Under the pieces are notes generated by a model. That model was not told the DNA's origin. It searched no databases and worked only from the letters and a program-made list of their open reading frames with translations. DNA of 42,593 bases from Pseudomonadota bacterium. GTDB taxonomy: Bacteria; Bdellovibrionota_B; Oligoflexia; Oligoflexales; CAIYRB01. A program made the position numbers and the translations under genes. The stretch covers positions 1 to 42,593 of the forward strand of contig JANOTL010000123.1 in the NCBI GenBank assembly GCA_031416315.1, read 5' to 3'. Shown one piece after another: positions 1 through 42,593 of the stretch. The first letter of the stretch is position 1, and the number at the start of each line of letters is the position of its first letter.

Positions 1-1
1 C

Positions 2-157
2 GGCGCCACGGGCGGCGGCGCTCCGGGCGGCGCGACCACGGGCAGCGGCGGTGTTCCGGGCGGCGGCGCCGACGGAGCCGGCGGCGCGGACGGTGCGGGC
101 GGCGCGGACGGTGCCGGCGGCGCCGACGGCGCCGACGGCAACGGAGGCGTGGAATGA
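2..157 (+). CDS. 3' end of upstream T2SS gene (probably minor pseudopilin GspI), Gly/Ala/Asp-rich tail; partial
   Basis: Frame 2 reads GATGGGAPGG...(GGADGA)n...GNGGVE*. Its TGA (155-157) overlaps the gspJ ATG (ATGA). The GspI identity rests on gene order only. Confidence 0.6.
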   Translation, partial: GATGGGAPGGATTGSGGVPGGGADGAGGADGAGGADGAGGADGADGNGGVE

Positions 158-903
158 CGGCAATCCCGCGCGCGCCCCGGCAGTCCGGCTTTTACCAGAT
201 CGAGGTCGTCATCTCGATCGGCATCTTGATGTCGCTCACGGTGGCGGTCGCCTCCATGCTCCGCTCCGGCTTCGACGTGAAGGCCGGTCTCTCGGCGCGC
301 GCCAAGGTCATTCACCGCCTCACCGTCGTCATGGCGAAGGTCGGCGAGGACATCGAGCACACCTTCTTCGTCTCCACGAAAGACACCGCGAAAAACGGCA
401 TCAGCCGCCGCACCAAGGGACAATTTCGCATCGAGAAATCGTCGGGCGACAAGCTCTTCCTGACGACGAAGACGCACAAGACGATCATCGCGGGCAAGTT
501 CGAGTCGGATCTGACCTTCGTCGTCTACGAGCTAAAGGAGTCGAAGACGACGCCAGGCCAAAAGGCGCTTTACCGCGACGAGACACCCTACATCCCCGAG
601 GACATGAAGGAGGAGCCGCCGCTGCGCCTCCTCGCCGACGACATCAAAAACATCACCTTCGAGTGCTGGGACGGCGACAAGTGGACGAAGGAGCCGTGGG
701 ACACCGGCCGCGGCGACTGGCGCAACAAGCTTCCGCGTCTCGTGCGCGTCACCGTCGAAGCGTGGGCGCGCGATTTCGAGGAAGGCGTGGCGGAGGACCA
801 GCAGCCGACCGAGATGATGATGTCCGTGTTCTATCTCAGTGAGTCGTGGGAATATGCCGAGCTGAAAGAGCCGGCCAAGACCGTGAAGTGGGACGCGCTG
901 TGA
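154..903 (+). CDS. gspJ: Type II secretion minor pseudopilin GspJ
   Basis: Prepilin-type N-terminus QSG|FYQIEVVISIGIL with Glu at +5 and a hydrophobic helix; C-terminal WDT...LPRLVRVTV typical of GspJ; lies directly before gspK. Confidence 0.85.
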   Translation: MTAIPRAPRQSGFYQIEVVISIGILMSLTVAVASMLRSGFDVKAGLSARAKVIHRLTVVMAKVGEDIEHTFFVSTKDTAKNGISRRTKGQFRIEKSSGDKLFLTTKTHKTIIAGKFESDLTFVVYELKESKTTPGQKALYRDETPYIPEDMKEEPPLRLLADDIKNITFECWDGDKWTKEPWDTGRGDWRNKLPRLVRVTVEAWARDFEEGVAEDQQPTEMMMSVFYLSESWEYAELKEPAKTVKWDAL

Positions 904-2141
904 AACTCCTGCCCGATAAGCTCCCCGAGACCTACTTCGGCTTTCCCGTCGATCCCGCCGTCACGCCCGAGGCGCGGAAGATGGCGGGGAAGCGCGGCAT
1001 CGCCATGGTCATCGCCATCATGATCATCTCGGTGATGATGCTCTTCACCACCGACCTCATCATCTCCTCGCAGGTGAACATCGCGCTCGCCTCCTCGCAA
1101 AGAGACAACATCAAAGCCGAGTACATGGCCAAGTCCGGCATGAACGCCGCCGAGCTCCTGCTCTCGGCCGACTTCGCCTACGACCTCTTCAACGTCCAAG
1201 CCAGCCAGGGCAAGGGCGCCCTCACCGACGGCTTAGGCGACTGGTGGGGCCTGATGAACGGCCTGCCGATCGGCGGCGAGACGCTCGACATGGTGAAGAG
1301 CTTCCAGGAAGGCTTCGAGCTGAACGCCGTCATGGACTCGGGCGTGATCGACCAGCTCCGGCTCTTCGACGGCTCCTTCACTTTGGACGTCTCCGACGAG
1401 AGCCAAAAGATCAACATCAACGACTGCTCGCAAGGCCGCTGCAGCGAGGTGCTGGAGATGCTGAAGGCCTTGTTCGCCTGCCCGGCGGAGAAGGCCTTCC
1501 TCGAGCAGAAGAAGGTGACCGGCGCCGAGCTCGCCTACCGGATCAAGGACTGGGTCGACCTCAAGTCGGACGCCTCGGAGGAATCCGGCTACAACGACGA
1601 GGACGAGCCCTACACCAAGCGGGAGCCGAAGCTCAGAGTCAAGAACGCGCCCTTCGACACCATCGACGAGCTGCGCCTGATCGAAGGCTGGGACGAGGAG
1701 ATCCACGCGGTCTTCGCGCCCTACCTCACCATCTTCCCGGTGCAGCAGAAATCGTCGGACAAGCACCTGATCAACATCAACACCGCCTCGCGCGCCATGC
1801 TGCAGTGCCTCTTCCCCGAGGCGAAAGGCGACTGCGCCGAGAAATCGGCGGTCCTCCTGAAGAAACGCGACGGCGACAAGGGCGCCCTCGGCGGCGACGG
1901 CAAGAAAATCCCCGACGTCCTGCGCGACACGCTCTGCTACACGGGCGAAGGCGGCAATGCCGGCGAGGCGAACAACCGCGCCAACTGGTTCAGCCAGCAG
2001 TCCTCGGTCTACCGCATCGAGTCGAGCGGCATCGTCAACGGCAGCGAGAAAAAAGTCGTCGCCGTCGTCGAGCGCGTCATGCCCGACCCGAAGAAGAACG
2101 AGAAGGCATCGCTCAAGCTCCTGTATTGGAAGATGCTATGA
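900..2141 (+). CDS. gspK: Type II secretion minor pseudopilin GspK
   Basis: KRG|IAMVIAIMII N-terminus; DESQKININ, IKDWVD, KNAPFDTIDELRLIEG and ININTAS motifs. GTG start overlaps the gspJ stop (alternative ATG at 981). Confidence 0.92.
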   Translation: MKLLPDKLPETYFGFPVDPAVTPEARKMAGKRGIAMVIAIMIISVMMLFTTDLIISSQVNIALASSQRDNIKAEYMAKSGMNAAELLLSADFAYDLFNVQASQGKGALTDGLGDWWGLMNGLPIGGETLDMVKSFQEGFELNAVMDSGVIDQLRLFDGSFTLDVSDESQKININDCSQGRCSEVLEMLKALFACPAEKAFLEQKKVTGAELAYRIKDWVDLKSDASEESGYNDEDEPYTKREPKLRVKNAPFDTIDELRLIEGWDEEIHAVFAPYLTIFPVQQKSSDKHLININTASRAMLQCLFPEAKGDCAEKSAVLLKKRDGDKGALGGDGKKIPDVLRDTLCYTGEGGNAGEANNRANWFSQQSSVYRIESSGIVNGSEKKVVAVVERVMPDPKKNEKASLKLLYWKML

Positions 2142-2280
2142 GCTGGCCAGGTCGCAAATTGCCGGCGAAACCGACTGGTCTAAGGCGTGCTTAGCCCGTC
2201 CGGGTGGAGCCTCGATTTGCAAGGCTGGCCCCACCCTGCGAAGATGAATTACCGCTTTTTATTACGGAGATAGACGCCTC

Positions 2281-3954
2281 ATGCAACGCGTCATTGGCCT
2301 CGACATCGGAAGCTATTCGATCAAAGCAGTCGAGATCGTCAATACGTTCAAATCGTATGAGATCGCCAATTTCTACGAGAACGTGATCCCGCACGTCGAA
2401 GAGCTCGATCAGGACGTGATCATTCCGGCGTGCATGGAGCAGCTCTTCCAGGAGAACAATCTCAAGGCCGACCGCATCCTGACCGCCATGCCGGGTCAGT
2501 ACATCTCCAGCCGGATCATGACGTTCGCCTTCGCCGACCAGCGCAAGATCGCCGCAGCGATCATGTCCGAGCTGGAAGATGCCGTGCCGTTCAACATGGA
2601 CGACATGATCATCGACTACCAGACGCTCGGCACCATGAACGGCCAGTCGATAGCGCTTGCCGTGATGACGCGGAAAAACTTTCTTTCCAGCTTCCTCGAG
2701 CACTTGCAGCGCATCAACATCGACCCGAAGCTCGTCGACGTCGACAGTCTCGCGTTCTACAACCTCTCCTCGCACATGGACATGCCGGCGGGGCAGTGCG
2801 CAGCGCTCGTCGACGTCGGCCACGAGAAGACCTCGGTTTGCATCGTGCAGGACGGCGTTCTGCGCATGTTCCGCTCGATCAACTTGGGCGGCCGCTATCT
2901 GACCGAGTTCCTCGCCAGAGACCTCGAGACGGATTTCGGCGAAGCGCAACGCGTCAAGCACCGCGTTTCCCGCGTCCTCTGCGACGAGGACCAGGCCGAC
3001 GACTTGACCGGCGACGACCGCATGATCGCCGAGCGGATGACGCTCGCTTCCAACGCGATCGTGAAAGAGCTCGGCCGCACGTTCTACGCTTTCAAGACCT
3101 GGGAGAAGACACCCCCGGCGAAGCTCTTCCTCTCCGGCGGTACGAGCCGTATCAAGAACTTCGACCGCTACCTACAGGACCAGCTCGAGATCCCGGTCAA
3201 GCTGAACCGCATCGACGAGACGGACCTGAAAATTAACCCGGCCCTTGCGCCCTACATGCACATTCTGCCCCAGTCGGTCGCGATCGGCATGCGCGCCGTC
3301 GGCTCGGTGAAGCGCCACTCGCAGATCAACCTGCGCCGCGGCGAGTTCGCCTACGTGCAAAACTACGAGTCGATCCTGAAGGGCGCGACCATCGCTTTCA
3401 AGATCGTTGCCGTCGCACTTCTCCTCCTTTGTTTCAGCTACGGCTTCAAGTACGTCTTCTACAAGCGCCAGATCGTCGCGCTGCAGGAGCAGTACCTGAA
3501 GGACTACACCACCGCCTTCACCACCGAGAAGAACAAGTACATCGGCGGCAAATACCAGTTCTCGAAGCTCCGTGGCGACGCGACGACGAAGCTCAACAAA
3601 GAGATCAACCACAAGCACAGCGCCGTCTCGATCTTCGCCGAAGAGAACCAGGCGAGCCCGGCGCTCCTGATCCTGAAGGGCCTTTCCGAGGGCGTGCCGA
3701 AGGACGTCAAGGTCGACATCACGCTCTTCCAGTACAACGCCGTGCCATCCGGCGGCGGCAAGCTGATCATCAAGGGCGAGACCGACGGCTACGCCTCGCA
3801 GCAGAAGATCCTCGAAGAGGTGAAAAAGATCACCGTTCTGAAGAACGTCGAGGAAAAGGGCACGGGCGCCAAGCCCGGTACCGACAACAAGGTCATCGAG
3901 TTCACCATCAACGCCGACTATGCGGGCGGCGCCAACGCCGCCCCCAAAGCCTGA
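2281..3954 (+). CDS. gspL: GspL-like assembly platform protein (PilM-type actin-like domain + TM + PilN-like periplasmic domain)
   Basis: IGLDIGSYSIKAV, LVDVGHEKT and LSGGTS actin-fold motifs; INLRRGEF then a TM helix; position between gspK and gspM. Confidence 0.8.
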   Translation: MQRVIGLDIGSYSIKAVEIVNTFKSYEIANFYENVIPHVEELDQDVIIPACMEQLFQENNLKADRILTAMPGQYISSRIMTFAFADQRKIAAAIMSELEDAVPFNMDDMIIDYQTLGTMNGQSIALAVMTRKNFLSSFLEHLQRINIDPKLVDVDSLAFYNLSSHMDMPAGQCAALVDVGHEKTSVCIVQDGVLRMFRSINLGGRYLTEFLARDLETDFGEAQRVKHRVSRVLCDEDQADDLTGDDRMIAERMTLASNAIVKELGRTFYAFKTWEKTPPAKLFLSGGTSRIKNFDRYLQDQLEIPVKLNRIDETDLKINPALAPYMHILPQSVAIGMRAVGSVKRHSQINLRRGEFAYVQNYESILKGATIAFKIVAVALLLLCFSYGFKYVFYKRQIVALQEQYLKDYTTAFTTEKNKYIGGKYQFSKLRGDATTKLNKEINHKHSAVSIFAEENQASPALLILKGLSEGVPKDVKVDITLFQYNAVPSGGGKLIIKGETDGYASQQKILEEVKKITVLKNVEEKGTGAKPGTDNKVIEFTINADYAGGANAAPKA

Positions 3955-3972
3955 GCCGGGAGTCATGACGCG

Positions 3973-4626
3973 ATGAGTGCCCTCGCCTCCTTTACCGACA
4001 AGTTCAAAGGCAGCTCGCACGGCGTCCTGAACGTCCTGCGCGTGCGCCTCTTCGGCGCCAACAACGAGAAGCTCGATTTCTTGATGGACAGCTTCTACAA
4101 GCTGTCGCCGACCCAGCGCTCGGGCGTCCTGGCCGCCATGGCCGGTCTCGTGGGCCTCGTCGTGCTCGGCGCCATCGGCCTCTACTTCAGCCAGGTCAAC
4201 ACGCTGAAGCAAGACCTCTCGAACAGCTTCGCGGCCCTGCACGAGCTGCAGTCCTTGAAGTCGCAGTTCGAGCAGGAGAACAAGAACTTCGAGAAGCTGG
4301 TCGAGACGATCGACAAGAAGACCAAGGGCCAGGCGCTCAAGCCCTTCTTCGAGAAGATCGGCCAAGACCTCGGCGTGACGCTGGAAGGCCTCTCCGACGC
4401 CAAGTCGCCGCTCGCCACCGACAACCCGCTCGCCGACAAGGTGCAGGAAGTCAAAGTCGAGATGCGGCTTCCCAACATCTCGATCCCGCGCATGATGAGC
4501 TACCTCGTGGAGATCGAGAAGTCGAACAAGTACCTGCGCGTCCAGGATCTCCAGATCCGCGGCCGTTACGGCACGAAGCTCTTCTTCGACGGTCAGGTCA
4601 AGGTCCGCGGCTACGGAGTGAACTGA
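3973..4626 (+). CDS. gspM: Type II secretion protein GspM-like
   Basis: LSPTQR then a TM helix, coiled coil and ferredoxin-like C-terminus (EVKVEMRL...YLVEIE...LRVQDLQI); operon order. Confidence 0.7.
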   Translation: MSALASFTDKFKGSSHGVLNVLRVRLFGANNEKLDFLMDSFYKLSPTQRSGVLAAMAGLVGLVVLGAIGLYFSQVNTLKQDLSNSFAALHELQSLKSQFEQENKNFEKLVETIDKKTKGQALKPFFEKIGQDLGVTLEGLSDAKSPLATDNPLADKVQEVKVEMRLPNISIPRMMSYLVEIEKSNKYLRVQDLQIRGRYGTKLFFDGQVKVRGYGVN

Positions 4627-5574
4627 ATGAAAAAGCTGCTGCACATCCTCCTGTTCGTCGGGCTCTTCCTGTTCAGCTTCGCGCTCTTCCTCTTCCTGAC
4701 TTTCCCGTACGAGGTCTTGAAGGAGTCTTTGTCCGCGGAGATCGCGCAGTCGACCGGCTTCAACGTCCGCATCGGCGAGATGGGGGCCTCGCTACCGCTC
4801 GGCATCAAGGCGAAGGACATCAAGATCGAGAACGCCGCGGGCAACTCGAGCATGACGCTCACCTCGATGTCGGCCAACGTCAGCGCCCTCAGCTTTCTCA
4901 TGGGCAAAGTCCGCGCCGAGGCGGCATTTGCCGCCTCAAGCGGCATCGGCAAAGAGCCGGGCGAGATGGACATTACCCTCGATTTCGGCCTCCTCGACCT
5001 GATCAAGGGCGAGGCCATGCCGCGCCGCTTCCAGTTCGTATCCGACAAGTTCCCGATCGACCAGCTCGTCGCCTTCGCGCTGTCTACGGCTGCGTCGGGA
5101 CCCAACGCCAACCAGATGGTCGCGCCCCTCATGACCGCGATCGGGATCACCGGCGCGCTCACCGGCCGGATGGACTTCGACCTCAACTCGACGAACCCGA
5201 CGCAGTCCGCGGGCTCCATGGACGTCAAGCTGGTCAACGCGACTCTGATGCTCGACCATCCGTCGATCGGCCTGCAGAACCAGACCTTCAAGACCGCCGA
5301 GATCAAAGCTCAGGTGAAGAACGGCGTCCTGGAGTTCGCCAAGGGCTCGGGCTTCGTCTCCCAGGAGCTTTCCATCCTCACCGACGGCAAAGTCGCGCTC
5401 AAAGCCGTTCCCACGGCCTCGATCCTCGATCTTCAGGTGGCCGTGCAGCTCGACGGCGACCTGAAGGAGAAGCTGGGCGTGGTCATGGACATGGCCACTG
5501 GCAAGTCGGCCGAGGGCAAGGTCACCATGCAGGTGCGTGGACCGATGGAGCAGCCCAACGTTCAGACCTTCTGA
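4627..5574 (+). CDS. gspN: Type II secretion protein GspN (deltaproteobacterial type)
   Basis: N-terminal TM followed by LTFPYE; beta-rich body ending VRGPMEQP; abuts gspM. Confidence 0.75.
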   Translation: MKKLLHILLFVGLFLFSFALFLFLTFPYEVLKESLSAEIAQSTGFNVRIGEMGASLPLGIKAKDIKIENAAGNSSMTLTSMSANVSALSFLMGKVRAEAAFAASSGIGKEPGEMDITLDFGLLDLIKGEAMPRRFQFVSDKFPIDQLVAFALSTAASGPNANQMVAPLMTAIGITGALTGRMDFDLNSTNPTQSAGSMDVKLVNATLMLDHPSIGLQNQTFKTAEIKAQVKNGVLEFAKGSGFVSQELSILTDGKVALKAVPTASILDLQVAVQLDGDLKEKLGVVMDMATGKSAEGKVTMQVRGPMEQPNVQTF

Positions 5575-5577
5575 TAT

Positions 5578-5607
5578 TTGACGCTGCGCCTTTGTTTGCC
5601 CTACACT
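5578..5607 (+). promoter_or_regulatory. Putative sigma70 promoter TTGACG-N18-TACACT
   Basis: Near-consensus hexamers in the intergenic gap before 5656. Confidence 0.5.
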
Positions 5608-5655
5608 ATCCAATAGAGACTTCCCTCAATCCTTAGCTCGAGATCGAGACGCCCC

Positions 5656-6051
5656 ATGGCCCTCGGCTCCCACGACGAGTGCGTCCGTAAGGCGCTTGCG
5701 GCGCTCGCTGCCATGCGGCGGCTCGGACTCGAGGCACTCGAGCGGCTCGATCAACGTGACGACGACGGTGCGAACGGTGCTCTGAAGGCCAGGATGGCCA
5801 CCTTCCATAACCTGCGCGCCATCGACGCCCGCGCGCAGTCCTTAGGCATAGATCTAGCCGAGGCCCCCGGCGCCAAGCTCATGTTTGCAGAGATATCCGA
5901 GATCGACACGCGGCTCGCCCCGCGGCTGGAAATGGCCAAGGAGCGAGCGCAAGCTCAGATGAACAAGGTCAACGCCGCGAGGCGCGCCCTTGGACGGTTC
6001 AAGGCGGAGACGGCCCGACAGGCCAGCGCAACCTTTGCGCACGGTGCCTGA
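5656..6051 (+). CDS. Hypothetical all-helical protein (FliT/FlgN-like size and character)
   Basis: 131-aa ORF, first gene of an apparent three-gene unit; no diagnostic motif. Confidence 0.55.
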   Translation: MALGSHDECVRKALAALAAMRRLGLEALERLDQRDDDGANGALKARMATFHNLRAIDARAQSLGIDLAEAPGAKLMFAEISEIDTRLAPRLEMAKERAQAQMNKVNAARRALGRFKAETARQASATFAHGA

Positions 6052-6089
6052 GAATGCCCAAGATTCAGGTTTCTACGGAGGTTCGTTCG

Positions 6090-7949
6090 ATGGCGACGCA
6101 AGGCGGATCGAGAAAAAAGCTGGCCCTCGTCTACGGAAATCTCCCGACCGTCGAGGAGATCGATCAGTTCCTGTTGCTCAAAGACGAGTACCAGGTCTCG
6201 GTGATCGCTTCGGAGTCGATTTGCGGCTATCTAACGCAAACGAGCTGGTTCCAAGGCCTGGAATGCATCGCCTTGCCGGACCATAACGAGAACACGACCT
6301 TCCTTCCGGGCCTCGAGAAGGCGCTCGCTGGCTTCGACGCCGTGATCGTCAAAGAGCGCCTGGGGATGTACGCCTTCCAGTGCGTCAAGGCGAAGTGGCG
6401 TCACCGCTTCCGTCTCGTCGTTTGGGTCGACAATGCCACGCCGTTTCCTGGCGAGGACCTGGTCCACCTGCGTACGATCCGCAACGAAGTCACGAACGCC
6501 GCCGACGCCTTTATCGTCCAGGCCGAGGGCGCCCGCGCCGCGCTTGGGCTCGAAGGCGTCGAAGACCGCCGCGTGTTCAGCTTCCGCCCTTGGGTCGAGC
6601 CCCGCGCTCAACGCGGCGGCAAAGCCCGCGCCAAGGCCGTCGCCACGCTCGGCCTGGCAGACACCGACTTCGTCATCGCGCACTTCGGCCAGATCGAGTG
6701 GGAAGAGTCCCTGTTCGACCTCGTCCACGCCGTGAAAGTCCTTGAAAGAACTGATAAATCCCTGGGAATGCGCGTCAAGCTGGTGTTCTGCGGCATCGGC
6801 AGCTTCTCGACCGAGCTTCGGGACCGTCTCGTGCACCTCGGCCTCGATCGCCAAGCGGTCTACGTCGCCCCGAGCCGCGACGCCGAAGCCACGGTCCTGA
6901 CCGCGGCCGACTGCCTCTACTACTCGCCGATGCCGGCCCGTGACCGCCAGGAAGGCGAGCCCTATCGCCTCGCGATGGCGATGGTGAACCAGGTCCCGGT
7001 CCTCGCTTCGCGCACGCCGCTCGTCGAGGAGTACCTCGGCAAGCATCGCCTCGACTTCTGCGCCGGCTCGGTCGACTCGCTCGCAAAGGCGATCAAGAAG
7101 GCCTCGCAGGCGACCGCTCTGCGCAACAACGTGTCGAACAAGAACGCCTCGACGATGAAGACGGCCCGCGTGAAGGCGGAGACCGAGATGCGCGAAGCGC
7201 TCGCCGGCGTCTTCCGTCAGCAGGCGACCGTCGACGTCTCGGCCCTCGATCATCAGGCCCTCGAGGCCGAAGCGCTGGTCGGCGCGAAGCAGTACCTCGC
7301 CGCCATCGACCTGATCGAGTCGATCTTCAGAATCAAAGACATCCCGCTGCACCACAAGTCGAACCTCTACCGACTGATCGGCGACTGCTTCACCAAGCTC
7401 GGCGATGGCGAGCAAGGCAAGGTCGCGTACAACCAGGCGATTGAGCTCGACGCATACAGCCCGCGTGCCTACATCGGCCTCGGCACGGTCGCCCTGACGA
7501 CCCGCAAGTACGACCTCGCGGTCCCGCAGTTCCAAAAGGCCGTCAGCCTCGCGCCCGACGACGAGATGGCGAACCTAGGACTCGGCCTCGCCTTCCACGG
7601 CCTGCAGGAGTACGACGAAGCCAGCCGCTGGGTCGTCAAGTCCTTGCAGCTGAAGCCCGACAACACGGCGGGGCTCTTCACGCTCGTGCAGATCGCGCAC
7701 GAGCGCAACAAGTTCTCCGAAGTCGAAGTCGCGCTCCAGGCCTACACCGAGCTTCATCCTTCGGACCACAACATGACCTACACGCTCGCCGCGATCAAGC
7801 ATCGCATCGCGAAGAGCGGCGAGGCCAAAGCTCTCCTCGAGCGCATCGTCAACGTCGATCCTTACGACGACAAGGCGCACGCGCTCCTCAAGCAGATCAA
7901 TCGCATGGTCTCGTCGCCCACCGCCGGCACGGGCACCGGCGAAGGCTGA
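6090..7949 (+). CDS. GT-B (GT4-like) glycosyltransferase domain fused to C-terminal TPR repeats
   Basis: GGAGG before ATG 6090; FVIAHFGQIEWEESL, LVFCGIG and VPVLAS segments; TPRs such as AYIGLGTVAL and ANLGLGLAF. Confidence 0.75.
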   Translation: MATQGGSRKKLALVYGNLPTVEEIDQFLLLKDEYQVSVIASESICGYLTQTSWFQGLECIALPDHNENTTFLPGLEKALAGFDAVIVKERLGMYAFQCVKAKWRHRFRLVVWVDNATPFPGEDLVHLRTIRNEVTNAADAFIVQAEGARAALGLEGVEDRRVFSFRPWVEPRAQRGGKARAKAVATLGLADTDFVIAHFGQIEWEESLFDLVHAVKVLERTDKSLGMRVKLVFCGIGSFSTELRDRLVHLGLDRQAVYVAPSRDAEATVLTAADCLYYSPMPARDRQEGEPYRLAMAMVNQVPVLASRTPLVEEYLGKHRLDFCAGSVDSLAKAIKKASQATALRNNVSNKNASTMKTARVKAETEMREALAGVFRQQATVDVSALDHQALEAEALVGAKQYLAAIDLIESIFRIKDIPLHHKSNLYRLIGDCFTKLGDGEQGKVAYNQAIELDAYSPRAYIGLGTVALTTRKYDLAVPQFQKAVSLAPDDEMANLGLGLAFHGLQEYDEASRWVVKSLQLKPDNTAGLFTLVQIAHERNKFSEVEVALQAYTELHPSDHNMTYTLAAIKHRIAKSGEAKALLERIVNVDPYDDKAHALLKQINRMVSSPTAGTGTGEG

Positions 7950-8025
7950 GTCGACCGACTTCCGCTTCATCCTACCTGCACGTAACCAAGGGCCCATCCC
8001 GGGCCTTTGCGGGGATCTATTCGCC

Positions 8026-8688
8026 ATGTTGCGTCGCGTCTTCATCAACAGCAAGAAAGTGCCTGTTCCGGTCCCGATCAAGACCCTTGACGAGGCGCTT
8101 GTCTGGATCGAGGAGACGCTCGTCCCGCCCGGTCACTCGATCACGCGCATCTCGCTCGACGATCGCCTGCTGACCGGCCGCGAGCCCGACACCACCGTCC
8201 GCGGCGACACCCGCCTTGTCGACGAGAGCCGCCTCGAGATTCAGATCGACTCACCGATCGACCTCGCCGTGCAGACCCTCGACGCCGTGCGCAACCTCGC
8301 CTCCGTCATCGGCGCCGGCCTGAAGCAGCTCGCCGTGGACTGCTGGCAGGCGCGCGGCAATCTGAAGCCGACCGAGTTCGACGCCACCGTGAACGACAGC
8401 CAGCTCCTCGGCGACCTGATCGACCACGTCACGGGCATCGTCGACCACGAAGCCGTCGAGACGGCCGGCGTCCTCGGCATCGGCGCCCTTTTGAAGCGCA
8501 CGACGGTTGGCCTCGCGATGGCGCGCGCCAATTCCGACTGGAAGGGCGCCGCTCGCATCCTCCTGAACAAGCTCGAGCCGCTCCTGAAGGAGCTCGTGGT
8601 CGAGGCGGAGATGCTCCACGTCCGGGTCGCGACGCAGCCCGCGACCTGGCACATGCAGCAGCCGAAGCAGAAGGCGCCGACCGGGTAA
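8026..8688 (+). CDS. Hypothetical protein
   Basis: 220-aa ORF with GGGGA SD and coding-like codon usage. Confidence 0.7.
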   Translation: MLRRVFINSKKVPVPVPIKTLDEALVWIEETLVPPGHSITRISLDDRLLTGREPDTTVRGDTRLVDESRLEIQIDSPIDLAVQTLDAVRNLASVIGAGLKQLAVDCWQARGNLKPTEFDATVNDSQLLGDLIDHVTGIVDHEAVETAGVLGIGALLKRTTVGLAMARANSDWKGAARILLNKLEPLLKELVVEAEMLHVRVATQPATWHMQQPKQKAPTG

Positions 8689-8704
8689 GCGTCTGTATCA
8701 ACTG

Positions 8705-11068
8705 TTAAATATCCGCCAAATTCCTCGACCCTTTCCAGAATTCGGCCAGCTCCGCCAGGATCGCGGTCGAAACGAGCGAGCTGGCGGGGGCTTCGCGCCA
8801 ATCGGCCGGAAACAGCGCGGTATAGCGCGGCTCGAGGAAGCGGGCGTCGAGGAGCACGATGATGCCGCGGTCTGACTCGGTACGGATCACGCGTCCAGCC
8901 GCTTGCACGACCTTGGCCATCGCCGGAATCGTGTACGCATAGTCGCCGCCCTTTCCGTAGCGCTTTTCATAATAGACGCGCATCGCCTCGCGCGCGGGAT
9001 CCGCGCTCGGAATGCCCGGGCCGATGATGAGGACGCCGACCAAGATCTCGCCGGGGTAGTCGACGCCCTCCGCGAACGAGCCGCCCTGCACGCCTAGGAG
9101 GATGGCGGGATGCGTCGTGTCGCGAAGGCGCGCTAACGTCGCCGTCGTCTGCGCGCGCGTCATCGCCGGCGCCTGGCGCAAGATCTCGAAGCCTGGGGTC
9201 TGGAGATGCGCCGCGACCTCGGCCAGAAACGCGAAGCTCGGAAAGAACGCAGCGTAGTGGCCCGGCCGCACGGCGGTGATGCGACGAATCGCGTCGGCGA
9301 TGCGCTGGGCATGGCGCGCGCGGTCGCGGAGCTTGGTCGAGACCTGCGGAATGATCAGGAGCTTGCGGTTTTCGCGGGGAAAAGGCGAGGCGAACTCTGC
9401 CGTCGCAAGGGCAGCGGAATCGAGCCCAGCGAGGCGCGCGTGGTATTCGAATGGCGCGAGCGTGGCCGAGAACAGCGTCAGCTTGGCGAAGGGCAAGAAG
9501 GCGCGGGCCAGGAAGGCGCTGGCATCCAGACAGACCAGGCGCAAGATCTGCCCCTCCGCGAGAAAGGCGAAGGACTCGTCTTCTCCGTCGTCCTGGGCCT
9601 GCGTTGCGAGCGCGAGCGCGCCGACGAAATTTCCGACTTCCTGCGCGAGCTGAACCACCGGATCGCCGGCTTCGATCGCCGCATCCGAGGCGAGGTACTG
9701 GCCAAAAAATGCGGCGAGGTCGGCGGCCGTTTCTTGCAGCTTGCCGCAGTCTCGGAGCTTTCGGATCGAAGGAATCAGGTCGGCAAGGCGTAGGGCGAGG
9801 CGCCGAGCTTCCGGCTGCGCGTCGAGCTTGGCCGCATGCAACGTCAACGTTCGGCGCGACAGCGCGGCCGAAAGATTGTCGCACGCACGCGGGACGAGAT
9901 TGTGAGCTTCGTCGACCACGAGATTCGGCGCCGCTCCTTTCCCGCGCAATTTCGCGGCTATACGCCCGACGAAGGTCGGGTGTTGAATGACGTAGTTGTA
10001 GTCGCCGATGATCAAGTCGAAGGCCGGTGCGGCGTCGAGCGAAAGCTCGTACGGGCAAACTTCGTAGCGCTTTGCATAAGAGCGAAGCACGTGCTCGTCC
10101 AGCTTCGGCTTCTTCGCGAGCTTCGCGACGAGGCCGTGACGCTCGACCTTGTCGTAATGACCCCTCGCGTATTCGCAATAGGTCGGGTTGCACAGAGGCT
10201 CGTCTTTCATGCAAAGACGTGCCTTAGCGGTCAAGGTGATCGCCTTCAAGCGCGAAGCCTTCGCCAAATGGGCGGCCGCGTTCTCAGCCTCGCGCTGTTG
10301 ACTGTTCTTCGGCGTGACGTAAAGCAGTGGGCTACCGCGCGCGAGCGCTTCCTTCAGCATCGGGTAGCTCACTGCGACGGTCTTCCCGAGTCCTGTCGGT
10401 GCCTGGATCAAATGGTGCTTCTTCGTCGGCTGCTCGAGAAACTGGACGAGCTCGAGTTGCCCAGGCCGCGGCGTTGCGAAGGGAAACTGCAGCGAAAGCC
10501 CAACCTTTCGCCGCCTTCGGGCCCGGGACCGCAGGTCTTTCTCCTCGATGACCAGCGCTTCGAGCCGACGCGCGAGCCACGCTTCATAGCGAGGCAAGTC
10601 GAGTCCGACATCCAACTCCGTGACCGTCCCTCGCCGCGAAGACACCACGAGCATCTTCAGCCGGGGCTCCACTTTCGTGGCAAGCAGCTCGAAGTATCCG
10701 TAAGTGCGAAGCTGCAGAAGATAGGGGTGCTCGGGCTCGGCGGCCAACTTCTTCAAGAGCCTGGCATCATCGAAGGTCGACTTGATCTCTTCCAGCGCAC
10801 AGACGCCGTCCACCGTCGCGCACCGCCCATCGACGCGCCCCCCCACCCGAAAGCGAAACGCCGCCGTCTCGAAGACGTGCTGCAAAGGTTGCTCCGCCAG
10901 ATAGCTCGCATCCTCCGCCGCGCGCTTCGCCTGAATCTCCGCATGGATCTCCAGCCCCCGCTCCGGCGAGAACGCATACCCGGAATCCGCCTCGATGCTT
11001 CCCGACCGGGGAAAAGGTAAGGCGAAGTCGCGAACGGAGATGGAGATTTGCGGACGCACGACGGCCAT
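8705..11068 (-). CDS. Rad3/XPD/DinG-family Fe-S ATP-dependent DNA helicase with N-terminal PD-(D/E)XK nuclease-like domain
   Basis: Q motif RPGQ, Walker A APTGLGKT, DEAH, SATL and QAAGRVIR; Cys cluster CMKDEPLCNPTYC...CPY; N-terminal H...GRVDG...EEIKST. Confidence 0.9.
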   Translation of the reverse strand: MAVVRPQISISVRDFALPFPRSGSIEADSGYAFSPERGLEIHAEIQAKRAAEDASYLAEQPLQHVFETAAFRFRVGGRVDGRCATVDGVCALEEIKSTFDDARLLKKLAAEPEHPYLLQLRTYGYFELLATKVEPRLKMLVVSSRRGTVTELDVGLDLPRYEAWLARRLEALVIEEKDLRSRARRRRKVGLSLQFPFATPRPGQLELVQFLEQPTKKHHLIQAPTGLGKTVAVSYPMLKEALARGSPLLYVTPKNSQQREAENAAAHLAKASRLKAITLTAKARLCMKDEPLCNPTYCEYARGHYDKVERHGLVAKLAKKPKLDEHVLRSYAKRYEVCPYELSLDAAPAFDLIIGDYNYVIQHPTFVGRIAAKLRGKGAAPNLVVDEAHNLVPRACDNLSAALSRRTLTLHAAKLDAQPEARRLALRLADLIPSIRKLRDCGKLQETAADLAAFFGQYLASDAAIEAGDPVVQLAQEVGNFVGALALATQAQDDGEDESFAFLAEGQILRLVCLDASAFLARAFLPFAKLTLFSATLAPFEYHARLAGLDSAALATAEFASPFPRENRKLLIIPQVSTKLRDRARHAQRIADAIRRITAVRPGHYAAFFPSFAFLAEVAAHLQTPGFEILRQAPAMTRAQTTATLARLRDTTHPAILLGVQGGSFAEGVDYPGEILVGVLIIGPGIPSADPAREAMRVYYEKRYGKGGDYAYTIPAMAKVVQAAGRVIRTESDRGIIVLLDARFLEPRYTALFPADWREAPASSLVSTAILAELAEFWKGSRNLADI

Positions 11069-11360
11069 TTCCCACTTCTAGCACGGCCAAAGCCTTCCTG
11101 AGACGCCAAGGTGTTGCCGCGTCCGATCGGCACGGGCCGAACGTGATCGCAGGCACCGAAGGATCCTTGCACGCCTCATCTTTCATTGCGAAAGACATGC
11201 TCGCGGCCTCTCGTCGGCCCTTGCCGCATCGAGTGACAAATTGCGGTTTCGCGCGAAACCAAACTTGATCGACAAGCACTTACCATAACCAAGACCGCTC
11301 AGAATTCCCTGGCCCGAACCGCGCACTGCCGACAGAAGTGGGCATCAATCCCTGAAAAGG

Positions 11361-12524
11361 CTACCGAAAAAACCCCAAACCCTTCCCCAGCTCGAACGTC
11401 ACCGGATCGTAAACCCCGCCGACGCGAAAGATCCGCCAAAACTGCCCCAAGTCCGCCGCCACCAACAGGACTAAGATTGCCACCGCCACCGCTCCTCCCC
11501 ACTTCCGCCACACCGCGAAAATTCCCGCCGCGACGAGTCCCCGAAGGAGCACGTCGTGCATCAGCACGAACCGCGCGTTCAAGATCGGCAAAGAGGAAAA
11601 GACGATCATCCCGACCGCCAACTGCGCGACCAACTTCCCACAATCGACTTTTCCGATCGCGTATGCCCCAAAAAGAAGCGTCAGCGGCGAGAGCATCATA
11701 AAGTCCACCGCATACCGAAACCAGGCCCCACCCTGCCGATCGAGCGAGTAAGGAATCTCCGGCACCGTCCTCACATAAAACGCGTACGTCCGCTGCAGCG
11801 TCGCCAAATCCCCGGCCAAGGTCGCCAGCAAGAAGACCGCCGCAAAGGCGCCACCGACCACCCCCAGCACCAAGGGCCAAACGCTCACCGCCCGAAGTCG
11901 CGGCCAGTACATCGTCACCGCGAGCAAAACTTGCACCGCCAAGAGCGCGCCGGCCGACTCCTTCGTCAGCATGGCGACCCCGAACGCCGCCCCGACCGCG
12001 GCCGCAGTCCCCAAGCTCGGCCGTCGCCAATACCAATCATGCGTCCCGACGAACGCCAGCGCCACGACCGCAAAGAAGGTATCCTGCAGCGCCCGATGGC
12101 TCATCGCGATCCCGAGCGGCGACACCGCCACCAGGATTCCCGCCACGACCGCGAGCCGAGGCTCGATCCACCGCCTCAAAACGAGGAAGGACGCCGCAGC
12201 CAGAAGCGCCCCGAACCAGAGGGCCACGTCCATCACTCCCTGCGCTCCGCAGCGTCCAGCGAGCTTGCATGGCAAGGACGACACGGCGATGAAGGCGAGC
12301 CGAGTCGGCGGGGGGCCTTTCGCCAAACTTTCATCCTGCGGATAAGCCGCGAACATGGCGCGCAGCGCCGGCACGCCTTCGGCGAAAGCATCAGCATAGC
12401 GCGCATAGATCCGCTCGTCGTATCCGAGCCTCGGCGGCGGGCCCGCCAAAGCCATCCGCAAGCCGAGCGCGAGCAGGAAGAGTCCTATGCACGGAAGCAC
12501 TGTCCCGAGGCGCGTCGCGGTCAT
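11361..12524 (-). CDS. GT-C membrane glycosyltransferase (ArnT/PMT-like)
   Basis: TM helix then GYDE acidic loop, PP motif, multiple TM helices, LTKE; start overlaps the upstream stop. Confidence 0.7.
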   Translation of the reverse strand: MTATRLGTVLPCIGLFLLALGLRMALAGPPPRLGYDERIYARYADAFAEGVPALRAMFAAYPQDESLAKGPPPTRLAFIAVSSLPCKLAGRCGAQGVMDVALWFGALLAAASFLVLRRWIEPRLAVVAGILVAVSPLGIAMSHRALQDTFFAVVALAFVGTHDWYWRRPSLGTAAAVGAAFGVAMLTKESAGALLAVQVLLAVTMYWPRLRAVSVWPLVLGVVGGAFAAVFLLATLAGDLATLQRTYAFYVRTVPEIPYSLDRQGGAWFRYAVDFMMLSPLTLLFGAYAIGKVDCGKLVAQLAVGMIVFSSLPILNARFVLMHDVLLRGLVAAGIFAVWRKWGGAVAVAILVLLVAADLGQFWRIFRVGGVYDPVTFELGKGLGFFR

Positions 12525-14227
12525 GGCTTCAGCGTGTTGTAAAGCGCGCGGATCCGCGCATCGTTCGGCGAGACGCGCAGCGCATCCTCGAGCAAGGCAC
12601 GCGCCATTTGCGTCTCGTTCGCCTTTAGCGCCAGCTGCGCCGCGCGGAACTTCGCCTCGATGTGCACGCCGCCCGCCAGCTCGTCGACCTTCAGGAAGCT
12701 CGTCCGCGCCGTCGCTGCTTCGCCCACCGTCTCCAGAAAGTCAGCGTAGTAAAAATGCGAATCCGGAAGCCTAGGATTTAGGCCGATCGCCCGCTCGAAC
12801 GACGCCTTCGCCTCGGGATACCGCTTCATCGCAACGAGCGTGATCGCTTTGTTGATGCTGCAATACGCGTACCCCGTCCACACCGTCTCACATTTCCCCA
12901 GGAGCTCGAGCGCCTTGTCGAACTTGGCCGTGCGCATGTACACAAGTGCCAGGTTGTTCAGCGCACGCCCCGACTCCGGATTTTTCGCGAGCGTGTCTTC
13001 CCAAAGACTCTCGGCGTCGTTCCAGACGAGGCTCCGCCGCACCGCTCCGCCAAAGAGGCAAAGCGCGATCACCGCCAGAGCCACGCCGAGCTTGCGCCCT
13101 TCGAGCCTCGCGATGCGCATCAGCCCGAGGATCACGACCGGCAAAAGCCCGCCCGCGTAACCGACGTAGCTCAGAAACATCCGCCTCTCGTTCACCGGCT
13201 CGGCGAGCGGCATGATGCTCGAAGCCGGCGAGATGGCGATGTAGAACCAGAGCACGCCAAACAGCAGCGCGGGCGCGCGCCTGCGGTTGACCCAGGTCAA
13301 AACGCCGACCAAGACGTTGCCGATCACCGCCTGAATGACCCGAATGTCCGTAAGCTCCGAAGAGAACCCGAAAGACACGTTGTCCGCGTTCAAATCGAAG
13401 GGCCAGAACCACAGCTTCATGTACCAGAGGTAAGCCCGCCACTGCGTCATGAAGTAGTCCATGGACGACACGGACCCGCGCGACTGCGCGTGCGACTCTG
13501 GCAGCATCTTGTACTGCAAAACCCCGAGCGCCAGAAACGCCAACCAAAAGGGTGCCGTCGCCCGAAGGCGCCGTTTCCCGCACAAAAGCTCGTAGACCAC
13601 CAGTACGGCCGGCAAGGTAATGCCCTCTTCCTTTGTCAGCACCGAGGCAACGTAGCAAACCATCGCCAAGACCATTGGCGTGATGGTGCCCCGCTCGCGG
13701 CCGATCAAATAGGCGCAAAACGCGAGCACGTAAAACATCGCGCACTGCAGCGTCGATGTCGCCGTGATGTAGTTCACACACTCGTTCGAAGCCGGGTGTA
13801 TCGCCAGCAACACAGATAGATAGGCCGCCAAGGCGTCGGGTGTCAGCCATCGCGGCATTGCCTCGGGTATCCACCCAGGTAGGGCGAAAAGCCGGCGCCA
13901 CACCACGAAGCTCGCCATGCAGAATACGAGATGCATGAGCATCTTCACGACGTGAAACACCCAGGTTTCGCCGTCGCCGGCCTGATAGCAAAGGAAATAC
14001 GTGATGAACAGGAGCGGCCGGTAGCTGCGGTTCGCGGGCAGGAGCGACTCGAGCCGCGAATCCGTCCACACGTCGACGAGACTGTTCCAGTTCCGCATCG
14101 CCGGGTTTTCGCTGATCGTGTGCCCGTCGTCGAAGTGATACGCGCCGTTCACGTTCGGCAGATACGCCCCCGCGATCAGGACGATCAGGACCAGGGCCAG
14201 GGCCCAGAAGGAAAGCCTCCGGCTCAA
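12521..14227 (-). CDS. TMTC-like GT-C membrane protein with C-terminal TPRs
   Basis: YHFDD and SYRPLL motifs, HP..ECVNYI, LTKEEG, NERRMFL and WND..SLW followed by TPRs. TTG start overlaps the GT2 stop (TTGA). Confidence 0.8.
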   Translation of the reverse strand: MSRRLSFWALALVLIVLIAGAYLPNVNGAYHFDDGHTISENPAMRNWNSLVDVWTDSRLESLLPANRSYRPLLFITYFLCYQAGDGETWVFHVVKMLMHLVFCMASFVVWRRLFALPGWIPEAMPRWLTPDALAAYLSVLLAIHPASNECVNYITATSTLQCAMFYVLAFCAYLIGRERGTITPMVLAMVCYVASVLTKEEGITLPAVLVVYELLCGKRRLRATAPFWLAFLALGVLQYKMLPESHAQSRGSVSSMDYFMTQWRAYLWYMKLWFWPFDLNADNVSFGFSSELTDIRVIQAVIGNVLVGVLTWVNRRRAPALLFGVLWFYIAISPASSIMPLAEPVNERRMFLSYVGYAGGLLPVVILGLMRIARLEGRKLGVALAVIALCLFGGAVRRSLVWNDAESLWEDTLAKNPESGRALNNLALVYMRTAKFDKALELLGKCETVWTGYAYCSINKAITLVAMKRYPEAKASFERAIGLNPRLPDSHFYYADFLETVGEAATARTSFLKVDELAGGVHIEAKFRAAQLALKANETQMARALLEDALRVSPNDARIRALYNTLKP

Positions 14228-15255
14228 GACGCGGCCTCGACGTCGATTTCCATCGGGACGGCCGCCTCGATCGTGCGCCCCGAGACCGGCTCCGACGGCT
14301 CCGCCAGGATGTCGAGAGCCGCCGCGGCGGTCAAGAATTGCACGCCGACGACAAAGGCGAGCAAAGCCACCATGATCGTCCCCGTCGGCGCCGGCACGCC
14401 AGCCGAGGCGTAGTGATACCATTTCGCCGCGCCGAAGATGCCGCCGAACGCGAGGAGCGGCAGGCCGGCGATCAGATAGACGCCGTCCATGGAGAAGTCG
14501 AAGCCGAGCTTCCGGTACATGACCCTTCGCAACGTGATCGCCACGAGCTTCGGCGGAAACTCGAGCAGGACGCGCTTGATTCTTAGATGCGAGGTCTCAG
14601 ATCCGTAGAAGGCCGGCATGCCGACGTCCCGCACCACCGCGCCGACGAGCGACAGCTGGTGCAGCATTGAGATCTCGAAGAAGTAACGTTTTTCCAGCTG
14701 GTCGAGGTTGATCGCCGCCAGCACCTCGCGGCGTATGGCGATGAACCCGTTGCAAGGGTCGAACATCTTCCAATAGCCCGATCCGAGCTTCACCGCGAAG
14801 CTCAGGGCCAAGTTCCCGAAACGCCGGAAGAGAGGCATCGAGCGCAAGGCCGTCGCGTGCCGAAACCGGTTGCCCTTGGCGAAATCGGCCCGCCGCTCCA
14901 GCAAGGGCATCACCAGCGCGGCGATGCGCTCGGGCGCCATCTGCCCGTCCCCGTCGAGCTTCACGACGATCTGCGCCGAGGTCGTGAGCGCCGCGCGAAA
15001 GCCGGATACCATCGCGCCGCCGACGCCCTGATTCACCTCGTGGTGTACCGTGACGATCCGCGCGTCCTTCGCGCGTAAGGCTTCGATCAAAGTCCCCGTG
15101 CCGTCTTGACTGCAGTCGTTCACGATCACGATCGTCTTGACGAAGCCGGGGATCCGCTCGACGAGGCCGCGCAGATGCCGCTCGCACTCGTATGCCGGGA
15201 TCACCACCGCGATCCCCGCTTCCTCCAGTTTTTCCCGCCCGAAGCTCACGCTCAT
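14224..15255 (-). CDS. GT2 polyprenol-phosphate glycosyltransferase (DPM1-like) with C-terminal TM helices
   Basis: VVIPAY, VNDCSQDGT, NQGVGGA, KLDGDGQM and KGNRF motifs; two C-terminal TMs. Confidence 0.9.
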   Translation of the reverse strand: MSVSFGREKLEEAGIAVVIPAYECERHLRGLVERIPGFVKTIVIVNDCSQDGTGTLIEALRAKDARIVTVHHEVNQGVGGAMVSGFRAALTTSAQIVVKLDGDGQMAPERIAALVMPLLERRADFAKGNRFRHATALRSMPLFRRFGNLALSFAVKLGSGYWKMFDPCNGFIAIRREVLAAINLDQLEKRYFFEISMLHQLSLVGAVVRDVGMPAFYGSETSHLRIKRVLLEFPPKLVAITLRRVMYRKLGFDFSMDGVYLIAGLPLLAFGGIFGAAKWYHYASAGVPAPTGTIMVALLAFVVGVQFLTAAAALDILAEPSEPVSGRTIEAAVPMEIDVEAAS

Positions 15256-15531
15256 CCTCAAGCCGATTGATCCGGCACGGTGCCAGTCCTGGCCGCCGGT
15301 TTCATGCGAGTTCGCTCGAAAGCCTATCGGCGTTTCGCACCGGGGATGAACGGTCCCAAGTTTGCCCAGCGCGCGCGGCAGCTTTTGCCTGGGAGAAAGG
15401 CAGCAAAGAGCGACGCCAGCCCGTGGAGCAAAGGTCGTCCCGGGACTTACCGAACGCCGCGAACGGCTTCACCGAGAAGCCGCTCTACGATATGCCCCGC
15501 CTGGGCCTTGGACGATGGTTCGGCCCCGGCC

Positions 15532-16254
15532 TCAGGGCTTCGCCGCTTCCTTCAAAAGAAACGTCGCCGCCATCTGCGCCGGCGTCGAGTCGATCAACCG
15601 CATCCCACCGTTCTCGACCGCATACACCCGCCCCACCGTGACCTTCGCGTGAACCTCGTTGACCGTGATCCGCGCGCCCTCGTATTTCACGTCGGTCCCA
15701 GTCCACGGCTGCTTCTCGCTGGCGTGCGAATACGAAGCCTTCGCACCGCTGAATTTCAAGGTCACGCCGGTATCGCTCACGTACGTCTGCCCGTCCGGAT
15801 TCATCGCCGGCATCGCCGTGAACGTCTCCGGCGGCTCGCCGCCGACGATCTTCTGCAAGTCTGCGTCGACTTTGAACGACGCTTTCGCGCCCGAACCAAC
15901 AACCGCGTAGACGACCATGTCGCCCTCGGCTTCCGCCTTTTCCCCACGCGTGACCACGGCGCCGCCTTCTCGCGCGATCTCGACCCGCCGGTCCCGCGTG
16001 AAGCTCACGCGATTCCCCGCTTCGCTCCGGTACGTGAAGCCGCGCAGCGCTTCGACGTCGAACTTCGGCGCCGCCGGAGCGGTGGGCGCGGCCGGTGCCA
16101 CCGGTGCCGCTGCCGGAGGCTGCGCGGCCGGAGGTGCCAAGGCGCTCGCCGGCCCAGGGTTCGTCGTGGTCGGCGCCGGCTTCGCCGGCTCCGCCGGCTT
16201 ATTCTTCTCGCACGCGACCAGCAGCAACACAGTCAAAACGAAAACCAGGCGCAT
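15532..16254 (-). CDS. Hypothetical lipoprotein with Pro/Ala linker
   Basis: Lipobox LLVAC, GGAG SD, PA-rich linker then a beta-rich domain. Confidence 0.75.
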   Translation of the reverse strand: MRLVFVLTVLLLVACEKNKPAEPAKPAPTTTNPGPASALAPPAAQPPAAAPVAPAAPTAPAAPKFDVEALRGFTYRSEAGNRVSFTRDRRVEIAREGGAVVTRGEKAEAEGDMVVYAVVGSGAKASFKVDADLQKIVGGEPPETFTAMPAMNPDGQTYVSDTGVTLKFSGAKASYSHASEKQPWTGTDVKYEGARITVNEVHAKVTVGRVYAVENGGMRLIDSTPAQMAATFLLKEAAKP

Positions 16255-16270
16255 CTTGCTCCTCTCCGAT

Positions 16271-16951
16271 TCAGGCTTCCGCGGTTCTCGACTTCTCGTG
16301 GCGAATCTGCTTCGCCTGGATCACGAAGACGATGCTCTCGGCGATGTGGCAGGCCACGTCGGCCAGGCTTTCGAGCTTGTTCACGATGAGCAAGGTCATC
16401 ATCCCGAGCTCCACGTCGACCTTACCGGCGCGCACGCTCTTTATGATCATCTCATACGCCTGCTCTTGCAAGGCGTCGACAAAGTCGTCGTGCTCGGGGA
16501 TGGCGCGCGCGGCCTTCGCGTCGGAGCGCAGCCAGGCGCCTTGCGTCATCGTCAGGATGTCGACGCACTTCTCGATCATCGAGATGCAGACCTGCCAGCC
16601 TTCGGGGAAGTCCTTGACCATCTTCGGCGTGTCGGAGACGTGGCGTGCGACGTACTCGATGCAGTCGCCGATGCGCTCCAAGCTGCGGGCGATGTCGAGC
16701 GCGCCCATGGCGAAGCGGAAATCCGGCCCGAGCGGCGCCCGCATCTCCATGAAGGAGCGGCACAGCTTGTCGAGGTCGAGCTCGAGCTTGTCGATGTCCT
16801 TGTCGCGCACGACGATGAGCGCCAGCTCGGCATGATCGTGACGCGTCGCCGCGGAATGGAGGGCGCGCATTTGATCCAACACCGCTCCCGCCAAGGCCTC
16901 GAGCGCGGACTTTACCTGATCGAACTCCGCTGCGGGCCCACGCGTCGACAT
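16271..16951 (-). CDS. phoU: Phosphate signalling protein PhoU
   Basis: DKDIDKLE, LERIGD, DDFVD and LESLADVACHIAE repeats; GGAGAG SD before ATG 16951. Confidence 0.9.
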   Translation of the reverse strand: MSTRGPAAEFDQVKSALEALAGAVLDQMRALHSAATRHDHAELALIVVRDKDIDKLELDLDKLCRSFMEMRAPLGPDFRFAMGALDIARSLERIGDCIEYVARHVSDTPKMVKDFPEGWQVCISMIEKCVDILTMTQGAWLRSDAKAARAIPEHDDFVDALQEQAYEMIIKSVRAGKVDVELGMMTLLIVNKLESLADVACHIAESIVFVIQAKQIRHEKSRTAEA

Positions 16952-17044
16952 CGAGGTCTCTCCGTATCTGATGGGAACCTTTGTGACTCCTGGGGATACT
17001 AGTGAGGCGTCCCAAAGATCGAGTAAAGCCCATGTTAAGCCCCC

Positions 17045-17073
17045 TTGTGACCCCCGTCCAGTCAACGTAAAAT
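17045..17073 (+). promoter_or_regulatory. Putative sigma70 promoter TTGTGA-N17-TAAAAT
   Basis: Good -10 and correct spacing; favours GTG 17105 as the start codon. Confidence 0.4.
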
Positions 17074-17104
17074 CTTGGCAGATCAACTATTTGGGGAGTT
17101 ACCG

Positions 17105-18433
17105 GTGGCAGGGCCGATCGCCGTCAAATCGCCGCCCATCATCCATTCGCCCCGCGCGGAGGTGGTCGAAAGCGTCAAAGCACAGCTCGAAGCCTTGAGC
17201 TGCAAGCAATTCCTGATGCCGAGCTCGAAGGACGACTGCATCGAGAAGCTCTTCAAATACCCCGACTCGGTGCTCGTCATCGACTGGGAGCACGGCTCCG
17301 AGCACGTCAATCAGGTGCTCTCCTCGATCAAGGGTCATTTTCTCGTCGAAACCCGCCCGATCTTTCTCCTGGTCCAGAATCTCGAGGACGCGACCCTCGC
17401 GACCGGCGCCGAGTACGGCGTCTCGCAGCTCCACGCGGGACCCGTGGATTCCGCGACCATCAAGGAGTGCATCGTCGCCTTGTTCGAAGAGGAGAAGTCG
17501 ACGAAGTCCGCCCGCGACGGCCTGATCGCCGTGGCCGACGCCCGCAAGCGCGGCGACTGGACCTTGGCCTCGAAGCTCCTCCACGAGCTCCTCGGCAAGA
17601 ACCCGGGCCACGAGCGCGTCTCGATGGAGCTCGCCGAGAACCTGATCCACGAGGGCAAGTTCGCTCAGGCCTCCGAGCTCCTCGCCACGTTCGTCGAGGG
17701 CAAGCCCGGCGACGTGCCGAACATCCGCGGGCTGCACCTCGCCGGCCGCTGCCAGCTCGCCGCCGGCCACTACGAGGCGGCGATCAGCTACCTCGAGCAG
17801 GCGAAGCTGATCAACCCGCACAACGTCGATCGCCTGATCGACCTCGGCAACGCCTTCTTCGAGAACGACCAGCCGGAGGCGGCGGAGGCCGAGTTCGCCG
17901 CCGCGGAGACCTTGGACGCGGACAACCACGGCGCCAAAGTCGGCAAGGGCAAGTGCCTGCTCGTCGCCGGCGAGGTCAACGAGGCGCTCGCCCTGCTGAA
18001 AATGATCTCCGGCCCCCGCGAGATGGCCTCGATCTTCAACACCGCCGCCGTCGTCTCCATGCGCTCCGGTCGCTTCGACAAAGGCATGGCGCTCTACAAG
18101 TCCGCCCTGTCGGCCATCGGCAAGGAGAAGCCGGTCGCCGCCCGTCTGCACTTCAACATGGGCCTCGGCTACCGCCGTTGGCACAAGCCGGAGAAGGCGC
18201 TCGCCTGCTTCAATAAGAGTCTCGAGCTCGAGCCCTCGTATGAGAAGGCAATCCGTCACAAAGCCGAGGTCGAGGAGCAGGTCGCCAAGCATCCGGCCGA
18301 ACGCGCGGCGACCGATTTTGATGGCGAGTTCGCCGAGGAGGACCTGCGCCGCCGCAACTTGACCTCCGGCTCTGGCGACGCCTCCAAGTCCTCGACGACG
18401 CCCGACGTCCAGAAGATCGACGAAGACGACTGA
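17105..18433 (+). CDS. TPR protein with N-terminal receiver-like domain
   Basis: VLVIDWE and PIFLL receiver-like strands; multiple TPRs (LHFNMGLGY); GGGGAG SD before GTG 17105 (alternative TTG 17075). Confidence 0.75.
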   Translation: MAGPIAVKSPPIIHSPRAEVVESVKAQLEALSCKQFLMPSSKDDCIEKLFKYPDSVLVIDWEHGSEHVNQVLSSIKGHFLVETRPIFLLVQNLEDATLATGAEYGVSQLHAGPVDSATIKECIVALFEEEKSTKSARDGLIAVADARKRGDWTLASKLLHELLGKNPGHERVSMELAENLIHEGKFAQASELLATFVEGKPGDVPNIRGLHLAGRCQLAAGHYEAAISYLEQAKLINPHNVDRLIDLGNAFFENDQPEAAEAEFAAAETLDADNHGAKVGKGKCLLVAGEVNEALALLKMISGPREMASIFNTAAVVSMRSGRFDKGMALYKSALSAIGKEKPVAARLHFNMGLGYRRWHKPEKALACFNKSLELEPSYEKAIRHKAEVEEQVAKHPAERAATDFDGEFAEEDLRRRNLTSGSGDASKSSTTPDVQKIDEDD

Positions 18434-18466
18434 CCCGGATACCATCGAGATCTTGCCAGCGCATCC

Positions 18467-20854
18467 GTGCCACGAACCGAGGAATCCCGCTTGAGATCTG
18501 TCGTCGCCGCCTTCTTGCTCGGTCTGTCCGGCCTCGCGTTCGCGACGACTCCGCCCGAGTCCTATGCGCCGCCCGACGCGGAGGCGCAAGCCTCGCCGAT
18601 GGACGCGAACCTCGGCGCTTGGCTCGAGGAGCACGTCGAGCGCGTTTCGCCGGAGACCCTGAGCCCCGAGGCCTTCACGAAGCTGCTCAAAGAGCAGGAC
18701 CCGGTGACGCGCGCTTTTCTGGAGCTCGAGCGCGCCACGCGCGGCGGCAACGGTGCGGGCGAGAAGGCCGCCTTCGCCGAGCTCGCGCGCTATCTAGACA
18801 CGAGCTCGGAGGCCGAAAGGCGCGACTTTCTCGCGCATCCCCTGCTGCCTTTCGCGCTTCTCGAGTTGATCACCACCAAGGGCGGCGCGCCTGACGTGCA
18901 AGCGAAAGCCGCCGGCATGATGGCGCAGTTCGCCGCCGGCAGCTGCGCGCAGAAGAAGCTCGTGTTCGAGGGCATAAGCAAGGAAGCCCTCACCATCCTC
19001 TCCGACGAAGGCCTGAGAGACCTCGTCGCGCGCATCGACACCTTCCGCTCCGCCGCCTTCCGGCGCAACGCCCTGAAGAAGTTGATCGGCACCCTGCCGA
19101 AAGGCCGCGAGGGCGCCGTCGCCGACCGGACCTACGCGCTCGCCGCTTCCGTCTCGCCCGCGATGATCAACCAAACGCCTTGGCTGAAGTCGATCAAGGA
19201 AGCGAAGGACAAGGCGAGCCCCGCCTTCGCCGCGCGCATCCGCTTCGACGAAGTGCGCAAGCTCGCCGTGCAGCAGCAATGCGGCAAAGCCAAGGACCGC
19301 CTTTCAGAGGCGCTGGCGCACACGAAATCGGCCGAGACCCTGGACATCGCCGTCACGACGGGCAAGGCGGTCGACGGCTGTTACAAGAAGCGCGACAAGG
19401 CCCAACGCCGCGCTGTATGGACCGAGATCGCCGCCGACATGCAGAAGGCTTACGGCTTCGCGGGCTGGGCCGAAAGCCGCCTGCGCTTGGGCCACCTCTT
19501 CTGGTCCGCCGACGAGTTCGAAGACGCGAAAAAATCCATCGCTGAGGTTCGTGACGCCGCGCGCAAGGCAAAAAGCCCCATCTACGAGGCGAAGGCCACC
19601 TTCGCCCTCGGCCGGATCGCGGAGAACGAGCTCAACGCCGACGAGGCGATCTCCCAACTCAAGGACTACATCGAGCGTTTCCCGAACGGCGAAGACGCCG
19701 AGCAGGCCTTGATGGGCCTCGTCCTCCTCGACATCGATCGCAAGGACTGGGCGGGCGCGCTCGTCCCCCTCGAGGCGATGATCCGCGGCCAGGACTCGCT
19801 CTCCGTCGACGAGCGCTCGGTCGGCGGCCACGCCTTCGCGCTCTTTTGGGCCGGCCGCGTCTACCTCGAGCAGGGCAACGCGGCCCTGGCGGAGGAGATG
19901 TGGCGCCGCGTCGTCACCGAATTCTACTCGACCTATTACGGCGCCATTGGCCACTACCTCCTCGAAAAGGCGATGGGCAAGAAGCTGGCCCTCTCGCCGG
20001 CGCGCACGCCGACTTTCCGGATGCACGCGCTGCGCGAGGTGTTCGTGCCCGCCGACCGTCTGCGCGTGAAGCGCGTCGAGGCGCTGATGCGCCTCGGCCT
20101 GCACGAAGAGGCCGTCTGCGAGCTGGAGGAGCTCGACGTCGCCGACCAGAAGCCGGAGAAGATGCTCCTCAAGGCGGTCATGCTCTTCGCCTCGGGCCGT
20201 TGGCTCGACTCCATCAAGCTCTACGACTCGCTGCCGCGCGGCTTTCGCGGCAGTCTCCCCGCTGGCTTCGAGCGCATGCTCTTCCCGCGCCGCTACGCCG
20301 ACAAGATCAACGAGCTGGCGAAGAAGGCCTCGGTCGACCCCGACCTCGTCATGGCGATCATCCGCCAGGAAAGCGTCTTCAACCCGGAAGCCCGCTCGCC
20401 CGTCGGCGCCTTGGGCCTCATGCAGCTGATGCCCGCCACCGCCGTCCTCGAGGCGAAGCGGCTCGGCGCCGACTACGTCTCCGCTGAAGAGCGTAAGAGC
20501 CTCATGGCCCTCGCGAAGAACCCGGTCAGCTTGATCGTCCCCGACACCAACTTGAAGATCGGCGTGCACCACGTGAAGTCGTTGCTGTCGAAATACGACA
20601 GCCCGGTCTTCATGCTCTCGGCCTACAACGCGAGCCCGAGCGCGGCAGCGCGCTGGAAGACCTCGATCCCGACGACCGATCTCCTGGCCTTCATCGAGCG
20701 CATTCCCTACAAAGAGACGAAGGCCTACGTGAAGCTCGTGTTGCGCAATTACTTCTATTACAAGCGCTGGTACAACCCGCCGACGGGCGAGCTCACCCAC
20801 TTCGACCAAGTCGCGTCCCCCTTGATCGCCGCGGTCATGAAGTCGGTGGAGTAG
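18467..20854 (+). CDS. Soluble lytic transglycosylase (Slt70-like, TPR superhelix + SLT domain)
   Basis: Signal peptide; IIRQES catalytic Glu, GALGLMQLMPATA, AYNA and ETKAYV. Confidence 0.92.
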   Translation: MPRTEESRLRSVVAAFLLGLSGLAFATTPPESYAPPDAEAQASPMDANLGAWLEEHVERVSPETLSPEAFTKLLKEQDPVTRAFLELERATRGGNGAGEKAAFAELARYLDTSSEAERRDFLAHPLLPFALLELITTKGGAPDVQAKAAGMMAQFAAGSCAQKKLVFEGISKEALTILSDEGLRDLVARIDTFRSAAFRRNALKKLIGTLPKGREGAVADRTYALAASVSPAMINQTPWLKSIKEAKDKASPAFAARIRFDEVRKLAVQQQCGKAKDRLSEALAHTKSAETLDIAVTTGKAVDGCYKKRDKAQRRAVWTEIAADMQKAYGFAGWAESRLRLGHLFWSADEFEDAKKSIAEVRDAARKAKSPIYEAKATFALGRIAENELNADEAISQLKDYIERFPNGEDAEQALMGLVLLDIDRKDWAGALVPLEAMIRGQDSLSVDERSVGGHAFALFWAGRVYLEQGNAALAEEMWRRVVTEFYSTYYGAIGHYLLEKAMGKKLALSPARTPTFRMHALREVFVPADRLRVKRVEALMRLGLHEEAVCELEELDVADQKPEKMLLKAVMLFASGRWLDSIKLYDSLPRGFRGSLPAGFERMLFPRRYADKINELAKKASVDPDLVMAIIRQESVFNPEARSPVGALGLMQLMPATAVLEAKRLGADYVSAEERKSLMALAKNPVSLIVPDTNLKIGVHHVKSLLSKYDSPVFMLSAYNASPSAAARWKTSIPTTDLLAFIERIPYKETKAYVKLVLRNYFYYKRWYNPPTGELTHFDQVASPLIAAVMKSVE

Positions 20855-21497
20855 CCCCCGGCTGGTTGTGAGGGGCCGAGGCCTCGCACTCCTTCGTCTT
20901 CGAGCAGCGTTCGAAGATCGCAGCGCTGCGCGGAAAAGCCGCCATATCGACGTCGAACCGCTTGGCGTTGTAAACCTGTGGCACCAAACAAAGGTCGGCG
21001 AGCGTGAGTTTGTCTCCGAAAGAGAACTCGCCGTCTCCTCCGCGGGCCAGAAGCTCTTCGTAGATGCCGAGCCCTTTGGCGATGAAGTGCCGGGCCTGCG
21101 CCGGGCGCGCTTTGTCATCCGGGACGAATTGTTTCAGCGCCGAGGGGTTCTGGAGCGGCTGAGTGCCCGACACGATCGTCAGGGCCAGTTGGCGGACACG
21201 CAGGCGCGCGAGTGGCTCTTGCGGCAGTAAGGGCGGATCTTTCCAAGTCTCTTCGATCCATTCGAGCAGCGCCAGGGACTCCCCGTAGGGTTTTCCGTCG
21301 ACGACGAGCGCCGGCAGGAGCCCCGAAGGGTTCGTCCTCAGATAGGCCTCCGCCCGGTGCTCTCCCGTAAGGATGTTCACCGGCCTCGACTCGTATGGAA
21401 CGCCCTTTAGGGCTAGCGCCCAGCGCACCCGCCAGGAGCAGGAGCTACGCCAATAGTGGTACAGAACCATTGATTTTGCCATGGTTGTGTCTGCCAT
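20835..21497 (-). CDS. maiA: Maleylacetoacetate isomerase (GST zeta class)
   Basis: YWRSSCSWRVR, QPLQN and ADLCLVPQVYNA signatures; 20-nt convergent overlap with slt. Confidence 0.9.
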   Translation of the reverse strand: MADTTMAKSMVLYHYWRSSCSWRVRWALALKGVPYESRPVNILTGEHRAEAYLRTNPSGLLPALVVDGKPYGESLALLEWIEETWKDPPLLPQEPLARLRVRQLALTIVSGTQPLQNPSALKQFVPDDKARPAQARHFIAKGLGIYEELLARGGDGEFSFGDKLTLADLCLVPQVYNAKRFDVDMAAFPRSAAIFERCSKTKECEASAPHNQPGATPPTS

Positions 21498-21510
21498 TTT
21501 AACAATCTCA

Positions 21511-21539
21511 TTGAAATCTCAAGTACGGTTACATAGAAT
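21511..21539 (+). promoter_or_regulatory. Putative sigma70 promoter TTGAAA-N17-TAGAAT
   Basis: 5/6 match at both hexamers with 17-nt spacing, upstream of 21606. Confidence 0.6.
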
Positions 21540-21605
21540 CCGCGCGCCCTGGGCTCAGTGTGCCCCGGAACTTGCAGTGCGACCACCTTGATAGGGGAGA
21601 ACGAC

Positions 21606-22034
21606 ATGTCCCGTTTCCTGACCACCATCGCCCTAAGCAGCCTCACGGTCCTCACGAGCACCGCCGCGGTCGCGAAAGAGTTCGGCAAGCTGATGCCGCC
21701 GGCTCAGGACTTCGAGCTCCTGGTCGACACGCAGCCTGCCGATGGCGGCAAAGACGAGGGCGTCGTCCTCAATAAGACCTTCAACATGACGGTGAAGGTC
21801 AATCCGATCTCCGAGGCGATGAAGAAGGCCAAGTTCACGGACTTTACCTTCGACGCCAAGATGCTCGCGCACAAGCACGGCATGGTGACCAAACCGAAGA
21901 TCACCGAGACCGCGCCCCTGACCTTCAGGATCGAGGGCGTGAAACTTCATATGGCCGGCGATTGGGAGCTCTACATGGGTCTCAAAGCCGGTGAGTTGCC
22001 AGTCAAATGGACCATTCCTACCCAAGTGAAGTAA
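21606..22034 (+). CDS. Secreted YtkA/FixH-like Ig-fold protein
   Basis: Signal peptide; DAKMLAHKHGM and LHMAGDWEL motifs; GGGGAG SD. Confidence 0.7.
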   Translation: MSRFLTTIALSSLTVLTSTAAVAKEFGKLMPPAQDFELLVDTQPADGGKDEGVVLNKTFNMTVKVNPISEAMKKAKFTDFTFDAKMLAHKHGMVTKPKITETAPLTFRIEGVKLHMAGDWELYMGLKAGELPVKWTIPTQVK

Positions 22035-22063
22035 GCGGCTCGCGCTCAGCCTCTATTCTAGGC

Positions 22064-22093
22064 AGGCGTCGCCCCAAAAGGCGGCGCCTTTTT
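22064..22093 (+). terminator. Rho-independent terminator
   Basis: AGGCGTCGCC-ccaaaa-GGCGGCGCCT stem followed by a T run. Confidence 0.7.
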
Positions 22094-22304
22094 GCGTCCA
22101 AAAAGCCAATATTAGTCGGTGATGAAAATTGGCCAATTGCCGCACTAAGAATTCTGGTCGACTCGGATTTGAGACAGCAAAAACAGGGGATTATCCATAA
22201 TTTCAAGGGTTTTCCCGATAGGGCGTTCGACCGAATCAAGGCACAATTGATGTCAGGCACAGCGACCGAAAAGCTGTGCCTTAACCTTTCCGGGGTGTCC
22301 GCCG

Positions 22305-22928
22305 ATGACTGATATTCGCGTTCTTCTAATCGATGACCATCGCCTGTTTCGGGCCGGCCTCCGTAGCCTCATGGAAGGCTTCGAAGGGGTCACCGTGGCG
22401 GGTGATAGCGGATTTTTGCCATCCGTGCTCGAGCTCGCGGCCAAGACCAAGCCAGACGTCGTCGTCATCGACTTCAACTGGCGCATTGGCAACGCCGCCG
22501 ACATCCAACGCGAGCTCGCGAAAGCGGCCCCGGCTGCGAAGATGCTGGCTCTCACCGTTGTCCGCGGCAACGAGGCCATCGCCCGTGCGCAGCGCGAGGG
22601 CGTCCAAGGCTATCTTACGAAGGATGCGGGTCCCGACGAGCTGCGGGAGGCGCTCTCCGCCGTCGCCGAAGGCAAGAGCTACGTCGGCGCCATGGCGCGC
22701 GAGGGCCTGGACAGCAAAACGTTGATCTCGCTCACCCCGCGTCAGCGGGAGGTGCTGCAGCTGATCGCCGAGGGTAAGAACACCCGGGAGATCGCCCGTC
22801 TGCTCAACGTCAGCGTGAAGACGATCGAGACCCACCGTGCTCAGTTAATGGACAAGACGGGGATCCACGACGTTCCGGGGCTCGTGCGCTTGGCGCTCCG
22901 GATCGGTCTCGTCGCGCTCGACGGTTAA
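22305..22928 (+). CDS. NarL/LuxR-family response regulator
   Basis: LIDDH, phosphoacceptor VIDF, GYLTK; HTH LTPRQREVLQLIAEG...KTIETHR. Confidence 0.95.
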   Translation: MTDIRVLLIDDHRLFRAGLRSLMEGFEGVTVAGDSGFLPSVLELAAKTKPDVVVIDFNWRIGNAADIQRELAKAAPAAKMLALTVVRGNEAIARAQREGVQGYLTKDAGPDELREALSAVAEGKSYVGAMAREGLDSKTLISLTPRQREVLQLIAEGKNTREIARLLNVSVKTIETHRAQLMDKTGIHDVPGLVRLALRIGLVALDG

Positions 22929-23410
22929 GGAGGCGGGAGCTTCTGCGCCATGCTGGTGACCAGCGGCGCGAACTCCGTCGCCCACGCCGGCTGAGCCCCG
23001 TTGTGACCGGCGTTGATCTGCTGAATGATCCGCGACGCGGCAGAATCCACGGTCACGTACTTCTTTGCGGTCGCATACGCCAAGTCTAGCCCCGGCGAGG
23101 CGAACGGGAAGGAGTTCTGGCCGGCGTGGCAGGGTGAGCAGTACTGCTTCATCTTCACGTAGAGGCCGAGGCGGAAATCCTCGCGCGCCGGATCCACGGC
23201 GCCGCCGTGGCCCTTGGCGATGGTCGTGACGGCGACGACCTTGGAGGTCGAGATGACGACCGCGCTTTTCGCGGTCACCGCGGTCGAGCCGTAGGCGTCG
23301 CCCAAGCTCTGCGTCGGCTTCGTCACGTCTTTGGGCTTCACGTCCTGACAGGCGGGAAGGCTCGCGCCGAGGCAAGCTAGCAGGAGGACCTTCTTCATTG
23401 CCTTCTTCAT
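22925..23410 (-). CDS. Small monoheme c-type cytochrome lipoprotein
   Basis: MKKAMKKVLLLACLGASLPAC lipoprotein signal; CSPCH at 23126-23140; ATG overlaps the upstream TGA. Confidence 0.75.
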   Translation of the reverse strand: MKKAMKKVLLLACLGASLPACQDVKPKDVTKPTQSLGDAYGSTAVTAKSAVVISTSKVVAVTTIAKGHGGAVDPAREDFRLGLYVKMKQYCSPCHAGQNSFPFASPGLDLAYATAKKYVTVDSAASRIIQQINAGHNGAQPAWATEFAPLVTSMAQKLPPP

Positions 23411-24438
23411 TTGACGGCCCCCGACGCGCCGAGATCGACGGTGATGGTCTTGTAGTTGATTCCCAGGATCGTATCGCCCAGGGTATTGCTCACCTTGCTC
23501 AGAGAGACCATGCTCGCCAGCGGCAAGCCGGCGACGATCGCGCATTGGTGCAGCCGCCACCCGTATTTTTCGTACTGCCTGAGTGTGTCCTCGAAGCCGA
23601 CGAGGCCCTTCAAGGAGCCGATGAAGCCGTCGAACGTGCAAGGATAGGGGGCCAAGGTCGCGCCCGGGACGTACTTCTTCGTCGAGTAATCGTAGAAGGC
23701 GCTGGCCGGGTTCGCCTCTAGCGCGAGCAGCGGCATGGCGGCCGCCCAGTTCGCTGCCGAGTTGACCGGCGGGCCGTCCTCGCAGGCGGCGTTGGCGAAG
23801 ATCTTCTCCAGGCTTTGCGAGCTCGTCTCCTCCTCGTCGGAGGAATAGGCGACGGGCGGCGTTAGCTCCGTCGTCTCGGGGACGTCGGATGCCTCCGTGC
23901 ACTGGTCGACCTGCGTGCCCCAGGCCCTGAAGAGGTCGATCTGCGTCTGGGCCAAGGGCGGGCGCGGAAATTGCGGCATCGGGCGCTCGTTCTCGGGATA
24001 AAGAGCGCGCACTTCGTTGTCGGTCGCCGCCGGATTCGCGGCTTTGTAGGCCGCGGCGGCGACGCCGTTTTCGAGGCGCTTCACGACGTTGTCGACGTGG
24101 TCCTTCAGGTAGAAGCAGTTGGTCGAGTTCTGCCGATTCTCGATGTCGCCCCGGTGACAGTCGGCGCAGTTCTCTTGCATGATCGGGTAGAGCGTCGCTG
24201 CATACGACACGCCGCCTTGTAGCGAAAGCGGCTGCCCGCCGCTGCCGACGGAGCAAGAACGTGTGTTCGCTGCGGCCGTGGCGTCGGACGAGAGGCCCGG
24301 TCCTGCCGCCGCCGCGCCCTCGGTGATCACTTGCGCCGCGACCGGCGTTCTATGGTCTTGATAGTCGCCGTCGTCGTCTTTGCCGCAAGCGGACAAGACG
24401 CAGCCGAGCAAGGCCAGGGCCAACTTGGAACGAAGCAT
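23407..24438 (-). CDS. Monoheme c-type cytochrome lipoprotein, Cys-rich
   Basis: Lipobox VLSAC; YPIMQENCADCH (CxxCH at 24154-24168); downstream PMP and IDLFRAW. Confidence 0.78.
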   Translation of the reverse strand: MLRSKLALALLGCVLSACGKDDDGDYQDHRTPVAAQVITEGAAAAGPGLSSDATAAANTRSCSVGSGGQPLSLQGGVSYAATLYPIMQENCADCHRGDIENRQNSTNCFYLKDHVDNVVKRLENGVAAAAYKAANPAATDNEVRALYPENERPMPQFPRPPLAQTQIDLFRAWGTQVDQCTEASDVPETTELTPPVAYSSDEEETSSQSLEKIFANAACEDGPPVNSAANWAAAMPLLALEANPASAFYDYSTKKYVPGATLAPYPCTFDGFIGSLKGLVGFEDTLRQYEKYGWRLHQCAIVAGLPLASMVSLSKVSNTLGDTILGINYKTITVDLGASGAVK

Positions 24439-24643
24439 GCGCAGAATCCTCCAGGTGCCTCCGGCCGGTTTTCCCCGCCGCCGACAGGATCTTCCATCGG
24501 TCGCTCGGCGATTGACTTTAACCGAAGGAGGGATGTCCCTGGTTTCGCGGGCCTCTAGATCTCGATTTCAGTTTTTCCTCGACGTGCCGATGGCTGGGTC
24601 TGGTTGCGGCGCCGGCCGGGCCACTAGAGGGGGAAACTTTCAC

Positions 24644-25948
24644 ATGCGCGTTAGAGAACTCGCGCTCGCCATCGCCACCGCAGCGACCACTCTGGTCTCT
24701 GCTCCGGCGCATGCTGACGAGACCAGCCAAGCGTACCGCCTGCATCGCCGGCTCGCCGGCGTCAATCCGTCGAAGACGATCCTCGAGACGATGAAGCTCG
24801 CGATCCGCGAGGGCCGTGCGGTCGACGCGGCGCGCATCGCCATCGACAACGAGGAGCACAGCTTCTTCTACAACGCGACCCTGAAGAAATTCTTCAATCC
24901 GTGGCTCGACGAGGAAGGCAATAACTCCATCCCGCTGAACGACGCGACCGCGACGCTCATCGGGATGACGCGCGACGACAAGAGCTTCCAGCAGATCTTC
25001 GCGACCAACGTGTCCTACGTCGGCACGGGCTTCGATGCCGCGGTAGCTGAGCGCATCCGCCCGCCCGAGCCCGGCAACAACCTCCATTATCTGCAGATGG
25101 AGCGCGAAGGCGTCGACTTGAAGAAGGTGCTGACGCCGATCAAGCAGACCGACGCCCTCCTCGACCCGACCCAATCGATGCAGGGGGAAACCGGCGTCCC
25201 CGCCGGCATTCTGACCTCGCGCGGCTGGGCCAGCGTCTACTACCAAGCGGGCACGAACCGTGCCCCAGTGCGCTTCTTGCTGAAAAATTTCCTCTGCCAG
25301 GACATCGACGCCTTCCACGACACGACCGTGCCGGACGACGAGGTGCGGCGCGACCCCGACCGCGCGCCGGGCGGCGAGTCGCACGTCTACAACAACAAGT
25401 GCAAGGGTTGCCACGCGGGCATGGACCCGATGTCGCGCGCTTTCGCTTATCTCGACTTCGACGACGAACGCCGCAGCATGGTTTACACCCGCCCGACCGA
25501 GGCCACGGCCTCCGAGGGCGTGAAGTGCGCCGAGGGCTCCGAGGTCGTCCTGAGCCCGGACTCGACCTTCGAGGACAAGCTCCGCTGCGCCGTCGTGAAG
25601 AAATACATGAACAACAAGGCGTCCTATCCCGAAGGCTACGTCGTCAAGAACGACCAATGGAAAAACTTCTGGACGGGCGGCAACAACGCCCGCGTCGGCT
25701 GGCCGGCCGCCAAGGGCCAAGTGATCGAGGGCTCCGGCCCGAAATCCCTGGGCCTGATGTTCGCGCAGACCAAGGCCTTCCCGCGGTGCATGGCCAAACA
25801 GGTGATGGCGCACGTGTGCCTCGCCACCGACTTCGAGAGCCAGATCATCAAGGACAAGCTCGATCGGCTGACCGAGAAATTCCAAGCGGCGAACTTCAAC
25901 ATGAAGAGTCTGTTCGCCGAAACCGCCGTCATGTGCATGGGTCTTTGA
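24644..25948 (+). CDS. Secreted CxxCH protein of DUF1588/DUF1585-like type
   Basis: Signal peptide ending AHA; RLHRRLAGV; GILT..GTNR..FLC; CKGCHAGMDP (CxxCH at 25400-25414); C-terminal SLG..FPRCMAKQV...FNMKSLF. Confidence 0.75.
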   Translation: MRVRELALAIATAATTLVSAPAHADETSQAYRLHRRLAGVNPSKTILETMKLAIREGRAVDAARIAIDNEEHSFFYNATLKKFFNPWLDEEGNNSIPLNDATATLIGMTRDDKSFQQIFATNVSYVGTGFDAAVAERIRPPEPGNNLHYLQMEREGVDLKKVLTPIKQTDALLDPTQSMQGETGVPAGILTSRGWASVYYQAGTNRAPVRFLLKNFLCQDIDAFHDTTVPDDEVRRDPDRAPGGESHVYNNKCKGCHAGMDPMSRAFAYLDFDDERRSMVYTRPTEATASEGVKCAEGSEVVLSPDSTFEDKLRCAVVKKYMNNKASYPEGYVVKNDQWKNFWTGGNNARVGWPAAKGQVIEGSGPKSLGLMFAQTKAFPRCMAKQVMAHVCLATDFESQIIKDKLDRLTEKFQAANFNMKSLFAETAVMCMGL

Positions 25949-25968
25949 ACTAGAGGGGGATACGTCAA

Positions 25969-26706
25969 ATGTTGCGTTATTCACATGCGGCGACCATCGC
26001 GCTCATTGCCATCTCGGCACTCGGCTCGTGCGGTCGCAAAGACGACGGCGGCAAGGACGCGGGCGTCGCCGCGCCCGCGGCGGCCACGCCGTCGCCGGCC
26101 TCGACTCCCGCGGTCGCCACCACGCCGCCGCCCTCGAGCGCGGCTCCGGACGAGACCAAGGCCCAGCTCGGCGACGAGACCGTCGGCGTCAAGAACGGCG
26201 AGCAGCTCATCTCGCACTACAGCCTGATGACCAGCGTGAAGTTCGAGGAGCTTGACGAGAATCAGAGGAACGAGGTGCTGCGCCTCAAGCAGTCGCTTCC
26301 GCTCGACAACGCCGCGGGCAAGTTCAACAGCGCGCACGTCCTCGCCGCGACCAAGCTCGCGACGACCTTCTGCAACGAGTTCCTGCGCCGCGAGCAGGAT
26401 GCGCGCTCGAACCCGCAGACGACGTACACCGCGAAGCTCCCCGACCTCGACTGGAACTCGAGCAAGTTCCCGAAAGAGATCGCGCGCCCGGTCTACGCCT
26501 ATTTCGTCGAGATCTTTTGGGGCGTCGACCTCGCCAACCAGCCCGCGAAGAGCGCTTGGGAGCCCGAGCTCGATGCATTGATCGACGCCCTCGCGGTGCC
26601 CATGCCCCCCGGCGCGGGTCAAGAGCCGCAGCCGATTGGCCTGCGCGGCTCGGCGCTGGCTTTGTGCGTAACGGTGGCCTCCTCTTTCTCTTCCCTGGAA
26701 CTGTGA
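25969..26706 (+). CDS. Hypothetical lipoprotein, helical domain with two further Cys
   Basis: Lipobox LGSC, P/A/T linker, GVKN..Q..LKQSLP..FNSAH..KLATTFC. Confidence 0.75.
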   Translation: MLRYSHAATIALIAISALGSCGRKDDGGKDAGVAAPAAATPSPASTPAVATTPPPSSAAPDETKAQLGDETVGVKNGEQLISHYSLMTSVKFEELDENQRNEVLRLKQSLPLDNAAGKFNSAHVLAATKLATTFCNEFLRREQDARSNPQTTYTAKLPDLDWNSSKFPKEIARPVYAYFVEIFWGVDLANQPAKSAWEPELDALIDALAVPMPPGAGQEPQPIGLRGSALALCVTVASSFSSLEL

Positions 26707-26716
26707 GGAATTCGCG

Positions 26717-28288
26717 ATGAGCTTCGATCTCAAACGACTTTACAACCGCGCAAAGGCGCAAGGCCTAAACCCGATCGTGCACGAGAATCACAAAGCGCCC
26801 CTGACGCGCCGTGATCTCTTGGCGCAGGGTTTCTTGGCAGGAACGGGCTTCGTCGTGGCGCCCAGCCTCCTGTCGATGCTTTCCACCAACGCGTATGCCG
26901 CAGGCGACTGCGGCGCCGCCGTAGGCACCACCGAAGTGGCGTTCGACGGCATGCGGGTCATGGCCTTCGAGGCCGCCGGCGGCATGAACATCTCCGGCGC
27001 CAACTTCATGGTCTGGGGCAAGGGCGGCGCAGGCGACTTCCTACCGGCCAGCGCGCTCGGCGTGCTGGGCGTGCCCGCGACGATGGCGACCTCCGACCAG
27101 GTGTCGACTGAGTTCGGCATCCCGATGCATTCGCGCAGCGCCCTGCTAGAAGGCTTGCGCCAGGCAACGACGCCGGAATGCCGCGAGCGCGTCAACGGCT
27201 TTCCGATCTGCGTCACCTCGATGGACGACTCGAACGCGAACCAGTTCAGTCTTTCCTATTACGCCTTCAAGTCGGGCGCGCTCGGTTCGCTGTCGCACGT
27301 GATCGGCACTGAGAGCACGGCGCACGGCGCGCGCTCGCTGGCGCCGACCGAGTCGATCGTGTCGTCCCTTTCCGCCACCCAAGTGCGCTCTTTCGAGGAC
27401 TCGCGCAACTTGGTGTCGGCGGCGTCGCTCGAGACGCTCCTCCCGGGTCGCGTCGGCGCCATCCTGCGCGCGGCGGCCGGAATGAGCAGCTCGCGCATCG
27501 AGCAGCTGCAGAACCAGCAGCTCCCGGAGCAGATCCGCGAGCTGGTGCGCTGCGGCTACGTGAAGTCGGCGGACGCGGCGAGCGGCAACCTCTCCGATGC
27601 GGTCGACGGCTCCAAGGACACGGCGCTGATCACCGCCCTTTCGGCGATCACCGAGACCAACACGCGGAACTTCGCGGTCAACCGCAACATGGCGCAAGGC
27701 GAGAATCAGAGCACGGTGGCGATGACCTACCTCTTGCTGAAGGGCTACGCCGGCTTCGCGACCAAGGTCATGGGCGGCCGCGACTACCACAACAACCCGC
27801 GCGCCGAGACCAACCAGAAGGACTTCGACGTCGGCTTCCAAATCGGCACGGCGCTGCAGATGGCGCATCAGACCGGTCGGACGCTCGTCACCCTTCTCTA
27901 CACGGACGGCGGCGTCGGCTGCTCGGATCCGAACACGCCCGACGATGCGAATCTGGACTCGCCGGCCGGCGGCCAAGCAATGTTCACCGGCGACCGCGGC
28001 GAAGGCGGCGCCATCATCGTGATGGCCTACCATCCGACCGCGCGCCCGCCGATCGCCAACCCGAAGCAGCAAGTCAATGCGTTCAACCCCAGCGGCGCCG
28101 TGGAGCAGAACTACGCCGAGGGCAAGATCGTCGCCAACAGCGTCACCAACGCCGTCCAATGCGCGATCTTGAACATCCTGGCGCTGCACGGGAAGCTGGG
28201 CGAGGCGGAGAAGGTCTTGGGCGCCGCGCACCCTTTCGCGGATCCGGCGGTGATGCAGCACTACGTCATGTTCGGGCAATGGGGCTGA
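26717..28288 (+). CDS. Tat-exported DUF1501-like protein
   Basis: TRRDLL twin-arginine signal ending AYA; EAAGG near the N-terminus, GGRDYH and YTDGG segments. Confidence 0.7.
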   Translation: MSFDLKRLYNRAKAQGLNPIVHENHKAPLTRRDLLAQGFLAGTGFVVAPSLLSMLSTNAYAAGDCGAAVGTTEVAFDGMRVMAFEAAGGMNISGANFMVWGKGGAGDFLPASALGVLGVPATMATSDQVSTEFGIPMHSRSALLEGLRQATTPECRERVNGFPICVTSMDDSNANQFSLSYYAFKSGALGSLSHVIGTESTAHGARSLAPTESIVSSLSATQVRSFEDSRNLVSAASLETLLPGRVGAILRAAAGMSSSRIEQLQNQQLPEQIRELVRCGYVKSADAASGNLSDAVDGSKDTALITALSAITETNTRNFAVNRNMAQGENQSTVAMTYLLLKGYAGFATKVMGGRDYHNNPRAETNQKDFDVGFQIGTALQMAHQTGRTLVTLLYTDGGVGCSDPNTPDDANLDSPAGGQAMFTGDRGEGGAIIVMAYHPTARPPIANPKQQVNAFNPSGAVEQNYAEGKIVANSVTNAVQCAILNILALHGKLGEAEKVLGAAHPFADPAVMQHYVMFGQWG

Positions 28289-28331
28289 AGCCTTGGGCTC
28301 AAGTTTCGGGCTGATCTAGAGGAGTGGCACG

Positions 28332-29627
28332 ATGTTTCGGTTCTACGCGCTCATGATGGCGGTTGGGCTCATCTGTTCCTGCGGAAAAGACGAGGACGAA
28401 GACAGCGCGGCGCCGAAGCCCTTTAAGGCTCTGGTGAAGGATGCGGGCGTCAACGGCTCGGCGGCTGCGGCGCCGGCCGAGGCGGGCGCCTTCAGCCCCG
28501 ACAACCAGGTGTCCCTCACGGCGTTCGGCGAGACGATGTGGCCCGTGCTCCGCCAACATTGCGGCGGCTGTCACGGTGGCTCCACCTCACCCTTCTTCGC
28601 CGTCGACGACAAGTACCAAGCGCACAAGACCGTCATCGAATCGCACCTGGTCGCGCCCGCGGCGGCCCCTTCGTCCCGCTTCGTCACGCGCCTCTCGTTG
28701 AACAACCACAACTGCTGGTCGGAATGCCCGAACGATGCGCAGACCATGCTCGCCAGCATCAAGGCCTGGACGGACAAGGCCGGGATCAAGAGCGGCGGCG
28801 ACAACCTGATCCGCGTCGGCCCCGTGGCCGTCGCGACCAGGAAAACCATCACGCTGATGGGCGGCGGCGGCAACTGGGTCCGCGAGGCCGAGAACTTCGA
28901 CGCCTTGGGCGCCGGCTTCGAGGTCGTCGAGGACGGCACCGCCTCCGCGAAAAAGGTCCTGGGTTTGGTCCCGGTCGCCGAGGGCCAGGAAGCGCCCGCG
29001 GGCGAGTCGCGCTACGAAATGGTGATCCCCGAAGGCAAATACAACCTTTGGATGCGCCTGCGCAACACGGAGCGGGGTCGGGCAGTCTGGTTCCGGCTGA
29101 ACGGCGGCCGCGAGGTGCAGGCCGGCATCGAAGGCAACTCGGACGACTGGGTCTGGGTCAAGGTCGCCGACGGCGTCGACCTCGCGCCGTTGAAGGGCGC
29201 CGACTACGCCGAGCTCGCCATCACCCGCTCGCAGGTTCTGGTCGATATGGTCGCCTTCACGACCAATGCCGTCTTCGACCAAGCTCAAATCGAGAACACC
29301 GGCCGTCGTCAGGCGCTGGAATGGGACCTCACCCCGGCGCTCGGAAAAAAAGCGGTGCTGACGATGCTGATCGATCCGACGCCCGACGGCACCGCCTACC
29401 TCCTGAGCCGTCCGACCCTACGCCTCGACGAGCCAACGAAGGTCAAGCTGGAGAAAATGTACGTCCTAAACAACGGCGAGTACAACCCGCAGTACAGCAC
29501 CTTCGCGAGCCTGTCGACCACCGTGGCGGCGACCACCGAGCTGAGCCCCCGCGGTTTGGTCGTCATCGCTCGCGACGGGAACGACGCGATCACGCTCGGG
29601 TTCGGGGGACTGGCGATCGTGCCGTGA
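28332..29627 (+). CDS. Monoheme cytochrome c lipoprotein with carbohydrate-binding-like beta-sandwich domain
   Basis: Lipobox ICSC; WPVLRQHCGGCH (CxxCH at 28560-28574); HNCWSEC; EAENF...GKYNLWMR...WVWV...VDMVAF jelly-roll pattern. Confidence 0.75.
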   Translation: MFRFYALMMAVGLICSCGKDEDEDSAAPKPFKALVKDAGVNGSAAAAPAEAGAFSPDNQVSLTAFGETMWPVLRQHCGGCHGGSTSPFFAVDDKYQAHKTVIESHLVAPAAAPSSRFVTRLSLNNHNCWSECPNDAQTMLASIKAWTDKAGIKSGGDNLIRVGPVAVATRKTITLMGGGGNWVREAENFDALGAGFEVVEDGTASAKKVLGLVPVAEGQEAPAGESRYEMVIPEGKYNLWMRLRNTERGRAVWFRLNGGREVQAGIEGNSDDWVWVKVADGVDLAPLKGADYAELAITRSQVLVDMVAFTTNAVFDQAQIENTGRRQALEWDLTPALGKKAVLTMLIDPTPDGTAYLLSRPTLRLDEPTKVKLEKMYVLNNGEYNPQYSTFASLSTTVAATTELSPRGLVVIARDGNDAITLGFGGLAIVP

Positions 29628-29639
29628 GGCGCCGCCGGC

Positions 29640-30194
29640 TCACCCCGGCACGCGGATCTGCATCACCCAGTCGATGTCGACGTACTTCGTGCCCGTCGTC
29701 TCGTCGGTGAATTTCCACTCCCATTCGCCGGCGCGCGTGAAGCCCAGCTTCCGGTAGAACTCGACGGCGTTGACGTTGTATTCCCAGACGCTGAGCCAGA
29801 GCCACGGGTAGCCGCGCGCCTTCGCCTCCTGAAACACCTCGGCGAGGACGCGCTTGCCGAGCCCGCGCTTGGTGAACTTCTTCAGGAAGTAGATCCGCTC
29901 GAGGTAAATCGCATCCTCGTGTTTGATGCACTCGGCCGGCTCGCGCTCGTAGAGCTTCGCATACCCCGCAGGCTCGCCGTCGACCCGCACGAGCCACCAG
30001 CGCGTCTTGGGATCCTCGATCGCGGGGAGGAGGAGCGCCGGCGTGAAGGTCTGGCTCGCGTACTGGTCGCAGATCTCCTGCGTGTAGTACTGCATGCCGA
30101 CGAAGGTCTCGGCGAAGGTCTCGGCGCCGAGGCGCGCCAAGGTCGCTGCGTCGTCGCGGGTCGGGCGGACGATGTCGATCTTTTCGAGGCTCAT
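29640..30194 (-). CDS. GNAT N-acetyltransferase (PaiA-like)
   Basis: ETFAETF, LERIY, RGLGK and WLSVWEYNVNAVEFYRKLGF. Confidence 0.9.
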   Translation of the reverse strand: MSLEKIDIVRPTRDDAATLARLGAETFAETFVGMQYYTQEICDQYASQTFTPALLLPAIEDPKTRWWLVRVDGEPAGYAKLYEREPAECIKHEDAIYLERIYFLKKFTKRGLGKRVLAEVFQEAKARGYPWLWLSVWEYNVNAVEFYRKLGFTRAGEWEWKFTDETTGTKYVDIDWVMQIRVPG

Positions 30195-30306
30195 GTGGGC
30201 GTCAGAGCCAGGGCCACGGCGTGCGACTTCATGCGATCCCTCGACGTTTTGCCTACCGACATTAGGAGTCGTGTCTGTCGCCGTCAACGCCTCCGCGGCA
30301 ACGCGC

Positions 30307-30336
30307 TTGACAGCTGAATTGAGAACGATTATCAAT
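30307..30336 (+). promoter_or_regulatory. TTGACA -35 element followed by a Fur-box-like inverted repeat ATTGAGAACGATTATCAAT
   Basis: Core TGAGAAC-G-ATTATCA (30320-30334) matches the 7-1-7 Fur consensus TGATAAT-N-ATTATCA with 2 mismatches. Confidence 0.65.
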
Positions 30337-30386
30337 CTCACTGGCTAGGAAACCTCTTGATACCGATCAATTTTTGGAGCTGCCCC

Positions 30387-30902
30387 ATGTCCTTCGTCGC
30401 GAAATGCGCCCTTGTGTTCGCCATACCCGCCTTGTGCGCCGTCTCGGTGTCCGCCGTAGCCGACGACACCGAGCTGCCTTACGAAGCCTACAAGACCCTC
30501 GCCACCGACCTCGGCCAGCGCGTCGGTGCCCGCGAGCCGCTGGAGACGCTCGCCGTCGACACGCAGACTTTGATCGAGCTCGGCACCGAGGTTCTGCGCG
30601 CGTACGGCGTCGCGAACCCGAATTGCGCTGAGCAGCTCGCCGTCGTCGAGGCCGACCTCGCGACCATGGGTGATCTCAGCGTCGAGGCGATCCACACGAA
30701 ATACCACAACGGCGTCGGCATCCCCGCCGGCCCGCGCCACTGCTACTTCGGCCGCGCGCTCGTCGTGCATCCGGTGATGAACCTCGTGCGCTTCGAGGAC
30801 GGTCTCACCGCCGCCGAGCTGGAGGCCGCCGAGCACGAATACTTCGAGGTCGTCGGCCACATCGTCCGCGCGCAAGCGAACATCGAGAATCCGCCGAACT
30901 AA
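30387..30902 (+). CDS. Secreted helical protein with His/Cys/Glu cluster, possible metal binder
   Basis: Signal peptide; YHNG, HCY, VVHP and EVVGH motifs; GGAG SD. Confidence 0.75.
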   Translation: MSFVAKCALVFAIPALCAVSVSAVADDTELPYEAYKTLATDLGQRVGAREPLETLAVDTQTLIELGTEVLRAYGVANPNCAEQLAVVEADLATMGDLSVEAIHTKYHNGVGIPAGPRHCYFGRALVVHPVMNLVRFEDGLTAAELEAAEHEYFEVVGHIVRAQANIENPPN

Positions 30903-30931
30903 GCTTCGACGTGGGTCACGTAACGGGAATC

Positions 30932-30969
30932 GCGACTCCCCCTGCTTGCAAGGGGAGTCGCCTTCTTTT
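30932..30969 (+). terminator. Rho-independent terminator
   Basis: GCGACTCCCC / GGGGAGTCGC 10-bp stem then CTTCTTTT. Confidence 0.7.
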
Positions 30970-30979
30970 ACCGTAAGGC

Positions 30980-32359
30980 ATGGCCAAAACCCCCCATTTT
31001 CCCGCGTCGTTCGTCGACCTCCTGGCTTGTCCGCGCTGTGCGGCGCCGCTCGGCGCCGACCGTGAAGCGTTTCGCTGCACCGCTTGCGCCGTTGAATATC
31101 CTAGTGTCGCCAAGCTGCCGTGGCTTTTCGCCGATCCCGAGGCCAAGCTCGCCGAGTGGAAAAGCCTCGCGGCCGTCGGCTTAGGCGAGCTGCGGGAGTC
31201 CGAAGCGCTGCAGAAAGAAGCGCTGCGCGCCACGACGCTGACGCCCCTCGCGCAGCGCCGCATGCGCAAAATGCTGCAAGCTACCGTCGAGAACCGGAAG
31301 ACCCTCCTCGAGCTCTTCGAGCCTTTCGTCGCCGCTGCCACGGTCGAGACCAACGCCGACGAGCTGCGCGTGCTCTCGAAAAAGCTCGCCGCGACGCAGT
31401 CCTTCTCCGCCTACGCGACCAATCTCTTTCGCGACTGGGCCTGGTCGGAGGCCGGCGCCCCGCCCGAAGCCGACGAGAACATCCAGGCGCTCTCCGCCGT
31501 GCTCCGCGCCGCGGCGGCCTCCCATGCCGGCGGCGATCTCATGATTCTGGGCGCCGGCGCCGGCCGCCTCGCCTTCGATCTCGCCTTCAATCCGCACTTT
31601 TCTCGGGTTCTGGCCACCGACGTGCACCCCATCCTTCTTTCGGTGGGCGCCCGGGCGGCGGCGGGACGCGCGGTGTCTTTGCACGAGCTGCCGCTGATGC
31701 CCGACGGCATCGACAACGCCGCCGTCGCGCGGCGCCTCGTCGCTCCCTCGGCCGCGCCGGCGGCGAAACTCGCGCACGCTTTCGTCGACGCGCTCGAGCC
31801 CGCGCTCGCCCGCGAGAAAGCCGACACCGTCCTGACGCCCTGGCTCCTGGACATCTTGCCGGAGAGTCCCGCGCTCTTCGCAGAGCGCGTCAACGCGCTC
31901 TTGAAGCCCGGCGGCGTCTGGCTCTTTCACGGCACCACCGCGTTCCGGGACGGCCTCTCCCGCGACGAGCTGCTGGACCTCGTCGGCGCGGCCGGTTTCG
32001 AGCTCGTGTTCACTGAGACCGTCCGCCTGCCGTACCTCTGCTCCCCCGCCAGCGGCCATGGCCGCCGGGAGAACGTGCTCGGTTTCGCCGCGAAGAAAGT
32101 CGAGTCGCGCGCCATGCCCGCGCCGTTCCGCGTCCTGCCGCGCTGGCTCGCCGAGGGCGCGGAGCCGATCCCGCGCCCTCAGGGATTGGCGCAACTGGCC
32201 CTGATGCACTCCCTTTACGCCGAGGTCCTGGCGCTGGTCGACGGACGCACGACGCTCGTGCAGCTCACGGCGGCGCTCGCCGCTCGGAAAAATCTCGACC
32301 CGGCCGCCTTGCGCGGCGCTCTCACCAGCTTTTTCGCGGGCGTGGCCGAGCTCTCCTGA
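30980..32359 (+). CDS. Class I SAM-dependent methyltransferase (N2227/carnosine N-methyltransferase-like) with N-terminal CxxC-CxxC knuckle
   Basis: LACPRC...CTAC; LFRDW; LGAGAGRLAFDL; TPWLLD; LKPGGVW. Confidence 0.75.
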   Translation: MAKTPHFPASFVDLLACPRCAAPLGADREAFRCTACAVEYPSVAKLPWLFADPEAKLAEWKSLAAVGLGELRESEALQKEALRATTLTPLAQRRMRKMLQATVENRKTLLELFEPFVAAATVETNADELRVLSKKLAATQSFSAYATNLFRDWAWSEAGAPPEADENIQALSAVLRAAAASHAGGDLMILGAGAGRLAFDLAFNPHFSRVLATDVHPILLSVGARAAAGRAVSLHELPLMPDGIDNAAVARRLVAPSAAPAAKLAHAFVDALEPALAREKADTVLTPWLLDILPESPALFAERVNALLKPGGVWLFHGTTAFRDGLSRDELLDLVGAAGFELVFTETVRLPYLCSPASGHGRRENVLGFAAKKVESRAMPAPFRVLPRWLAEGAEPIPRPQGLAQLALMHSLYAEVLALVDGRTTLVQLTAALAARKNLDPAALRGALTSFFAGVAELS

Positions 32360-32362
32360 GGG

Positions 32363-32380
32363 CTGGCATCACTTTCGCAT
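32363..32380 (+). promoter_or_regulatory. Putative sigma54 promoter CTGGCATCACTTTCGCAT
   Basis: GG(32365-66)-N10-GC(32377-78) in a TGGCA context. Confidence 0.55.
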
Positions 32381-32403
32381 CGCCTTCGCCAGGAGGCGTG
32401 ACC

Positions 32404-32478
32404 ATGAAATCGCTCGAAATCATGTGGCTGGACCTAGGCACGCCGCTATCCCACACGCATCACGCCGGCGCGCCGTGA
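32404..32478 (+). CDS. Small 24-aa ORF MKSLEIMWLDLGTPLSHTHHAGAP
   Basis: AGGAGG 7 nt before the ATG; TGA overlaps the DUF72 GTG (GTGA). Confidence 0.5.
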   Translation: MKSLEIMWLDLGTPLSHTHHAGAP

Positions 32479-33272
32479 GCACAGTTTTCGTCGGCGTCGC
32501 CGGATTCAGCGTGCCTCGCGGCGCCTGGAAGGTCTGCGGGGCCGAAGGCAGCCACCTCGAGCGCACGTCGCGGCTCTTCGGCGGCGTCGAGATCAATACG
32601 TCTTTCTACCGGAACCATCAGAAGAAGACCTACGAGCGCTGGGCCGAAAGCGTGCCCGCAGCGTTTCGCTTCGCCGTGAAGCTCGACCGGGTGGTGACCC
32701 ACATGAAGCGCCTCCGCGACGGTGACGCGGAAATCGAGCGCTTCCTCGATGAGACGTCCGGATTAGGCGAGAAGCGCGGGCCTATCCTCGTGCAGCTGCC
32801 GCCGAGCCTGGCCTTCGACCCTCCGGTCGCGGAGCTCTTCTTCCGCGACTGGCGCCGCCGCACGCCGTCGCCTACGGTCTGCGAGCCGCGCCATCCGACG
32901 TGGTTCCGAGCCGAGGCCGAGGCGCTGCTCCGGGCGCACGGCATCGCGCGCTGCGCCGCCGATCCGGCGCCGGCGCCCGGCGCCGGCGATCCAGCGGCGA
33001 GCGCGGACTTGGTCTACTTCCGGCTGCACGGCAGCCCTGAAATGTATCTTTCGCCCTACGATGTCGCCGCTACGACCGCGATGGCCGCCCGGATCAAAGC
33101 CATTGCCTCGCAGAAAGCGCGGGAAATCTGGTGCATCTTCGACAACACCATCGTCGGCCACGCCACCTTCGACGCGCTCCGGTTGACTCGCGAGCTCGAA
33201 GGCGGCGCGCCATTACGTTCGATGACGGTGATCGCCCCGGCCCGCTCGGGCCCCGCGCACGCGCTCTCGTGA
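32475..33272 (+). CDS. DUF72 (YecE-like) protein
   Basis: VEINTSFY, FRFAVK, LVQLPPS, EPRHPTW, YFRLHG and IFDN motifs. Confidence 0.92.
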   Translation: MSTVFVGVAGFSVPRGAWKVCGAEGSHLERTSRLFGGVEINTSFYRNHQKKTYERWAESVPAAFRFAVKLDRVVTHMKRLRDGDAEIERFLDETSGLGEKRGPILVQLPPSLAFDPPVAELFFRDWRRRTPSPTVCEPRHPTWFRAEAEALLRAHGIARCAADPAPAPGAGDPAASADLVYFRLHGSPEMYLSPYDVAATTAMAARIKAIASQKAREIWCIFDNTIVGHATFDALRLTRELEGGAPLRSMTVIAPARSGPAHALS

Positions 33273-33399
33273 TCCGTGGCGAATTCGCCTGAGACAATTT
33301 TCTCCACTCTTGTCTCCGCCGAGCGACGGCCGCCGCAGCAAAATGGTGACGATTCCAGGCGTCGCGACGCGGCATCGCGATTTATGGGCCCCCCAGGCG

Positions 33400-33416
33400 T
33401 TGGCACCAAACCTGCA
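33400..33416 (+). promoter_or_regulatory. Putative sigma54 promoter TTGGCACCAAACCTGCA
   Basis: TGGCAC-N5-CTGCA, one mismatch from TGGCAC-N5-TTGCA, 26 nt before the ATG. Confidence 0.7.
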
Positions 33417-33442
33417 GAGTGCCCGGCAAGGAGGACGAACCA

Positions 33443-33817
33443 ATGAGAAATCGGATTCTAGGTGCAGCAGCTTTGTTCATCGGGGTCGCGACGCTCGCGC
33501 AAGCCGAGACCAAGCCCGTACAACCGGACAACTCCGCGGTCAACAAGCCACGCGAAGAAGTCAACGCGGTCGTCGCCGACGACGCGAGCAGCAAGAAGAC
33601 GGACGTCGAGCTGACGGCCGCCATTCGCAAGGCCTTGGTCGACGAGAAAGATCTGTCGACCTACGCGAAGAACGTCAAGATCATCGTGAAGGACCACACC
33701 GTGCATCTCGCCGGGCCGGTCCGCACCGATGCCGAGAAAAAAGCCGTCGAGCAGATCGCCGCGACGCAAGCAGGCACGGCCAACGTCACCAGTGAAATCT
33801 CGGTCGCTCCGAAGTGA
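33443..33817 (+). CDS. BON-domain (OsmY-like) secreted protein
   Basis: Signal peptide; PDNSAVN, DVELTAAIRKAL, LSTYAKNVKII and LAGPV; AGGAGG SD. Confidence 0.9.
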   Translation: MRNRILGAAALFIGVATLAQAETKPVQPDNSAVNKPREEVNAVVADDASSKKTDVELTAAIRKALVDEKDLSTYAKNVKIIVKDHTVHLAGPVRTDAEKKAVEQIAATQAGTANVTSEISVAPK

Positions 33818-33881
33818 CCGTCTAATTCCGACGAACGCTCGACGAAATCTTTTACCACTTCATTTCAAGGAGAACGAAATC

Positions 33882-34562
33882 ATGGGTATGCTCGACAACA
33901 ATCGTGACGACCATGCGAAAAAAGACGCCAAGATCGCCGTTTTCGGCATCTTCCACACGCGCTCCGACCTCGAGCGTTGCGTCGACCGTCTGCAAGCCGA
34001 CGGCTTCCGCAACCAAGACGTCTCGGCTCTACTCCCTGCCGGCGCGGATAACATGGGTACCGAGAAGAACTCGAAAGCGCCGGAAGGCGCGGCCACCGGC
34101 GCCGGCGCCGGCGCGCTCCTCGGCGGCACTCTGGGTTGGCTCGTGGGCATCGGCTCGCTCGCCATTCCGGGCATCGGCCCCTTCGTCGCCGCGGGCCCGA
34201 TCATGGCCGCTCTTGCCGGCGCTAGCGTCGGCGCAGCTCTCGGCGGCATTTCCGGCTCGCTGATCGGCCTCGGCATCCCTGAGTACGAAGCGAAGCGTTA
34301 CGAGACGCATCTCAAGGAAGGCCGCCATCTCCTTTCGATCCACTGCGACGACCGCGCCTGGAAAGACAAGGCCGAGAACGTCCTCAAAGCCTGCGGCGCC
34401 GAAGACATCTCGTCGACCGGTGAAGCGAAAGCGCCCTCCGTCAAAGCCGACACGACCGTCGGCGGCCTGAAGCGCGAAGAAGTGATGACGTCCTCGACGT
34501 CGTCGACCACCAGCTACGAACGCGGACGGGGCAGCGACGTTCCGCCGCCGCCGGTCCTCTAA
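33882..34562 (+). CDS. General stress protein (YflT/17M-like) with glycine-zipper membrane segment
   Basis: AVFGIF, GFRNQDVS, IPGIGPFVAAGP and GIPEYEAKRYE; AAGGAG SD. Confidence 0.85.
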   Translation: MGMLDNNRDDHAKKDAKIAVFGIFHTRSDLERCVDRLQADGFRNQDVSALLPAGADNMGTEKNSKAPEGAATGAGAGALLGGTLGWLVGIGSLAIPGIGPFVAAGPIMAALAGASVGAALGGISGSLIGLGIPEYEAKRYETHLKEGRHLLSIHCDDRAWKDKAENVLKACGAEDISSTGEAKAPSVKADTTVGGLKREEVMTSSTSSTTSYERGRGSDVPPPPVL

Positions 34563-34687
34563 CCAGGATCAGCGGAGACCTCCGGTTTCTCCGACTAGGC
34601 CCGCGTGGCTCTTTGAGCTGCGCGGGTCCCTGTTTTTACGCGAGAGCGGCCGGCGTCGGTGAGTCGCGCCGTATCATTCGTCGTGTC

Positions 34688-35215
34688 TTATCGTGTGATG
34701 TCCTTGTGCGCTGCGGCCAACGCCATAAGAGCAACCCATTTGTCACGAATGCTCGGATCCGCGACGACGCGTGCTGCCGTGGCTTCGTCGAAGAGCCGCA
34801 GCACGGTTCTGGGGTCGCGCGGCAGCCTTCGGTAAGCTGCGGCCTCCAGCGGCGTCCGCCGCAGATGCTCGACGATGTCGTCGACGAGGGAAGCGGCGCC
34901 GGGAACGTGGCGCATCGACTCGATCTCTCTCACGCTGCGCTTGACCGCGACGCGTTGCCGGCGCGCCTCGACCTTTGGACTCGCACGCGACGGCTCGGCC
35001 ACCACGCCCGACGTACCGCTGAAGGCGTCGGCCGCTCCCTGTCCGAGCACCGTCTGCGTTCGCTGGTTGCGTGCGCTGGCCAAGGCCGTGTAACGCTCGC
35101 GCACCGCGGCCTTGAGTCGTGTTCTCCCGATGATCGCGGCGATCTCGCGCGGGTGCGGCGGGCCGACGACGACTGGAGAAGGTTCTGAACGAGGACGTTG
35201 TCCTTTTGTCAACAC
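34688..35215 (-). CDS. Hypothetical protein, 5' end uncertain
   Basis: Distal part of ORF 34688-36094 has GC3-rich coding-like codons; no clear SD or start. Confidence 0.4.
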   Translation of the reverse strand: MLTKGQRPRSEPSPVVVGPPHPREIAAIIGRTRLKAAVRERYTALASARNQRTQTVLGQGAADAFSGTSGVVAEPSRASPKVEARRQRVAVKRSVREIESMRHVPGAASLVDDIVEHLRRTPLEAAAYRRLPRDPRTVLRLFDEATAARVVADPSIRDKWVALMALAAAHKDITR

Positions 35216-37281
35216 CGTCGGTGACGACGATTTCCAGAGCGACTCTCTCGACCACGCGAACTTTCGGACGAGGAGCTGCCGCAATTTCGGCGCGAAGTCA
35301 TCGAGGCTTTGATCGCCGGCGCCGCACAAGGCGGAGCCAGCGAAGCGGAGATCGACGAGCTCTACGACACCGTAACTGCAGGCGCCATCGAGAGCCTCGC
35401 GGATGCCGATGTCGGCGCGGCCGGCTACGTCGCTTTCGCGGCCGACGTCATTGACAGCGCTTTCGCGGCGCTTGGCCAGATCGAGGGGGACGCGGAGCCG
35501 ACCGTCGAGCAGGACTCGGACTTCGATGGCGATCCCGACACGACGGATCCGGACGTCGACAACGACGGCACGGCCAACGAAGCAGACACGGACGACGACG
35601 GCGACGGCGACACCGACGTCGAAGAGGTCGCCGACGATTTCAATGACGGCGATGCCGACGACGACGGCATCTTCGACGAAGAAGACACCGACGACGACGG
35701 CGACGGCTTGGGCGACGCGGAGGAAAATGAAGGCGAGGACGACGAGGCGGAATATGACCAGCTCGCCTACCTCCTCAGCATTCTCAGCGACACGCTCGCG
35801 GCCGCGATCGGCGCCGGCGACGAAGCCGGGCTCGACGACGCGCAGATGACTCTGCTCGTGCAAGCGCTCGCGGAAGCCGCAGCCGCTGCGCTCAGCGAGG
35901 TCGGCCTCACGACGGACGAGCTCGACCAGGCTTTCGAGGAGCTCGGCGCCGGGATCATGTCGGGCCTCCACAACGCGGGCCGCATGGACGATGCGGCCGA
36001 GGCGCTCCAGTGGGCCGAGATTGGCGCCAAAGGACTCCTCGACGGCGTGACCCAGGCCTCGGACGAGGCGATTCCGGGCGAGGAGCTGGCGCAAATCGTC
36101 GGCGGCGTCTTGCGCGGCGTCATGTTCGGTATCGAGGAGCTGAACGACGACTCGAACGTCGGCATCTTCGAGGACGACGCCGGTGAGACGGCCCTCCTCG
36201 ACTTCGGCGGCGGTCTTTTCGGGCAGATGATGGGCTATCTCGACGACGCCGGCTTCGCGGCTGAGGACCGGGCCGCCATTGCCGAGGCCTCGTTGCTCGC
36301 CATGACGGAGGGCTACGAATACGCGGGCGTCGACGACGCAGCCATCGTCGCGTATTCCGATGACCTCGTCGATGACCTCGAAAACGCGCTCGCCGCGATG
36401 GGCCTTGAAGTCGGCGACTTCGACTTCGACGCGCTCGAAGACGCGATCGACTCCGAAGCTTTGACGGACGACGAGGAGGCTGAACGCGCCGCCGACGAGA
36501 CCGACACCGACAGCGACGGCGACCCCGATGACATGGACCTAGACGACGACAACGACGGCACTCCCGATGACGAGAATGCCGACGACAACGGTGATGCGCC
36601 CGATCCCGTCGACTTCGATGGCGACCTGGACAACGACGGCGAGTCGAACGAGGTCGACGCCGACGACGACGGCTTGGACGACAACGACGATGCGGACGAC
36701 GATAACGACGACGTCCTGGATTCCGATGACTCCGATGACGACAACGACGGCACCCCTGATGTCGACGAAGCCATCGACGCGGACGACGACCTCGATACGA
36801 CGGCCGGACGAACGCCGAGGATGAGGACGACGACAATGACGGCGAGTTGGACACGACCGATGCCGACGACGACAACGACGGCCTCCCGGATGCGGAGGAC
36901 GCCGATGACGACGGCGACGGCGTGCCCGACGGGAACGAGGAATCTGACGTAGACAACGATCTGGACAACGACGGCACGCCGAACGACGTCGATACTGACG
37001 TTGACGGCGACTTGATGCCCAATGCCGAGGATTCGGACGACGACAACGACGGCATCGCGGACCTCGACGACAATGACGACGATGGCGACGGCACGCCGGA
37101 CGCGAGCGAGACCGACTCCGACGATGATCTCGACGGCGACGGCGAGACCAACGGCGTGGACGCCGATGACGACGGCGACGGGACGACCGATGACCTAGAC
37201 GCGGACGACGACGGCATCCTCGACGAAGAGGATCTCGACGACGACAATGACGGCGTCAACGACTTCGATGAAGTTGCGTAA
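35205..37281 (+). pseudogene. Very acidic DxDxDG (thrombospondin type-3-like) repeat protein with two apparent single-base frameshifts and no clear start
   Basis: Reading continues across frames at about 35258 (GCG|GAA missing a G) and 36797 (GAT AAC missing an A; adding it restores DLDNDG). Confidence 0.7.
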
Positions 37282-37323
37282 GCGGTAGAGTCGCGGCGCA
37301 TTGACACGGTCCGTTATCGGACC

Positions 37324-37356
37324 AGCCCTCGCTTGAAGAAAGCGAGGGCTTTTTTT
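37324..37356 (+). terminator. Rho-independent terminator
   Basis: AGCCCTCGCTT-gaaga-AAGCGAGGGCT perfect 11-bp stem followed by a T run. Confidence 0.9.
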
Positions 37357-37379
37357 GGCTTAAGCCCTAGCGTCGATGT

Positions 37380-38930
37380 CTAGGCCACCGACTCCGAGAG
37401 CTCTCCCTCACGCTTCTCCAACTCCAAAAGCTCCTCGGGAGCCCGCAAAATAAAGCCGAATCGCGCCAATTTCGCCTCATAGATGTGGTGTCTCTCGCGC
37501 AGCTGCCGCAGCGTATGCCGATACGCCGCGCCTACGATCTCCGTCCGCAGCCTGTAGCGCATGGGCGAGCCCGCCATCAGCTGCGCGCACTCTTCATCCG
37601 GCTGGAACACCAAGAAATCCACATCCGGATAACGCTCGGTCAAGTGCATCAAGGTTTGCTGAAACCGCGTGTGCACCAACGCCTTGATCGTTTGGATAAT
37701 CGCGTAGATGCCGCCGCGCTTGTCGACGTCCCCGGGGACCAAGGTGCCTAGAGGCTTCAACGGGTCGATGATGAAGATCAGCCGGCAGTTGCGGTCCACC
37801 AGCAGCTCCAAGTTCACCGTCTTGGTCACTTGCCCGTCGATGAACCACCGTCCGTTGACCTGATGCGGCGTAAAGAAAGGCGGTAGCGCGCAGCTCGCCC
37901 GCAGCGCTTCGCTGACCGGCACGTTCGCCCACGGCGGCTTTCCGAATGTCACGTGCTCGAACGTGTCCTGATCGGTCGCGCCGATGAAGAGCTCCACGTC
38001 CAAGCCATGGAACGCGTCGCGGTGCCCATATTTCTCGATCGATTCTTTGAGGTAGTTCTTCAGCGCCTCGCCCTTGAAGATCCCCGTCGGGATCGAGCGC
38101 AGGACCTTCCTGGTCCACTTCTGCGGATCGAGTCCCGCCCAGCTGATCGTCTCGGACAGGATCCTCTTGCCGATCGACTTCGTCGCGATGTCGAAGAGCA
38201 TCGCGCCCGACAGCGGCGACAGGGTCTCCGAGCGCCCGTTCATCGCGCGGATCACCTCCGTCGTCGGCACCTTCCCGGCCATCAGCGCCGCGCAGATCGA
38301 GCCGCTGGAGATGCCCGAGAAGGTGTCGATGGAATCGATTTTCCGTCCCGTGATCCCTTTGCTCAAGGCGTGGAGCACGCCGACCTGATAGAGAAAGCCC
38401 TCGAGCCCGCCGCCTGAAAGGCCCATCCCGACCTTCTCGTCGCGGATGATGCCGCGATCCAAGACCCGCTTCAGCCAGCGCAGGACCGACGCCGTATTCT
38501 TCGGCGCGATGCACAAATCCCGCACCTGAACGCGCCCGAGCTGAAAAGCGCGAATCGCATCGTCGGCCTCCTCCTCCAGGATCGCGACGACGCGGCTCAT
38601 CGGAAACAGGAAATCCGGCCCCCAGAGATCGGCGAACGCCTTGACGTCGTCTCGGATCTTCGCCAGCGCCGCACGCGCCTCGATGCCGCCGGTGCGCTCG
38701 TCGTAGATCAAGAGATCGACCGGATTCTGGCGCAGGTGCGGCGTGATCGCGTCCAAGTCCGAGATCAGGTAGATCTTCAGCACCATTTTGTCGAGCATCA
38801 CATGCTCGAGCTGATAGGCCTCGGCGACCGAAGACCGCTCCTTCAGCGGCGTCGCGCGCATCCGCTGCAAGGCGCCGCGCGTCTTCTCGATCTGGGCGGC
38901 CGAAGCGACGAAGAGCAGGTGGTGTAACAA
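37380..38930 (-). CDS. Patatin-like phospholipase with N-terminal receiver-like domain
   Basis: SGGGLEG oxyanion loop, GISSG nucleophile elbow, ASCALP and FIDGQ; TTG start 7 nt after the dsbD stop. Confidence 0.85.
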   Translation of the reverse strand: MLHHLLFVASAAQIEKTRGALQRMRATPLKERSSVAEAYQLEHVMLDKMVLKIYLISDLDAITPHLRQNPVDLLIYDERTGGIEARAALAKIRDDVKAFADLWGPDFLFPMSRVVAILEEEADDAIRAFQLGRVQVRDLCIAPKNTASVLRWLKRVLDRGIIRDEKVGMGLSGGGLEGFLYQVGVLHALSKGITGRKIDSIDTFSGISSGSICAALMAGKVPTTEVIRAMNGRSETLSPLSGAMLFDIATKSIGKRILSETISWAGLDPQKWTRKVLRSIPTGIFKGEALKNYLKESIEKYGHRDAFHGLDVELFIGATDQDTFEHVTFGKPPWANVPVSEALRASCALPPFFTPHQVNGRWFIDGQVTKTVNLELLVDRNCRLIFIIDPLKPLGTLVPGDVDKRGGIYAIIQTIKALVHTRFQQTLMHLTERYPDVDFLVFQPDEECAQLMAGSPMRYRLRTEIVGAAYRHTLRQLRERHHIYEAKLARFGFILRAPEELLELEKREGELSESVA

Positions 38931-38937
38931 GTGCTGC

Positions 38938-40779
38938 TTACTCCGCCTTGCGTTTGAAGGCGTCGAGCGCATTGAGCAAGGCGCCCGCGCCGACGTAGCC
39001 AGTGACGTTCTGCCGTTTGTCGGGGGCGCCGTTGGGCGGCAAGAGCACCAGAGTCGGCAGGCTCTGGAGCCCGTATTTCGCCTGGATCTTGTCGTTCGGC
39101 TCGTTCGACTCGGTGAGGTCGAGCTTCGCCATCACCCAGCCGGCCGCTAACGCTTTCTGTACCTCTGGATCGACGAAGGTCGTCACGTCCATCTTTTTGC
39201 AGGCTTCGCACCACTCCGCCCACATGTCGATCAAGATCGGCCTACCGGCCGCGGTCGCCGCGGCGATTGCTTCGGCCTCGGTGCGGTAGACCGTCACCGG
39301 GCCGTGCGCGTCGCCCGGGCTCGCGATCGCAGCGCCCGTCGTCAGCCTTTGCGACAAGGCGAAGATCCCGACACCGAGCACCACGGTCGGCAGGATCATC
39401 GACGCCTTGCTGTTTTGCAGGTTCGGCACGATCACCCACACCGCGGCCAAGAGCACCCCGGAGACGAGCGCGATCGGTGCCACCGTCGCCCACAGCGGTC
39501 TAAGCTCGGCGAAAGTCGAGTACAGCGGAATCCGCAGGTAATAGAGCCCCAAGCCGAACATCACGGAGGCGAAGAGGAGCTTCACGCCGACTTGAACCTG
39601 CGGCCCGACCTTGATCGCAGACACCTTCGCCGCCGCGCCGCCCAGCAGAATGTAGGGCAGGCCGAAGCCCAAGCTGTAGACGACGAGAAGGAGGGTCGAC
39701 TGCGCGATGCCCTGACCGGCATTCGCGGTGTAAGCCAAGAGCGCCGCCAAGATCGGGCCCGTGCACGGCGCCGCCACCAGGCCCGCGCCCGTGCCCATCG
39801 CGAACGTATTCTTCAGCGACGGCTTGCCGGATCCCAAGCGGTTCCCGAGCATCTGCAGCTTCGAGAAGTCGCCGAACCCGAGCATCGTCACGCCGAGCAG
39901 GATCATCAAGACGGCGAACACCGCGTTGAACGTCTTGCTCGCGAGGAGGCTCCCGAACATGCCGCCGCTCAGAGCGGCGACCAGCCCCAGGACCGAATAC
40001 GTCGCGACGATCCCCATCGCATAGGCCGTCGCGTTCACGTACGCCGAGCCGCCTTGCCGCGACAAAAGGCGCAGCGTGATCGGGATCATCGGATAAACAC
40101 AGGGCGTGAGGTTGGACAGGAGGCCGCCGACGAAAACGAGGCCCAAGAGCATGCCGAAGCTCAACGAGCCGCCCTTCAGCATGGTCGCCAAGCGTGATTC
40201 GAGGTCCACGTCCCGCTCGACCGGCGCCGCCGGCTCAGGGGGCGAGGGTGCTGCGATCGTCGGCTCGGCGCTCGAAGCTAGCGCCTTCGGCGCCACCGCG
40301 GCCGCGCGCATCGGCGCGAACATCTTCTCCGTGTAAGGGAAGAGGCAGATCACCTTCGTACAGCCCACGTACTTCGCCGCGAATTGGAAGGTGTCCCGCT
40401 TCGTGTCCACCGGACCCTCGAGCGTGACGAAGAACTCGCCCCCGTCGAACACCTCGACCTCCTTTCCGGAGACCGGGTCGACGATCCTCTTCGTCGGCGG
40501 CGGCGTGACGCTCAGCACCGTGAAGCCCGAAGGCCCCGAGAAGCTCAAGTTGTCTGAGTAGATCGACCAGCCTGGGTCGACGAGGAGCCGAGCTCCGACT
40601 TGGACGAGCGTCGGGCTGACGATGGTCGCCTCGATCGCTTCCCAATGGACGACGTCGGCCGGTTTGATGTCCTGGGCTTTGGCGTCCTGGATGGCGTCGC
40701 CGTCGAACTGGGCGCGGGCGCCCCCTCCGAGCGCAAGACCCAAGACGATCGCCACCGAAGCCCACGATTGACGCAGCAC
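38938..40779 (-). CDS. dsbD: Thiol:disulfide interchange protein DsbD
   Basis: CTKVIC (alpha), LTPCVYPMIP and AAPCTGP (beta), WAEWCEACK (gamma thioredoxin); GAGGAGG SD before GTG 40779. Confidence 0.92.
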   Translation of the reverse strand: MLRQSWASVAIVLGLALGGGARAQFDGDAIQDAKAQDIKPADVVHWEAIEATIVSPTLVQVGARLLVDPGWSIYSDNLSFSGPSGFTVLSVTPPPTKRIVDPVSGKEVEVFDGGEFFVTLEGPVDTKRDTFQFAAKYVGCTKVICLFPYTEKMFAPMRAAAVAPKALASSAEPTIAAPSPPEPAAPVERDVDLESRLATMLKGGSLSFGMLLGLVFVGGLLSNLTPCVYPMIPITLRLLSRQGGSAYVNATAYAMGIVATYSVLGLVAALSGGMFGSLLASKTFNAVFAVLMILLGVTMLGFGDFSKLQMLGNRLGSGKPSLKNTFAMGTGAGLVAAPCTGPILAALLAYTANAGQGIAQSTLLLVVYSLGFGLPYILLGGAAAKVSAIKVGPQVQVGVKLLFASVMFGLGLYYLRIPLYSTFAELRPLWATVAPIALVSGVLLAAVWVIVPNLQNSKASMILPTVVLGVGIFALSQRLTTGAAIASPGDAHGPVTVYRTEAEAIAAATAAGRPILIDMWAEWCEACKKMDVTTFVDPEVQKALAAGWVMAKLDLTESNEPNDKIQAKYGLQSLPTLVLLPPNGAPDKRQNVTGYVGAGALLNALDAFKRKAE

Positions 40780-40978
40780 GCTTCGCCTCCTCAGAACACC
40801 GAGATTCTGCCCCTGCCATCGATGATAGCATCGGCTGATCGGCAATCAACCCTGAGATTTCATTATCGAAATCTTATCTCTTGACCATGCCGGGGAGTTC
40901 TTCTAGAAAGCTAAGCTCCGTTGGCCCTTCGACTTTCCGTCTCTCCATACTTTATATATTCACGGCGGGTGCGCATTC

Positions 40979-41323
40979 ATGAGCCTGAAGCAACATGACC
41001 CCAAGCACGACTTCAAGAGCAAGCTCCGCAAAGGTGACGAAGTCATCGTTTTGACGGGCAAATCGAAGGGCGAAGTCGCGAAGATCGACTCCCTCGACAA
41101 GAAGACCGGCCGCATCTATCTCGCGGGCAAGCATCTGAGCAAAAAGCATCAGAAGCCCGACCTGAACAACACCGAAGGTGGCATTGTCGACATCCCGATG
41201 TCGCTGCACATCTCCAACGTCGCCCTGGTCGACCCGAAGACCAAAAAGGCGACCCGCGTCGGCTATAAGGTCGACGGCGCCAAGAAGACCCGGATCGCGA
41301 AGAAGTCCGGCCAGTCGCTCTAA
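40979..41323 (+). CDS. rplX: 50S ribosomal protein uL24
   Basis: KLRKGDEVIVLTGKSKG KOW motif, KKHQKP, GGIV, LHISNVALVDP and TRVGYK. Confidence 0.95.
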   Translation: MSLKQHDPKHDFKSKLRKGDEVIVLTGKSKGEVAKIDSLDKKTGRIYLAGKHLSKKHQKPDLNNTEGGIVDIPMSLHISNVALVDPKTKKATRVGYKVDGAKKTRIAKKSGQSL

Positions 41324-41350
41324 GAGCCGGAGCCGCGCCTTTCTCCGCCC

Positions 41351-41384
41351 AAGCCCTGGCTCCCGACGATGGGACCAGGGCTTT
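41351..41384 (+). terminator. Hairpin downstream of rplX, possible weak terminator
   Basis: AAGCCCTGG(C)TCCC / GGGACCAGGGCTT stem with only a short T tail. Confidence 0.45.
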
Positions 41385-41439
41385 GCCATGCCCGCCCCCC
41401 GATGGTCTACAATGGACAAAAGTCCTTCGTGGAGCCCCC

Positions 41440-42432
41440 TTGCGCACCCTTGCCGCCCTCTCAGCCGCCTCGCTGCTGTCCGCCTGCGCCTCCCTGCCCG
41501 CGACCGTCCACAACCCGACGACCCCGATGAACGGCGGCTTCTTCGAGCTCGGCGGCATCTACAGCCCCTCCGAGAACCTCGACTCGGTCGAGTCGAAGGC
41601 ATCCAAGGCGGCTGCCAAGCTCGACACCCGCGACCAACGCTCGGGCTTCAGCGCTCTCCTCCAAGCCAGCATCTTCTATATGAAGGTCGACGCGGCCCCG
41701 CTTCCCGGCGCCTGGTTTGGGGCCGGCTTGGTTGACGAGACGCCTGGCCGCTTCTCCTGGTCCCCGGCGATCGAGTTCACCGGCTCGCCGTTGAAGGAGG
41801 TGAATCCGAATGAATCCTCCAAGGACGGTTACCTCCGTGACAAAGACGGGAACCGCTACCTCTACGAGATCACGCGCAAGAGCGACGGATTCTCGCTCGC
41901 GATCCCGCAGCTCTTCGAGTTCCGCCCCGTACGCCGCTTCGGGATCTATCTAGCAGCGCTGCCTTTCTACATCTACGGTAAGCGAGAGACGACCGTCGAC
42001 TTCGTCTACGAGAACGACCGCCGTCTCGTCGGCGCCGATCCCGAGCTCGACGCCGAGTGGCAATCGCTGAAGAAGAAGTTGAAGCGCGAAGACAGCGCGA
42101 CGGTCTCGCGCTCGGGGCTGCCCCTCGTCATCGGCGCGCGCCTGCAGATCACGAAATTCCACGCGCGCCTCGCGTTCACGGACCGTAGCATCGACAGCGT
42201 CAAAGACTACTCCGATACGTTCCGGCGTTTCGTCTTGCTCTCGTTCGGCTACCAGATCGGCACCTCTGGGACCTACCGCCCGACGCCCAGGCCGCAGCCG
42301 AGCCCGCAGCCCCAACCGACCCCGACGCCGCAAGTGGCGCCCGAGCCAGCTCGTGTCGTGCCGCCGCCGCCACTGCCTCCACCGCCGCCAAAAAAGAAGC
42401 CCGAGAGAAAATCTCGGACTCGGGATCTGTAG
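41440..42432 (+). CDS. Hypothetical lipoprotein, beta-strand rich, with Pro-rich C-terminal tail
   Basis: GGAG then TTG start; lipobox LLSAC; ...LSFGYQI followed by PTPRPQPSPQP...PPPPKKK. Confidence 0.7.
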   Translation: MRTLAALSAASLLSACASLPATVHNPTTPMNGGFFELGGIYSPSENLDSVESKASKAAAKLDTRDQRSGFSALLQASIFYMKVDAAPLPGAWFGAGLVDETPGRFSWSPAIEFTGSPLKEVNPNESSKDGYLRDKDGNRYLYEITRKSDGFSLAIPQLFEFRPVRRFGIYLAALPFYIYGKRETTVDFVYENDRRLVGADPELDAEWQSLKKKLKREDSATVSRSGLPLVIGARLQITKFHARLAFTDRSIDSVKDYSDTFRRFVLLSFGYQIGTSGTYRPTPRPQPSPQPQPTPTPQVAPEPARVVPPPPLPPPPPKKKPERKSRTRDL

Positions 42433-42460
42433 GAAGCACCTGTACCTGGCGCGACCGCGC

Positions 42461-42592
<132 letters not shown>

Positions 42593-42593
42593 C

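Follow-up and report, generated by a model that had tools for sequence, protein, structure and literature searches.

Modules of the PSCyt/DUF1501 type are abundant in bacteria, are expanded in Planctomycetes, Verrucomicrobia and the lineage studied here, and have counted as uncharacterised since 2012 or earlier. A cluster of six genes for exported proteins on contig JANOTL010000123.1 of a Pseudomonadota bacterium (GTDB Bdellovibrionota_B; assembly GCA_031416315.1) raises the question of whether it is such a module, which of its genes belong together and what their products may do. We analysed the cluster within a stretch of 42,593 nucleotides of this contig, referred to as the window.

Six genes for exported proteins are arranged in two divergent operons

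The first-pass annotation had described six open reading frames in two operons diverging from positions 24439-24643, and all six exist on either side of this 205-bp intergenic region. The reverse strand encodes A (22925-23410, 161 aa), a lipoprotein with one c-type heme domain that starts at MKKAMKK rather than at an upstream TTG, and B (23407-24438, 343 aa), a lipoprotein with one heme domain and a Cys-rich C-terminal domain. The forward strand encodes C (24644-25948, 434 aa), a Sec-type exported monoheme protein, D (25969-26706, 245 aa), a lipoprotein with a non-heme domain, E (26717-28288, 523 aa), a twin-arginine protein with a predicted alkaline-phosphatase/sulfatase fold, and F (28332-29627, 431 aa), a lipoprotein consisting of a heme domain, a CBM6/35-like middle domain and a conserved C-terminal domain. 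The gaps within the operons are -4 bp (A/B), 20 bp (C/D), 10 bp (D/E) and 43 bp (E/F), and the GC3 of the six genes is 0.85-0.89. An origin as a horizontal island was rejected, since GC and GC3 are like those of the flanks. NCBIfam searches gave no match for any of the six genes.

Exactly one CxxCH motif is found in each of A (CSPCH, residue 91), B (CADCH, 91), C (CKGCH, 253) and F (CGGCH, 77), as had been proposed, and none in D and E. The motif arises in 0.07-0.33% of 20,000 shuffles of each of the four proteins and is present in 75 of 2,437 proxy genes of the window's genome; four CxxCH proteins among six neighbours are therefore not explained by chance. The claim that every product has an export signal also holds, with signals assigned by motif and conservation. 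Lipobox-type cysteines can be read from the sequences of A (C21), B (C18), D (C21) and F (C17, within an ICSC that a lipobox regular expression misses and invariant in 17/17 aligned F proteins). E carries the twin-arginine motif TRRDLL at residues 30-35, of which the RR is found in 99% of 138 diverse relatives, and C has a plain signal of the Ala-His-Ala type, a lipobox being present in 0/94 C proteins. Moreover, the window's genome encodes CcmE, cytochrome-assembly proteins and TatC. The conserved CxxCH motifs of the exported proteins A, B, C and F, together with these maturation genes, are what is expected of c-type cytochromes.

Promoter and terminator scans of the cluster stayed at chance level, and no consensus sigma-70 or sigma-54 promoter was found in the 205-bp divergent region; the reverse-strand sigma-54 match in the window falls within the coding region of B. 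A sense-strand sigma-54 motif 5' of C is seen in 4/79 named loci and in 0/36 loci of relatives, and is thus not a general feature.

C, D, E and F form a conserved core

The unit that is conserved is smaller than the six genes initially grouped together: the core consists of C-D-E-F (24644-29627), whereas A and B are found in 3/41 genomes. C, D and E are adjacent and in the same order in 34 of 36 loci of related genomes, in 31 of which F is present as well, which bears out the expected synteny, and C-D-E recur in five of six additional loci retrieved with E. The split layout of the window is also that of the top named locus (L001). In Gammaproteobacteria, the F and D parts make up one LamG lipoprotein with a heme domain, located between C and E (65/79 named loci), and in two other loci (L140 and L143) D is fused to C. 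These gene fusions point to a multi-subunit unit. The host range first assumed (Planctomycetota, Myxococcota and Bdellovibrionota) is too narrow, as the module is common in Gammaproteobacteria, where the fused form occurs in cultured genera (Marinobacter, Microbulbifer, Glaciecola).

Copy numbers of full-length C and E are equal in 28/28 genomes (16 with both and 12 without, kin among them not being independent). Pairwise identities of C, D and E are correlated across 30 loci (Spearman 0.72-0.79; permutation maximum 0.40), which speaks for co-inheritance only. Exceptions are a genome in which C-D lies apart from a second E (G013), a locus with no E within 10 kb (L045) and one in which no F was seen (L228).

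C is a divergent relative of PSCyt3 proteins

Sequence comparison shows that C is divergent from, yet homologous to, the DUF1592-DUF1588-DUF1585 part of PSCyt3 proteins. Residues 28-427 align to the C-terminal part of canonical DUF1587-bearing proteins, and HHalign of our C alignment (A3) against 11 canonical proteins gave 98.4% (E 4.5e-15, 287 columns). The PSCyt3 model PF07627 scores 20.4 bits against C (E 6.3e-4), below its curated cut-off of 27, and matches 32 of 56 C homologues at E<=1 (best 1.7e-4); PSD2 also matches 32/56 (best E 1.8e-5). The DUF1592 Pfam model has no match in C, although we take the DUF1592 position to lie within the aligned region. Thus, the suggested kinship to the DUF1588/DUF1585 family is borne out for C by HHalign and Pfam profile matches. 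The other pairing considered at first, DUF1549/1553, is not: of the PSCyt2 and PSD1 models (PF07583, PF07587), PSCyt2 matches 4/56 C homologues weakly (best E 0.011) and PSD1 none.

The CxxCH motif is retained in 55/55 C homologues, in an alignment that was not selected on the motif. T204, R206, D237, C218, C382 and C392 are invariant, and T204, N205, R206, D237, R240, K320 and N341 form a polar cluster of invariant or near-invariant residues. Conservation singles out no His or Met as sixth heme ligand beyond H257 and the near-motif M260; H148 (85/93), M50 (85/93) or K320 (92/93) could serve instead. The lack of a conserved sixth His/Met candidate, combined with the polar cluster, suggests that the heme of C is probably catalytic. 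A His about seven residues before CxxCH is present in 8/11 canonical proteins; the nearest position in C, H247, is mostly Arg in its homologues.

The structure of C was modelled confidently, and its predicted fold is unmatched. Foldseek with the C model found no solved-structure match (best E 2.8), and a wide VIA-align search with the uncut 434-residue model reached a best Z of 6.6, covering the last three helices only. A second look at the C model gave a best Z of 3.6, a value for the uncut model, with which a domain-level match may be missed. A PDB sequence search with C matched the CxxCH region of cytochrome c6 only (E 0.017), and a metagenome scan with C alone confirmed no relative.

D may correspond to the N-terminal part of canonical proteins

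D has two conserved cysteines, and Pfam gave no match to 94 D domains. A search of the window's genome for PF07626 found nothing. Comparing D with 30 N-terminal parts of canonical proteins by HHalign gave E 0.037-0.079, the best of 20 column shuffles being 0.065. From this weak similarity, D is possibly the equivalent of DUF1587/DUF1595.

E is a Tat-exported protein with a predicted phosphatase-type fold

The first-pass annotation had called E a DUF1501-like Tat protein. The Tat leader stood, including a conserved His25, and features of DUF1501 are weakly shared, but E passes the Pfam model of neither DUF1501 nor DUF1552. DUF1501 (PF07394) and DUF1552 (PF07586) have no match in E and 27 homologues, and E is absent both from the 12 DUF1501 matches and from the DUF1552 matches of the window's genome; HHalign to the one DUF1552 protein of this genome gave E 0.062. 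E and DUF1501 have collinear GG, GGxDxH and [ST][DE]xG motifs, HHalign segments reach E 0.0037 and 0.0061 at low probability, and an Atlas lead connects E to DUF1501 with a score of 0.87. By sequence, E belongs to a family separate from Pfam DUF1501 and DUF1552, of 718 clusters at 50% identity (E below 1e-30, searched with E alone). The gene that accompanies published PSCyt3-PSD proteins is reportedly a DUF1552 gene.

The model of E (pLDDT 82.5) predicts a core fold of the alkaline-phosphatase/sulfatase type: all 50 of the 50 structural matches listed belong to this superfamily, the best with a VIA-align Z of 12.2 (rmsd 3.9, 205 aligned), and the best Foldseek E is 5.8e-4. Conserved residues are E85 (D/N/E), D171, N175, D356, H358, D397 and D426, of which D356, H358 and D426 are present in 138/138 relatives and D171 and D397 in 137/138; C65 and C279 were also noted. 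Acidic or His residues seem to occupy the expected strand ends, judging from the secondary structure of the model. In contrast to superfamily enzymes, with which E shares 6-14% identity, E has Gly398 in place of the His that follows their second Asp, and Asp426 appears to stand at another of their His positions. To our knowledge, no obligate heme partner is known from the alkaline phosphatase superfamily. Conservation among the 138 relatives did not confidently place a Ser, Thr or Cys nucleophile, residue 172 being Ser or Thr in 122/138 in an alignment whose register with phosphatase enzymes is not fixed, nor did HHalign of E against seven phosphodiesterase-family proteins (E 0.81). A PDB sequence search with E matched the Tat leader only.

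The nearest Atlas cluster to E (score 0.93) is automatically named GspF. The GspF domain of type II secretion systems sits in a polytopic inner-membrane protein. E lacks Pfam and NCBIfam matches and has a Tat leader and a soluble phosphatase-type fold, and we therefore regard GspF as a misannotation. A connection with the genes at 846-5574, which are type II secretion-like, was also rejected, as linkage of this kind does not recur. The family is thus large, almost invisible to Pfam and NCBIfam, and automatically misnamed.

F combines a heme domain with an exchangeable middle domain

The heme domain of F, with its CGGCH, distal His126 and C128/C132, is by its sequence of the His/His type, and 180 of 182 F/A-type domains have a His 35-56 residues after CxxCH. 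The CBM-like domain previously noted on one heme protein is corroborated by profile matches (E 6e-6 to 3e-3) of the F middle domain to the CBM6/35-type domains that carbohydrate enzymes in the PDB carry. It is CBM6/35-like here, LamG in Gammaproteobacteria and missing in some relatives, which fits a specificity module. Proteins without sugar binding are also known to have CBM6/35-like or LamG folds.

A and B are lineage-restricted additions

A and B are accessory, lineage-restricted add-on cytochromes. A, with CSPCH and distal His136, has a heme domain of the same family as those of F and of the gammaproteobacterial fusion protein (E 2e-8 to that of L053), and its orthologues occur in two genomes (G002, locus L112; G001, L220). 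B has nine relatives in the database, with C91, C94, H95 and M154 invariant in 9/9 proteins; its CADCH and invariant Pro-Met154-Pro make His/Met heme ligation likely. PSCyt1 (PF07635) did not match A, B or F at E 0.1, and a PDB search with B found no match. B is weakly linked to a PSCyt1-like ORF on another contig (C138).

The restricted distribution of B, and the fact that the pair is shown adjoining C in two genomes only, would also be compatible with A-B being an unrelated cytochrome lipoprotein pair that lies next to C-D-E-F by chance in one family. We consider this somewhat unlikely, since A shares its heme family with F and the fusion protein, the head-to-head A-B/C layout is retained in L112 at 40-60% identity, and different heme lipoproteins occupy the A-B spot in four other loci (L114, L119, L123, L142). 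It bears only on whether A and B are members and does not conflict with the function proposed below for C-D-E-F.

The module is a split relative of published modules

The searches gave no match to a characterised complex, in line with the initial expectation. A literature search, which mostly excluded subscription papers, found no paper on this gene family and no study testing the module. The module is a split relative of the published but uncharacterised PSCyt/DUF1501 kind. The available text of He et al. 2017 (PMC5615132) describes PSCyt3-PSD proteins as DUF1587-DUF1595-DUF1592-DUF1588-DUF1585 with an adjacent conserved gene of unknown function. They share with the window's module an extra heme domain, a variable carbohydrate-binding domain, a neighbouring Tat protein and the lack of a known function. 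In the window, however, the parts are separate genes (C, lipoprotein D and lipoprotein F), C is below the Pfam cut-off, lacks the canonical His before CxxCH and has its own invariant residues, and the Tat partner E has no DUF1552 match. The split form thereby reveals subunit boundaries.

For PVC bacteria, modules of DUF1501 with PSCyt1/PSCyt2/PSD1 and a proposed role in membrane-targeted electron transfer are described in the available part of Kamneva et al. 2012 (PMC3542564). There, too, a Tat DUF1501-like protein lies beside a cytochrome-motif protein with optional LamG-type domains, and E has the first-strand GG, GGxDxH and [ST][DE]xG in the same order. In contrast, E has no PF07394 match, its heme partner is PSCyt3-like rather than PSCyt2/PSD1, and the host is not a PVC bacterium but, going by the top named locus (L001), probably a member of the Oligoflexales.

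Cbp2D of Cellvibrio japonicus and TERTU_2913/3803 of Teredinibacter carry X183 and X132 domains; their CxxCH domain is preceded by a DUF1587-type domain and, according to the available portions of these papers, had no characterised homologue known to the authors (PMC8981238, PMC10916295, PMC12542752). From the DUF1587 label, X132 of Cbp2D would be homologous to C. These proteins resemble the module in being secreted and in bringing together CBMs, a small cytochrome for electron transfer and, after a DUF1587-type domain, one with CxxCH. They are, however, described as single polypeptides tied to cellulose and LPMOs, and the window's cluster is not flanked by any LPMO or cellulase gene.

Finally, the fused gammaproteobacterial form regularly adjoins an ApbE-DUF3570-DUF4266-thioredoxin flavinylation module (Méheust et al. 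2021, PMC8238504), the ApbE/DUF3570/TlpA-type genes of which are described as an extracytosolic electron-transfer module; the accessible text does not mention adjacent heme/Tat genes. Among 52 well-flanked named loci, DUF3570 adjoins in 49, TlpA in 44 and ApbE in 34. ApbE and DUF3570 were not found in the window's genome (93.3% complete; a DUF3570 control search also had no match anywhere), so that the gammaproteobacterial electron partner was not found here.

A redox-enzyme complex acting on a glycan is the favoured reading

We tentatively favour, as a reading a little short of probable, that C, D, E and F form an outer-membrane-tethered redox-enzyme complex acting on a glycan. The four exported proteins, of which E would leave by the Tat system in folded, metal-loaded form, would assemble into an outer-membrane-anchored enzyme complex with D as a scaffold, the hemes being attached by the Ccm system. 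In E. coli, Asp at +2 bears on outer-membrane sorting by the Lol rule; since the lipoproteins have no Asp at +2, we infer that they are anchored in the outer membrane. Electrons would run, in one direction or the other, between the predicted electron-carrier hemes of F, here joined by those of A and B, and the probably catalytic heme of C, which would work beside the predicted metal site of E, a putative hard-metal (Ca/Mg/Mn/Fe) rather than two-zinc site. Its substrate, a carbohydrate or another anionic polymer, would be held by the CBM-like domain of F and be oxidised or otherwise modified by the complex. A redox role is supported by the distal His of the F/A domains, the CcmE and TatC genes and the ApbE/DUF3570/TlpA neighbours. 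The glycan reading is supported by the changing middle domain of F, and distant CxxCH/DUF1587 proteins such as Cbp2D are reported, in the text available, to be important when cells grow on cellulose (PMC8981238, PMC10916295). On the other side, the surroundings of the module in related genomes show no recurrent gene for a glycoside hydrolase, a sulfatase or a TonB receptor. If true, this reading would bring a further heme-protein fold, and the alkaline phosphatase superfamily would possibly gain a new reaction. Since the fused form occurs in cultured Gammaproteobacteria, the module is tractable by ordinary knockouts and purification.

Two other functions have to be weighed. E matches EptC, MCR-1, EptA, LtaP, GacH, BcsG and YejM with Z 9.5-11.2, near its top match, and might be a phosphoryl-transfer or hydrolytic enzyme acting on a cell-envelope glycoconjugate (like EptA, LtaS or BcsG), or a non-catalytic scaffold, in an envelope-building or surface-display machine with structural or sensing hemes. 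Some named loci adjoin genes for OMP_myx_plus barrels and TPR proteins together with an ExbB/ExbD/AgmX-TonB set, a combination similar to the functionally uncharacterised gliding 'core complex' that is described in Gammaproteobacteria (PMC3169522, available part); DUF1501/DUF1800 genes are described as travelling with bacterial chitin synthases (PMC5122149, available part), and some F-type proteins have long Ig/cadherin stalks (L027). However, a membrane domain like that of EptA or LtaS is lacking in E, barrel, TPR and TonB genes are absent near the module in 36 loci of relatives, and extra heme proteins have been recruited repeatedly: A and B here, a diheme lipoprotein in 6/36 loci of relatives and a diheme propeller in 70/79 named loci. 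This recruitment fits electron transfer better, and we consider an envelope machine unlikely. The conserved residues of E (five Asp/Glu, one Asn and one His) would also suit the capture of Fe, Mn or Ca in the periplasm or at the surface, with hemes that change the redox state of the metal, by reduction or oxidation, so that it can be taken up or deposited. ExbB/ExbD/TonB-like genes adjoining some named loci fit this as well, as does the minority of ApbE/DUF3570 clusters tied to iron assimilation, 25 of them with VIT1, in the available text of PMC8238504. Yet no iron transporter or receptor recurs in the module's neighbourhoods, and the window's genome has 13 further DUF1501/DUF1552-like genes, ten of them beside a CxxCH protein. 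So many copies with differing binding domains are more readily reconciled with a range of organic substrates than with a single metal, and metal handling appears quite unlikely.

The favoured redox-enzyme complex could be taken further, to a proposal that we hold to be distinctly unlikely: C and E might represent a new class of two-cofactor oxidoreductase, in which a heme c whose sixth site is open sits in a fold not represented in the PDB and faces an alkaline-phosphatase-fold partner whose Asp-rich hard-metal site replaces zinc. Lipoprotein cytochromes would wire it outwards, and swapping of the F binding domain would retarget it. If true, this would provide a chemistry for the whole PSCyt/DUF1501/DUF1552 group, with about 15 copies in the window's genome. 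The conserved His in the leader of E might act as a 'histidine switch' that keeps the enzyme on hold before it is exported, and a linked carnosine-methyltransferase-like enzyme might modify this His. A single-copy gene for a SAM-dependent methyltransferase lies at 30980-32359 on the forward strand, outside the range of the first-pass annotation, and is a probable accessory gene; its homologues (25-38% identity) adjoin the module in 12/79 named loci and 2/34 loci of relatives.

A divergent cluster of six exported gene products

All six open reading frames that the first-pass annotation had placed at 22925..29627 are found there, two on the minus strand, A (22925-23410) and B (23407-24438), and four on the plus strand, C (24644-25948), D (25969-26706), E (26717-28288) and F (28332-29627). 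The claim of four monoheme proteins, four lipoproteins and one Tat-exported protein is borne out at the level of sequence motifs: A, B, C and F each contain exactly one CxxCH, and lipobox-type cysteines are present in A, B, D and F. The leader of E is of the twin-arginine type, and that of C is an ordinary cleavable signal. For each of the four CxxCH proteins the motif arises in at most 0.33% of shuffles, and it occurs in 75 of the 2,437 proxy genes of the window's genome (G000), which also encodes TatC, CcmE and cytochrome-assembly proteins. None of the four lipoboxes has Asp at +2. The lipobox recurs among homologues: it was detected in 31 of the 32 D proteins and 26 of the 32 F-type proteins that stand alone, and in 65 of the 68 proteins in which the two are fused. 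The +2 residue is mostly Gly, Ser or Ala. Searches of the six genes against Pfam and NCBIfam were nearly blank, the sole match being a sub-threshold DUF1588 in C.

C-D-E-F is a conserved unit

C-D-E-F is a real, conserved and uncharacterised module. Homologues of C, a few of them weak, occur in 23 of 41 related genomes. We fetched 34 loci around full-length C copies and added the window and its paralogue; C, D and E adjoin in this order in 34 of these 36 loci, and F follows in 31, which confirms conserved synteny. Four of the five incomplete loci stop at a contig edge, and the fifth, L124, lacks E, which sits elsewhere in the same genome. C and D are fused in two of the 36. Moreover, six further loci fetched on E contain C-D-E in five cases, three of which include F. 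The copy numbers of full-length C and E are equal in all 28 genomes searched with both profiles (16 with, 12 without). Among the 86 genomes of a phylum sample, 29 gave a match to E; the two families outside the order, with 25 genomes, gave none. Two proteins of ~1,050 aa (L146:2986-6159 and L147:2966-6076), which join an N-terminal F-type heme domain to a C-terminal C-like region, represent a further fusion type.

The paralogous C-D-E-F copy of G000 lies on contig C16 (L081:8058-14235) and shares 38%, 24%, 34% and 30% identity with C, D, E and F of the window. It is followed by a diheme lipoprotein of 387 aa, a gene found in six of the 36 loci and matched by no Pfam or NCBIfam family.

Heme/Tat modules of this kind are already in print as uncharacterised, in the available text of Kamneva 2012 (PMC3542564) and He 2017 (PMC5615132). 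As far as that text describes them, the C-D-E-F family works like these modules but does not pass their Pfam membership tests; its split lipoprotein layout and its active-site sets differ from theirs. Literature searches for a study of the family itself found none.

A fused form in Gammaproteobacteria

Scanning GTDB genomes with the pattern CxGCH[AS]GMD confirmed at least 586 loci, of which the best 80 were examined. The top match (L001, Oligoflexales) has the same split layout as the window and was left out, leaving 79. In 60 of these 79 (from the best 80 of at least 586), C is followed by a lipoprotein of ~830 aa and then E; five have a single heme domain, five are frameshifted, eight are cut at contig ends, and L045 lacks E. 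The ~830-aa protein consists of two F/A-type heme domains, LamG, the F C-terminal domain and the D domain. Thus, D and F are parts of one polypeptide elsewhere, and A corresponds to a free copy of the F/A-type heme domain. The fused module, characteristic of Gammaproteobacteria from marine and soil habitats, also turns up on a MAG contig labelled Klebsiella pneumoniae (L015), which is probably mislabelled or misbinned.

Neighbours were counted in the 52 long-flanked loci from the best 80 of at least 586. DUF3570, an SH3-barrel protein and a diheme propeller with a hydrazine-synthase-alpha middle domain each occur in 49, an OMP_myx_plus barrel in 48, TlpA in 44, ApbE in 34, TPR proteins in 39 and 27, and a methyltransferase in 11. 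Méheust et al. (PMC8238504) describe the ApbE-DUF3570-DUF4266-thioredoxin set as an extracytosolic electron-transfer module. Of all these neighbours, only the methyltransferase is also found next to the split form (window 30980-32359, L118 and L128), and searches of G000 for ApbE and DUF3570 found neither. At the position held by A-B in the window, 70 of the 79 loci (best 80 of at least 586) have this diheme propeller, a divergently encoded lipoprotein of ~900 aa that combines PD40 repeats with the hydrazine-synthase-alpha middle domain (E 1.5e-15), as at L010:6938-9535(-). At L075:915-9929, TPR proteins, ExbB, two ExbD and an AgmX/TonB-like gene lie immediately upstream of C, a set reminiscent of the functionally uncharacterised gliding 'core complex' of PMC3169522. 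In a Deltaproteobacteria MAG (L027:1628-3457), an ORF with 21 CxxCH motifs lies ~6 kb upstream of C.

The heme proteins and D

The model of C is of high confidence (pLDDT 93.9, pTM 0.91) and, searched as a whole chain, had no structure match in the PDB. Residues 28-427 of the C profile align to the C-terminal portions of a set of 11 canonical proteins with DUF1587 (98.4%, E 4.5e-15), and on this alignment C is a true, if distant, PSCyt3 relative. Its CxxCH is invariant in all 55 homologues collected without using the motif. A His ahead of the CxxCH, present in eight of the 11 canonical proteins, is not conserved in the C family, where H257 is the sole invariant His/Met; M260 lies three residues on, and H148 and M50 are kept at 82-91%. 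The distal His of F/A heme domains, in contrast, is kept in 180 of 182 cases. T204, N205, R206, D237, R240, K320 and N341 of C are invariant or near-invariant, and four other cysteines are probably paired in two disulfides. These patterns suggest that the heme of C is open or has unusual ligands and is probably catalytic. D shows at most a weak likeness to the DUF1587/DUF1595 part absent from C (E 0.04-0.08), and its matches in the Atlas of protein clusters are unnamed.

The CBM-like domain claimed for one heme protein is a CBM6/35-like module in F, between the heme domain and the conserved C-terminal domain. This middle module is LamG in Gammaproteobacteria, absent in several relatives and extended by Ig/cadherin repeats in L027. 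Since it is swappable, it resembles a substrate- or surface-targeting domain.

B has nine database relatives and is present in three of 41 related genomes. A-B stand head-to-head with C in the window and L112, and at a contig end in G001. All nine B sequences retain CxxCH and Pro-Met-Pro, which suggests His/Met ligation. In other relatives the core is accompanied by lipoproteins of other kinds, with one or two hemes. The best reading of A and B is that they are additional electron carriers specific to the lineage, a predicted role.

E has a predicted alkaline-phosphatase-like fold and a predicted Asp-rich site

The E family is large, with 718 clusters at an E threshold of 1e-30 and 1,596 at 0.001. 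All 50 structural matches listed for the E model (pLDDT 82.5) belong to the alkaline-phosphatase/sulfatase superfamily, the best with Z 12.2, rmsd 3.9 and 205 aligned residues. The Atlas cluster closest to E bears the automatic label 'general secretion pathway protein GspF', an identity contradicted by the predicted fold. The description of E as DUF1501-like holds in part: it matches neither the DUF1501 nor the DUF1552 Pfam model, but has two motif blocks in common with DUF1501 proteins of G000 (E 0.004 and 0.006).

Conservation was assessed in 138 representatives of at least 440 aa, out of 150 returned. All of them have D356, H358, G398 and D426. D171 and D397 are each kept in 137 and N175 in 134, while 135 have Asp, Asn or Glu at position 85. 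The predicted site is Asp-rich with one His, whereas the zinc sites of classic alkaline-phosphatase-superfamily enzymes are His-rich. S/T172, present in 122 of 138, is a candidate nucleophile. Cys65, right behind the predicted cleavage site, is 96% and Cys279 94% conserved among the 138. A His lies at most ten residues ahead of the RR in 125 of 129 leaders, usually four or five; in the window's leader (26717-26820) this n-region His25 is 93% conserved among the 138 relatives and should sit in the portion that remains cytoplasmic. A literature search for such a Tat-leader His found no paper.

G000 contains 13 DUF1501/DUF1552-like genes (contigs C7, C28, C47, C65, C107, C110, C137, C138, C143, C159, C169 and C174), and ten of these have a CxxCH protein encoded at most 6 kb away. 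Heme/Tat modules have undergone a large paralogous expansion in this genome.

A possible redox-enzyme complex

We tentatively favour, with less than even confidence, an outer-membrane-tethered redox-enzyme complex whose substrate would be a glycan or a comparable anionic polymer. D would be its lipid-anchored scaffold, F, together with A and B, would supply electron carriers and a substrate holder, C would be the catalytic heme subunit, and E would contribute a Tat-exported metal site. The fusions, the matched copy numbers and the repeated recruitment of electron carriers argue for this reading, as does the link of distant CxxCH/DUF1587 proteins to cellulose in the available text of PMC8981238, PMC10916295 and PMC12542752. 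Against it, no carbohydrate-active neighbours recur in the locus comparison, the ApbE/DUF3570 electron partner was not found in G000, and the nucleophile of E is at most the candidate S/T172. An envelope-modifying or surface-display machine is a rather unlikely alternative, and a role of the module in metal handling appears improbable.

Other genes near the cluster

The methyltransferase at 30980-32359 (+) is a single-copy SAM enzyme. It carries a CxxC...CxxC element at its N-terminus and gives a weak match to carnosine N-methyltransferase (E 9.5e-4; 4e-5 for the L073 homologue). Genes homologous to it flank the module in 12 of the 79 loci (best 80 of at least 586), besides L118 and L128; that it methylates His is speculation. 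Type II secretion-like genes at 846-5574 (+), ~17 kb from the cluster (GspK domain, PilM/FtsA-like, GspM-like and AsmA-like), have no recurring linkage to the module in the locus comparison. Finally, a gene 9 kb downstream of the cluster, at 38938-40845 (-), encodes a full DsbD-type thiol:disulfide interchange protein, which might supply electrons for heme maturation.
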